A stretch of DNA of 63,583 nt, counting the filler, from Sphacelaria rigidula (taxonomy: Eukaryota): NCBI GenBank assembly GCA_964200075.2. It is 8 parts of 8 records of this genome, joined end to end, with 100 filler letters (N's around TTAATTAATTAA, not from the genome) between each part and the next. Parts side by side here need not be neighbours in the genome. Positions count along the whole stretch, not along the records: positions 39,804 to 47,663 come from CAXNAA020013196.1; 7 more parts are not named here. The stretch is one strand, 5' to 3'. The notes under the pieces are model-generated. The model was not told where the DNA came from, ran no database searches, and saw only the letters and a list, made by a program, of their open reading frames with translations. Made by a program: the position numbers and the translations under genes. The stretch's first letter is position 1. Each line of letters starts with the position of its first letter. Shown piece by piece: positions 1 to 63,583 of the stretch.

Positions 1-634
1 TGACCATTGACCACGCATCCCTTTCGAGACGGAGCAAGGGGGGGGGGGGGGGGTGATGGCCGGGCGGGGGCGAAATGCCTCCGTCGGTGGGGGGTTTCGG
101 TACGGAGAAGGGCACCAGTGAGGTGTAGAGAAGTGGGGTGGAGGGTCAAGGAGTCGATCGTCTCCTACACGTCGACGTTGGTCTCGGTTGACAGATGCTC
201 CCATTCTCAACACGTCCTCGCGAGGAACTTCGACGAGTGGTGCTACGATAGGGTGCACAACTTCAGTTTAGAGGTTCGAACAGTTATTACAGGAGCCATC
301 AATAAAAAATGAAATATGTGAGAGCACGCCACGATTAGCATTCAAACGGGCTAGGAATATCCCTGATGGGTTTGAGATCAGAGAATGTCCTGGCCCATCA
401 TGTTGTAGGGGAACATTAGGAGCCCCTCAATGAGGAAGATCTGGGCCCAGCAATGCAACCCCTACTGTAGCAGGACTCCGACGTGAGAACTGTCATACCA
501 TGATCCGGGCCCAACAGTGTTAGTTTACGGTTCCAGGCGTCTAAATACGACTGCGTTATGTAGCTGAAGATGGGCTAAGACGCACATGAACTATTATGAC
601 ACCCGGTATTTCACAAATGCTGTACTATACTCAC

Positions 635-725
635 ATCAAAACAGAAGGAGTAGGAGCCGCAGTAGGTCAGGTCGATCTCGAATCGCGCGCCCGCCGAGGC
701 GCCCGTCCACTCCACAGGATAGTTA
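635..725 (-). CDS. Secreted Cys-rich protein, exon 2 (Kre9/KNH-like Ig-like domain start); gene runs off the contig
   Basis: TTTTTTGCAG acceptor, (S)NYPVEWTGASAGARFEIDLTYCGSYSFCFD, GTGAGT donor. Phase matches exon 1. P-x2-G...Y-x-V-x-W...F-x-I-x-L pattern. Domain name is by recall. Confidence 0.8.
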
Positions 726-971
726 CTGCAAAAAAAAGGATACACGATGCAGACAAAACTTCACATGGAGGCATTCAGCAGGAATCAAGTTGATCGTCAG
801 GAACATCCTGCACGGAGAAGGACGCACACTCCACACACGTTTGTACCCTCCTGTGTCCAGAGTTCTCTTCAAGCGAGAACGAGAGAGAGGTGTTCATGAA
901 GTCCACGTTGAGTCAAAGCTATCGACGTGAGTTAACGAAAAAGCAGTGATAGACCTCCCTTCTTGTCACAC

Positions 972-1204
972 TGAAATGCGTCGGTGAACCGCGTGCTTTT
1001 TGGACCGCATCGAAGTTGAACCCCCCCCTATGATAAAGATAGGGGCCGACACCCGTATGGTGGGAGCTAGGGCTAGGGTTAGCTTTAGGGTCAGGGGCGC
1101 CGTCCCTGCAGGGACAGGCCCAAACTGTCTTACAAAGCGTTGGCCACGCGGTATTTTGAACTCCGATGCGATCCAAAAAGCACGCGGTCCGCTCACGCAT
1201 TGCA
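972..1204 (-). mobile_element. TG...CA MITE with internal telomere-like repeats (copy 1)
   Basis: About 45-bp TIRs (TGAAATGCGT.../...ACGCATTGCA), 4-bp TSD ACAC/ATAC, internal CTAGGG-CTAGGG-TTAGCT-TTAGGG-TCAGGG. Confidence 0.8.
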
Positions 1205-1704
1205 ATACTTCAAACCCCTCCTCTCCCTGGGGACAAGCCCGCGGTCTCTCCGATGCCCGCCTATTTTCATCTCGTGGAATGGGTCAGCACTCCCGCTCAG
1301 TGTCAACTCAAACTCATAGTACATTGTAATACTTTTCATCTTCCCAAGTACACCAGTCATCGACGGTGGAACGGTGGATATCAAATGGTTCGAAGAACGC
1401 AACGCATCGAACCAACCTTCCATTTACTCTAATAGTGACAGTCGGGCCGTTATTAGACCGCCGGGGCGTTTTGGACACTGTCATCCCAGCAAAAACCATC
1501 TTGAGCGACGGCGAGCTGTCATGATCATGACACGCTATTTTTTTACGGCACTTGCTCTTTACGGTACTTGCGGACCCCTACCGTGGAATTAGTGCAAAGT
1601 AGATGTCGTCACTGCGTATTAAATAATGTCTGCTACATGTCGTATACAAGTGTTTCATGTGCGAGTCAACGGCCTCAAGTTGTTGGAACTTGCAGTCCTT
1701 GGTT

Positions 1705-1840
1705 GATGGTGACCCCGTGCTTGCGAAACCGCGTCGTACTTCAAAATCACCTCAGGATCGTCGTTGTTCGAAACCAATCGGCAAACTGGTCAACAAATAC
1801 CGAAAGTTGTGGACAGGCGTCCAGAATAGATATAATGGCA

Positions 1841-1893
<53 letters not shown>

Positions 1894-2029
1894 ACACACA
1901 AACAATCGGGACAGTCCCTGCGAGGACCATGCCCCTGACTGTGCTAACCCCAACACTAGCTCCAATCCTATCCATGAAGATGTTTGATTTCCGATGCCAT
2001 CCCCTAGACATGGGGTCCTCCTACACATG
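1705..2029 (+). mobile_element. Degenerate telomere-repeat MITE copy, interrupted by a (CA)n-tailed insertion (about 1782-1903)
   Basis: Matches ACCTCAGGATCG...AACCAATCGG...CAGTCCCTGC of the 8510 copy. The insert is flanked by AAAC(C)AATCGG direct repeats. Confidence 0.6.
1844..1900. repeat. (CA)n microsatellite
   Basis: Direct reading. Confidence 0.95.
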
Positions 2030-2524
2030 GGGGATAAACTACGGTGTTGTAGAGGGGTGGGGGTGCACGTAGGTTACCATTCTGTAGCATTTGAGCATAG
2101 CGGCTTGGGGGGTACTACAGTAGGAAGATCTCACTAGCGGTGGATAATGCCTCTTTGTCCCGTCGACAGATTTCGAAATCTCGATCAGAGTGTTACACAT
2201 GGGTACAGTACGTGACGAACCACGCGCACATCGTTGTTGGCTCACTCTCAGGTACCACAGTGGCAACACAGTAGGTACACGACTACTGGTGATGGGACTA
2301 CGCATATAAGGATGCGGCAACGAAATTAAGTGTGTATCATGGCCAATTGCTGAGCGGTGGGATGCATCTGTCCCTGAGTAATGGGCAGTACCAAGTAGCC
2401 CAGAAGTACAGCGCGACAGGGCACTGCCCACTGGAACTGCGCAACACCTCCACTTGCCTACAAATCCAAACATTTTCCTCGTGAAAAGAGCGCATTGCTA
2501 TCGCTGAGAAGATGGAAGCATCAC

Positions 2525-2646
2525 CTGCCGCCAATCACAGTCATGCCCTCTGAAGGCGTGACGATTCTCAGTGCCTGAGTCGTAGTGGCAGCGGCCAGCA
2601 TCCCAGCCAGCCCGGCCAACAGGGTAGCGCTTGATGAGAAGGCCAT
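2525..2646 (-). CDS. Secreted Cys-rich protein, exon 1 (signal peptide)
   Basis: ATG at 2646, MAFSSSATLLAGLAGMLAAATTTQALRIVTPSEGMTVIGG, then AG|GTGATG donor (phase 2). Hydrophobic signal peptide with TQA-L cleavage-like site. Confidence 0.8.
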
Positions 2647-3534
2647 TCTTTCGGGAACCTCAAGCGTAAGACACAGAATGTGATTCGCTGATGAACACCC
2701 TGGTGATATCTCCGAGGTCTTCGGTCTTCGGGTGCGGCGTAAGTTAGGGAAGAAGTAGATCTTGAGAGTGTGTTGTGGAAGGGGCTGGACTGGGAAGAGA
2801 TATGTAAGTGACGGTGCGGAGGTGATTGTGGTGTGTCCGGTGTGAGGTGGGGGGCGGGTAGGTCACTCTCGGCGGGTAACAAAGAACACGGTCGGATCGA
2901 CTTCCCCGTCACCCTGAATACCATTACCATTTGCAAGTTTGAAATCATGACCCCAAAGACCGTTCAAAACCCCGTTATACTATCATATAAAACAATGAAG
3001 AGCACAACCAAAATGATAGGGTCCCGCCCCTTCCCCTCAACCCACCGCGGAACTTCTACCTGACGCGGAGCTTGCTATTGCTCGATATTAGTCTTCTACC
3101 TGATGCGGAGCCACGTGCACAGCATACAAGCCAGCACCACTACTACACATATGGCCTCCTTCAATTGCACACGAGCCCCGTCAAGATGCATACTCGTACG
3201 AATGACCTGTCTTTCGCGAGACGGGCTCAAGACAACACAATCGTTTCCACGTCCTTTTTGCAGCGCAACATCCGTGGCGAGCATCCTGTCTGCCACCTTG
3301 CTCACATAACATGCGCTTCCAATGTCCGGCTCCGTCGGAGGGACGGATGTGGTTGCAGAGACGTGAGTGCACCAGATTTCCAATCCCACTTGCCCGTTGG
3401 TTGTCGGCTCGGTGCTGTCCACCGTACAGAGATGCACCTGTCCACATACTACATTTGTAGTTGAAACCAATATCGCTGTGAGACAGACACGAGACCACGC
3501 GTGGGTTGTCTTTGGTCCGTGCAGCCACGATACC

Positions 3535-3625
3535 TTGTTGTTGTCTTCACATTAAAAAAAACCGTTCCGATATCTGCGCGGTACATTGGTACTGGGCATC
3601 TTAGGCGGACGCCTTCCGTGGTCAC
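3535..3625 (-). mobile_element. 3' end of a (CAA)n-tailed retroelement
   Basis: CCGTTCCGATATCTGCGC...GCGGACGCCTTCCGT next to a (GTT)n run; also present at 59925-60060. Confidence 0.55.
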
Positions 3626-4460
3626 AGGCTAGCAGAAGAATCCAAAATAAAATAAAATAGATCCAGAATGAAAAACTCACAAAACTGGGGCGCACAATTA
3701 CGGATGAAATAATTAGATGTTTCCGAGGTCTAAATAACGACCTGGTCGGATAAAGATAGTCACCAACAACTACTGTCACCTCGTTCGTGACAGTCCCGGA
3801 AAAATTGCGCCGCTTCTCAGCAAGAGCGAGCACTCAGCACACACACCCGACGCACACACGCTTAGGCAATGACACACAGGCACCCTCAAGCACAAACACA
3901 CCCACGTACAAAAACATAGTTGAGCATTCCTGCCGCGCCTCGACATGCCAAGTCGCTGCAGTGCATCCATTTGGAGAAGAAGACCTCACTTGATACATTC
4001 AGTAGTCTGGCTACATGTGCACGCTTCCGAGTACTACAGTACAGTAGTAGTAGTTGCGCAGCACACACCCTGCTGCTGCAATTGCTATGCGAACGATGTA
4101 GCCCGAGGGCAGAGCGACACAGTCCGACACAGCTCGAGAGTCTATGCCAAGGCTGCATTATCACATCACAGCGAAATTGTGGTCTTGTACCCGAGAGAGG
4201 TTGGACATGGGTAGCAGCTTTGGGGTGTAGTTGAGTGGATTCCACGCTGTACTGGCGGGAAATCATACCGTTCTGGCGGGAAACTACGGCGATAACGGAA
4301 ACTCCGTCCTCCGAGGAGGAAGCGGGCTTGGTGCGGAGGAACTGGACGGGATGCCGTCGCCTCGGGTTTTTCGGTAAACACTCAACACGCGGGCTATAGC
4401 GCTCATCCTTCGGTAGTACGCTCTGTACAGTGTACAAAACGACCCTGTGCCTTCCACCAG

Positions 4461-5061
4461 GCTATCATATTGGTCGCGATTGGATTTGGTTGTTCTGAAC
4501 CGACACTGGTCGTTAGGGGCACCCCACGCGGCACTGCTGGATCGGAGGATGGGAGAAAACAGCGAACCAGACATACGGCTTCTTATATCGGGGAGGAGGA
4601 GGAGGTAGGCATGGAGGGAGTGCGGCCGATCAGACGTTTTATCGGCGGAGGTGGTGGCAGAGGCGGTCGCGATAGGAACGGCGGCCGAGGGGGAGGCGGT
4701 GGCGTACAGTCATGGTTATGTGCAAGGTGCAAGGTGCTGGACCAGGCATCACTCCATCCTACGAAGCGTTGTGTGTGCAACCGCCCCAGAGTACCCGAAG
4801 AAGAGCATGACCGTGGGGGTATGGGGGGTGGGGGGGGAGAACGCGGGGTGGTGGCGGCGGGAGCGGCCGTAGACGGGGGGTTATGGGCAGAGACGAGAGC
4901 GGGGACGGAGACGGGAGCGGGGGCGGGCGCAGTGGCAGCAGCGGTAGGGAGGGGTGGACACGGGAACGGGGGCGGCGGCGGCGACGGTGGCGACGGTCGG
5001 AGGGTGTATAACTCTATGATGTCTGCACCCGATGCTCCAGGGCCAAGGCTGAATGGAACTT
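4461..5061 (+). CDS. Probable host exon, Gly-rich with a RanBP2-like Zn-finger motif
   Basis: CCACCAG acceptor at 4460, open frame containing WLCARC...CVCNRPR, T|GTGAGT donor. A phase-compatible exon may follow from about 5934. Confidence 0.45.
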
Positions 5062-6339
5062 GTGAGTTTACGACAGCACTGTACAATTATGCGCGCTCTC
5101 TGCTTGTACTACGCTATAGGCGCCATCCGCGGTTAAGGGTCGCTTGCCTTGTCCAGCTGAAAAATAAACATCACGAGTCGCTTTTTGGTTCGTCCAGGAA
5201 AACCCTAAACCGTCGTCGAGCAAGGTTTACGTTAAAAAAATGGGTTCGGAATCGCCTCGAAAGGATTTGTTCACCGTGCTTATGAACTTTTCGTATCTTT
5301 CTCGGCAATCGATTCCGTTTCGCCGATTTGGGGAGGCAGGGGGGAAGGGCGTGCAGTATAATTTACGACGTTGTTGGAGCAGAAAAACAGCTTGGTTTGA
5401 CTTGAATATTTCTATGCAATAAAAGCTTCAACATGACCATCTGGGTTTGACCTGATCTTCAATTGCGAAAAGTACCGTCGTTGACGACATATCTAGAACA
5501 CAACTGAAACGACAATGAGACAAACAAGCGCGGGATTCGTTATCTCCGCCCACAAACTAGCCTACCGTAAGTGTTTTATTACATTTGCCTCTGAAACCCC
5601 TCAAGCGTCGTATGAAACGGTACACGTCAAATATCGGGTCGGGATCGCATCGAATTAATGTCTCCACCACGTTTCTTTGTCTTGTTTTTTTTAATGCTCC
5701 TTGGCAGTCGATGCTGTGTCGCCGACCGCTTCATTTGGGGGGGCACAGGCGTGTCGTTACCTGTTGATCCAAGGACTCCGAATCCCTTGACTTGAACTTT
5801 CCATTGGGAGTAAAAGCTCCAACATGATCGTCTTTGCTCGACTGTAGTAAATTTTCGCGATGCTTCGATCTCTCTGCTTATACCTGTCATTGTCTCTAAC
5901 CGAACGTCACTGCCCTGGCGTACTTGTTTGCAGTCACACAACCGAGGCAATGCTCGTGGATCTCTTCAAGCAACTCAAATCACGCTCAACCTCATGTACC
6001 GGAGGCAGCGAGGAGTGTTCGAAAAAACGTTTGGGACGCGGGTCTGCAGCGACATCGGATGCGGAAGGGATTTACACGTCGGACGGGAGTCAGATCGCAC
6101 ACATGCTTGTGTGGAGGGCGGAGGGCGGAGGGCGGAGGGCGCAGAATATGTTGTGGAAATAGTAAACCACTGGCTGGTGAGTCGCGTTTCGTTGTCTCTT
6201 GCGCTGTAATCGCTACAATTTGGGAAATATCGATCCACGAGCATGCATACAAGTGAGGGGTCTGTGTAACGCCTGCGATTCCAAGGAAACAATTGCCTGC
6301 CTGTAATCTTCTCAGTGTGACCCCACCCATGGTATAGTA

Positions 6340-6550
6340 CTGTAGTCAACCTTTTGAAAAAAGGAGACAAAGCTGACCGAGGGAATTATAGAGGGATAAC
6401 ACTACCGAGCACGGTAAGGAAAACATTCCGAAAGGTTCTGAACAATGGAGTAGGAACGATACTAGAAAAGGAAGAAAAAAACAGCGAGGGGGCAAGCAGG
6501 TCAGGTCCTCCAACGAATCGCGATCACTTTCACTTGAAACAATAGTACAC
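6340..6550 (+). mobile_element. LINE reverse transcriptase fragment
   Basis: KKGDKADRGNYRGITLPSTVRKTFRKVLN matches the non-LTR RT K-K-G-D...NYR-x-I-x-L motif; decayed. Confidence 0.85.
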
Positions 6551-6609
6551 AACTCAGAGCCAGCGAATGAACCAGGATACCAGGAGCCGAGTTTAAGTTA
6601 CCCCTATAA

Positions 6610-6795
6610 AGCCGGTAACGGTGAATAATGGTTTGGAACCATTATCCAATTTGTCCATACACACATCACTATTATTACTAAGGCTGTGAACTGGACCAGT
6701 TTGTACTGGCAGTTAAACTGGAACTGGAGTTTAACTGGAACTGGTGATGACGACTCCAGTTTATCCAGTTTATTTGAAGTTTGCCGTTACCGGCT
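6610..6795. mobile_element. MITE (about 186 bp)
   Basis: TIR AGCCGGTAACGG...CCGTTACCGGCT; internal AACTGG/CCAGTT repeats. Confidence 0.65.
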
Positions 6796-7861
6796 ATGTT
6801 TGTGCCATTTTTAGTATGGTGATATTATAACAAAAAAGATGCTTACATGACTACGAACAAAATGACAGTAGGATTTGGGTCTGCACCTGACAACAGTACG
6901 GGTACAGACAGTACAGTACAGTACTCGTGGTCACTACACCTCGAAGTGATATTGCGGATATATGCCAGGTTTGTCGTTTCATAGCACGAGATCTAGAAAC
7001 AAAAATAGCAAACAAACGGTGATTCGCGACCACAAAATACGAAGTACACCATGACTTGCAATTCAACTGCATGCGTGCTTGTGGTTCCGGACGTAAATCA
7101 TCTTGTGCTCTTAACCCGCGTGCTGCCAGCCTTGGCTTGTTTGCATCTTCCTCTCCTCACGGAGAATCTGCTGCTGCATATTACAGATGGATGGTTTTTG
7201 GATCGCTCACCGCTTTGAATGGGATTTGAATGTCATCCGAGAGTGCCGAAAAAACAGTCCGAGACCCTATGCCTCTTTTCTCAACCCTGGAGTTGTTCAC
7301 GGGGGGGGTTACTAAATCCCATACATGAATAAAAAATTAGAAAGAAGATATAAATAATAAAAAACTTGAAAAATACTTGATGTAAAAAATTAAAATTCGT
7401 GTTCATGAAGCTTTAATTCTTTGCATACCTTCGGAGCCAAGTAAGGCCAAGTTATCTTTATGGGTTTCGGCAATTTATTGCACGTCACACTTCCACGACA
7501 AGAACAAGACCAGACAAATACCACAATGCTCTGCAATGCTTGCTCAATCAAGCTAAACCTATCTATCGGCACCGTCAATTTGCGTCCAATGTGAGTCGTA
7601 TCTTGTGGTGGCAGATGGGGCCAACAATCATGGGCGCTACCTCACCCAAGTCTCCCCAAAATGGCTATTTATTGAGTGTTTCTCAATGTGAAAAAAAACA
7701 AAAATCTTACGACCGCCAGAGGAGGGAGGGGGAAGGGGGTTGTGTACTCATGATCATGCATGTCATAGTCATAAGACCATCGGGGAGGGAGGGCGGTGTA
7801 CATAGAGTCTCAGAGTTTTGGGGGGGGCACTCCTGTGTCATCTAAGACTTTCAGCTCCTCA

Positions 7862-7961
7862 NNNNNNNNNNNNNNNNNNNNNNNNNNNNNNNNNNNNNNN
7901 NNNNNTTAATTAATTAANNNNNNNNNNNNNNNNNNNNNNNNNNNNNNNNNNNNNNNNNNNN
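7862..7961. other. Artificial contig spacer
   Basis: N44-TTAATTAATTAA-N44. Identical spacers at 15823-15922, 23784-23883, 31744-31843, 39704-39803, 47664-47763 and 55624-55723. Confidence 0.98.
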
Positions 7962-8021
<60 letters not shown>

Positions 8022-8290
8022 GCTTTGGCCGCATTGTTCCCTGAAAATGGTCACTTCGAGACGCCGCTTTTGGTGGTGATGCATTCTTTAAATGGTCTTG
8101 ATGCAATGATCCTGACGCCGGTACGATAATCAACGACATGCTATTATAGAAGCTTGACAACATGTCGCCCTGTCAAAACGCACGGACCGAAGCGTATCAG
8201 TGTACTGTATCTCACGCTCATGAACCCGTTGTTCCGGGCAACAACGCCAACGCCCCCCCCCCCATCTCCCCCCCCCATCTCCCCCCCCCT

Positions 8291-8760
8291 CAAAAGGATG
8301 AAGCAGGTCATTAGAGGCTGCCCTTTATATGTTAGATAGTCAGTACGCTTGGGGGCGAAGAATCTTAGCAGGATGCAGCTCACCCCTTCACGCGACTCGC
8401 CGAACGCATCATGGCGCGTCGGGCTTGGTGATTGATTGCGAGCCTGGTCCGGCGAAAATCCGTCGTGCTCCTTCCCAGCTTTGTAGGGATGTGAGGTCGA
8501 TGGTCATATTGTAATGCGTGAGAGGACCGCGTGCTTAGAGGACCGCGCCGTAGACCAAAATACCTCAGGATCGACGTTTTCCAAAACCAATCGGGTCAGT
8601 CCCTGCAGGTACCACGCCCCTGACCCTAACCCCAACCCTAACCCTAACCCTAACCCTAACCCTAACCATTGGGGTGTTCAAATGCCGATGCGGTCCTCTA
8701 AGCACGCGATCCTCTCACGCATTACAATATGACCACATCATGCAACATCATGAGTACACC
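8291..8760 (+). mobile_element. C-tract-associated retro-repeat (SINE-like or LINE 3' part) ending CATGAGTACA+Cn; hosts a MITE
   Basis: Homologous copies at 9090-9279, 15923-15990, 31135-31358 (+) and 7740-7781, 23752-23783, 61980-62110, 62140-62188 (-). Confidence 0.75.
8510..8726 (+). mobile_element. TG...CA MITE with a (CCCTAA)n array
   Basis: TIR TGTAATGCGTGAGAGGA.../...TCCTCTCACGCATTACA, perfect ATAT TSD, about 7 telomeric units at 8623-8667. Confidence 0.9.
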
Positions 8761-10127
8761 CCTCCCCCCCTCCCCTCCTCTCAAGAGTTAGCGTCGGTTG
8801 GTAACAACGCTGTAAAACACGTGACTCACAGCGTAAATTGGACACCCAGGTTAGCGTTTTGGTGTCGCTTGCGTTTTTGAGGGTAACCGTGATGGTCGTC
8901 GAGAGAGATCAAGTTATGGGAGTAGAGAAACTCAAGGCCGCGCCCAGGGAATGGTCGTACTACGTAGTGCTCAAATGGTGAGACACCGAAGAGGTAGTGT
9001 AACCCATGGCTGCCTCTGGAAGTGGCCAAATCAGGATCTGAAGCATTTGTTTTCGAAGCTGTCATCCATACGCAAGATCAATAGCACGCTTCTGGCCGCA
9101 CAATCTGAGCAGGACGGAGCTCACCCCTCATGCGACTCGCCGCACTCATCACGACGCTTCGCGCTCGATGATCGAGTGCGAGCCTGGTCCGGGGAAAACC
9201 TGTCGTGCTCCGTCCCGGCTTTGTAAGGATGCGAGGCCAATGGTCCTATGACTACAGCATGCAAAATCATGAGTGCACCGCAGGTGGATGCTTGGAGGGT
9301 TAGTTCACCTGCGACACTCGATCAATGAATCAACCAACCGTTCGATCAATGTATCACAAGGGCAAGTGGGACAAACTCATCATGAAATGTTTCCCGCCTG
9401 ACTGGCGCACAGCAGTACCGCATGCTAGTCTTCTCTGAGCATTGTACGATGTTTTGGCCGGTTAAACTATTTTTTTCTATAAAATATATATTTGGCGGGG
9501 TGGGGAGGGGGGGGGATACTCTTCATCCAACACACTAGGATAGCGGACGTGGTTAGACTTCTGAGTATGAAGTTGTTAATTTGATACTAAACGCATGCTT
9601 CTGGAGTCGTCGTGGGGATTTTCGCTGTTTGCAAGATGTTTTGCATGAGATGACCGCGAACCAACAAGGGTCGGACAGTTTTGGCGATTACAAAATAAGA
9701 TATTGGACGGCTGAGTTTTCAAGTTGCCTGAAGACCACGCATGAATAAAGGTCATCTCGATAAGATGTATACTAGAATACTCTTGTCTACACCATCATCC
9801 ATGCGTGCCGTCATGTTGCGAATGTCGATTTTGTGTGTGTATGTATGTGTTTGTATATGTGTGTTTTCTTGTCGGGCATGATTACTAGTAACTGCTTGTT
9901 TCGACGGCAAAGATGTGATGACACCAAGAAGAGCATTGCGCGGTCAAAATAATGATGAAGAAAGTACCGCTTTACCGCGCACGTGCATGTTCATCTATTG
10001 AATCGACACCATGTGAACTCCAGAAAAATATGTGGCTGTCATATTCAATCGGCATCTGAAGAGGTCAAACGGGGTTCATTGATTGATACGCCTTACCACG
10101 GACTCTCGCACTCAACACGACCATTAC

Positions 10128-10269
10128 CTTGGCCGCTGCAGTAGTTCAACTCTCGACAGCCCGGTCCCACCGTTTGGGAAAACGTGAAGCTGCCCGTCGA
10201 GTTCCACGGGGGAAGGGAATCGGATTGCACGGAAATTGTGGAAGATGACGCATTTTCGCCGATTCCGCA
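10128..10269 (-). CDS. EGF-like domain protein, exon c
   Basis: AACAG acceptor, CGIGENASSSTISVQSDSLPPWNSTGSFTFSQTVGPGCRELNYCSGQG, GTAATG donor. C-x5-CSGxG is the start of an EGF/tenascin-type repeat. Confidence 0.7.
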
Positions 10270-10709
10270 CTGTTCCGAGCGAAAAATGGGAACACACGTA
10301 AACCAGCGAAAAACGAACGTGAAATGCAACCAACAGCGATTCCGAATTAATGGCCAGAAAAAGTACATTTTACAAGGGAAGCAGTCGAACTAGATAGCTA
10401 GCTAGGCAAAGGGTCACACCTGAATCATGGAGGAAGCTGACCCGTTTTCTTCAACTTTCCACGTCGAAAATTGATTCACAGACAGGAATGTAGGAATGTA
10501 CCGTGCAATAGTAGCAAGTGCTCAGGAAGGAACCTGCGACATCACCGTGGTCATGATCGCAGAAATGGCTGAACATGAAGATCGACCCATACGTGGAGTG
10601 ATGTCTCTTCCAGGGAAGGATGGTGCGCGGAGTGTGCTTTCAGTGCCTACAGCTTCTTGCTTTGTCCTGGAGCCACTCAGCAATAGCCCAACAAACTAGA
10701 GCACCGGCA

Positions 10710-11011
10710 TTACTACTACTATTTCTGCTGCTGCTACTGCCGCCGCCGCCGCCACCACCGATACAACAACAGTGGCAACACCTCCTCCTCCTCCTCCTCC
10801 TCCTCCTCCTACTACTACTACTACTACTACTGCTACTACTACTGCTACTACTACTACTACTACTTACCACTAGTACTACTACTAGTACTACTACTAGTAC
10901 TGCTACTACTAGTACTGCTACTACTACTACTACTACTACTCCTTACCACTAGTACTACTACTAGTACTACTACTACTACTGCTACTACTACTACTGCTAC
11001 TACTAATACTG

Positions 11012-11040
<29 letters not shown>
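10710..11040. repeat. Compound trinucleotide microsatellite (CTA/CTC/CTG/CCG)
   Basis: Direct reading; intronic. Confidence 0.95.
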
Positions 11041-11045
<5 letters not shown>

Positions 11046-11063
11046 AGTGCAGAACAGTCTTGC

Positions 11064-11168
11064 CTGGGAACGAATACCGTTGCTTCGGTAAACGACGACC
11101 TCGTGCCATGTTCCAGCAGACAAATCCGTCTTAGCCCTCAGCTGCAGTGTTGAATCCTCGAACCCCGG
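11064..11168 (-). CDS. EGF-like domain protein, exon b (GC donor)
   Basis: TACAG acceptor, PGFEDSTLQLRAKTDLSAGTWHEVVVYRSNGIRSQ, CAG|GCAAG donor; 105 bp. Confidence 0.65.
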
Positions 11169-12471
11169 CTGTAGGTGACGGGGGGAGAGGGTGCGCGGCG
11201 GGGAGGACAGAGCATCCGTATTTCGCAACCTAAACGACATCGAGCTTCAAGCTCCATCTACAGACATTTTTTTACACCTTTCCTATCACACATAGATCCC
11301 CCGAGTGATCATGACTACTCTACATCGCTATTATAGTGGTAGGCCGGGCCACGGCTATGTATTCCAGGTGCAGCGTCATCGGCTCACACTGCATGCTCAG
11401 CCGGTCAACAGTGCTGTGTACCCAATGTAGGGCATTCCGAATGCTTACCGCCGAACAGCGCAGACTTCTTGCGCGACACGCGGGTACCTTTTTGCAAAAA
11501 AGGTCCAGTCGTACAGGGGGCTCCATGCAATCACTTCACGCATGCATCATCCGTGCCCTTGTGAGCGGATTTCATGCAACGGCTGACCGTCCGTCATGTA
11601 TCCGCCCACTACTTTCACTGTTGTGAGTACTAGTCGTTTTTCTTGTGGGCTAAAGTAGACAATGTCCTTCTCCTGATACCGCGAAAACAGGTATTTTTGT
11701 TTGACTGTGTTGAATGTTTTCGACTCGCCGGCAGAGTCAGACCTTCTCAGCATCTGTGAGCACTGCAAAAACTTTTACATATGCATGTGTTTGTGCTCGA
11801 CTGCCCCACGACGGACGCTCGAGACCAGTCGAGCTACCAGTCTCGGTTGAGTCAGCCTAAGATAGGGGAGGGGGAGGGGGGCGGGGCGGGGTAGTTGGGG
11901 CCATTTCTTCCACGAAAGCAGCAACACTTGTTCGAACGCGGTTGTTACCAAAAACAACACTAATTCATGGTGCTTGACACTGTTTTCACCCAAATACAAG
12001 CGCACCGAGAGTGTGCAAGGTCCTGTGACACACCCATGAGCCTTTTTTCGTGGAATCAAATACCCCCCCCCCCCTTCAAACGGAGGATCACTCAGTTCTT
12101 ATGCGCAATGCAATGTCGTTTCGTGAGATGGAGAACCCTCTCCTCGTGGGATGAAATATTGGCGAGTGATTGCCCCCCCCTGCGAAAACTGGCACCAATC
12201 GCCGATCCGGACTACACGCCATGGTTTCCGAACCGACCAGCGCGGTCAGGCCTATTTCCTCCCGTCTGTATGCACGGACAAAAATACTGCACAATTATTT
12301 TCCTGTGCGGTCAGGTCAATACTCAAGGTAAAGGTGAAGCACCCAAACCACGCGCTCGCGAACGTCCGACAAAGCAGCACACATTCACAGAGAGGACAAG
12401 GCTGTACACGCTCTCGCGGTACAGCCAGGAGGCACACGTCCAAGTGAGCAACTCCTTCACCTATTACTCAC

Positions 12472-12600
12472 CTGATCGGGAATGAACAGGCCTTCCTCCC
12501 ATCCCGCCAGCCAAGTGGTGTTACTGTCATCCGCAAGAATCACATCACCGAGAGAGATATCGGACCCGGTCGTCCCGTTTGCCTCTCCCGAGGTGAATCC
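12472..12600 (-). CDS. EGF-like domain protein, internal exon a
   Basis: TCAG acceptor, GFTSGEANGTTGSDISLGDVILADDSNTTWLAGWEEGLFIPDQ, GTGAGT donor; 129 bp, phase 0-0. Confidence 0.7.
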
Positions 12601-13499
12601 CTGACATAAAGAGTCAATCATGGGCAATAGAAACACTCAAATAATCGGGGCAAACCTAAACCAAAGGGGACGGCCAACTAAAACAAAGTCGTCGTTGATG
12701 GTGTCACGAGGTGAAAGAAAGAAGAAGCGGGACGATTGATGGACAAAGCAAAAGGAGGGGCCGCTGGAAGGAACAAAGGCGTAAAGGCGTTTGATGCAGA
12801 AACGAAAGACCCGACCTCGTTGAATCGAAGGGGAACATGAACTGGTAAAATGGATGGAGGACGTTGAGCGAGAGCAAAAGAATGAGACAGAAAAACAGGT
12901 GTTGTTGATGTTGGACAGAGATGTTGTTGGAATGAGTGGAGATGGTTGAAAACTCTCACTCTCTCTCACACGCAAGGCGTTTGAAGGTATTGCAAATTAG
13001 GAGTCACACGTTTTACGTAATATAAGTCATGAAAGGGCTCACATGAAAATGACATGATTGTGGGTTTAAAAATTCGTTTACTTTTCAATGGGGCAATGCA
13101 ATGGTAGGGCTGCACATTTTGTTCTATGGGACTCCTTGCTGTGGGAGCCTCTCCGTGGCAAATTGCTGGACCTTAGTGTACAGCCTCAGAAACCGTTTGG
13201 ACTGAAACGTACACCCGCACCGTGGCATCACTCAATGGTAGAATCAGAACAGGTTGGTGGGAATCGTCAGAGCAGAGGCACGAATGACAAGATTCATGGT
13301 CAATATGCGGCTTCATGTGGACGGGACATTATTGAATCTGTCTATTTTTGACAGTTGATGTCACCACATGCACAAGAAGATGGAAGGGGAAACGTCCTAC
13401 GGCAGAGGTCGTTTCGACAGGAACGGGAGACGACGGAGCCCGACAGAGCCCGTCTTACCTGCATGTCGTGGATATTCAGATGAGTACACCTCCACTTCG

Positions 13500-15720
13500 C
13501 AGTGGGGGTATCAGAAACACCAGGAGGATTGCAGAAGCTGATAGAGAAGGTGGAAGGATGCACTAGGAAATGGATACTGACAGCGGACGTAAACAAATGC
13601 GGGATACCTGTATGTAACAAATATACAAATATAGGGACAAACCGGTAGAGTTTAAACGGAAGTGGTGAAAAGAGAAACTGCCGATCACAGACCAGTGTAC
13701 ACACCTCGTCGTAGAGATATCAATAAACTATTCTTTGGATGCACAAAAAAGCGAGGCAATAGAAAAGGGTAAATCACAGATAGGCGGGATGGACGTAATC
13801 CTAGGATCAATATATGTGTTCTAACGAATGTGATTGTACCAATGCTGGAATATGCAGGAGAAGTACGAGAGGGGAACGAGAAGTTAGTGCAGAAGCTGGA
13901 AACAGCACAGATGGTAGTAGCTAAGAAAATACTCGGATGCTCTGAAACGATGAGTGATACAGCATTGCGAGCAGGATTGGGAACGCACCCACTCAAAAGA
14001 AATAGAGTCATGAGAAGAATGAAATGGCGATTTGACGTGAGGAGCATGTCAAGAAAGATGGTATCACCCATAGTTGATGAGGCCGTATGGAAAGAAAGCG
14101 ATGGAAGGGCAGGCTGGAAGAAGGTAGGATAGCGTCGAGAAAGTATGGAAGGACATGGGAGGAAACCAAGGCGCGAGAATGCTCGTAGGTGAACATGGCG
14201 AGTAAAAGACAGAAGTAAGAAGCATGATAGAGTTGAGGAGAAAAGAGCACCAAGACGGAAAATGGACGAGGAAGAGCACCTAACGATATACGAGGGGTTG
14301 AGAAAAGGGATATGGTAGTTTTCATCTGATGTGGGAGGATTTTGTAATTTTTTCGTAGTTGACGATTTTCGATGTTTTTTGCCGCGTGCCATTGCCCATC
14401 CCAGCGAGCGGTTGATCCCAACGTTCGGGAGTCGGGAGACAGTAGGCATCCGCTCCACATTCCGAAACAAAAGTCGTCTCTGCGCTCAATATTGAAGGAC
14501 TTTCGAGCTCAATTGACAGGGGTTGTTAAAAAACGTTTCAGGTCGAAACCAATTGTTTCCAGCTCCAGCGCAATAAATGGGTTGGAAAAAGTTAATAGTA
14601 ACCCGTGAAACCATTCATGAGGGTGATCGGAAATGGATCACCCCCGCCTGTGCTATGCAGAGCTCGGTTGGGTAATTTCCGTCTCGGCTTAATTTTCTCA
14701 ATTTTCTCGTTTGCTTCTGTCCTTGGCGCTTAAAAATCTGAGCGTCGATAGTTATTGGGAAGAGAAGCAGGTCGTGCTCAGAAACACAACCCTCAATTGG
14801 GGCTGTCGGGATGATACGGAGTAAGTACCTTGTTGATAAGGGGGTGTTATCGATCGTCACTGGTCCAAAAAACACAGTTTTTGAGGCCTAGCGCATTAAA
14901 AAAGTTAGAAACTAGACAAGCAACCCTTTTCATTTGTTCATGAGAACGATTGATATTGCTTCAATCGAGCAAAATACACAAGGGTCAGAACCTGGGCTGG
15001 GTAGTCTCAGGACCCCCCAAAACCGGTCAGTCCGTAAGTCTTTCAACAATAAGCACAGATGTGACCTTATTTCGGAATGGTCAAAAAATGCCTAGTATCT
15101 CCCCATCCCCAAACTTTGGGACCAAACGTTCACTGGGATGAGCGGTGGCACGAGAAGATACTTTCGAATATCCCAGACTACAAAAAGCTACGAAAATTTC
15201 CTACTTCAAATGTAAACTACTGCAGAGATAAAAACATATCTGCATGGCCCAATGGTTTCCGCGGAATTATCAAAAGTGCGATTTCGGGCGGGGGACCTGG
15301 ACCTGCCACAAAGAAGAAAGAGGTATATCGGTAGTCGAGTGAAAAGAGGAAGTAGATGCACAGAATTTCCCCTGTGGCGAAGCACCTGAGCGTATGAGTT
15401 ATGTAGTGGCAGAATGTAAACTATACAAGGAGGAACGGGGCGTGATAGAGGGAGAAATGTGGGAAGTAGACGAAGGTGCCATGCAATCGTTTGAAATATT
15501 AGACAGGAGCGGAGAAACGATCGCTACGCTAGGAGATAGATGGTGACCACAGACGGCGAATCAGGATGTGGACAAGATATCTAAAGTATGTTTGTGTGAT
15601 GTATGGAAGAAACGTTATGAGCGCCAAAGCGCTGAAGATGTCTCGACTAGGAGTAGAAACGGTGCCCCGTCTCAAAAGGGGTGCGTGATCAATGACCAAA
15701 TGACTAAGGCAAGCAACATA
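13500..15720 (+). mobile_element. 5'-truncated decayed LINE (RT C-terminal part, thumb, CCHC-like zinc motif, 3' end)
   Basis: VGVSETPGGLQK, IVPMLEYAGEV...KKILGCS, LHGPM...RFRAGDLDLP, PCG...VVAECKLYKEER. Split by an insertion at 14314-15221. Confidence 0.85.
14314..15221. mobile_element. Non-autonomous TIR DNA element inside the LINE
   Basis: Imperfect TIRs of about 150 bp (GGTAGTTTTCATCTGATGTGGGA / TTCCTACTTCAAATGTAAACTACT). LINE homology resumes on both sides. Confidence 0.75.
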
Positions 15721-16371
15721 TACGTACCAAAAATTCGACTTAACGGTTGACGAGGGAAAGGGACTGCTGAACCCCTCTCGCGATAAAACAAGAAAGGCAA
15801 GCACCGCAGAAGGAAGGGGGGGNNNNNNNNNNNNNNNNNNNNNNNNNNNNNNNNNNNNNNNNNNNNTTAATTAATTAANNNNNNNNNNNNNNNNNNNNNN
15901 NNNNNNNNNNNNNNNNNNNNNNCGGCTTTGTAGGGATGCGAGGTCAATGGTCTGATGACTATGGCATGCATGATCATGAGTACACCCCCCCAAATCAAAC
16001 CTAAACCTGTCGCGAATAAAATGGCCATACAACACATGATAGTTAGTTTCAGACCACATGAAGCGCCTCACGTGGGCGATATTTTTCCGAAAAACGATCC
16101 CACGCGTGGGGAGTTCCCAGCTGCTCTGTGCACTCGGCTCTTTTTTGTCATATTGATTCGCATGTAGATTTTGCCTCGTCAAACCAGGCACGTCCTCGGG
16201 CAGGGCCTATCGCGGCAGCACTCCGTCGGAGCTATTTTCGTCTGCGTAAGATTGAAACCTTAGGCCCTAACCCACCCTTGTGGGGTACATCCGCTAGGGT
16301 TACAGTACGCATGCATTTGGTTTCGTACGAGAGCACCACACTAATAGGACGTCGTCGCCATCGAACTGCAG

Positions 16372-16510
16372 GCTTGAGCTTCGAGAACAGAAGGTCCGCT
16401 TGGACAAGGAGTTTGGAGAAATGCTCGGAAAGATCGCCGACCGAAAGGACCGCCTGCTCCACATGGAAAAGAAACTTGCCACGCTCGACAGGACCCGTCT
16501 CGGAAAAGAG
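16372..16510 (+). CDS. Coiled-coil/SAM/ankyrin protein, exon 1 seen
   Basis: CTGCAG acceptor, LELREQKVRLDKEFGEMLGKIADRKDRLLHMEKKLATLDRTRLGKE, GT donor; heptad-like. Confidence 0.75.
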
Positions 16511-16841
16511 GTGTTCGTTTTGTTTCGAGCTTCGGGATTTTTTTTCGGTTAGAAATAGTGTTGTTACCAACCCCCGCTTTCTCTGATACCGATAACTTCC
16601 ACGAGCATCACTCACCACATTTCGGATGAGCGAAGCCGAGGTCGCCCTTCGCAGGCTGCGCGAACATCCATATGCCGCCTTTTCTGCCGCAAGACTCCGG
16701 TCGCCTGACAATGGCCAACAGTGTAAAAGCTCCATCGAAGTATAATCCATTTGTAAGCCTTGTCTATTCCATCCTGCTCATTTATTCCGCGCGCTGAAGT
16801 TGACTCACATGATACGCTCTGATGATCTCCACGATTCGTAG

Positions 16842-17417
16842 GAAGAGCTCCGAACCCTGGAGCGCAAACTGGTGGTACTACTCGAAGAACAACAGCGAGA
16901 GCTGGAGAGTATTCGGCGCCGCCAAGAAAAAAAGGGGGCTCTCCTGCTCAAAGCTGGGGGCGACAGCGGCGGCAGCGGTATGACGGGGGAAGGCGGGGCG
17001 TTTGGGGTATCGATAGGCGGCGGGGGGCCGTCGGCCAAAGACAAACGTCAGGCGGCTCAGCTCATGCAATCCACGGAAACACTGATGAAGTTCGGCTTCA
17101 TGTCAATGTCTATGACATACTTCAGCAGTCTCAACATGATCCGGGCCATGCGCAGCGTTGGCGCGTCGGACACGGTAATGGCGGCGCTCGCGCACAATAA
17201 TAATGTCGCGGAGGCTCGAGGTCAGGCTAGCGGCGGCGACGCGGGGGAGGGAGTCGGTGCGGGTGGAGGTGGAGGTTCTCACGGGGCAGCGCTGGAGCAA
17301 AATGAAAAGATGGGGGCGGAGCCGTTCCGACCGACGCTCAAGCCTGGGCAGCTTCCGGGGCAAGAGCCGCTGACGGTGGCCGCGTGGAGCGTCGATGACG
17401 TGGCTAGATGGCTACAG
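16842..17417 (+). CDS. Coiled-coil/SAM/ankyrin protein, exon 2
   Basis: EELRTLERKLVVLLEEQQRELE...VAAWSVDDVARWLQ (SAM helix 1); 576 bp, AG/GT bounded. Confidence 0.9.
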
Positions 17418-17469
17418 GTACATTTTGGCGTCCTGTTTGCGAACATGGATATTGCACGACGTTTCTGTC

Positions 17470-17610
17470 GGTCTCTGTCCGTCTCTGTCAGTCTGTCAGT
17501 CTGTCAAGCTGTCAGGCTGTCTGTCTCTGTCTCTGTTCCTCTTTCTATATTCCTCTCTGTTCCTCTCTGTCTCTCTCCGTCTGTCTCTCTCCGTTGCTCT
17601 GTCTCTGCTC
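17470..17610. repeat. (CTGT/CT)n low-complexity tract
   Basis: Direct reading; intronic. Confidence 0.85.
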
Positions 17611-17965
17611 CCTGTGCGTTTCGTTGCACCGAAACTCGGCGGGAGGGTGCTCGAACAGTTTATTTCATGAGACCTGCCGCCGAATTTGGTCACCTACATA
17701 TGTGTTGATACCTCTTTCAGGAGGTGTTGTTGGGAAGCGTTAACAATGGAGAACACTTCTCACCTCTCTGGGACACGTCGTCAATGCCCAGCACGCAATA
17801 TGCAGGACCGCGGACACATGGATTGATGAACGGCACGTTGGCATGACCTAATTTTTTATTAGGATTGCTCGTCTGTCTGCAGTATGCGCGCTCATCGCGT
17901 GGTGTTTGCGCTACTGATACTCGTAACACCTCACCATTCATCCATCCTCTACCCAATACCGTCTT

Positions 17966-19996
17966 CACAGTTCGTACGAATCAGAGTTCATACGGGTTGA
18001 CTCCCTATGAATGTTGAGTGCGAGTCATGTACCAATGAGTCATCCAGTATGAATAACGGATGATTAAGTTGTATGTCCAAGGTCATACCGCACGAATCAC
18101 AGACTGGGAAATATGTGCACTCCAAGTAGTATCAGACGAATCAATAGTGCAAATTATGTATGAGTCACACTTCCTGTATGAGTCTTGGGTGGGAATCATG
18201 TACGCTCGATTCATCTCGAATGCACCGGAGGTAGGGAACATGTACGTACGGTTCATGCTGCATGAACGGAGATGGGGAAATATGTACGCTTGATTCACCT
18301 CGTATGGATGGTAGGCGCAGAACATGTACGTACGATTCATGCTGCATGGACGGAAATTGGGAAACATGTACGTGTGATTCACCTCGTATGAATGGAAGGT
18401 GCAGAACGCGTGCCTATGGTTCACGCTGCATTGATGAAAGGGGAGATACGTGTGCGCTTGATTATCCTCGTATGAATGAAAGGCGGAAAACATGTATACA
18501 TGATTCATGCTCACGAACGCAAGTTGGAAAACATGTGCATGAATCACGTGATTCATGCTGTATGAATCATAGGATAAACAGCTGGGAGAATCACTCTATA
18601 ATAGGCGCGCAGATGCGTGCTGTGCCATGCTGTACCGTACTGCCCGCGGACTGCGGAGTACGCTGCCGGAATTTCCCCGAAAAATCCCGCGAGCATGGGG
18701 GGACAACTCATGCTGGTGCTGTGTTCTCCGCAAGTTTTCGTGGTGTTGTATACAGTATGTTCGCAGAACACAACATGAAATTACAAAGACTGTCGATATA
18801 GCATAGCTCGGGGGCGGGTAAACTGGCTATAAACACCGCTCTGGACAGGCAGACACGTGCGCGGTTCTATCGTTGATGTGTTTCGTGAGAGTGCAAAAAT
18901 ATGAAATTGGGTTCATTGCGGATTTGGCTCTTGAGGGGTCCGCGACCTGTACGATCTTACTCACCTACTCCACCTGAAAACGGCCGCACTACCGAAGAAG
19001 CTCCACAGGTCCGTCGGACAGCTCATGAGCTACCCAAAATAATCGATCGAAGGGGACTGACTCTCAGATCCCCTATCCAAAAACACAAATTACGTGACAG
19101 CGGGTTCCGAGAAGTCAAAGCGCTACAACCTTTGCGCTACTCCGCGAGCTCGGTGTCCAGCGCTGCAGGGTGCAAACATGGAAAAAGCAGCCACATGAGC
19201 CTGCTATGTCGTTCTGTTCGACCTCTCTTTTTTTTTCCTTGGAGCGTGACACCACGGCTGTACCCCTGGGGAGTCAGTTAAAGTGCGACAATCAATCAAT
19301 CAATCAATTATGAGCCAACTCGTGATCCGGATCAGTACACTAATAACAAGTAATATTCAGGTAGCTCATGAGGTGTCCGGCCTGTGGAAGAGTCGCGCCC
19401 CATGAAATGACAGGTGGGGAGCAACATGTTCACGTGATTTATATCGAATGAGCAGAAGAAGGTGTAGAGCATGTACGCATGATTCGCGCTGCATAAAACG
19501 AAAAGTGGGAAACATATGCACTTGATTCATTTTGCATGAATGGAAAGCGGGGAGAACATGTAGGTATGATGTCATGTCGCATGAATGGAATTTGGGAATC
19601 ATGTACGACGCCTGGTTTACCTCGTGTGAATGGAAGCAAGGGAACATGTACGTCTGATTGATTCATGCTGCATGAGCGGAAATTTGGAATTATGTACGCT
19701 TGATTCACCTCATATGAATGGAAGGTGGGGAACGTGTGCCCATGAATCATGCTGAATGAATGGAAATTGGGAAACGTGTACCTGTCACTCACACCATACG
19801 AATGGAAGGTAGGAAACATGAACCTTTGACGGTGTACCGCACGAATCACGAACTGGGAATGTGTACGCTCAAAGTGGACTTGTACGAATCACGACCCCAA
19901 AACGTGTACACATCGCAACTTGTGTACGAATCGTATGATTGATTCGTCCACATGCTAGATATGAATCGAATCGCAATTTTATTCGTCCGAGCCGTG
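17966..19996. mobile_element. TIR element made of about 38/77-bp tandem repeats (GAACATGTACG..GATTCA..ATGAATGGAA), with a central insert
   Basis: Ends CACAGTTCGTACGAAT / ATTCGTCCGAGCCGTG; arrays at about 18090-18570 and 19400-19940. Confidence 0.7.
19200..19308 (+). mobile_element. (ATCA)n-tailed retroelement 3' end
   Basis: CACGGCTGTACCCCTGGGG..TCAGTTAAAGTGCGAC(AATC)n. Copies at 23090-23260, 42070-42277, 42480-42690 (-), and a degenerate one near 9285-9340. Confidence 0.8.
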
Positions 19997-20143
19997 AACG
20001 TCTCCACACGGCACATACGTGAACAAAACAAGACAACCACTTTTATCACACACGCACACGTTAACTTCATCTCTACCTTTTCCCCCTCCTGACTCGCCAC
20101 CCGTGACTCCCCTTGTTGAACCGGTCGCCTGCTGTTGTTGCAG

Positions 20144-20341
20144 ACTCTAACTTTGACCCAGTACCAGGAGGCGTTTATTTCGGCGGCGGTAGACGGCGCT
20201 TTCCTGTACGATCTAAACGATGACGATCTGAAGAGTAGCCTCGGTGTCGAGCATCGGCTACACCGAAAGAAGATCCTGAACTCCATCGTCAGACTCAAGG
20301 CCGCGGAGTTGGAGAGGGTCCGACCCGTTTCGCTGAGCACG
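20144..20341 (+). CDS. Coiled-coil/SAM/ankyrin protein, exon 3 (SAM domain)
   Basis: TLTLTQYQEAFISAAVDGAFLYDLNDDDLKSSLGVEHRLHRKKILNSI is a canonical SAM pattern; GTAAGC donor. Confidence 0.92.
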
Positions 20342-21292
20342 GTAAGCGATGATGATGGCCTTGATTTTTGCGGTTTATTTCCTCTTGAATTTCCTTCGTG
20401 TTTCGTCCGCATCAGAGTATCTCGTGTCCGAATATTTCATCCGTAAGGCGCCATTGGATCCGTGGTCCGTATCACTGGGTTGAAGGTGAATTGGACATGA
20501 CTTGCAGGACACGATTGCTGCCACAGTAGATCCTACGACAAAAGACACGGGTCACATTAACTTGCTATCTCTCATTTTTTCCGACGCGCGGTTCGACTAC
20601 AAGTGCTATACATATTTTGTATACCATTGTGTGATTTGCGACTGGTAATAAGGGGTAGGAAATCTATCATTGTGTTAGTCGCTCGATGTATCGCTGAGGG
20701 ACTCAGGTGGCCGCGTTGAGGTTTGAAAGTGGCGGTGTAATAGTGATGGGTGTCACCGATATCATTCCAGTAAAAAACGCGCCATATTCACGCGATTCCG
20801 TTGGTTGATGCATACCGGTTGACAATAAACCGGTTCGCCTTTTTGGAATATAGCAAGTAGCATTAAATTTGTCCCGCATTGCAGCTTAGATTACAGTTCT
20901 CATTTGTTCCCGCGGAGTTACTTAAGCAAAAGTGGCGCCAATGCTATGTTTCCAATGTAACTTCCCCATCCACCCCGACTTTCTGTACGAGTTGAGTCCA
21001 TTAAGAACGGAAGGTATTACGGTTCTTGACTTGAAAACACACACACACACACGCGCGCGCGCGCGCGAGAAAACACTTCATTTGGCCGAAAGTTACGCTG
21101 GATGAAAAGTTCATGAAATCGATTGATAGACCCAGCTGCAAAAACCGCCTGGAAACAATTTATTAATTGTACAGTATATTTCCCCGCGACTCTCTCTCTC
21201 TATAGTGCCGCCGCCGTCGCCGCCGCTACTGCTGGTGCTCTCCCCGCATGAACTCGAAAACATACAAGGCGGTATCAAGTCGACACACACAG

Positions 21293-21464
21293 GCACAGCC
21301 GGGCGCTTCTCCCGAAACACTCCAAGACGTCAACTTCGCCCAGTCGGCCATGGGAGATGCAGCTGAAGCTGTCGGGCGTCCGAGAACGGCTGACACCGGG
21401 GGACGCGCCACCCCGAACGCCGTGCCGATACAGTTCAAGGAGTTGGTGGTGCTAACACGTCGAG
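21293..21464 (+). CDS. Coiled-coil/SAM/ankyrin protein, exon 4
   Basis: AQPGASPETLQD...PIQFKELVVLTRR, phase 0-1. The acceptor choice is uncertain. Confidence 0.65.
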
Positions 21465-21514
21465 GTGATTAGATCCAGGAACGAACGGGGTTGAAGGGGG
21501 TGGGAAGGGGGGGG

Positions 21515-21624
21515 CGTACTCATTTGTTGCAGTCGTTTGACCATTGACCACTCACCCCTTTCGGGATGGAGCACCGTTCCTACTCCTAGTAGAGACTCCT
21601 CCAATATTTGGGCGCTCATTACGT
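21515..21624 (-). mobile_element. Short 3' fragment of the C-ended LINE inside a G-tract
   Basis: Homologous to 15610-15720; G-runs on both sides. Confidence 0.8.
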
Positions 21625-22437
21625 GAGGTTGGGGGGGGGGAGACACCGAGAACAGAAATGACTACTTACTTGGAGGACACTTTTTCAATGCTTCATCTGA
21701 TACGGTACTTGGAGAACATTACGGGAGTCAAGAGAGAAGACGACAAAAAATGAAATGCCGAGCAGGTTTTATGTACATGTATGTTGCGGTGCTGTATGTT
21801 TGTATCACCCGGAGTCTTACAGTCTTCGATTGTTGGGTGCCTGACAGGGTTATTTGTACTATTACATAAGAAGAAGGGACGGGGGCGGGCGGTGGATGCA
21901 GATCCAGGCAATTACACCCTCAGCATCGTTTGCGTCACATTCAACGCGGCAGTACGGTGTTGTGTATCCACGGACGTACAACAGTTCCGCGTGAAGGATT
22001 GGCACGCGCAGAAAAAAAGAAAAACAAGAGGCTCCACGTACTGAACCGCATGATAAGCTCTACTATAACAAAACGCATGCAGCCGAAACACACGAAGATT
22101 AGGCCAAGCGAAACATCTCACCATACATACCGCTTGGTTGCGCTCTCTGAAGGCAAGAAATCCCGTACATGTCACCACCGCTATTCATTGCAATTATAAG
22201 AGACACTCAGTTTGTTGGAGCCTCTGTGGGGATGCGCAGCACACAGGGTAGGTATGCCAGCGGCACGATACTCTTGTGGTGGGTTGTCGGCATCGCCTTA
22301 TGTTTGGTCGTTGCGTTCGTTCGCGGAATCGAGAGCTCAACCTGGTTTCCAGCGGGCGCCCCAGTGTAACACTCTAACCTAGCTCACCTCACTCTGCATT
22401 TTTTGGAAACTGTACGGTGTACGCGGCTTCACCCCAG

Positions 22438-22559
22438 ACAAGTACAAGAAGATCCGAGAGACACTGGAGCCTTTACCAGAGCGCCGCTTCGACCCCAGCA
22501 TCGTCCGAGTATCGTACGTGCAGGGTTATGGCACCGCCTACGTCGACGCCTACGAGCAG
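22438..22559 (+). CDS. Coiled-coil/SAM/ankyrin protein, exon 5
   Basis: DKYKKIRETLEPLPERRFDPSIVRVSYVQGYGTAYVDAYEQ; phase 1-0 fits both neighbours. Confidence 0.8.
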
Positions 22560-23576
22560 GTGAATGCATGCCCACGATGCCATTAAGGAAGCACGAAACC
22601 CATCTGCGGGGAAATAGGCGCCATGGTCGTCGTATTGTTGGCCCTTCCACTTTATTCTCCGTGTCTGCTCATGCCATTATTTTCTTGCGGCTTCATGTTA
22701 TTTTACATCGTTTTTTTTACGTCGGTAGCGTGTCCGTTACGGGCTAGGGCAAGGTGCACGCTGGCGCGTGGACAACTCCCGTAGGTACAATATCTACCTT
22801 CGATTCGAAGGCCTTGCGCGCCATCGCGCCGTCAACTCGCAGATTCAAATTTAAAGCCGAACGTTCAAGTGAAAGGTTCAACATGAATGTTGTGTCTCCA
22901 TCTTTTTGGAGATTGATTGATTGCACTCAATCTCCGTGAAGCCTCAACTACACTTTCAAGTCGAACCCTTGCATGCGAATTCGTAGGGTCAAGTTGAGCC
23001 CCTCTGGATCCAGCGGCAGCTGTTAAATAAGTTGAAGACAAACCTCGCATTCAACCTAAACCTTTTTGGAGTCGAGTATTTCGTTCATAGTAAACCCCTC
23101 TTTTTTTTTCTGTTCCTATTTTTTTCCCCTTCTGTTCCTTTTTAATTTCCCCCTTATAGCATGTTTCAGTTTCGTTCTTTTTGGGTATGTCTATCAGGAG
23201 ACCACGACTGTACCCCTGGGGGATCAGTTAAAGTGCGACAATCAATCAATCAATCAATCAGTAAAGGTCCGAAAGCACATATCCATTCACATTAGAGGTT
23301 CAGGTTAAAGATCCCGCAAGGGGTTTGTTTCACTCGTTCGAGTCGGTGGAGACCCCAGGTATGAACACACCTTCAAGTTTAGGCTTCAAGTCGGTACTTC
23401 AAAGTCGACCTTTCAACTCGTGTCTTAAATTTTCGATTCGAACCCTTCGACTTCAACTTGACACAATGACGAGCCAACTCCTGCCCCCCCCCCCCCCACT
23501 CCCGACCACCATTCTCTGCCCCGGATAATCATTCCGCCGTGCCTACCTCCGCGCGTGTGTGCACATATATGTACAG

Positions 23577-23699
23577 GAACCGTTCAACCTAAACAAGGTG
23601 GACGAGCACGGGAACACCCTTCTCATAGTAGCTGCGCAAAACGGCAACATCAAGGCAGCCAAACTCTTTGTCTACAAAGGCGCCAATCCCAACCATCAG
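23577..23699 (+). CDS. Coiled-coil/SAM/ankyrin protein, exon 6 (ankyrin repeat)
   Basis: EPFNLNKVDEHGNTLLIVAAQNGNIKAAKLFVYKGANPNHQ fits the ankyrin consensus; AG/GT bounded. Confidence 0.92.
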
Positions 23700-23883
23700 G
23701 TGCGCTTATTTGTCTGCGGGAGAGGGGCGGCGGCGGGGGGGGGGGAGGGGGGTACCCATGATCACGCATGCCATAGTCATCAGNNNNNNNNNNNNNNNNN
23801 NNNNNNNNNNNNNNNNNNNNNNNNNNNTTAATTAATTAANNNNNNNNNNNNNNNNNNNNNNNNNNNNNNNNNNNNNNNNNNNN

Positions 23884-24329
23884 ATTTCGTTTTAATTCAG
23901 AATCCGCGGCAGCTGTAGTTTGGATATTCCTCCTGACGGTCCCAAACGGGATCTGATGCAGCGACGGAAAGCGCTGACACCCCCCCCCTTAGATGGGATT
24001 TGAGACAACCTCAGCGTTAGGATTGCGCCCCAGGGGGAATCCGGAAATAAGGGGTTTTCTTGGGAAGCAGTCGTTCATTGTAACAGGTGTTGAGTGTTCA
24101 AGCAATGAAATTTCGATTTTCAACAGAGGAAGATGTACTACGGTACCCCCGAATACTATTCTACATGTTTAATTCCGAGCGATGTTCATCAAATCCCCCC
24201 ACAGTTGTCACGAACCACATCTAAGGGGGAGGGTGTCAGCGCTTTCCGTCGCTGCATCAGATCCCGTTTGGGACCGTCAGGAGGAATATCCAAACTACAG
24301 CTGCCGCGGATTCTGAATTAAAAAGAAAT
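23884..24329. repeat. 112-bp near-perfect inverted repeat (TIR element, cut by the contig edge)
   Basis: 23884-23995 versus 24218-24329, about 2 mismatches. Confidence 0.9.
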
Positions 24330-25605
24330 GTTCAAGCGCGTTGCACTACAGTAGACTAAATATTGTTCAACAACCCCACCGCGAAACCGGTTCTCAACAT
24401 AGCCACGGCGGACGTAGCCATACAAGGCGTGATAGCTGGTTCAGACTGGATGAAGCGCCTCGCATGGGCACTACTGGCGAAACAACCCCAGGCGTGGGGC
24501 TAACCCTTACCCCCACGTTGTGTGTGTCTGCAGCTTTATTGTCGGGCAGCGGTATATCCCAGCAGACTGCTGAATGATGCTGTGTTTCAAAGATCGTTGG
24601 CATCTGTCCCCGCATTGGATCATTTCGCTGACGGCGGTCGTCACCGGCGCAACAGTATAAAGTCTCTCTCAGATACTCAACAAGAGATGCTCGATAACTT
24701 CTTGATGACTAGTCCAAATAAGTATGTTTCCAGCATGCTTTGTTACGTGTTCCGTAGCGCTTAGACGCAGGGAGGGGTTGCTCAAAAGATGCGGCACAAT
24801 GAGTGACGGTGGCTTTTCTGTTGGACTCCTCACCATCATGCTTTCGCTGCCGCGCAGAAACTTCTGCGTGAGGAGCACATGGTCGAGACCGGTTGCGAAT
24901 CCCGAGCCTTTTGAAGAAAGTAAATGAAATTTCGATGGTCCGTTGAACCTCAATTAAATGTTGAACCTCAAAAACGAATCCAGGCTGTTGAGAGGAGACT
25001 ACAGAATTGAGGCCCAAATAATTCAGGGCAGCAGAGTAGATACAGGCACACACCAGGGGGCACCGCAGAGCCACCGACTAATGCGGACAAAATCAACAAT
25101 CGATATGAGCAAACAGGATTCTTCGATTGGCGGCCCTTGACGCAGCAGTCTCTTGTTTGTGACGGCGGTCCGATTCTCGCTCGTCCGCGCGTCGCCACGC
25201 GTCCTCAAACTCTCCCGCTTCTTTTAACCTTTCATTTGCCCATGTTCTTCGCCGTGGTGGCCCAATCGGATGTATCGTTAACCTCTATCCCGTAGACTCC
25301 GTCGCGTTCCTTTGTGCGAAACAGCCCCTAGTGCACGTAGGTTCTCCTGGAGGTTTTCCTTCCATTGATGGGGGGCGGCCGGCCTCCGTGGGCCCTCGTG
25401 CGGTGAACCGCCCGTTCATGATGCGTTTAGAAGGGCGTAATTAATTCTGCCAGACAAAGGCTCCCGCGAAGCGGAGTTGACGTTTGCGGATAATCGTCTC
25501 GATGCGTTCGCAGTTGGTTATCTCGAGCACCGCCCTGTGCTAAAACGTCTTGTAGCCATTTCGATCTTTCTCGCGGAATCCAACCACTCGGAGCAAGAGC
25601 TTGTG

Positions 25606-26391
25606 TGCTCGCCAGAACGAACTCCACCACTGAGCCACTCAGCCAGCGCTGACTAACTTGCTGTTTGTTGTGACAACCAAAAAAGTGTGTGTTTGATTCT
25701 CGGCGCGATCACTTCTTTCTTTCCCATAGTCGAGGAAAGATATTTCCCATAGTTGTGGTAAGATGTCAGGACGTCCACGCAAACCAAACGGGATCTTACA
25801 AATTGGGGATGGATCTTTTATTGGGAATGAGAAACCCGGAGGACTAAAATCTTCGTATCCACACCAAATCTTCGAAATATGGTTCCATTTCTTCACCTAC
25901 TGATGGCTATTGGCAACTGCCACACGCCATAGAAATTTGGATTTCGACCACCGGAATGTTGGGGTCCTAGGAAATAATCCAATTTTCGGTAATGCCGGGT
26001 GTGCGAACGGACGCCAAAACGGTTCCGAAAACGTTTTTTTCTCCTAGGACCCCAACATTTCGGTGATCAAAATCCAAGTTTCTATGGCCTGTAGTAGTTG
26101 TCAATAGCTACCAGTAGATGGAGAAATGCAACCATATTTCGAAGATTTGGTGCGGACACGAAGACTTTAATTCTCCGGGTTCCTCATCCCCGATAAAAGA
26201 TCCACCCCGAATTTGTAAGATCCCGTGTTCCACCCTGATCACTTCGGCACCGTTGGCGAGGGGAAACCCGGAGAAGGCGCCGAGAGTACGAACTTGAAAC
26301 ACTTCTTTGCCCGTCAGAACGAACTCACCCACTGTGTTACTCAGTCAGCGCTGACTGAATGGCTCAGTGGTGGAGTTCGTTCTGACGAACA
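25606..26391. mobile_element. TG...CA TIR element inside the RTE
   Basis: About 48-bp TIRs (TGCTCGCCAGAACGAACTCC / GGAGTTCGTTCTGACGAACA); 5-bp direct repeat TTGTG. Confidence 0.8.
25785..26229. mobile_element. Foldback MITE (AACACGGGATC family), nested
   Basis: About 185-bp TIRs; homologous to 27256-27697. Confidence 0.85.
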
Positions 26392-27255
26392 TTGTGAGAC
26401 TGTCAAAGTTCTCAGAACGTGACGTCCATGTGACACATCCATACAAGAGAGCTTCTACCACCTCCACTTTAAGCAGCCGAACTTTCAAGGATTACTGGGC
26501 TTTGGGTCGATCGTAGAGTTGGGAGCTATATTTTTGGATGCGTGCCCACGCCGCGCTGATACCGCGGCTGATTTCGATGGATGTTTTGGCATCCGCGCTG
26601 ATAGCACCACCAAAGTACACAAACGCCCCCGTCTGGTTATACCGTTGAGCGGCAGCGTTAATGTGTAGGGCGGCCTCCGTGGGACTCGGTACTGGCTAAA
26701 GGGGCATGGATCCTGTCTTGCTCTCGGAGACAATGAGGCCAAATTCCTGGCAGGTCACCACTATCAAGGCCATCACTCGAGCAAGGCCTTCTGAGGTCCT
26801 CGAGACTATGCCGGGGTCGTCCGCATAAAGCATTGCCCACACCGCGCGCCGCACCTTTTGCAGGAGCGCCCCTTCCACGGGTTTACCACCGTCATCTTTT
26901 GGCGCATCATCTAGAAAAATCAAATCTGAGGCGATGACTGGGTCCGCCGCGAATCGCTGAACGATCACGTTGACCAAGGCTGCTCTGAAGATGTCGAACA
27001 ATAGTGGGGACGAAACGAAACCTTGTCTGAGTTCATGGCAGACGTAAAACCAGGCTGATAGTTCGCCACTATCTAGCTGTACCCGAGCTCGCATGCCGTC
27101 GTGGAACATACGGATGATCGTGATCATTCGTGGCGGGACTTGAAACCGAGCAAGCACTTCCCACAGGAGCGTACGGTCTACGGGTTCGCAGGCTTTCTGC
27201 AGATCGATCAAGCACATGTTTAGTGGGACGTTGCTCGCCCGTCCTAACTCCTGAA

Positions 27256-27697
27256 AACACGGGATCTTACAAATTGGGGATGGATCTTTTATTGGAGATG
27301 AGACATCCGGAGGACTAAAACCCTCGTATCCACACCAAATCTTTGAAATATGGTTTCATTTCTTCACCTACTGATAGCTATTGACAACTACTACATGCCA
27401 TGGAAAATTGGATTTCTATCACCGAAATGTTGGGAGTCCTGGGTAAAAAAACATCTTTGGAACCATTTTGGCGTCCGTTCGGACACCCGGAGTTCCCCAT
27501 TTTGTTTTCTCCTGGGACCCCAACATTTCGGTGATCGAAATCCAAGTTTCTATGGCGTGTAGTAGTTGTCAATAGCTATTAGTCGGTGAAGAAATGAAAC
27601 TACATTTCGAAGATTTGGTGTGGACACGAAGACTTTAATTCTCCGGGTTTCTCATCCCCAATAAATGATCAATCCCGAATTTGTAAGATCCCGTGTT
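27256..27697. mobile_element. Foldback MITE in the RTE RT domain
   Basis: AACACGGGATCTTACAAATT...AATTTGTAAGATCCCGTGTT, perfect TGAA TSD. Removal restores VRRLQELGR. Confidence 0.92.
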
Positions 27698-30287
27698 TGA
27701 AGTCGGCGTACTACAAACATCATGTCTGTGGTGGATCGTTGGCGCGTGAATCCACGCTGCTCTTACGGGAAGAACATCGGTTTCTTCACAGAAATTACCG
27801 AGCCTATTGGCTACCGGTTTGAGGAAAACTTTAGCAGCATGGGCCACAAGTGAAAGGCCTCCGTAGTTACCACGCTTAGTCCTATCTGTAATTTTGTGGA
27901 GCACTTTCATAGTGACATATTTTCATTTCTGCGGCACCTCACCAGGTGTCCTAACCGCAGAGACGATGCTGTGGAAGTGGCACAAAATCTCCGACGTCTC
28001 CCCGTTCAGTCCATGCTTCAGGATTTCAGCAGATAGGCCATCAAGATTCCAGCAGGTAGACCATCCGGACCCGTTACTGTGCCGTTCGACGTAGCTCTCA
28101 GAGTCTCCTCGGTTTCACTTGGACTTGGCGGATCTCCTAGTGACAGCGCTATCGGTCGTTGCGAAATCTTCTTGATGGCGGTTCGGCTGATAGTTGCCGA
28201 TACGGCGTTCAGCAATGTGGAAAAGTACCTTTCTCTCCTCTCACTGACCAAACATTTGTCTCGCGGAATATTGCCGTCCCCATCTCGAATGTACTGCTCA
28301 CTCTCGATTGGCCTTCAAGACAGTCTCCACCCTCCGTTGAGATGTCTGCACAATCCTCCTATGTCTCCCGCTCGATTATACTCCTCCAACTCTCTAGCAT
28401 ACACATCCATATATATTTTCCACCCCAACTTGGATCATCACCTCTTCCACCTTTTTGCACGCTGCTCGTAATGAGCGCGATGCGGATTTATCTCGTGATG
28501 GTCCCGGTCGCGCCGCTGATCTCGCCCTTTCCCTCTCATTCCAGGCCTATTCGAACTCCGTTCAGATGGCAGCATCGTCGAACCACCTCGGTATACGTGG
28601 CTTTCGGGTCAGGCGGGGCACCACCTCTTCAGCGGCACTCAAGAACACGTCGGCAAAGTTCGTAGCCAGTAAACTAACTGTATCGCCAGGTATACTCTGG
28701 TTGAGCTCGCTGATGATGAGCTGGATGAGCTCTTTTATATCTGTCGGGGTCAGAAATTATTACCCGTCTGTCGATCGGTCTACGCCCAATGGTGATTCGT
28801 CTACGTCTGGTGAGTGCGAAGCGACCAAGGAGCCACACTGAGGCGCACACGATGTTGTGGTGAGAGAACGGCGAGTTGGGGGGTTGAAGATGAACGGCGA
28901 CATTGCGAACAAGCCTGCGGTGATCTTGCCGTGTAACGGTGTAGCCAATGCGTTTCTTGTCCACGGGGTGATTCGCAATGCCATTGAACGTACGCGAGGT
29001 GCTTCCCTTGGGGGTGGAAAATATCGTGTTGTTGATCAGGGAAAGCCTGTTGTGGCCTGCAAATCGCTGTAGGGAGGTGGCGTTATTGTCGTTGGATCGG
29101 AAGTCCCGGCCGTACGCCCCTACAGTTTCACATTCCTCTACGCCTGTTCGTACCCTAGTCCTCGCGTTAGCGTCCATGAGAATATACAGGTGATGTTCGT
29201 GGGGGATACGGTTCACAATGCCGTCCAACTCAGTCCAGAATACATCTCGTTCTTATCTTGAATGCGGAGTGCCTGTGGGGGCATATGCTACTACAAACGT
29301 TGCGGCATTTAATTGCCCGCGAGATTGAAGATCATCGACATGAGGCGTTCGCTGATGAGTGCCTGAGTCCACATCGCCTTGCTGATGATCGACTCCTTGA
29401 CCGCCAACTCAACCCCATGTTTTCCAGCCCTTCCCTTGCTCTATCCGCCCCGCAACAGAAGAGACGATATCCCGTCGCACAAAATTCGGTGCGACCTGGT
29501 CTCCTCGTTTCTTGTAGTCCGATGACGTCACACCCGACCGCCTGACATCATTACAGGATCTCCTCAGTATGGCCAGCTCCATTCTTTCCCGTGAGGGACA
29601 GTGTACGGAAATTATAGGTCGCCACTTTGAGCTTCTCAGTACGTGTCCTAGCTTGAACCTTCTCTACAGTCACGCGTCTTTCTCTTTGCTCTGCTCCCCT
29701 TCTTGGTCTATTTCGCCTCCTAATTTTACGGGCGAGCTTTTTTTCTGTTCCGACTCTTCTTTGGTATGTCTGTCACGGCACTTGCCTTGCTTATTGATGT
29801 CGCGGGGAGGGTGCAGTCTTCCCCTCCTGCGTCGGCGGCTACCTCCAGTCTGCCGAATCTGGTAGTTACTCAGACGTGCCTCATCTCCATCAATAGGAGC
29901 GAGAGAGAAAAAAGAAGATTAGGAGAGGGAGCTGAGAAGACAAAAAACAAGAGAGTGATGGGATCCATGGACAAAGTAGACCATGTGGGAGCACAGCTGG
30001 GGAAAATCGCAAAGGTTTCAATCAGCCAAGAAAAGTTAACAACCGATAGGATAACACAGAGGGTACATCAGTGGCCGTGTTACCCCCGCCTCTCCTACGT
30101 ATACCTGGTCAGGTACAGAGGGGATTACTCTCGATCAGTTTCATCCTGCACTCCCCGCGAGCTCTTGCTGTTATTGTGTCAGCTATATCGGCTCCCCGAC
30201 CGACGGTTCTCAACGCAACAGCCTCTTGCGTGTGGTTTGGGTCCGATTGGCGAATGTCTTCGTGTCGCCGTGGGACCTCAAACTCCT

Positions 30288-30544
30288 GAGCAATGCTACG
30301 GTAGGGGTGCACTTTTTTCGCGAAAATTTGTCTGGTTCAGGGGCTCCTAACGATTCTAGACGCACAAGAATATGGGTCAGGGCATCCACGTCTGCAAATC
30401 TATTCGGGATATCCCCAGCACATAGAAATAGTAATCCTGGCATACTCTCACAAATTTTCATGAGTCGCGTTTTGGATGAGACAAAAGGCTTCTAACAATT
30501 CTAACCTCAGAAAATATTTGTGTACCCCTACCGTAGCATCACTC
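30288..30544. mobile_element. GAG...CTC MITE, Sola-like (257 bp)
   Basis: TIR GAGCAATGCTACGGTAGGGGTGCAC; perfect TCCT TSD. Confidence 0.9.
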
Positions 30545-30652
30545 TCCTCTGCCTCTGTCTCGACTCCCAGGAGAGAGAAAAAATGTTTTCGGGAGACACG
30601 AATGACTCTTGACGAAAGAGTGAGTATTCGCAGGTGTTTATTGCACGTAAGT

Positions 30653-30793
30653 GAGTGGTTCTTCGGTAGGGGTGCACATTAAGTTTTGAGGCTCTACCCT
30701 GTATGCACCCCTCAATAACGAATATATTGGTCTTAGTGTTCAGCTTCAGAGAACCTTTGGGCTAAAAGGTGCACCTCTACCGTAGAATCACTC
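30653..30793. mobile_element. Shorter related GAG...CTC MITE
   Basis: TIR GAGTGGTTCTTCGGTAGGGGTGCAC / GTGCACCTCTACCGTAGAATCACTC; TSD AAGT/GAGT. Confidence 0.75.
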
Positions 30794-31843
30794 GAGTGCC
30801 CCCCCCCCATCAGCCTGGTCGGGCGAGAACCCGGCGTGCTCCGTCTTGGCTTCGTAGGCGCGGACCCCCGGTGGGCTTGGCGTCGGTTGGCGACGCCGCC
30901 GTAAAACACGCCAATCACTGCGTAGGCTATGCAACAAGGTTACCGACTTAATGCACACTTCCGTTTTTTTTGCGGGAAGCATGATGGTAGTCGAGCTAGA
31001 ACATGTTGTGTGGCGTGGGAGAACCTCAACTCCGCACAGTGGGGACGATCGTACTGCGTAGTATTTGAATGATGAGACACTCATGAGACAGTGTAGAAGC
31101 CGTGGCTGTCTCTGGAAGTAACGATACCAGAAAATGAAGCAACTCATTAGAGGCTGTCATCCCAATGCAAGATAGTCAGTAGGCTTCGGGCCGAACAATC
31201 CTAGCACGATGCAGCTCACCCTTCATGCGACCCGCCGATCAAGCGCGAGCTTAGTCCGGCGAAAACCCGGCGTGCTCCGTCCCGGCTTTGTAGGGATGCT
31301 AAGTCAACGGCCATATTATGGCTATGGCATGCGGGGTCATGAGTACCCCCCCCCCCCCGCGCGCGCGCTCTCCTCCTTTTGTCTTGAAAAATATATTTTC
31401 GGGTGTAATAGGTGAGATCAAAAATGCATAGAACTCAGCTCGCGATGGCGAAACTGGAAACGCATCAACTCGCTAGAGGCGCCCTTCTCCCCCTATACCC
31501 AGTTACAATATTACACTAGATTACGATATCACGACGCCAGGCGCACATGTTTCGGTTGAATAGTGCGCCACGTACTGTCTTGTTACCCATGATCGTTGCC
31601 ATTTACACTCTAGACAATCGGTTAGCTGCAAACTTACTTTCAGGTATTCACTCAGAAGATGGATGGGAAAGAGTCATCCTACGATAGGGAGGGGGTATTT
31701 GGTTGCACGAAAAAAGAGGCTCATAAGTGTGTCAGACATCCTTNNNNNNNNNNNNNNNNNNNNNNNNNNNNNNNNNNNNNNNNNNNNTTAATTAATTAAN
31801 NNNNNNNNNNNNNNNNNNNNNNNNNNNNNNNNNNNNNNNNNNN

Positions 31844-32359
31844 CTGATAAGCCAGGGCGCCGTGGAGAGTACCGAAGTGTTCGAGGTTGAATTCTCCACG
31901 CGGCGGGGAATGTGGCGTTAATGGTGGAAGCGTGCGGTAGGTGCGTTTATTAAACCGCATATAGCTATCTCTGCCCAATAATATGGCGTGATGCATGGTG
32001 CTGTCGTGGACAACGTATGCCCAGACTGCCAGGCTGGCAGATCGAGTGGTGTTGTGAAAGAATTGCACACTGAGACGTACGGATTTATGGGTCGTCAGTG
32101 GCGCAGCCGAGTCACCGAAACCGCCCCACACTCTAGGCTTGGTGGTGGTTTCGCAAGCTGCAGTAGCAGCGCCAATGTGTTTCATGTGTTCCCATGTTGA
32201 TTCTCGAATAAACGTTTGCGGCCTGCCGCTGTCCAACAAGGATACGCATTTCGTAGGCGTGATAGCGTTTGGACCTGCATGGATCGCAACGCGAGTAGTA
32301 AAAGTGGCCGGATCGACGGACACTTTGCCGCTGACAAGCTCCGGACCGTGTTCCGGCAA
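31844..32359 (-). CDS. pol: Retropepsin-like aspartic protease (pol 5' part, truncated by the contig end)
   Basis: CVSLLDSGRPQTFI...HAILLGRDS. Confidence 0.85.
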
Positions 32360-32590
32360 GTAAACTGGTCAGGATCAGCGGGGCTGACAGCAAAAACGCA
32401 CGGCGGATGATCCGCCGGTGGGTTAGATGTCTCACCAGAGGAGGGGGTGGACGGCATATTATTTCCAGGTGTGGCACGGTCATGGGCGATTTCGTAAATT
32501 ATCGTCTTTGGTTGACAGGGATCACCGTCCAAGGGGGATCCAGGATGTGCGGGGCTGGAGTCGTCGATTGAAGAAGTAGTGCCATCAGAA

Positions 32591-34846
32591 TCATGTGATT
32601 TTGTTTCTTCCGGGATTTCTTGATAGAGCCGTCGAGCTCAAAGTCGTCGCATTTTGGAGAGATTGAGGTCGATGATTTCCGCTCGAAAGAGGTGTACGTA
32701 ATGATGTGCGCGCGTCCTTGGGGGCATGCTTACGGGGCTTTCTCTTTCGCCGTGACAAAGATCGTGGAACTTCCAAAACATTTGGGAATAATACCGCAAC
32801 TGCGTCCAGTTGCGTGGATGGGGTCAGCATCGGGGCATGACGGAGCGAAACTTGTGGGCTGCTTTCCGTAGGCAAGTTTGGCTGTTGGGGCATAGCCGAA
32901 GATATGTCGGGGCGGTTGTTAATAAAACCGGCCGAAGGTAGGTCCGTGCGTTTTAAAAAGCGCGGGGATGGAGACCGATCGAACTGATTGGGAATTTCAT
33001 GACCCGATGTGGTCAGGTTCAAATCAGCAACACTTGGGTCAGCTGAAAAAGGCTTGCTGCTACCTGTGCGTGCGGTCGCTGAAGGAAGCCTTGGCCTCAG
33101 GGGCTGGCGGTTGGTCTTCCCACACCTCAGACTTATACTCGGTACTGAAGGATCAAGTTCAGTGCCGGGTGTAGATCTGAGTCGCGGGGGGACACAACTG
33201 TTACGCGGTGTGTGGAGGGATGAGGACGGGGGTCGGTTTGAACGGCCGTCAGATGCACTCCTGCATAGTGCCGGGAGGGCCGGGCGGACAATCTTGGTCA
33301 CGGGCTCTGTGAGCTGTGTTGAAAATTGTGTAGAGGTTCGAGACGGGGGTTGATATGAACGGCCGTCAGTTACCCTCCTGGATAGTGCTGGGGCAGTCGA
33401 GTCAGCAATGTTTGACACGGACTCCTCGGGCTGTGTTGAAAAAGTCTTCGCTCGTGCTATCGACGGCGTAGAAGACCGAAGAACGCCGGCGTCGGCACGG
33501 CATGGATCTAAGCGATCCGAAGTGAAGGTACCAGGGTTTCTGGTGTTGGGATTAGAACTTTGTGTCGGTCCCGTCCGCTGGTGTCTATCAGCGGAACGTT
33601 TGTTGTCGCGAGAATTTTGATCATTCTGGCGAGGGTCTCCGTGATTGTTGTTGTGTCGGCGACCGCGGTCAGAGCTTTTGTTGCCACGCTGGTTCGAATT
33701 GCTGCGGTAATTTCGAGTTGGTGGACGATAATCGCGGCTGCGTTTTTGCCATCGGCGCCACGCGGGTTCATTGTTCTGCAATTCAGGGTTCATGAGATCA
33801 AAGGCATTGATGCATGGACTGTCACAGTCGCGCATGCTGTGGCCTTGAACACTACAGTTGATACAACTGTTGGCATGACTGCTGAAGGCATCGCGTCTAG
33901 CGGAAGACGAAAGAAGTGGGTTCCACAAGTGGGGGTCATCGGTTATGAATGCCGTGGTTGAGGTCAGATAAACATCATCCCAAGTTTCCTCGGAAAACGG
34001 CCAACCGTCAAAACTCGCGCTAAATGCATCTCTGGTACTCTGAACATGCATAGCTGAACCGGCGACTGAGTCGGGGGTCCATGAAGCGCGAGACGAGCTC
34101 GAATTCCTGCCGCGAGCCCCTTGGGCATGAGCGGAGGACACAACCGTAGGTTGTGAAGGCGCAGACGTTGAAGGTTTGCCACGTATGGCAGGTGTTAGAT
34201 TACTCTCCTGGTGTACAACAGCAGACCACATAGTATCAACGGAGGCGTAAGGCACCTCGCGATGCGCGAAGACACCCGGAAACAACGACGGCATCAGAGT
34301 CGGATACTGTTGAGCAACGCTATTGCGAACGTAAGTCCGACACATTGCATCGCTCGGTCCATTCTGGCGTGCGACACCCGTCGTACCCGAAACCAAAAGC
34401 ATAAATTCGCGGAGATAATCCGCGAAGGGAACATCAGATGCGACGACAAGAGAGCTCAGCCTCTGGATGACGCTGACTTGATCACTTTTATCAAAGTAAC
34501 CTATGAGACGCCTTTCCAAATCACAGAGTTGTTGCAGGCCTATCTTCCCTCGGGAACGGTCCAGATCCATCTCGGCGAGGAATCCGTCGAGCACCTGCGT
34601 CAAAGAAGCAGCGAGGTCGGGAGAGCGGCGGCTGATCGATCGGTGCATTGCTTTGTGCAAGGGAGCCTGCCAGCCCTCTACCCAGTCTAAGTCTTCGAAA
34701 CGTTGTGTGCCATTCACATCCGCCAAGTGAAGGATGTTACAAACAGTGCGGCGGACTGACGTGATAGGGGCAGAAGTAAACTGGTCCGTATCTTTGTTAC
34801 CCGCGGCAGGCATGGTTTTGATGTGCCAGAGTTTTTTCACATCCAT
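32591..34846 (-). CDS. gag: Gag (CCHC zinc knuckle) plus linker
   Basis: 751-aa ORF with Cx2Cx4Hx4C. Continues in frame upstream across one TAG (34847-35050). Confidence 0.8.
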   Translation of the reverse strand: MDVKKLWHIKTMPAAGNKDTDQFTSAPITSVRRTVCNILHLADVNGTQRFEDLDWVEGWQAPLHKAMHRSISRRSPDLAASLTQVLDGFLAEMDLDRSRGKIGLQQLCDLERRLIGYFDKSDQVSVIQRLSSLVVASDVPFADYLREFMLLVSGTTGVARQNGPSDAMCRTYVRNSVAQQYPTLMPSLFPGVFAHREVPYASVDTMWSAVVHQESNLTPAIRGKPSTSAPSQPTVVSSAHAQGARGRNSSSSRASWTPDSVAGSAMHVQSTRDAFSASFDGWPFSEETWDDVYLTSTTAFITDDPHLWNPLLSSSARRDAFSSHANSCINCSVQGHSMRDCDSPCINAFDLMNPELQNNEPAWRRWQKRSRDYRPPTRNYRSNSNQRGNKSSDRGRRHNNNHGDPRQNDQNSRDNKRSADRHQRTGPTQSSNPNTRNPGTFTSDRLDPCRADAGVLRSSTPSIARAKTFSTQPEESVSNIADSTAPALSRRVTDGRSYQPPSRTSTQFSTQLTEPVTKIVRPALPALCRSASDGRSNRPPSSSLHTPRNSCVPPRLRSTPGTELDPSVPSISLRCGKTNRQPLRPRLPSATARTGSSKPFSADPSVADLNLTTSGHEIPNQFDRSPSPRFLKRTDLPSAGFINNRPDISSAMPQQPNLPTESSPQVSLRHAPMLTPSTQLDAVAVLFPNVLEVPRSLSRRKRKPRKHAPKDARTSLRTPLSSGNHRPQSLQNATTLSSTALSRNPGRNKIT

Positions 34847-35538
34847 CTAAATATACTGTCGCTGTATTGCAGCTACTCGGGTAGACTCAGCTCGATCGAA
34901 AGCTGCTTTTTTGTGAGCTTCTGAACATTCTTTGTCAGCCGCGGCGGTTGCTAAAGCGCGGGCGGCAGTAGAAGACAAAGGACGGTCAGGTGCATCCGTA
35001 TCAGACAAACCTAAAATGCGGGCCGAAACATCAGCCAACTTAGGGACCACTTGCCTGGGGGTCTCCGAGCCTAGGCGGAAAGAGCTGCACCGGACCGGTT
35101 CCAGGCCGATGCGGATGAGCCGGATGAGTTGCCTCCGGTATGCTTCCCTTTCGGCTTGCGGGGAGGGCGGGTTAGTCCGGAGCCGCCCGAAGAGGGTACT
35201 CCACTGCCATGGCGGCGGCGTGATTTCCCGCCATTGTTATCATCATCATCGCGACGATGATTCTTCTTGTGACCCCGGCAATTGGAGGTCTTAGTGGTCC
35301 ACCCATCCTCATCTTCGTCATCGTCGCGGAGGGGCGCGGCGGAACCAGAGCTAGAAGCGGCGCGTAGCGTCGCAAGAAGCTTGGTGACAGTGTCGACGTA
35401 CCGGTTGAGAGTCGGGCTATCGCCGATTGTCGCCTGGAGGACTAGTTGGCCCAAAGTGATCGCCGACACGCCGTCATCAGGGAAGAAGCCGCCTTGTTCC
35501 ACGTAGCCGCCAATAACGGCTAGCATACGATGCGAGAT

Positions 35539-37938
35539 TTAGTTCCAAGCGTGGCGGGAACAGTGCAGGTGATTGTTGCGGTGAAAGGGGCCGGTATAGT
35601 CGGCCGCAGACCGCGAAAGCCATACTTGTTCGTGTGTGGCAAGTTGCAAGCGTGTGGTGGGGCTGGCAGTGCCCGCCGGGTCAAGTGCACGGGACGGCGT
35701 GGGGGCGGCGGCTGTTGCTACAGAGGGCGCTTTGTCGGACTTGCGTGGTATCATGTAGTTCGACCTCGTGGGCTGATGAGGAGGTCGAGCTTCAAGCAAG
35801 TGGCCGGCAGAAGGCGGCGGGGAGGCTTGATGGTAGGTCACCCGCACCATCGACGATTCAGCTTCTTGCGTAGTGCGCCGAACATGCCCTTGTAGCTCGC
35901 GGACCCTCCTTTGTGTCAAGGCGGCAGTCTCCCCTTCCTGCAATGCTCTTTGTGCTGCCGTCTTGGTGGCTTCGGCTAGGGAAGCCTTTCGCTGAAAATC
36001 CTTCAGCTTGGCTGCATGTTCCTCCGAAAGGAGGCGGGCGGCAGCCTCGTCAGCACGGCGCTGCGGGGCGAGTAGACCGCGAGTCAGCGCCGGGGCTTGG
36101 CGGTCATAGTCACGGATGATCTGTTCTTGTTCCGTGCGAGGGCGGTCCTGGAACAGTCGCAAAATCAGCTCGGCGGGGCAATGCTCGACACCGAGCGGAG
36201 GCAGATCCTCCACCGAAGGAGGCGAACGCACGGAGACGTCCCCGACAGGGGCAGTGGTGGGACCGCTGTCCGCATCAGTGTCTACTGAAAGCTGGGCGGC
36301 AGCAGGAGTCGGGGTCGTGGCTGCAGTGGCTGCTGCAGAAGGCGCAGTGACCACGGTAGTGGCGGCTGCAGCGGTAGTGGGAGCGGCATTGGTGGCCTCT
36401 GTGGTAGGCTTAGTAGCAGCAGTAGTGCCCTTGGTTTCCATTGTTGCTGTTGCTAGGTGTCGCTCAAGATCTGTCAAACATTGTTGCAGAGAACGAATAA
36501 GCGCAGCGTCGGAACGGGACGGTGGTTCGCGGTCAGTGCGTTGTCGTCGTTTGTGCGATGAGGTGCGGTCGGATCCAGCAAATGAGGGTTCCGGGGTCGG
36601 TGACATGTCCGAAAATATGTTTTGGATATCGTCAGCATGTACCGTGTTATCATTGCGTACATAACGGTTGTGTGACAAAGGTTGAGCAGTAGAGATGCGC
36701 GAAGGTGCATGATCGGAGTTGTTCGAACGCGAGTTGAAGCGCGAAGAACTTGATCTGGGCCGCAAGGCATCCTCGTGAGTACGGCCATGGTTAGCTATCA
36801 CCGGGCGCTTTGGAGCGCGAGATGAATTGGAAGTATGGCGTGAACTGCCTCCAGATTTGTGTCCATGAGCGATATTCTTCGGGCGTGTGGAAGCGCGCGA
36901 TGAATTCAAGCTTTGCTGGGAGTGGCCCTTAGAACTGCTAGAACGGGAGACATGGTCATGACCAAGTCTCGGTTTGCGGCGCCGATCAGAAGCACTAGTA
37001 TGGCTCTGTCGCGACGTTGAGGAAGAGCTGAACTCATGTTCGTTGAATTTATCATGAGTGACGAACGGAGGACGCGATGTCGCCGAACGGGTCGGTAGAC
37101 GTACGAGTTTGGGCGTGGCAGGTGCAGAATCATCATTGAATTGCACATGAGCAGACGCCGACTGGTCTTGGAGCGTGGCGTGGCAAAAAGCCGTAAATGC
37201 CTCGATGAGAGCTGGCGCTGGCGATGGCGATGACACCGAGGAGGTGCGATGCAGAGTTTGCATGGCAGCATGCATGGCCGCAACTGTAGGTCCGACACTG
37301 GACTGCGCAGTAGGGCGCATGGAACTATCAAGAGTCGTGCGAAGGGGGTCCGTAACGGGAGCAGCCCGTGTGACAAAGTATCTTGCTCTAGAAGCGATGC
37401 GCTTCGTCGGGACAGAATCGTCTCGAGAGTTGTCAGCCGTCAAGCGACGGGGTGCCATGGTTGAAGCAACCGTGGCAGGGCCGAGCTGGACACGTGTGTC
37501 CAGGGGCAACGACTCGACTGAGGGCACAATCCTGACTCCGGATTCCATATTGGGATTCGGGAGAACAGGGGCCAGCGAGGGGTGTGCGACGGAATCCACC
37601 GTTATGGGATCACTGACATGCGCGTCAGGACCCAATGACTCGGCCGGTTGCACTACCATGTTCTCTGAGTTCGGTTTGGAACGTGAGAGAACAGGTCTCG
37701 GCGTCGAAGTCTGGTCTTCAAGCCTTGAAGAATGAGCTTCGCTCGAGTGTTGGTCTTCAGATCCCGAAGAATGAACAGCGCTCACATACGTGCGGCGATG
37801 CGTTGAAGGTGGCGTGCCGCTCATCTCAAATGATTGTAAACCGCTTGTAGTCTGACTTCGGGTCCGGCGGAGCGATTGGTTTCCCAATTGAGGGGAGGAG
37901 TCAGCGATATTGTTGTGCGACATGATATTAGTACGCAA
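35539..37938 (-). CDS. 799-aa Ser/Arg/Pro/Ala-rich ORF upstream of gag, unknown function
   Basis: Long open frame on the same strand as gag, with coiled-coil-like segments. In frame with 35071-35526 across one stop. Confidence 0.65.
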   Translation of the reverse strand: MRTNIMSHNNIADSSPQLGNQSLRRTRSQTTSGLQSFEMSGTPPSTHRRTYVSAVHSSGSEDQHSSEAHSSRLEDQTSTPRPVLSRSKPNSENMVVQPAESLGPDAHVSDPITVDSVAHPSLAPVLPNPNMESGVRIVPSVESLPLDTRVQLGPATVASTMAPRRLTADNSRDDSVPTKRIASRARYFVTRAAPVTDPLRTTLDSSMRPTAQSSVGPTVAAMHAAMQTLHRTSSVSSPSPAPALIEAFTAFCHATLQDQSASAHVQFNDDSAPATPKLVRLPTRSATSRPPFVTHDKFNEHEFSSSSTSRQSHTSASDRRRKPRLGHDHVSRSSSSKGHSQQSLNSSRASTRPKNIAHGHKSGGSSRHTSNSSRAPKRPVIANHGRTHEDALRPRSSSSRFNSRSNNSDHAPSRISTAQPLSHNRYVRNDNTVHADDIQNIFSDMSPTPEPSFAGSDRTSSHKRRQRTDREPPSRSDAALIRSLQQCLTDLERHLATATMETKGTTAATKPTTEATNAAPTTAAAATTVVTAPSAAATAATTPTPAAAQLSVDTDADSGPTTAPVGDVSVRSPPSVEDLPPLGVEHCPAELILRLFQDRPRTEQEQIIRDYDRQAPALTRGLLAPQRRADEAAARLLSEEHAAKLKDFQRKASLAEATKTAAQRALQEGETAALTQRRVRELQGHVRRTTQEAESSMVRVTYHQASPPPSAGHLLEARPPHQPTRSNYMIPRKSDKAPSVATAAAPTPSRALDPAGTASPTTRLQLATHEQVWLSRSAADYTGPFHRNNHLHCSRHAWN

Positions 37939-38121
37939 CCCTTATTTCAAAAGGCAGGTGCAGTATGTCTGGTCTGTGAGCTCTAATGAAAGGAGCGTGA
38001 CAAACGAGCTGCTACGTGTGAAAGTCGGAGCTTATATCCGGAATTACTGGAAACCTAATGGCGCCTGGGGGGACCGTGGGACCCGATGTGCTTGAGTAAT
38101 TTATTCAAGTGACTTGACGTA

Positions 38122-39534
38122 TGTAACAACTATGTCCGGGGTCTGGTCAGTACAACTTTGTTAAGGTTGTGGCGGTTAGGGCTTTCAACGGAGCTCGGAA
38201 TGGTGCACAGAACAGACGTATGTCGTCGAAGAAAACAACGAGGACCCGATTGTCTGCAGCAACTTTGGTACGTGGAAATCGGAAAACCTACACGTGTTCC
38301 GGGTGTGCGTGATAGGCAGACTACAACTGTACTATCGCGGGGCAGGCTGAGGAGCAACTGGCGGTGTGCAACTGAATTTTTTCGCTTTCAGATGCGCACG
38401 AAAGTTGCACAGTGCGATGCAGCACAAAAACTTTTACAAAGCTTGGGTATGGAGCCGCGAAATCAGGCTGCGTAGTGCACAGGCAAAGGAGCACTGATTT
38501 CAGGTGCTGCGTGGTCAAGTGAGCACGTGACGGAGGTTGAAATTTTCAACTAGTAGTATTCCCACGAAGCAACAAATTTGTTCGTTCGCAGAGGGGTCAA
38601 AGGGGGAAAGACTTACAGTACGTTACGCTGGGTGATGTTACTCACGGTGATGTACCGCGTTCGTTGTGGTACGGTTGTACGAAGTACACAAGGGGACAAC
38701 AAGAACAAAGTAGTCACCGGCAAAGCAGCTAAAGCTACAACAACAACAAGGCAGCTACGAGCAACGAAGGTAAATGGCCGGAACAAATCGAAGTTCGTGT
38801 ACAGATGTCCGTTATCACACTGTGTGAGCACGGGTTGTACTTGTTCAGTAATTTCGTGAAGAAAAGATACAACAGTCGCGTGCAATCGATACGGGAAAAT
38901 AAGAGCAGCAGCGTGCCGGCTTGGCAGGAGCTCAGATCAGGAACAGCGGCTCGCGATGAACAACAGTGCCCTTGTGCACTGGTGTTCTGAACAAACCTGT
39001 AGTAGAAGGCTTATTCTGTAGAAGAAAAGGGGGCCACAGGGGCAAATACACGAGCCAACGGTGGCTTCGTGCGGTGGTCGTACCGGCCTGGTGGAACACG
39101 AAAGATACCCTGGGGCCTTGTGCAGGTGAGGTCAAATTGACAGCACGGCAGAATAGCAAGCAGTGCGTGTTGACTCCACGTTGACCACACAAGATGTGGC
39201 GTCGAGCGCTACAGCAATTGCAAGTAGCAGAGCACGAATACACTTGACCGTGAGACACACGGGGCAGAAGCTTGAGAGCTGCTGACTACCTTAGCGGTAG
39301 GTTTGACTACAACCGTCCTGGAGGGAAAATAGGGCAAATGATCAAAAGGCTGGAGTACACAGCTACCAGCTAGGGATACAAATCGGTACAAGAAAGAAAC
39401 GCAACGGCCAAAGAGGAAGTTCCTTAGTCAGACGCCAGTGTAATAAAGAGCAAGGGGCTGTATAACGCAAGGACACAGCTTGCAACCCAAGGCACAAGCT
39501 TGACAGGCAAGTGTACAATCGTCAGACTGTTACA
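38122..39534 (-). repeat. Putative 5' LTR (1413 bp)
   Basis: Non-coding block bounded by TGTAACA...TGTTACA, about 180 bp before the first ORF. The second LTR is not in the window. Confidence 0.45.
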
Positions 39535-40396
39535 ACGTGCGGAAGGCTGTATAACCTGCTCAATATCCAGATGTTACCCGAGGTTCACGCAAATACGTTC
39601 TTGGACTTCTCTCTTAATTATCTTGATTCTAGCTCCGATACCACTCAATCAATCCAACCCAGACCAGTCAATATCTCTCACCGATCGTTAGACTTCCTTT
39701 TGCNNNNNNNNNNNNNNNNNNNNNNNNNNNNNNNNNNNNNNNNNNNNTTAATTAATTAANNNNNNNNNNNNNNNNNNNNNNNNNNNNNNNNNNNNNNNNN
39801 NNNGGCAATCAGGCAGAAGAAATCGTGAATTTGGTGATTTTGAGTCGTGATGATTTGTCCTAACCGTGGAATATTGCCCGGCGCATCCACCTGCAAACTT
39901 TCATGTAGCCTCTAGGCTGGCCCAGCTCGTACATATATATATATATATATATTGGGGGGGGAGGGGATGCTGATGAACCAAAAGTCCAGCCCATGGATCA
40001 TGACCGACAAAAACGATTGTCCAACACACGAAAAACTCCAGCAATAAAATTACAGGGCGAGAACAATGAACAGATGTGCGGGGATGCTCGCATACAAAAA
40101 AATCTGTCTTATGGATAACGACTGATAAAAGTGATTCCCATGAAACAGAAAAAAAATCAACAGCAAAACAACTGGGGTGAAAAAAAAGGTGTGGATGCTC
40201 AGAGACGAAATCTGGCCCTAAAAGTGATTCCCTGAACAAAAACGGCTTTCTATCAGACATTAAAATCCTCGGCAACAAACAAAAAAGGTTTAGGGTAAAA
40301 AAAACGCGGAGATACTCTCAAGGACCAAAGTCCCGACCTATGGATGATGACTAACAGATGATTAGTCAGCGTGGCAGGGGGTGGGGGGCTCCTTAC

Positions 40397-40578
40397 CTCT
40401 CTTGTGGTATTCCCGTCGTCATCGCTTACTCCCCTGTCCCCTGTACCATCGGCCGACGCCTCATGCACGTCTCGAGCGATGCTGACGATCTGACCACTAG
40501 CAACACTGCTGATTGCCTCCGCTTTCGTCACTTGGGTCTGTACCACTTCTCCTTCTGTCGGAGTGGGTAATAACACCA
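40397..40578 (-). CDS. Unknown host gene exon
   Basis: CGCAG acceptor, VLLPTPTEGEVVQ...GNTTRE, GTAAGG donor; phase 1-0. Confidence 0.55.
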
Positions 40579-41103
40579 CTGCGGTGGATTTGCCGGGATC
40601 CAGGTTTACAGTAGCAGCTGCAGCAGCAAGATCCGTGGTGATTCTGAAATAAGATTTTCGTTTTCACCACCACCCCATCCCCCCCCCCAAAATAATTAAA
40701 AACATCGAAAAAAAAGGTCGTTAAAAACATGCAAGATTAACAAAACATCAGCAAGGAAAAAAAAAAAACGCAACATTTTATATCGATGAAACAGAATCGC
40801 AAGATAAAATAGAAAAAAAAAAGTACGAGGAAACGGACGATATGCGATAAAAAATGCTGATGCAATCGAATTAGGGAGAATATTTGATAGATGATATTGA
40901 TGAAATTTGTCCTAAATGCACGGATTAGTTACGACTACAGCCGTGGTCATCCATCACCATCGATATACGCGCAGCAAATATCCAAGGCGGATGAAAAAAA
41001 ATGTAAATATGTTTAGTGTAGCATGAAGATTTCGCCCCATGCAACCGCACTTGCAAGCGTCCCCCTGTATTTAGGATCATTATGAATATTCTTCAGTACT
41101 TAC

Positions 41104-41191
41104 CCTCGCCATCATCTACAATGTCTGCGTGGTACCCCCTCTCAAAACAGGGATACCCCCCACCCCAGACCTCGTTCAGGATGAGCTTTTC
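41104..41191 (-). CDS. Unknown host gene exon
   Basis: EKLILNEVWGGGYPCFERGYHADIVDDGE, GTAAGT donor; phase fits the exon at 40578. Confidence 0.6.
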
Positions 41192-41530
41192 CTGACTCCG
41201 AGGCGATGGGCAATGGCTTGCACTTGGTACGGCCCCTTGGGCACGGTGTGTCAAAGCTACATTGTGGAGGATGACATGTAGCAACACCCACGGGGTACAA
41301 ATTATTGAATCCGAAAAATCATCACGTGGGAGTATTATTAAGAGGGTAATATACAACGTATACTAATACAGTATAGTGAGGAGACCCAGCAAAGTGCGGT
41401 GAATCGCAAGTGAGGAATGGCAGCAGCCGTATGTGGCAGGGAGGGACACCCGCCAAGGCTTCCCAGACGCGAAATTTTAGGGATAGAAGTACAATACTGA
41501 TCTGGGGAATCACTTGAAGAAAAAAACTCA

Positions 41531-41831
41531 GGCCGCTTTTTGTGGCAAACGAAAAAAACTCTGTAACACTGGGAGTTTATTCCCTGGATTCGACCGTTTT
41601 TGACCGTCCATGGACAAAAATGCAAGTTTGGCTAAAAAAAAAAAAACTGCGGCCGTCGGAAACCGCAAAGGTGTCCGTCCTGGAGGCGTCTCAACGAGTA
41701 GAGCAAGTGATTCCAACGTGTCAAAACTCGCCTAGTCCTCTTTCAGGGCGGAACACGACGCAGAAGGATCGAAATGGCAGCTGTACCGGATTTTTTTTCT
41801 TCTTTTTTCCTGTTTGCAATAAGAAGCGGCC
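41531..41831. mobile_element. Harbinger/Tourist-like MITE
   Basis: TIR GGCCGCTTTT..GCAAAC / GTTTGCAATAAGAAGCGGCC; flanks TCA/TTA. Confidence 0.55.
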
Positions 41832-42160
41832 TTAGGGCGAGAGGAAAAGTCGCACACTTTCTTTTTTGCGTTTGGCGAATTGGACCATGCCCCACATTGT
41901 TTTCGCCGCGCGGCGAATAAATGTGCGCGGCGACTTTGGAGGAGGGTGCGGCAAGCCGTGTATGCCACACTGCAGGAGGTGCGTGTTCTCTCTACTCAGT
42001 CCAAGTGGTCGGAACCACAACAGCGCAACATCTATCTGAAGCGCTGGGCCGCACTACGATTTGACTCCGCATTTTTTCTGTTCCTTGTTCTCAGAGCGTG
42101 TTTCAGTTTCGTTTTTCTTGGGTACGTCTATCATAAGATCACGGCTGGACCGCTGGGGGG

Positions 42161-42227
42161 CGTACTCATTTGTTGCTTGCCTTAGTCGTTTGACCACTGA
42201 CCACGCATCCCTTTCGAGACGGAGCAA
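42161..42227 (-). mobile_element. 67-bp LINE 3' end with a 17-bp TSD ending in G6
   Basis: TSD GCTGGACCGCTGGGGGG (42144-42160) / GCTGGACCCCCGGGGGG (42228-42244). The empty site is visible in the host-repeat copies at 19255 and 23205. Confidence 0.85.
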
Positions 42228-42984
42228 GCTGGACCCCCGGGGGGTCAGTTAAAGTGCGACAATCAATCAATCAAATCACCAATAATCCTATAGTGCGATG
42301 ACATCGTATACGTCTAGCGGATCGCATGTTAAGAGTGATGTTGACCGCACTGTTGTCGGACCGCCGATGTACGGTAAATACAGACGTGGTTCCAAAAACA
42401 GCTGAAAATTTATTTCTCGGGGTCATCATGCAGGGGGTGTTATTCAGCGTATGAGTGCTGTGCAGTATTCACGCCCTCTTTTGATTGATTGCTTGATTGT
42501 CGCACTTTGTCTGACTCCTTCAGGGGTCATGATCCAGCCGTGGTCACATGATAGACGTACCCAAGGAAGAAAAAAATGAAACACTCGCTGGAGAAAAAGA
42601 AGAAACAGAAAAAATCGAACAGAACGACATAGTAGAGACCAAGACGTGAGAAAAAAAAATGAATGAAACGACAAGAGAGCTCTGGACAAAAGGGTATTAT
42701 TGGCTATTGGCAACAAGTGTATTGCGCACAGTATCGAACACTTTATATCGGCATACTAAACCATACTGGAATGTGTACCGAACATACCGGGATGGTCCGG
42801 GAGGGTATCGAGCCGTATTCCGAACATTCCAGTAGGGTCCGGACGGGTATTTGCCGAAAAAATATCTCTTTCGCCGATATAAATACTTTTTTTTAAATAC
42901 TTCTGGAATGACGCGAATTTCAGCCGGTATGTATGCCCTAGAGGACGCAACCTTGGAAGGTTGCGTCTGCTACAAACGCAACAT

Positions 42985-43082
42985 CCGTCGTGCCGGTGGT
43001 GTAAATTAAAATGGTCCGACTGTCAGCACTAGGGTAGAGAGAAGGTGGGTTCGATTCCCGATGCGTTGGGCTGTTTTTTTGC
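42985..43082 (+). mobile_element. tRNA-derived SINE-like sequence
   Basis: A-box-like GGTGGTGTAA..TGGT, B-box GGTTCGATTCCC, T7 terminator. No clean cloverleaf. Confidence 0.45.
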
Positions 43083-43198
43083 CAGTATCTGATTTCCACC
43101 TTCGAAAGAGTGAGTATGTGAGTAAACAAAAAGTAGTTGACTGAGTTTCTTTGACGAGAGTTGACGCGGTGCGGGAGTGCTGATAGTCATGACCAAAC

Positions 43199-43266
43199 CC
43201 GCGAGACCAAAACGTAAGGAGGCGTGTACCGGTGAAGAGATGGGTTGATGCCCTTGAGTCCACGGA
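43199..43266 (-). CDS. Unknown host gene exon (candidate)
   Basis: Long pyrimidine tract plus CCAG, RGLKGINPSLHRYTPPYVLVSR, GT donor; phase 0 into 41191. Confidence 0.45.
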
Positions 43267-43439
43267 CTGGTCCAGAGGAAGAGGAAATGAGGTGAAAGTG
43301 CGACGAAAAGAAAAGGAAGAAGAAATATTCGATACTGTACGCAGTATACCTTTGCCAATGTAATCTATTGCTCAGGGTATGGCTGCATCACATTCGCAGT
43401 ATTGTGGAGCTTGACTTTTTCTCCTATCAATCATACTTT

Positions 43440-45025
43440 CACACGTCGGACAGATCAGCTCCCTATAGCTCGAGCTAGCTCTTTTTGAGCGTAGCTCCCT
43501 AGTGAGCTATGAGAGCTACATGAGCTACGCATGTTTTTCCTGGGGTGAGCTATGAGAGCTACATGAGCCACGCATGTTTGCCCTGGATGAGCTACCAACC
43601 CGTAGCTCATCAGCTCATATTCGTCCTGGGTGAGCTATGTGAGCTGTATGAGCTACGCACGTTTGCGATAGATGAGCTACCAACCCGTAGCTCATCAGCT
43701 CATATTCGTCCTCGGTGAGCCATGAGAGCTGCATGAGCTACGCATGTTTCCCCTGGGTGAGCTACCAACCCGTAGCTCGTCAGCTCATATTCGCCCTGGG
43801 TGAGCTATGAGAGCTGCATGAGCTACGTATGTTTGCCCCGGATGAGCTATGACAGATGCATGAGCTACGCATGTTTGCCCCGGATGAGCTATGACAGATG
43901 TATGAGCTACACATATTTGCTCTGAATGAGCTGACAGATGTATGAGCTACTATTGCTTATCCCTTTGACCGCGAGGGTAGGAGGTCTCTGAATCGGCATC
44001 ATTCACACCCGGAAAATGAAGTGGATTGTGCTGATTTATCAGATCGCCAGCCCTCGCGGTCAGAGAACTAACCCCTTGACGGCGAGTATAAGTCATCCGT
44101 TGAATCGGCTCCAATTTGACTTGAATAATGTATGCATGACCAGATGGACTCGTACCCTCGCGGCCAACCCATCAAAAGAAATGAATCGGCTGATTACTGT
44201 AGACACAGAATACTAGTGTTTTTTTAACCATCCGACCAAGCGAACGAGGATATGTGTTGGCTTCTCGTCTTCTTATCGCAAAGAGTGAGGCAAAACATCA
44301 CAACCTCATGATATGTGGCGCCATCCTTTCGAACAAGAATGTTACGAGGTACATCATAAGCGACACGGGGTTGGCCAGCAGCGAGCTAGGTATATGACGT
44401 GAGTCAGCCACGACCGTGTGTCCCTGGGGTGAGCTACCGGGCGTAACTCATCCGCTCATGTTTTCCCCGGGTGAGCTACAAGAGATGCGTGAGCTACACA
44501 TGTTTGCCTTGGGTGAGCTATCGAGCGTAGCTCATCCGCATATGTTTTCCCTGGGTGAGCTACCAACCCGTAGCTCATCAGCTCATATTCGTCCTGAGTG
44601 AGCTATGAAAGCTGTATGAGCTACGCACGTTTGCGATATGTGAGCTACCAACCCGTAGCTCATCAGCTCATATTCGTCCTGGGTGAGCTGTGGGAGCTGT
44701 ATGAGCTACGCACGTTTGCGATATGTAAGCTGCCAGCCCTCATCAGCCCAGATTCGTCCTCGGTGAGCTATGAGAGCTGCATGAGCCACGTATGTTTCCC
44801 CTGGGTGAGCTACCAACCCGTAGCTCGTCAGCTCATATTCGCCCTGGGTGATCTATGAGAGCTGCATGAGCTACGCATGTTTGTCCTGGGTGAGCTACCA
44901 ACTCGTAGCTCATCAGCGCACGTTCACCTTGTGTTGAGCTATCGGACGTAGCTCACATGTACATGTCTGACTACAAGTGAGCTACCGCCCGCAGATGAGC
45001 TAGCTCATGAGCTGTCCTACGTCTG
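43440..45025. mobile_element. TIR element built from GAGCTA/TAGCTC tandem repeats, with inserts in the middle
   Basis: Ends CACACGTCGGACAG / CTGTCCTACGTCTG; arrays 43460-43950 and 44420-45012; small TIR unit at 43963-44065. Confidence 0.75.
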
Positions 45026-46449
45026 TAGTAATCGTACAAGAAGTCAGACCCTTCAATGATTCTGTATTGCGGGGTTTGCCGGTCTTTCTGTCAAAAAGTA
45101 GTGAGATTATAATCCACGACATACGGTGGCAATCAAGGCTAATCAAAGTCGTGCGCTCAACCCCTCAGATACTACACAGCATTTGACTGATATTGCATTG
45201 TATTTTGTACTGCGTAGAAGCTCTATACGGCATCTCCACGCAATGCACGAGCAAGAACTGGCAACAAAGTCGTTTATGTTGCTCCAAGAAATATCATGTA
45301 TTTCAAGCGCTAGCCAATGTTGGTTCTGGACGCCCTGACAAAGTAAAAAAGCTGCCCTAGAAGCGGAAACTTCCCCTTGTTACTCCCTCCCGTTTTCACA
45401 TTTTACGTCGCTCTCGCGTTCAGAATATTGGCAGTTGGATTGTTCTACGATCTTCAGGCATATTCTCTCGTCATGCTCCGAACGCCTCCCCTTCCCTTCC
45501 TCCAGAGGAGTCCGCAGTCTCAAGGGATCAACCAACCTATCTCTCTCCCGATACACGCGTGGAATTTTTGTGTAGGGAGTTGGATCAGCTTGCCCGCGCT
45601 GCATTGACTCTCGTCCCAAACAGCTGTAGCTTCTCACGTGCGTCCCCACGTTTTCAGCGCAATAAAGCAGGTCTTGCCAATGGAAATATGTATGTTGTGA
45701 CTCGGACCCGCGACTTTCCGCTTGAAGTGGCTATCGGTGCACCATTTCAATTTTGATTACCGGGCACGAAGACCAAGTAGGAGAAAACATCAAGTAATAA
45801 ATGGTTCCCCCGAACCAGAACTTCGGGCTGTCGTAATCACCCCATTGCATCGAGTCAGCATGTATGGAGAAACAGAAAATGCGCCAGGTTCGTCCAGGCG
45901 AACCTGGAAAATATTCCCAGAGATGCGTGGTCCGGTACCATACCTCCCAATCTCAGGAAGAAGACGAGTTGAGGCTGTTGGAATTACTCTTTTGCGTTTG
46001 ATCTGATATCGGGTCCCACCAGAGTAGGTCTCGGTGTCGTCTGTTCTAGTCGACAGAACGGATGGAGTAATTTGATGGTCACTTGAAGTCGGTGAAGGCA
46101 GAGACTCTCTTTGATTCTTGTATGTAGTGAAAAGCAGAGAGTCGCCGCAAGAGGTGGGGGGTGCGCTGGCCGACCTACAGTGCATTGCGACCCCAGTGAC
46201 ATGCAGGTGTGCATCTATACGCAACTCAACAGTATGCCCTATCTACACGTGACATGCGTTAGCCAATCCCATCGATACGGCACAAGCAGTGTGATAATGG
46301 AGGAGTCTCCCCCATGAACTTGCAGTCGCGCACTCGATTGCCGACATGCCTCAGTCCTTCCAATTCTTACGTGAATTAGCGTTTTTTCCGCGCTGCAGCC
46401 GTCCATACTTCCATTTAACCTACCCCCCTCCCCGACCCCTTTCCCTCTT

Positions 46450-47340
46450 ATGTTGTTTTTTTCACGTAATCTGAATACCGCCCCGGTGCTGTACGATAAA
46501 CTTGGTCTTTTGTTTGCGGACAACACAGTACACAGCAGCGAAGAGAGGTTCGCCGCAGCATCACCAGAAACAAGAGCTGTTGCGACGTCCGCAAAAGCAA
46601 CAGCATCAAAGCCCAGAACATCACCGACGGCGATGACAGCGACAACAGAGGTAGCCACGGTGGCCGCAGAAGCTGCACGAACGCACTTCAGCGGAAACGG
46701 GCCTTGGTTAGCATCACCAACCGTAACAGCACGGACCTTCCCTTCGGAGCGCTGTGCCGCTAGAGAAGAATGGCAATCGCCGTGCAGCTGGTGGACCGGC
46801 GAACCGCATAACCGCCACCTCAAATTCGACAGACTGCCTCCGAAGGAAGGCATAGGAGCAAACCTCCTGAGAGTCGCGTGGGCTCTCAATCGCGCAATGC
46901 TGTTCGACCTCGAACCGGAATTTGTGGGACCGTTTCTCGCAGGCCACGGCACCGGAGATTTCGGCCAATGGTTCGGGTTAACAGAAAATCCTCTGCTGGC
47001 GGTTCGCGACCCCGAGGAATATAAACGCGCGCAGAACCAAGAGGTGCCGTTCCCGGAAGGAAATGAATTCGAGTGGTTCGACTCAGAACGAAATCGAACG
47101 TCTGTGGTGTACACTTTTGCCATAACCAAGGTTGAAAAGATCAAGGACTGGGGTTGGCCGATCTCTCCGCCGCCTGCAAATCCTGGGGTGTGTCGCTACG
47201 TTCGGCAGAGCTTGCGGGATATTTTTTGGAGCAAGCCGGGCGGGAGAGATCAGTGCCGTTCCTTCTTCGCGAAGTCTCCTGAGTTATTGGAGTTCGTTTC
47301 TGCACGGACAGGGAAAGCGGCGGCGATGGGTCACGTGAAC
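46450..47340 (+). CDS. Large exon of a host protein, possibly glycosyltransferase (fucosyltransferase)-like
   Basis: 375-aa ORF: Thr/Ala stalk, then a W/F/G-rich globular region (EGIGANLLRVAWALNRA). Boundaries uncertain; function is inference. Confidence 0.6.
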
Positions 47341-47848
47341 GGCCGCGGAGCTCACGAGGGTCGCGATATTGACGTTAGTGTTCGTTGGCAGGAGATACTT
47401 TCCATTTTTTATGCAATCGAATTTTCTTGTCACGGCGGATGCGCTGCGGGCTGGGGCGCTGCATGCCGGAGAGGAGAATATTCTTGTTTACAAAAAGATC
47501 CATGCTCAGCGGAGTCAACGCCGACGTGGCCGTGCAGTTGTTCATTTCTCACCCGATCGTCCATCGTGTTACATTGAGATCACACTCTCGTTGTCCGTTT
47601 TTAGAGATGCAGCTCGGCTCTCTGGATCCATTTTGGTTTCGGGTTGTAGTAGATCAATGCAACNNNNNNNNNNNNNNNNNNNNNNNNNNNNNNNNNNNNN
47701 NNNNNNNTTAATTAATTAANNNNNNNNNNNNNNNNNNNNNNNNNNNNNNNNNNNNNNNNNNNNCACAGAGTCGGTAAAATGCGCTGAAGAAGTATCTACG
47801 CGATCGAGGGGCATTAGGCCGACAAAACGTCATTGGGCACCATCGCTG

Positions 47849-47923
47849 GAAGTGTGGAAAATGTACTGTTTTGGGTTCGAACCTCATTTCATTGATGAAC
47901 CTCATTTTATAGAATCCTCTGTT
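47849..47923. repeat. TIR end of an AACAGAGGATTC element; inverted copy at 55549-55623
   Basis: 75-bp near-identical inverted match at both ends of the contig. Confidence 0.85.
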
Positions 47924-50843
47924 GTACGATGACTCAAAGACTGAAAATAATGCCGATTCACGAAAAGGCCCCTATGTGCATCTCCATGTCCTGTCCCCGG
48001 AGATTTGGGTTGCATAGTAAGCCCCATATATTTGGGATCCTACAAAACGAGACCCAGGAACGAAAAGTGCAACCCCTATCGTAGCATTGGTCGTTCGCAA
48101 TAGCGTTGCTCAACAGTATCCGGCTCTGATACCGTCGTTGTTCTCGGTTGTCTTGGCGCATCGCGAGGTGCCTCACGCCTCTGTTGATGCTATGTGGTTT
48201 GCTTTTGTACACCAAGAGGGCAATCTAACGCCCGCCACACGTGTCCAACCTTCTATGCCTCTGCGTTCACAACCTACGGTTGTATCCTCCGCTCATGCTC
48301 AAGGGTCTCCCGGCAAGAATTCGAGTTTATCTCGCGCTTCATGGGCCCCCGACTCGATCGCCGATTCAGTTATGCATGTTCAAAGTAACAGAGATGCATT
48401 CCGTGCGAGTTTTGATGGTTGGCCGTTTTCGGAGGAAACTTGGGATGATGTTTAGTTGACTTCAACAACGGCATTCACTACAAATGATCCCCATTTGTGG
48501 AACCCACGTCTTTCGTCTCCTGCTACACGCAACGCCTTCAGCAGTCATGCCAACAGTTGCATCAACTGTAGTGTTCAAGGCCACAGTATGCGTGATTGCC
48601 TTTGATCTCATGAGCCCTGAATTGCAAGACAACGCACCCGCGTGGCGCCTGTGGCAAACACACATGCGCGACTATTGCGCACCAAATCGAAATTGGCGTG
48701 GTAGTTCGAATCCACGTGGCCACAAAAGCTCTCATCGCGGTCGCCGATAGAGCAAAAATAATGCAAGCCCTCGCCAGAACGATCATAATTCTCGCGACAA
48801 TAAACGATCCCTAGATAGACATCAGCGGACGGGGCCGACACACAACTCGAACCCCAATATCAGAAACCCTGGTACCTTCACCACGGATCGCGTGAACCCA
48901 TGACGTGCCGCCGCTGGCGTTCTACGATCTTCCGCGCCGCCGACAGCAGTAGCGAAGATTTTTTCAACACAGCCCGCAGAGCCCGCGATTAGGATTGTTC
49001 GCCCGGCTCTCCCAGCACTATGCAGGAGCTCAACTGACGGACCCCCGTCTTCATCCCTCCACACACCGCGTAACAGTTGTGTCACCCCGCGACTCAGACC
49101 TGCACCCGGCCCTGAACTTGGTCCTTCAGCGCCGAGTACAAGTCTGAGGTGTGGGAGGACCAACCAGCAGTCCCTGAAGCAAAGGCTTTCCTCAGCGACC
49201 GCACGCACAGGTAGTAGCAAGCCTTTTTCAGCTGACCCAATTGTTGCTGATTTCAACTTGACCACATCGGATCATGCAATTCCCAATCAGTTGGATCGAG
49301 ATTCTTCCCCGCGATTTTCAACACGCGCGGACCTACCTTCGGCCGGTTCTAATAACAACCGCCCCAACATACCTCCGGCTATGACTCCCCAGCCGAGCTT
49401 GCCTACGGAAAACATCCCACAAGTTTCGCTCCGTCATGCCCCGATGCTGACACATACACTGACTGGACGCAGTCGTAGTGTCATCTCGAAACGTTTTGGA
49501 AGTTCCCCGACCATTGTCATGGCGAAAGAGAAGGCCCCGTAAGCATGCCCCCAAGGACGCGCGCGCATCATCACGTAAACGTCTTTCGAGCGGAAATCCT
49601 CGACCTCCATCTCTCCAAAATGCGACGACTTAAGCTCGACGGCTCCACCAAGTATCACGGAAGGAACTAAATCAAATGTTTCTGACGTCACTACTTCTTC
49701 AATCAACGACTCCAACCCTGCACAATCTGGATCCCCCTCGGACGGCGATCCCTGTCAGCCACAAACGATCATTTACGAAATTGCTAATGGTCGCTCCGAC
49801 AGTGCCACACCTGGAAATAATATACCGTCCACACTCTTCTCTGGTGAGAAATCTGATCCACCGGCGGATCACCCGCCGTGCGTCTCTGCTGTCAACCCCG
49901 CTGATCCTGATCTATTTACCTCGCCGGAACACGGTCCGGATCTTGTCGGCGGTAAAGTGCCTGTGGATCCGGCCACTTTCACTACACGCATTGCGATTCA
50001 CTCTGGTCCAAACGCTACCACGCCTACGAAATGCGTATCCTTGTTGGACAGCGGCAGCCCGTAAACATTTATTTAAGAATCAACATGGAAACACATGAAA
50101 CAAACTGGTGCTGCTACTGCACCTTGCGAAGCCACCACCCAACCTCGAGTATGGGGCGGTTTCGGTGATTCTGCCGCACCCCTGACAACACAAAAATATG
50201 TACGTCTGAGTGTGCAATTATCTCACAACACCACTCGTTCTGCCAGCCTGGCAGTCTGGGCATACATTGTCCCCGACAGCACAATACACCACGCCATATT
50301 ATTGGGCAGAGATAGCTATATGCGGTTTCATAAACGAACGTACCGCACGCTTCCAGCACTATCGCCACATTCCACGCCTCGTGGAGGATCCAACTCTGAG
50401 CACTTTTTGGTACTCTCCACGGCGCCCTGGCTTACCAGAAGAATACTCAAGAAACCGGAGCTGCTTACCACCTACGATTCAACGGTAGCGTTGGTATTAC
50501 ACTCGACGATCCTCAACTTTTAGAGGTTGCACAAGTTCGCCGAAATGGCATGCCAGCACTTACGGGTCATTATCTTAGCGAAATGTTACCCCATATTGGC
50601 GCACCAGCCAACACAGAACACTTTGTCTCGGCGGGACAACAACTCTTCTTTGTTACGGATCATGCTAACTTGGAACCCGGCGATATTTTAGGAATCGCCG
50701 CTGCTCCCCTGATGCACATCCCACTCGAGAGGTGCATAACAGAGCCTGCTGCACCAAACGCCACATCTGCGGCGGAGTCAGCCCATTGTGTCGATGAACC
50801 TTATTTCGACCTCGCCTCTGCGACTCCACCCTAGGTCCACACC

Positions 50844-52656
50844 GTGGATCCTGTCCAACCGAATTCCGATCCTCCTGCTGAAATGCTTCAACGCTTATCG
50901 CCAGGTTCTCGGAATAGTTTCTTGCAAATGTGGCACCAACTACCGCCACACATGCGCGACATCAATTTTGACCTTCATACGCCCTACTGGGAACCGGCAG
51001 TCATCCGAAAACTCAGTGATGTCCTGCTACAGTACCAAGACCGATTTTCCCGATCCAAGACGGATCTTGGGCATTGCAAAACGCCTCCCTTTGAGGTTAC
51101 CCTCCAACCCGGCGTCACGCCGATCTCTTCTCGGCCATACCGGACAAACCCAATCCTTACCAAGAAGGTTAACGCCATCTTGGATGCATATTGTGGAGCG
51201 GGGTTAATACAATATTGCTCCTCTCCTTGGGCCTCGCCCCTTGTGGTCGTCCCCAAAAAGGATGGAAGCATACGCATAACCGTGAGTTCCCAACGGTTGA
51301 ACCGCGTCACTGTTGTCGGTAAACTTCAAATTCCCAGCATTTATGAAGTTTCGACTCCTTAGGCGAAGGAAAAATATTCAGCACCTTCGACCTCGCCTCT
51401 GGATTCTTTCAACATGCTATTCACCCCAACACAGTCCCACTGACGACCCTTTGTACCTCGTGCGGACTCTTCGAGTGGCTTCGAATGCCACAAGGTGCTG
51501 CCACTGCCCCGGGATGTTTTCAACGCTTAATGCAACGCGTCACCAAGGGCCTCGAGCACATCATCATGTACCTGGATGACGCCATCGCTTTCAATGCCTC
51601 ACCTATTGCACATATCCGCACTTTACGAAAATTGTTTTCTCGCCTACGGACTAATGCCGAGATACCCCCCCCACAAAAAGTGCACGGGAGACCGTCCGAC
51701 AAACCGGCTGTGATCCCACTATTGGGCTCATTTGCAGCAATGTCGCCCACATGAAAGGCTTGAAGCAGTCCGAAATCAGCTATAACGCCCAAATAAGTCG
51801 CGCCGTGGAACATGAAACCAGCTCTAACGGCATTTATGATCATCGCCTCCGTGCACATTTTTGGCCGGTTTCGGGGGAGGGCTATCTCGGCAGCAGTCTA
51901 CGCACACACGATTTTAAACTGTCTCCATCCAAAGCTCGCCTTGGTACGACTGACTTGGATTTCCTGGGGCATTCCATTTCGCCAGCAGGCCTGCATCCGG
52001 ATACACACAAAGTCAAGGCGATGACTGATTTACCGATGTCGACTAACATTTCTCAGCTTTGCTCATTGTTGGGCGGACTATCCTACTACCGCACTTTTTT
52101 GCCGAATCTATCAAAACGGATCCGCCCCCTCACTGAGCTACTCAAGAAAGGAGCCGTGTTTTCCTTCACAACCGATATGAAGAATATCACCCGCGAATTA
52201 CTTAAGATGCTCACCGAAAAGCCGGTACTCTGCTTTCCTGATTGGGAGGCAGTACAAGATGGCTCCCGCATTTTCCATCTCCACACTGACGCCAGCACAA
52301 ACGGATTTGGAGGAGTTTTGAATCAACCTCAGGTTGATGGCTCCGTCCGACGCATCCTTTACATCAGCCGCGCGACCCTGCCCAACGAGGCCAATTGGAG
52401 CCCGCTAGAACTGGAAGATGGATTAATCACTTGGGCCATCCCGCGCCTTCGACAATATCTGTTTCACGTGCTCTTTGAGATTTATACGGGTCATGGAGCA
52501 CTCGAACAACTCGCCAAGGTTGGCGATTACAACCCGCGTGTACAACGATGGTTGGAGTTTCTAACAGCATACCAGTATACCATTAAGCGCCGTCCAGGCA
52601 AAACCAACAGGAACGCTGATCTTCTTTCTCGCCTACTCCTGCCGCCTACGGCCGCA
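50844..52656 (+). pseudogene. pol: RT-RNase H region of pol (frameshifted, MITE-split)
   Basis: YLDD near 51568. Removing 51649-51898 restores FSRLRTHDFKLSPSKA. Confidence 0.9.
51649..51898. mobile_element. GAC...GTC MITE (250 bp)
   Basis: TIR GACTAATGCCGAGATA / TATCTCGGCAGCAGTC; perfect TACG TSD. Confidence 0.92.
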
Positions 52657-52906
52657 GACTAATGTCGAGATAGCCCCCCCACAAGAAGTGCACCGGAGAC
52701 CGTCCGACAAATCGGCTGCGACCCCACTATTGGGCTCGTTGGCCGCAATTTCGCCCACATGAGAGGCGTGTAGCAGTCAGGAATTAGCTATGACGCCCAA
52801 ATGAGTCGCGTCATCCAGCACGGAACCAGCTCTATCGGTATTTTATTATCATCGCCTCCGTGCACCTTTTTGGCCGGTTCGGGGGGGGGCTATCTCGGCA
52901 GCAGTC
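52657..52906. mobile_element. GAC...GTC MITE (250 bp)
   Basis: Same family; perfect CGCA TSD. Confidence 0.92.
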
Positions 52907-53849
52907 CGCAGATTCCAGCCCAGCTTGCCGTTTAACGGAACCTGGTGAACCTGGAATTTCCGCGATTCAATGTTTTTCAACGCCCGTTTACGCCCTCAAC
53001 CTCCGGTGCCCAGAAACTGATATGCATATGGGAGGACCTCGCCCTCTACCGTATGACGCCGTCTTGGGTGGGTTAGCGCCCGCTACCTCTGACTCTGTCG
53101 ATTTCCGCACTGTCGGTACTCGCGCGAAGCTCTTCACGGAGACACCTTCGGTCACCCACCTAATCTGCGACAACACGCGCTCCCGGTCTGCCGCCCGCAC
53201 CACCCCGAGTGCCCCGCCGCCACCGATAACGCCGGCAAATTCCACGAGCCACGCAACACAGGTTCCACGGACCAGCACGCAACGCTCCACAAACACTTCT
53301 GCAACGTGCACTACGCGCCGCGGACAATCTTCGCCGCGCACTAAAACAGCCCCGCCGCCTATAACGGCGCCACCAACATCTACCGCTCCCGAGCATGGGA
53401 CTGACGACGTAGTTCCTCCTCCCGGGGCAGATATTGACGTCGGCACTCCTGTCCCGTCGCCTATTCTCCCGCTGCCTATCCCACCATGTTTGGTCGGCTC
53501 GCCAGCGGAAGTTCAACTGCGCGAGTTTCTCACCAGCTACTCTCACCACGATTGGGCTCGCAAACAAAACGCGTAACCGCTATGTCGCGCATTCATCCGG
53601 TACTTACAACTCGACTGTCCAGCCCCTTTTCCATCGGCCCTTCTGGCCCCGGTTGGCACACTGTCACCACGAGTTATTTCTGACGTAAACGAGCTCGTGC
53701 GTAAAGGCACCCTTTTTACTACGGATGAAGGTGTACAACTACTCGTGCGTCGCCCCAAGCCCTTGACAGGCGCAATTTCCGTCCCAACCACGGGACGCCA
53801 CGCACGACGACTCGATAACGAACCAACGCGCATATATGTCCCATTATAA

Positions 53850-55516
53850 ATGCGCTCCTGGGTCATGAAAGGCTGGCACACAGACTTGTCATGTCACCTT
53901 GGCGTCACCCGCATCCTAGCGCTCTTGGAACGCTTCCAGTGGCAGGTTGGCATGGAGCTCTATACCCGCTTCTGGATTCGGCGATGCTTCAAATGCCAAG
54001 CCCGAAAGACTTCACGGCAGACAGCACGGTGGCCCGTCATCTCTGTGGGGCTCCCCAACGAGCCAGGCCACCTTGTATCCTTTGACTACTTTGGCCCTCT
54101 AGCGACCACAAGTCGCGGCAGCACCTACATTTTACTCTCCGCTGGCCGCTTCAGCCGCCACGCGTCCATGTACGCGGTAACCGCCGCACAATTCACTGCC
54201 GCCGGAACGGCCGACATATTGGTTAACGACTACATTAAGCACTACGGTTGCCCGAAGCGACTCCTTTCAGACAATGGTCAGCAGTTTTGCTCAGATCTCT
54301 TAGACGAGTTTTACAAGCTCCTGGGCATCCGCGAAATTGCCACCAGCGCCGTCCACCCGACCGGTAACGGTGGTACCGAAAGAGTTAATCACACCATGCC
54401 CCAGATGCTCTCTGTGGTTGTCAATGACCGCCAAAATGACCGGGACCTACATCTCTCGCACATAATGTTGTCCTACAACAACTCGGTTAACGCTGCCACA
54501 GGCCTTTCTCCGAACGAACTTCATCTTAGACGTTACCCTTGGCTGCCCATCACCGTGTTTGAGCGACACATGTTCGATGGCCACCAAGGATTGGATCAGG
54601 ATCAGATATCCTATCTCGAGCTCGCGCATTCACCACAACCCAAAGCGTTTACCCTCGTGCGCGAAAAACATGATATCAACGCCTCGCGCCTGGAGAGATC
54701 TAACACTGCTCTCTACAACCTCATGCACAAGCGCCCCAACTGGAAAGTTGATGATTGGGTTTGGATCTACAACAGTTTGTCGACCATCCGCCAAGGCACC
54801 AGCAAGGCAGCCAACGAAACAATTTTCAAGACAAATGTGTCCCTCAATGGGACAGGACCATTCAAGACCCTGACAGTCGGATCGTCGCCATCATCACCGG
54901 ATAATAAACCCGTTGGTGACATACTGCTCTATGTCGACTTGCCTCGCGACTTCCAGGGCAAAGACACCAAATCCCGCGTCTCCGTGCACAGACGCAAACC
55001 CTGCACGAACCCGCATGATACAAGCGACATGCTCAAGTACCTGCCTGCCGGACTCACCCAGTATGTTCTCAACAGCTACTCTGTCATGCGTAAGAGGACC
55101 GCGTGCTTAGAGGACCGCGCCGTAGTTCAAAATACCTCAGGATCGACGTTTTTCAAAACCAATCGGGCCAGTCCCTGCAGGTACCACGCCCCTGGCTATA
55201 ACCCTAACATAAACCTTGACCCTAGCCCTAACCATAGGGATGTTCGAATTCCGCTACGGTCCTCTAAGCACGCGGTCCTCTCACGCATTACGCCTCGACC
55301 AAGTCCCCACCCTACCACGTTACCAACGACGACGTGACGGAACAGCCCCTCCGATTGACCGTGTCCTCCATCTCCGGCCACCAGATGAACCGTGGTCGAG
55401 GTGGCAAAACTGCTGTCATGTATAAGACCCACTGGCACGGTCTCCGAAGAGCGTCTTGGGAACGCCAATCCGACCTTCAATTGCACCGCCGTGCAATCCT
55501 CCTGTACTGGAGGTAA
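53850..55516 (+). pseudogene. pol: Integrase plus C-terminal chromodomain
   Basis: HHCC zinc finger and DDE core. After MITE removal: NSYSTKSPPYHVT...VSSISGH...MYKTHWHG...SWERQSDL...ILLYW. Confidence 0.85.
55082..55292 (+). mobile_element. Telomere-repeat MITE in Gypsy pol
   Basis: Near-identical to 8510-8726; TSD ACTC/CCTC. Confidence 0.9.
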
Positions 55517-56332
55517 TCTCAACGTCAGCATCTTGCTCACAACAAGAAACAGAGGATTCTATAAAATGAGGTTCATCAATGAAATGAGGTTCGAGCCCAA
55601 AACAGTACATTCTCCACACTTCCNNNNNNNNNNNNNNNNNNNNNNNNNNNNNNNNNNNNNNNNNNNNTTAATTAATTAANNNNNNNNNNNNNNNNNNNNN
55701 NNNNNNNNNNNNNNNNNNNNNNNAGGAAGGGGAGGGGTTCAAAGTGTGAGGAAATATATATATATATATATACATATATATATCGTATTCTGAGCGTGTG
55801 CACATCTCAGAATCGACAAAAAAATTATGCATGGATGGCTTTCAGCGGTTGCAGGAATCATTGTTGAGGACACAGGGCTCCCTTGTTCTTTTTTCAGGGG
55901 TTGAGTAGGACAGAACCAGAGCAGATGAAGACTTCGAGGCGTTGTCAAAAGCCTGCGGGTTTAGAAGGTCGAGCAGGTGCAGGTGTTCCTACGAGTGTGA
56001 AACAACAACTTTCCCGAACGTTATGCGACATTCTGCTCCTGCCTCAAAAAAAAAGTTCCCAAGCGTTGCCAGTTAATCTGCTTGTGCAGAGCAAGTTCCT
56101 CAAACAGTTACAGGTATCCTGCTTATTCGTATTAGTTTGAGAGAACAGAACTCTGCAAAGCTGTTGTCAGGTATTCCTCCAGTTCAGAATACTTTCTCGA
56201 ACGCTGGCGGAACACTTGATTCATGTAGAGCATGCACACCCAGGATGATGACAATGGATTGCATCGTAAAAATACGTACTGCGTACGATATGGAGTCTGT
56301 TATCTATTGCAACAGACGCAATCGTCGATATT

Positions 56333-56789
56333 AGAGAGTTTCGGAAAACGATTTTTCGTCATTTCAGAGTGCAAATATCTCAGGACCAGAGTGCAGAATG
56401 AAAAAAAAACACTTCGTCGGAAAAAAGTTGAGGAGATACCACGTTTGACGGAGAGGAAAATCGACTGCTGCCGAGATAGCCCCCCTCCCGAACCGGCCAA
56501 AAAAGTGCACAGGGACGATGATCATAAATGCCATTAGAGCTGGTTTTGTGCTGCACGACGCGACTCATCTGGGCCTTACAGTTGATTTTGGACTGCTACA
56601 CGCCTCTCATGTGGGCGAAATTGCTGCAAACGAGCCCAGTAGTGGGATCGCAGCCGGTTCTCCGGACGGTCTCTGGTGCACTTTTTGTGGGGGGGCTATC
56701 TCGGCATTAGTCAATCATTTTTCGTTACCCTCTGATCCTGAGATATTCGCACTCTGAAATGACAAAAAAGCGTTTTCCGAAATTCTCTT
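56333..56789. mobile_element. TIR MITE hosting a GAC...GTC MITE (56463-56712, TSD AATC)
   Basis: About 65-bp outer TIRs; the inner copy is reversed and has a perfect TSD. Confidence 0.85.
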
Positions 56790-57202
56790 TTAGACGCAGC
56801 ACACATTTTGACAATTTAGTTAATTGTCATCATCCAGGTTGTGAGAGCATGGTAATTGTCATAATCAAATACCTGGAGCAGGCCGAATTTGTTCTGTCCT
56901 CCTGTAGTGCGTGTAAATTTGTCGTTAAAATTCTAGGCCAATGAGCACGAACAAACAGGCGGCTACCGAATGAGTGGCGTGATCTATTATGCACCCTGCA
57001 GCGGTACAACAGTTCGACATAGGCATGGTGTGCTCAGTGACGATACTACGGTCCACAGTTGAATTTTTATCGGGAGCAGTTCATGGTAAAGAATTTTGTT
57101 TTAGACTGTCTAAAAAATACCACACCCTGGGCAACATGTGGTGAAGAGTTCCAGTAGAAAAACATATACACCGCGTAGAGTGTAGGCCTATTGCAACTAT
57201 TG

Positions 57203-57383
57203 TACACTCTGGATGGACACTATATGGTCAATAGGCGCAATAGACGAAATATGTACCGGGTGAAGTATAGACCTCTTGCAACAATTGCCGATCGACAATG
57301 GTTGCAATATGCCTGTACTTTATCCTGTACACTTCTTGCGTATTGCATCTATTGACCATGTATTATCATTGTCCGAGGTGTGA
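57203..57383. mobile_element. Degenerate MITE; related copy at about 62735-62888
   Basis: ACACTCTGGA...GTCC(A/G)..TGTGAA ends and shared internal GTGAAGTATAG..CCTCTTGCAA. Confidence 0.5.
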
Positions 57384-57700
57384 ACTTATCGTCTCGGTCC
57401 GACAATAGCAGCAATAGGCCTATACTTTGCGCAGTACGTTCTTCTTCTAGTGCAACTATTGACCACGTATTCTCTAGCGTGTGAAAAGTATAGTATGTAT
57501 TTAGGCAGTTACATTGTATGGTGTGATCTAGGTGCAGCATAGCTAGGCGGTCAGAGTAGAATGCACAATAATTAGGACCAAAACCCGTGCCTAGTGGCTT
57601 TCTCACAGAAGCTACGGTAGTCGTGTGGAAACATGCAAGAGTGTGTTGGGTAGGGTACAATATGTTCTACATTTGGATATTTCGAAAAATCGTGATCTAA

Positions 57701-58194
57701 GGCCGGATGTTATGGCACACAGATTTTTGGCCCACGGATTGTTCACTTTTGGGACGTTTGNNNNNNNNNNTGAGCCACTTTTTGACCCCTAAACAGGGAA
57801 AATCGCCAACACACGTCTTGGACACTTTGCATCACCCCACAGAGAGGAATCTAGCTCACTTTTCAATTTCGCTCGGCTCCAAGGTTTCTAGATTGGCCGC
57901 TGAACAACAGTCCGTGTGCAATAAAATCTGAGGCGATCCCCACAGATTATAGGGCAAACTGGCGGGGGTCGGCAAGCACAGATTTTTGTACACGAATTAT
58001 TGTTCAGCGGCCAATCTCGGAACCTCGGAGCCAAGCGAATCTGAAAAGCAGACAAGGCTCCTCTCTGTGGGGTGATACAAAGTGTCCAAGACGTGTGTTG
58101 GCGATTTTCCCTGTTTGGGGTCAAAAAGTGGATCAAACGCCCCACATTTGAACAATCCGTGGGGAAAAAAAATTGTGTGCCATAACATCCGGCC
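57701..58194. mobile_element. Foldback Harbinger/Tourist-like MITE
   Basis: About 225-bp inverted arms, GGCC termini, perfect TAA TSD; contains a 10-N gap. Confidence 0.85.
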
Positions 58195-58670
58195 TAAGCA
58201 CCCAAACTTTGAGTGGAGCATCGAGATCGTACTCAACAATACCCAGATGATGGGTAGAGTAAAACGATCGTGCCTGACCTTCCCCAATGGTTAGGTAAAT
58301 TTTGGAGATCGGACCCTTACAACACAACGTTCGGGAGAGTAAATACCCGGGTATTTACCCTACTATACCCGACACACCCTTGAAAACATGAACAACGGCC
58401 GACGCCTCCGACCAGCCGCTTGGCATCATGACGCGTACCCAGAACAGAGGGCCATAATTTTCGAGACAGTAGGAACGTGCTATGCCTCAGCAATTTGGAA
58501 CTCTCTGTCCAACGAACACGGCTTTCCTCCCTCTTTATCAGGGGATTACGCTCACCCCTGACGTGTTTCACAGATGGTTTATGGGGTCTTGATTAGCAAC
58601 GCGCCCTCAGGCGCTGAGTGATGCACCCTTAAGCAGGAACACGATGGTTCCCTCCCGAATCTTCATCTTC

Positions 58671-58881
58671 CAAGGGCAGGTCGAGTAGAGTATACTCAAT
58701 TGCGGGGTATTTTGAAAATACGTACTTGAGGTACTCAAATTAGGTTAGAGTGTCAGGAGTCGTACTCCAAAAAATAACTGGAAATCGATCTCTAAAAAAA
58801 CACTACCCCCAATTTGTGTCCTTCAAGTACGACTTTTCAAATTACCCCGCAATCGAGTATACTCTACTCGACCTGCCCTTG
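58671..58881. mobile_element. MITE (211 bp)
   Basis: About 60-bp TIR CAAGGGCAGGTCGAGTAGAGTATACTC. Confidence 0.8.
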
Positions 58882-59924
58882 AAATCTTCATACAACGGAA
58901 GCTTGAATTCACATGAGTAGCGCATACGTGTGTACTGTAGTTGCACCGCATATTATATCCCCATCATATGCATCAGTGAGAGAAACACGCTCACAATAGT
59001 AGCACGGACATCAGCAACGGGTCGTATACCGGGTCGTATACCATGTAAAAGGACGACGCCGACCATTGGCTAGATTATCGCGTATGGATCAATCCACTTG
59101 TGAAATATTTTGGGCAAGAAAACTGCACACATGTGCTTTCAAACGCTTTTTTTATTCTACTTTTCCCCCCAATCCAGCCTTTTTTTCTTCTTGTAGTATA
59201 GCCCTGACTTTTGCCCTGGCAGAGAAACCCATACGCCTCAAAAGAAGCCGCTCACGGCTCGGTAGTATTCGAGATATCTGCTTCGTAACGTTCGATGTTT
59301 GGACTGAGTTAGGCTGTTACCGGGTCAGGAGTAGCGCCACGGTAGGGGTATACGAAAGTTTCCTCAGGTCCGAATCGATATGAGTGCTTCATCTCATCCA
59401 AAACTGGCTGACGAAAATGTGTAAGAGCATGGCACGATTATCATTCAAATGGGCTAGCTTTTACAGCAATGTCCCGAATGAGTGTTACAACGGGCATGTC
59501 CTACCCACATTCTTGTGCAGCTCCTAACTTTAGGAGCCATTCATTGACGAAGCCCTGGGGCATAATATACGAACTCCGACCGTGTCATCACTGTCAAACG
59601 ACTCGTGGAAACACGGAGAGACGGAAGGGACTAACGAAACATTGACCAAATAAAAGAGCGCATGAGCATCCTACTCTGGGCACAAGCAAAAGTTCGGCAC
59701 TATTGTAGACGGCCATGCTCCATGTGCTACCTTCGCATGTTGCGTGTCATAGTGTTGTGGCTCCGGCGGCGTGCATGGTTATTACGTTGTTCCAGATAAT
59801 TGGAACCAGCCACTGGAGGACGAATAGCACGACTATTATTTTTTCTGGAGCCACTTCATGGTTGAATACCACTCCCTGAGTCACATTTTTTTTCTCTTCT
59901 GACTACGAGGAAAATTGAAATGAG

Positions 59925-59942
59925 TTGTCGTTGTCGTTGTCG

Positions 59943-59985
<43 letters not shown>

Positions 59986-60080
59986 CTTCACAGCAAGAGC
60001 CGTTCCGATATCTGCGCAGTACTCCGTACTGGGCATCTGATGCGGACGCCTTCCGTTACAACCACGCACACCGCACATCA
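59925..60080 (-). mobile_element. Retroelement 3' end with a long (CAA)n tail
   Basis: (GTT)n at 59925-59984 joined to sequence shared with 3535-3625. Confidence 0.6.
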
Positions 60081-60734
60081 TGGGCGACCACGCTTTTTAT
60101 GCGTTTCGTCGGCGGAGAATTACAGATATAGGCGGTCATGATTTTACCAACCGCCGCACCAGTTTCTACACATGTTCCAGACCTAAACCACTAACGTGAC
60201 ACCATCACTCATATCACAGAGCGCGGCGTGGGGTCAATTGGTGGGGTGACCTCCGTTGTCGCATAATCGGAGATGCACACTCCGCCATGATGCACAGGAT
60301 CGTGTGCGAACACGAAGTTGAAACTGGAAGAAAAACCCATATGTGAGGGGGGAAGGTAGTACGAGTAGCGGTACTTCATCATATGCTCGGTGAAGCAGGT
60401 CACTCCTTAGTACTTGTGTCACCGCGGAGATATTAAGGCAGAGTGCGGACTTGGTAGACCAGATACTATGTAACAGCTGGAGATGCCTGTACCTCCGGCG
60501 TTGTGGTAGCCAGGATGTAGATACGCTCGATCTAAGATTTTCAAGCTCCCTAGTGCGTAATCAAACATATATCTCTTGAGAAAGTAGCAATTAAAAAATT
60601 CAGGGAATATCTTTTTTTGGCCGTTGGGACTGACTGGTTCGGAGGAGCCCCCTGAAAACTAGTGCTGCTATGAGTACAAACTGTCATCCGCGCAATCATT
60701 ATCATGCGAACTTTTTTTCGCTGTTGACGTACAG

Positions 60735-60856
60735 GGTGGACGAATTGGACATGAGGACCAGATCGCATCACTACCGCAAGGACATCAAACCTGTCGATAC
60801 CGACGCCGGTACTGGTGCCGACGCCCACGCCCACGCTGAGGACGACAACATTCCGG
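60735..60856 (+). CDS. Unknown host gene exon (candidate)
   Basis: VDELDMRTRSHHYRKDIKPVD...EDDNIP; phase 1 donor fits the exon at 63060. Confidence 0.45.
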
Positions 60857-60874
60857 GTACGCCTTTTCGTCACC

Positions 60875-61287
60875 ATGGGTAAGACTACGATGGTATCTCA
60901 TCATCTTCGATCCCCTAACCGAGCAATGCTACGGTATGGGGGTGCACTTTTCTAGCGAAATATTGTCTAGTTCACGGGCTCCGAACGATTCAAGATGCAC
61001 AAGAATATGGGTCAGGGCGTCCTCGTTTGCAAATTCATTCGGGATATCCCCAGCACATTGGAGTAGTCACCCTGGCGTGCTTTCATATATTTTCACAAGT
61101 GGTTTTGCATGAGATCAAGGGCTCCCAACAATTCTAACCTCAAAGAATATTTGTGCACCCCTACCGTAGCAGCACTCAACCTTCGTTCTTGAATCAATGG
61201 AAACATCCTTGGTAAATGCTCTTTCACAGTAGCTCGTCTTCCACAAATCCAAGAATTTCACCTCTGACAATTGAAAACGAAATTACC
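60875..61287 (-). pseudogene. 18S rRNA: 18S rRNA fragment (about 150 nt), split by a MITE
   Basis: Minus strand TTCAATTGTCAGAGGTGAAATTCTTGGATTT...GCATTTACCAAGGATGTTT...CAAGAACGAAGGTT|AGGGGATCGAAGATGATGAGATACCATCGTAGTCTT matches the conserved SSU core. Confidence 0.9.
60921..61177. mobile_element. GAG...CTC MITE inside the 18S fragment
   Basis: Perfect AACC TSD. Confidence 0.9.
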
Positions 61288-61523
61288 GGGGATAAATTGT
61301 GATTTATTTCACGTATTGATTCGCCTTGTGATTTCCCGGAGGTATATCACGGTGAGCATCGCGCCGTGACTCGGTGTGCACAAGATCGGACTAATGTGCG
61401 GAAATAGTAAAAGTAAAAATCGCAGGAATGTTTTTTGGGGTGGGCATCCCCCTCATCACTCACGAAACATTTTTTGGTATCACACCATAATGATTCTGAC
61501 AATCAGCGCGGCAACCCTCGTCG

Positions 61524-61780
61524 GAGTGATGCTACGGTAGGGGTGCACAAATATTTTCTGAGATTATAATTGTTAGGAGCCCTGTATCTCATCCAAAACA
61601 TCCCTTACGAAATATGTGAGAGTACGCCAGAACATATATTTCAATGTGCCAGAGATATCTCGAATGAATTTGCAAACAGGGATGCCCTGACCCATATTCT
61701 TGTGCAATCTAGAATCGTTAGGAGCTCCTGGACCAGACAATATTTCGCGCAACAAGTGCAGCCCTACCGTGGCATTGCTC
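61524..61780. mobile_element. GAG...CTC MITE (reverse orientation)
   Basis: Perfect GTCG TSD. Confidence 0.9.
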
Positions 61781-62192
61781 GTCGCCGTGATTTCAAAAGG
61801 CAACCCGGTAAGCACGTCGCTACGACCCCAGAGTGTAATCAGGGTAGTCGGTGTTGTGGGTCCCTAGGATCGCCACGGTCAGCACCTCGTGGAAATTTTC
61901 GGAGAGTATTCGGGGGGGAAAGGATGGATTGATCCCTTGAGACAACGCACTCATCCCAAGGAGGCGCGCAGGGGAGAGGGGTGCACTCATGATTTTGCAT
62001 GCAGTGGTCAGAAGACCATTGGGCTCGCATCTCCAAAAAGCCGGGATGGAGCACGCCGGGTTCTCGCCGGGCCAGGCTCGCAATTAATCACCAAGCGCGA
62101 AGCGCCGTGATATGTCCGGGAGAGCGCATAAAGGGTGGGAGGGTGTATTCATGATCTTGCATGCCATCATCATATGAGCATTGACCTTCAGT

Positions 62193-62565
62193 CGTACTCA
62201 TTTGTTGGTTGCATTACTCGTCTGACCATTGGCCACGCATCCCTTTCGAGACGGGGCACCGTTCCTACTCCTAATAGAGACGCCTCCAACATTTCGGTGC
62301 TCATTACGTTTCTTCCATACATTACACGAGAACCTCTTACATATCTTATCCCCGTCCTGTTTCGCCTTCTGTGGTCACCATCTATCTCGTAGCTGAGCTA
62401 TGGTTTCCTCCCTAATGTCTAATGCATCTAACGGTGTCATGCGACCTTCTTTCGCGTCCCTCATATCCCCCTCTTGCACGTACCGTTCCTCCTTCTATAG
62501 TTCACATCCTGTCACTATTTGAGTTCTGCTCTTCATTGCTTTTGCCACAAGGGCAAGTAGTCGCA
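62193..62565 (-). mobile_element. 3' fragment of the LINE family at 13500-15720
   Basis: Encodes CPCGKSNEEQNSNSDRM-like and DRWWPQKAKQDGDKI segments; ends ...AACAAATGAGTAC. Confidence 0.8.
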
Positions 62566-63059
62566 TGAAGGGGGGGAAGAGTTAAAAGTAAGGTGAACAA
62601 AATATATCAGTTTTCGCCCCACGCAAAAGACTTCCCAGCGACAGTCCTTAGTCGTCATTAGCGCCGCGTTACGGAGGTGAGGCAAAAACGACGCTTGAAG
62701 CACGTCCGCACTCCGAGCGGTTCTGTAGTCGCTTCAACACTCTGGACAATGTATGGTCAACAGTCTCAATAGGCAAAGAATGCACCGCGTGAAGTATAGG
62801 GCCTCTTGCAAAACGGCCGACATTGAGTAGTACCCTTTCTTGTCTATTGCAAGTGTTGACTGTGTACTGTCATCGTCCAGAATGTGAAGCGATTGCATAT
62901 CATCAACAGCGTGATTCTGTTCATGCTGCGATATCAGGAGACAATATTTTCGCTATTCTAGAGCGAGAAAATCTTTTCTTTCGACTCGCTTTTAACGCTC
63001 CTCGCATTACTTCTCTCTGTTGTACTCTGTTCTTGGGTGGGGACGGGGGTGTTCTTCAG

Positions 63060-63207
63060 GAGCGGCGCATGCGCCTCACTTGGTCGAGATAAGCGCAATC
63101 CAAAGTCTGGACAGACACGCCCCTGATCAGAGGCTGGAGGTGATGGCCGATGCTCTCGTGAGCATGGCGCACAACATTAACAAGTTCTACAAGGACGTCA
63201 AGCACAG
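63060..63207 (+). CDS. Unknown host gene exon (candidate)
   Basis: TTCAG acceptor, GAAHAPHLVEISAIQSLD...MAHNINKFYKDVKH, GT donor. Confidence 0.5.
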
Positions 63208-63583
63208 GTGCTGTACTCTCATCAGTCCTGCTATTCAATCACAGATATGTCGCAAAAGGGTATAGGTGTCGACAGGAGGTGCACAACGTTTAGCTAGTTA
63301 GCCCAACGAAGATGGCGCAATACTTTACAGACGTCTGATGTGGTCACAGACTGATCCACTTCTACAAAAATATTTTACTATATACAGGTTCATGTTAAGT
63401 GAGCGCTCCGATACAGGGCCGTTCAATGTATTAGTGCTTCATGGCATCAACCACTTTTCACCCGTTCTTCAAAAGTCGTGTTACTTGATGGAAACTTTCT
63501 AAATAGCAACGAGCCACCAAAAAACAAAAAAAAAAGAAAACAATGAAACAGAGAAGGACCAACAAGCAAGACAGAAAAAACAA

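Follow-up and report, generated by a model that had tools for sequence, protein, structure and literature searches.

A LINE family of Sphacelaria rigidula with an oligo(C) 3' end, found in G-runs together with a non-autonomous partner

How does a LINE without a poly(A) tail come to lie with its 3' end directly against a run of G's? The question is raised by a very short insertion in the window, the whole stretch of 63,583 nucleotides analysed here, which is made up of contigs of the 244-Mb Sphacelaria rigidula assembly with N spacers between them (50% GC). A preliminary description had seen in it a 67-bp LINE copy with a 17-bp target site duplication (TSD) ending in GGGGGG, and empty sites in other copies of the host repeat near 19255 and 23205. 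The features at this site and at its empty counterparts are as follows.

42161..42226, minus strand: 5'-truncated copy of the LINE (family 1), 66 nt, with a tblastn match to residues 1342-1360 of the related protein P0003
42144..42160, plus strand: TSD on the 3' side, with G6 as its end (C6 when read on the element strand)
42228..42244, plus strand: TSD at the 5' junction, ending in G6, 15/17 identical
19248..19308, plus strand: empty site (G4) within a different host-repeat copy
23158..23258, plus strand: empty site (G5) within a different host-repeat copy

The insertion was confirmed as 66 nt of element plus a single extra base at 42227, which lies between the element and the 5'-junction TSD, and the two 17-bp TSDs (42144-42160 and 42228-42244) differ by 2 mismatches. 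The 66 nt contain the last 20 codons of the ORF, the stop codon (42166-42168) and a 5-nt 3' UTR, and correspond to a conserved RNA module. Both empty sites were found where they had been placed, with G-runs of at least 4, and three further empty host sites, two in locus L012 and one in L142, have G-runs of at least 4 at the same place. The host repeat (42071-42290, 42481-42615, 19248-19308 and 23158-23258) ends in (CAAT)n, and two of its copies are inverted around 42290-42480.

The identification as a LINE was borne out, since an RT and an N-terminal APE endonuclease lie in one ORF with a fixed 3' end. An RVT_1 domain was detected in the S. rigidula copy L064, and a 306-aa open frame of one copy holds the RT domain. 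A search for longer relatives of this 306-aa query returned 72 proteins, of which the best full-length ones, P0003 (1360 aa) and P0004 (1328 aa), contain Exo_endo_phos (APE-type) and RVT_1 in a single ORF, are both 66-70% identical to the query and end in the same C-terminal peptide as the S. rigidula copies. Nine long copies from this genome align along most or all of P0003 (spanning residues 1 to 1360), all nine broken by stops, shifts or insertions; the N-terminal 107 residues have at least 152 genome matches. The long copies are in frame to the end, where NGAPSRKGC(V/L)VNGQTxKASNK is followed by the stop, 5 nt and a C-run. The ORF of about 4 kb is preceded by at least 1.5 kb of upstream sequence. 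In three loci (L312, L314 and L321) a tandem array with a ~45-nt unit lies ~1.0-1.5 kb upstream of the ORF start and runs past the fetched flank.

A fixed 3' end, variable 5' truncation and TSDs of variable length were all found, as in an APE-type LINE. The nearest named RT relatives are Ectocarpus proteins, and the 90% cluster of P0004 contains Ectocarpus proteins as well. In an RT tree of 28 rows, none of them a labelled clade reference, the S. rigidula copy falls in a 97/99 clade with P0004, P0009, P0035 and a second Ectocarpus lineage; the other LINE fragment of the window, RTE-like by reading, is 27% identical to it and sits on a long branch far away. We conclude, with a probability of about 0.75 for the whole explanation including the G-run targeting, that the element is an RTE-X-type LINE with one EN-RT ORF, a relative of Ectocarpus RTEX-1_Ec32, accompanied by a non-autonomous partner family; as the Ectocarpus proteins in the tree are unnamed, the RTEX label is reached by elimination among the three LINE clades of PMC12477816.

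The exact terminal 19-mer of the element has 3788 matches genome-wide, and 2914 of these (77%) are followed by CCCC. It had been claimed that the LINE has no tail of poly(A) or microsatellite type and that its 3' end is followed by Cn. The lack of poly(A) and the Cn stand; the element does, however, have a tail, which is oligo(C) and often exceeds the target run. For the junction counts, copies were selected by an internal 21-mer (90 loci, which take in most of the first 100 among 3586 listed places and lie without exception on long contigs), which gave 94 distinct copies, and the 30 loci of the first DNA search were kept out because that query contained the G-run. After two copies without 8 nt of flank had been dropped, G made up six or more of the 8 nt at the 3' junction in 76 of 92, compared with 1155 of 125688 positions (0.9%) in the window, and none was A-tailed. 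Membership of the L1 clade, with its poly(A) tail and TTTT/AA target, was rejected: AAA follows just 1 of 3788 3' ends, and 0/92 copies have A-tails.

At the far (5') junction, GGGG lay within 25 nt in 63 of 80 copies (79%), compared with 3/80 for a C-run control and 159/2400 (7%) in the local background. Because this junction cannot contain the tail and yet has GGGG, the G-run belongs to the duplicated target. This shows that the G-run pre-exists at the target and that the LINE inserts into pre-existing G-runs. The proposed targeting of oligo-G tracts is thus upheld at the DNA level, where G-runs are enriched genome-wide and poly(A) ends are all but missing.

A strict TSD of 8-22 bp was called in 22 of 71 copies and in 7 of 556 mismatched pairs; this caller was used instead of a loose one, which gave 34/71 with ~14% false positives. 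The other 49 copies have no strict TSD, many of their flanks being too G-rich for a call. Among the 22 resolved copies, nothing was added past the target run in nine and 3-17 extra G-rich bases were added in 11, some with doubtful anchors, while the TSD ended in 0-2 G in seven, several again with doubtful anchors. The tail is longer than the target run in, for example, L057, L100, L101, L126 and L144, and in the first three of these the target run is as short as G3. No fixed motif was seen by eye in the non-G part of the TSDs. Empty and filled alleles were found in four host repeats, and one G4-6 site was filled independently by copies of ~66, ~114 and ~154 nt; newer copies also lie inside the C-tails of older ones (L303, L327 and L329). 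Outside this genome, the same 3' end with C8-C10 occurs in three metagenome contigs (L340, L341 and L348), one of them from the second lineage. Many contigs break at family copies or their G-runs. The N-runs with a 12-bp TTAATTAATTAA linker at 7862-7961 and at six like places are artificial contig joins.

Four further family-1 copies were mapped in the window.

1..53, minus strand: copy at 1-36, truncated by the start of the contig; its 5' end lies at nt 66, with G16 beyond that junction
21507..21640, minus strand: copy at 21515-21624, ~110 nt, its junctions marked by G8 and G10
62193..62555, minus strand: older copy, ~360 nt, 3' junction without a G-run, adjoining a family-2 fragment
13502..15727, plus strand: decayed long copy, RT thumb region to C-terminus, tail decayed

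The G/C-runs that had been noted beside the copies at 1-53 and 21500-21640 are present. Two window copies are without a G/C run, namely the one at 62193, which abuts the family-2 fragment, and the decayed one ending at 15727, which carries an insertion at ~14313-15226.

Further ends had been described as related, and they were assigned differently here: those at 7743, 8750, 15984, 23751, 31347, 61982 and 62144 are ends of a separate non-autonomous family, here called family 2, with the following copies in the window.

30799..31358, plus strand: near-complete copy, element at 30813-31347 between C10 and C13
8253..8780, plus strand: copy between C-runs, split by the palindromic repeat 8501-8735
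8787..9277, plus strand: copy of ~490 nt
15923..15991, plus strand: 3' end with C7, truncated at an assembly gap
7736..7790, minus strand: short copy with G-rich flanks
23735..23783, minus strand: 3' end with G11 and G6, truncated at an assembly gap
61970..62187, minus strand: two tandem fragments, 3' junctions G-rich

Family 2 is ~560 bp long and looks non-coding, and a 22-mer from it has 1930 exact matches in the genome. It has the 3' module of the LINE (its last ~60 nt) in common with family 1, and its junctions are likewise G/C-rich, at 25 of 30 3' ends and 20 of 24 5' ends. Its 5' end duplicates its own nt 50-97 (L202 and L208; in the window, 30813-30858 against 31254-31295). A minority of short family-2 copies end at ~nt 95-99, where the sequence is the same as the full-length 5' end. 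Neither L202 nor L208 had an Rfam match.

The insertion mode of the LINE had also been put forward as a possible explanation for the abundant G/C homopolymers. Within 30 nt of a family-1 or family-2 end, a zone that covers ~4% of the window, lie 11 of 31 G/C runs of at least 7 and 5 of 10 runs of at least 10; the rest are elsewhere. The families are therefore a real but partial source of these homopolymers. A 250-bp repeat (51649-51898, 52657-52906 and 56463-56712) has G7-G9 beside a common motif, away from the ends of either C-tailed family. The repeat that interrupts the family-2 copy at 8501-8735 is palindromic and MITE-like, with relatives at 55082-55291 and 965-1207, and in the middle of this copy lie some six telomere-type CCCTAA units. 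Another LINE is represented on the minus strand at 25788-29252 by fragments with RT and endonuclease-like frames, split by a 440-bp palindromic repeat that is present twice and is also inserted in the LINE copy L334. Two related, decayed copies with LTR-retrotransposon-like frames lie in opposite orientation at 31844-34846 and 48092-55337; by eye, the frames are protease-, RT/RNase H- and integrase-like. At 43502-44955 there are two arrays of an ~85-bp GAGCTA-rich tandem repeat, unrelated to the 5' array of the LINE.

Two copies had been reported, as 1-37 and 42161-42227, to share a stop point. As mapped here (1-36 and 42161-42226), both indeed end at GGAGCA, and this point is the genome-wide mode. 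Clean 5' ends were available for 81 copies, the other 13 of the 94 having been left out for contig ends or N: 13 ended before nt 60, 48 at nt 60-70 (mode 66) and 20 beyond. The end rate was 0.20 per nt at nt 66-70 compared with 0.004-0.006 at nt 27-59 and nt 131-700. Genome-wide, 3587 copies reach nt 66 and 1343 of these go 3 nt further; since point mutation would, by our estimate, remove perhaps a sixth, roughly half of the copies stop at nt 66. Contigs from three of four other organisms (X5, X9 and X14) have loose ends at nt 64-66 followed by what we guess to be G-runs; in the fourth (X2), no loose end at nt 66 was present among the matches listed. For Ectocarpus, the first 25 of the 44 RTEX-1 places in table S10/S11, which holds expressed copies only, have a shortest length of 132 bp. 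No description of a sharp 5' stop in such a LINE, or of poly(G) priming, was found in the literature searched, with most subscription papers and Repbase Reports outside its coverage.

The last 66 nt fit a three-helix fold, a closing stem plus two hairpins, in which the closing stem begins at nt 66. Across five aligned sequences, three algal-type and two at ~40% protein identity (seven sequences for the inner hairpin), 95.6% of 90 cells were paired and 5 of 20 pairs had a two-sided change, compared with at most 47% pairing in slid controls; this covariation comes from 5-7 sequences of about three lineages, from which the structure itself was drawn. An alternative terminal pairing of nt 38-46 with the last 9 nt, at 82.5% paired and zero two-sided changes, was rejected. 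Single-sequence folds did not outdo shuffled sequences (z -1.3 to +0.3), and in the long RNA the minimum-energy fold favours other pairings than the module. A search of 75 more distant metagenome loci with the module model yielded no credible match (one at E 0.88). In a relative at 40% identity (L344) the module is kept and the end consists of TTTA-type repeats, so a change of tail need not affect the module. The stop point coincides with the 5' edge of this predicted, covarying module, which overlaps the ORF end. Six more distant proteins (P0017, P0019, P0022, P0036, P0037 and P0043; ~53-56% RT identity) end in GCVV(N/Y)G-like peptides, a hint that such an overlap may be common to a wider lineage.

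We propose that the LINE protein would bind this 66-nt three-helix module overlapping the last 20 codons and that the endonuclease would nick the G strand within or just after a G-run. The 3'-OH of the G-run could then pair with the C-run encoded right behind the module (internal priming), and slippage on the C-run may lengthen the tail. Because priming would occur on the encoded C-run, poly(A) would not be copied, and because two G/C runs would be left per insertion, new targets would be created. From the junction geometry, with which it is consistent, we infer G:C-annealed priming as a counterpart of that of L1. Either the endonuclease or the annealing may be the source of the target bias.

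For the stop at nt 66, a feature found only in family 1 may be relevant: nt 74-79 resembles the 3' strand of the closing stem and can pair with nt 61-66, with a probability of 0.28 in the long fold. In L348, of the RTEX-2 type, this look-alike is absent. Copying would open the closing stem of the module, upon which nt 61-66 could re-pair with the look-alike, and the resulting hairpin would stall the RT or peel off the cDNA end, which would then join the target. RT arrest at such a refolding hairpin is the account of the stop that we prefer within the best explanation, at slightly less than an even chance.

The endonuclease might have no preference at all: nicks would be random and only those adjacent to G-runs would anneal and prime, or copies would merely survive in G-runs. 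Target runs down to G3 and the failure to see a motif by eye outside the G's would fit such a reading, but passive survival alone can yield neither 79% against 7% nor repeated independent insertions at one run. Selection by annealing is a possibility whose sole difference from the best explanation is the step that supplies the bias; taken as a whole, we regard this alternative as rather unlikely.

A second alternative bears on the stop. The RNA might be cut at the 5' edge of the module by a host nuclease, small-RNA slicing or an undescribed ribozyme, and the freed module with its C-run copied in trans as a minimal retroposon. That the mode falls precisely on the base at which the closing stem begins would suit a cut, as would 5' ends that are ragged toward shorter lengths, extra bases at 8 of 23 stop junctions, and the loose ends in the X5, X9 and X14 contigs. 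Microhomology of at least 1 nt at 14 of these 23 junctions, which falls between the patterns for full-length and truncated L1 (PMC2912911), does not separate arrest from cut, and neither do the extra bases. Against a cut, 9 of 42 copies at loci selected for passing nt 69 end at 69-70, which points to a zone, not one sharp site; Rfam returned no ribozyme or RNA family for five loci at E up to 10 (two chance-level, non-ribozyme hits); and HDV-like and hammerhead layouts, threaded by eye, did not fit. Family 2 also speaks against a cut. None of its 24 clean 5' ends lies at nt 55-80 and 16 lie at nt 28-54 (6 of 30 copies were dropped, and the value for L199, 97, is limited by the reference). As family 2 has the module, this argues against a stop due to the module alone; as it lacks the nt 74-79 look-alike, which only family 1 has, arrest is favoured over an RNA cut, which we hold to be unlikely. 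The fullest form of that alternative is, in our estimate, a little less likely still: an undescribed self-cleaving or host activity would cut at the 5' edge of an in-ORF three-way-junction module, and G:C-primed TPRT of the freed module and C-run would make it a self-sufficient minimal retroposon that outnumbers its parent and seeds G/C targets across brown-algal genomes.

The C tail could instead be added after transcription (polycytidylation) and not be read from the C-run of the donor. The tails that exceed the target run by 3-17 nt, in 11 of 22 TSD-resolved copies with some anchors doubtful, and a 3' UTR of just 5 nt would be compatible with this. However, a C-run is already present behind the module in every genomic donor, many tails are interspersed with single other bases, as expected of copied flanks, and slippage on tandem tails is described for L2 (PMC3747384); we consider polycytidylation improbable. 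That the 66-nt copies are a separate mini-SINE family with its own master gene is very improbable: they are the commonest class (48/81) and seem a little less diverged than the long ones (in an ungapped comparison of differently chosen sets), but 49 long and 60 short copies agree in their majority base at each of the 62 positions compared and have minor variants in common, and no head or 5' flank is common to the 66-nt copies.

The C tail and the C-rich TSD are not new, being on record as Ectocarpus annotation (PMC12477816). The TE library gives RTEX-1_Ec32 a 'single EN-RT ORF; (C)n 3'' and a 'C-rich' TSD (Dinatale et al. 2025, PMC12477816), and RTEX-2_Ec32 '(C)n termini/TSD'; the best blastp matches in its supplement are RTEX-4_NV and RTEX-1_BF. 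The S. rigidula LINE is like both Ectocarpus elements in its single EN-RT ORF, (C)n 3' end and C-rich TSD, a match at the level of annotation, and like the Ectocarpus proteins in its RT grouping and C-terminal peptide; their length is 5.5-5.9 kb, compared here with 4 kb of ORF and a minimum of 1.5 kb before it. As far as the available annotation of RTEX-1/2_Ec32 goes, it contains no target counts, priming model, RNA fold or nt 66 stop, and a motif search of the supplement outside its FASTA libraries gave no match. What is added to this record is the quantified targeting, a module that lies within the end of the ORF, and the nt 66 stop. Family 2, compared by description, is like RTEX-N1_Ec32, given in the same source as non-autonomous and ~600 bp with a '60 bp 3' end' in common, in its length (~560 bp), its last ~60 nt, its C-rich junctions and its tandem copies; it is unlike it in that its head repeats its own nt 50-97, whereas the Ectocarpus head is called unknown.

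Among other systems, RTE, L2 and CR1 LINE/SINE pairs have common 3' stem-loops and non-poly(A) tandem tails (PMC3747384), and the tails listed for green-algal RTEX elements in Table 3 of that paper are (CA)n, (CAA)n, (CCAT)n and others. The families described here are like the stringent LINE/SINE pairs, as far as these are set out there, in consisting of a LINE and a partner with a common 3' end, a stem-loop and a non-poly(A) repeat tail, and unlike them in the mononucleotide C tail that matches the target and in the module within coding sequence. Like the microsatellite-targeting APE LINEs Waldo, Mino, Kibi, Koshi and Dong, of which none targets poly(G) in the list of PMC3812793, family 1 inserts in simple repeats; unlike these members of other clades, it has a loose preference, for which G3 can suffice. 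Bov-B copies are rarely flanked by tail-like targets (PMC13295347), unlike family 1.

One site near which about half of the copies end, at the edge of an RNA module, is relevant to LINE truncation in general; arrest and cleavage predict different outcomes for it, and the 66-nt segment is a candidate minimal template for the family-1 RT. The target raises the question whether LINE target choice is set by endonuclease preference or by pairing of primer and RNA. In mammalian L1, a T-run primes on poly(A) (PMC3812793 and PMC13295347). The S. rigidula LINE is like L1, as described there, in APE-type TPRT, a homopolymer at the nick that matches the RNA tail, and duplications of 8-22 bp; it is unlike L1 in using G:C and not A:T, in a tail encoded 5 nt after the stop, in a specific 3' RNA module and in a single ORF. 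Its RT is only distantly similar to L1 ORF2p (E about 1e-20), as it is to that of R2. What was a library remark on a (C)n end and a C-rich TSD thus becomes a measured natural G:C counterpart of the T:A priming rule of L1.
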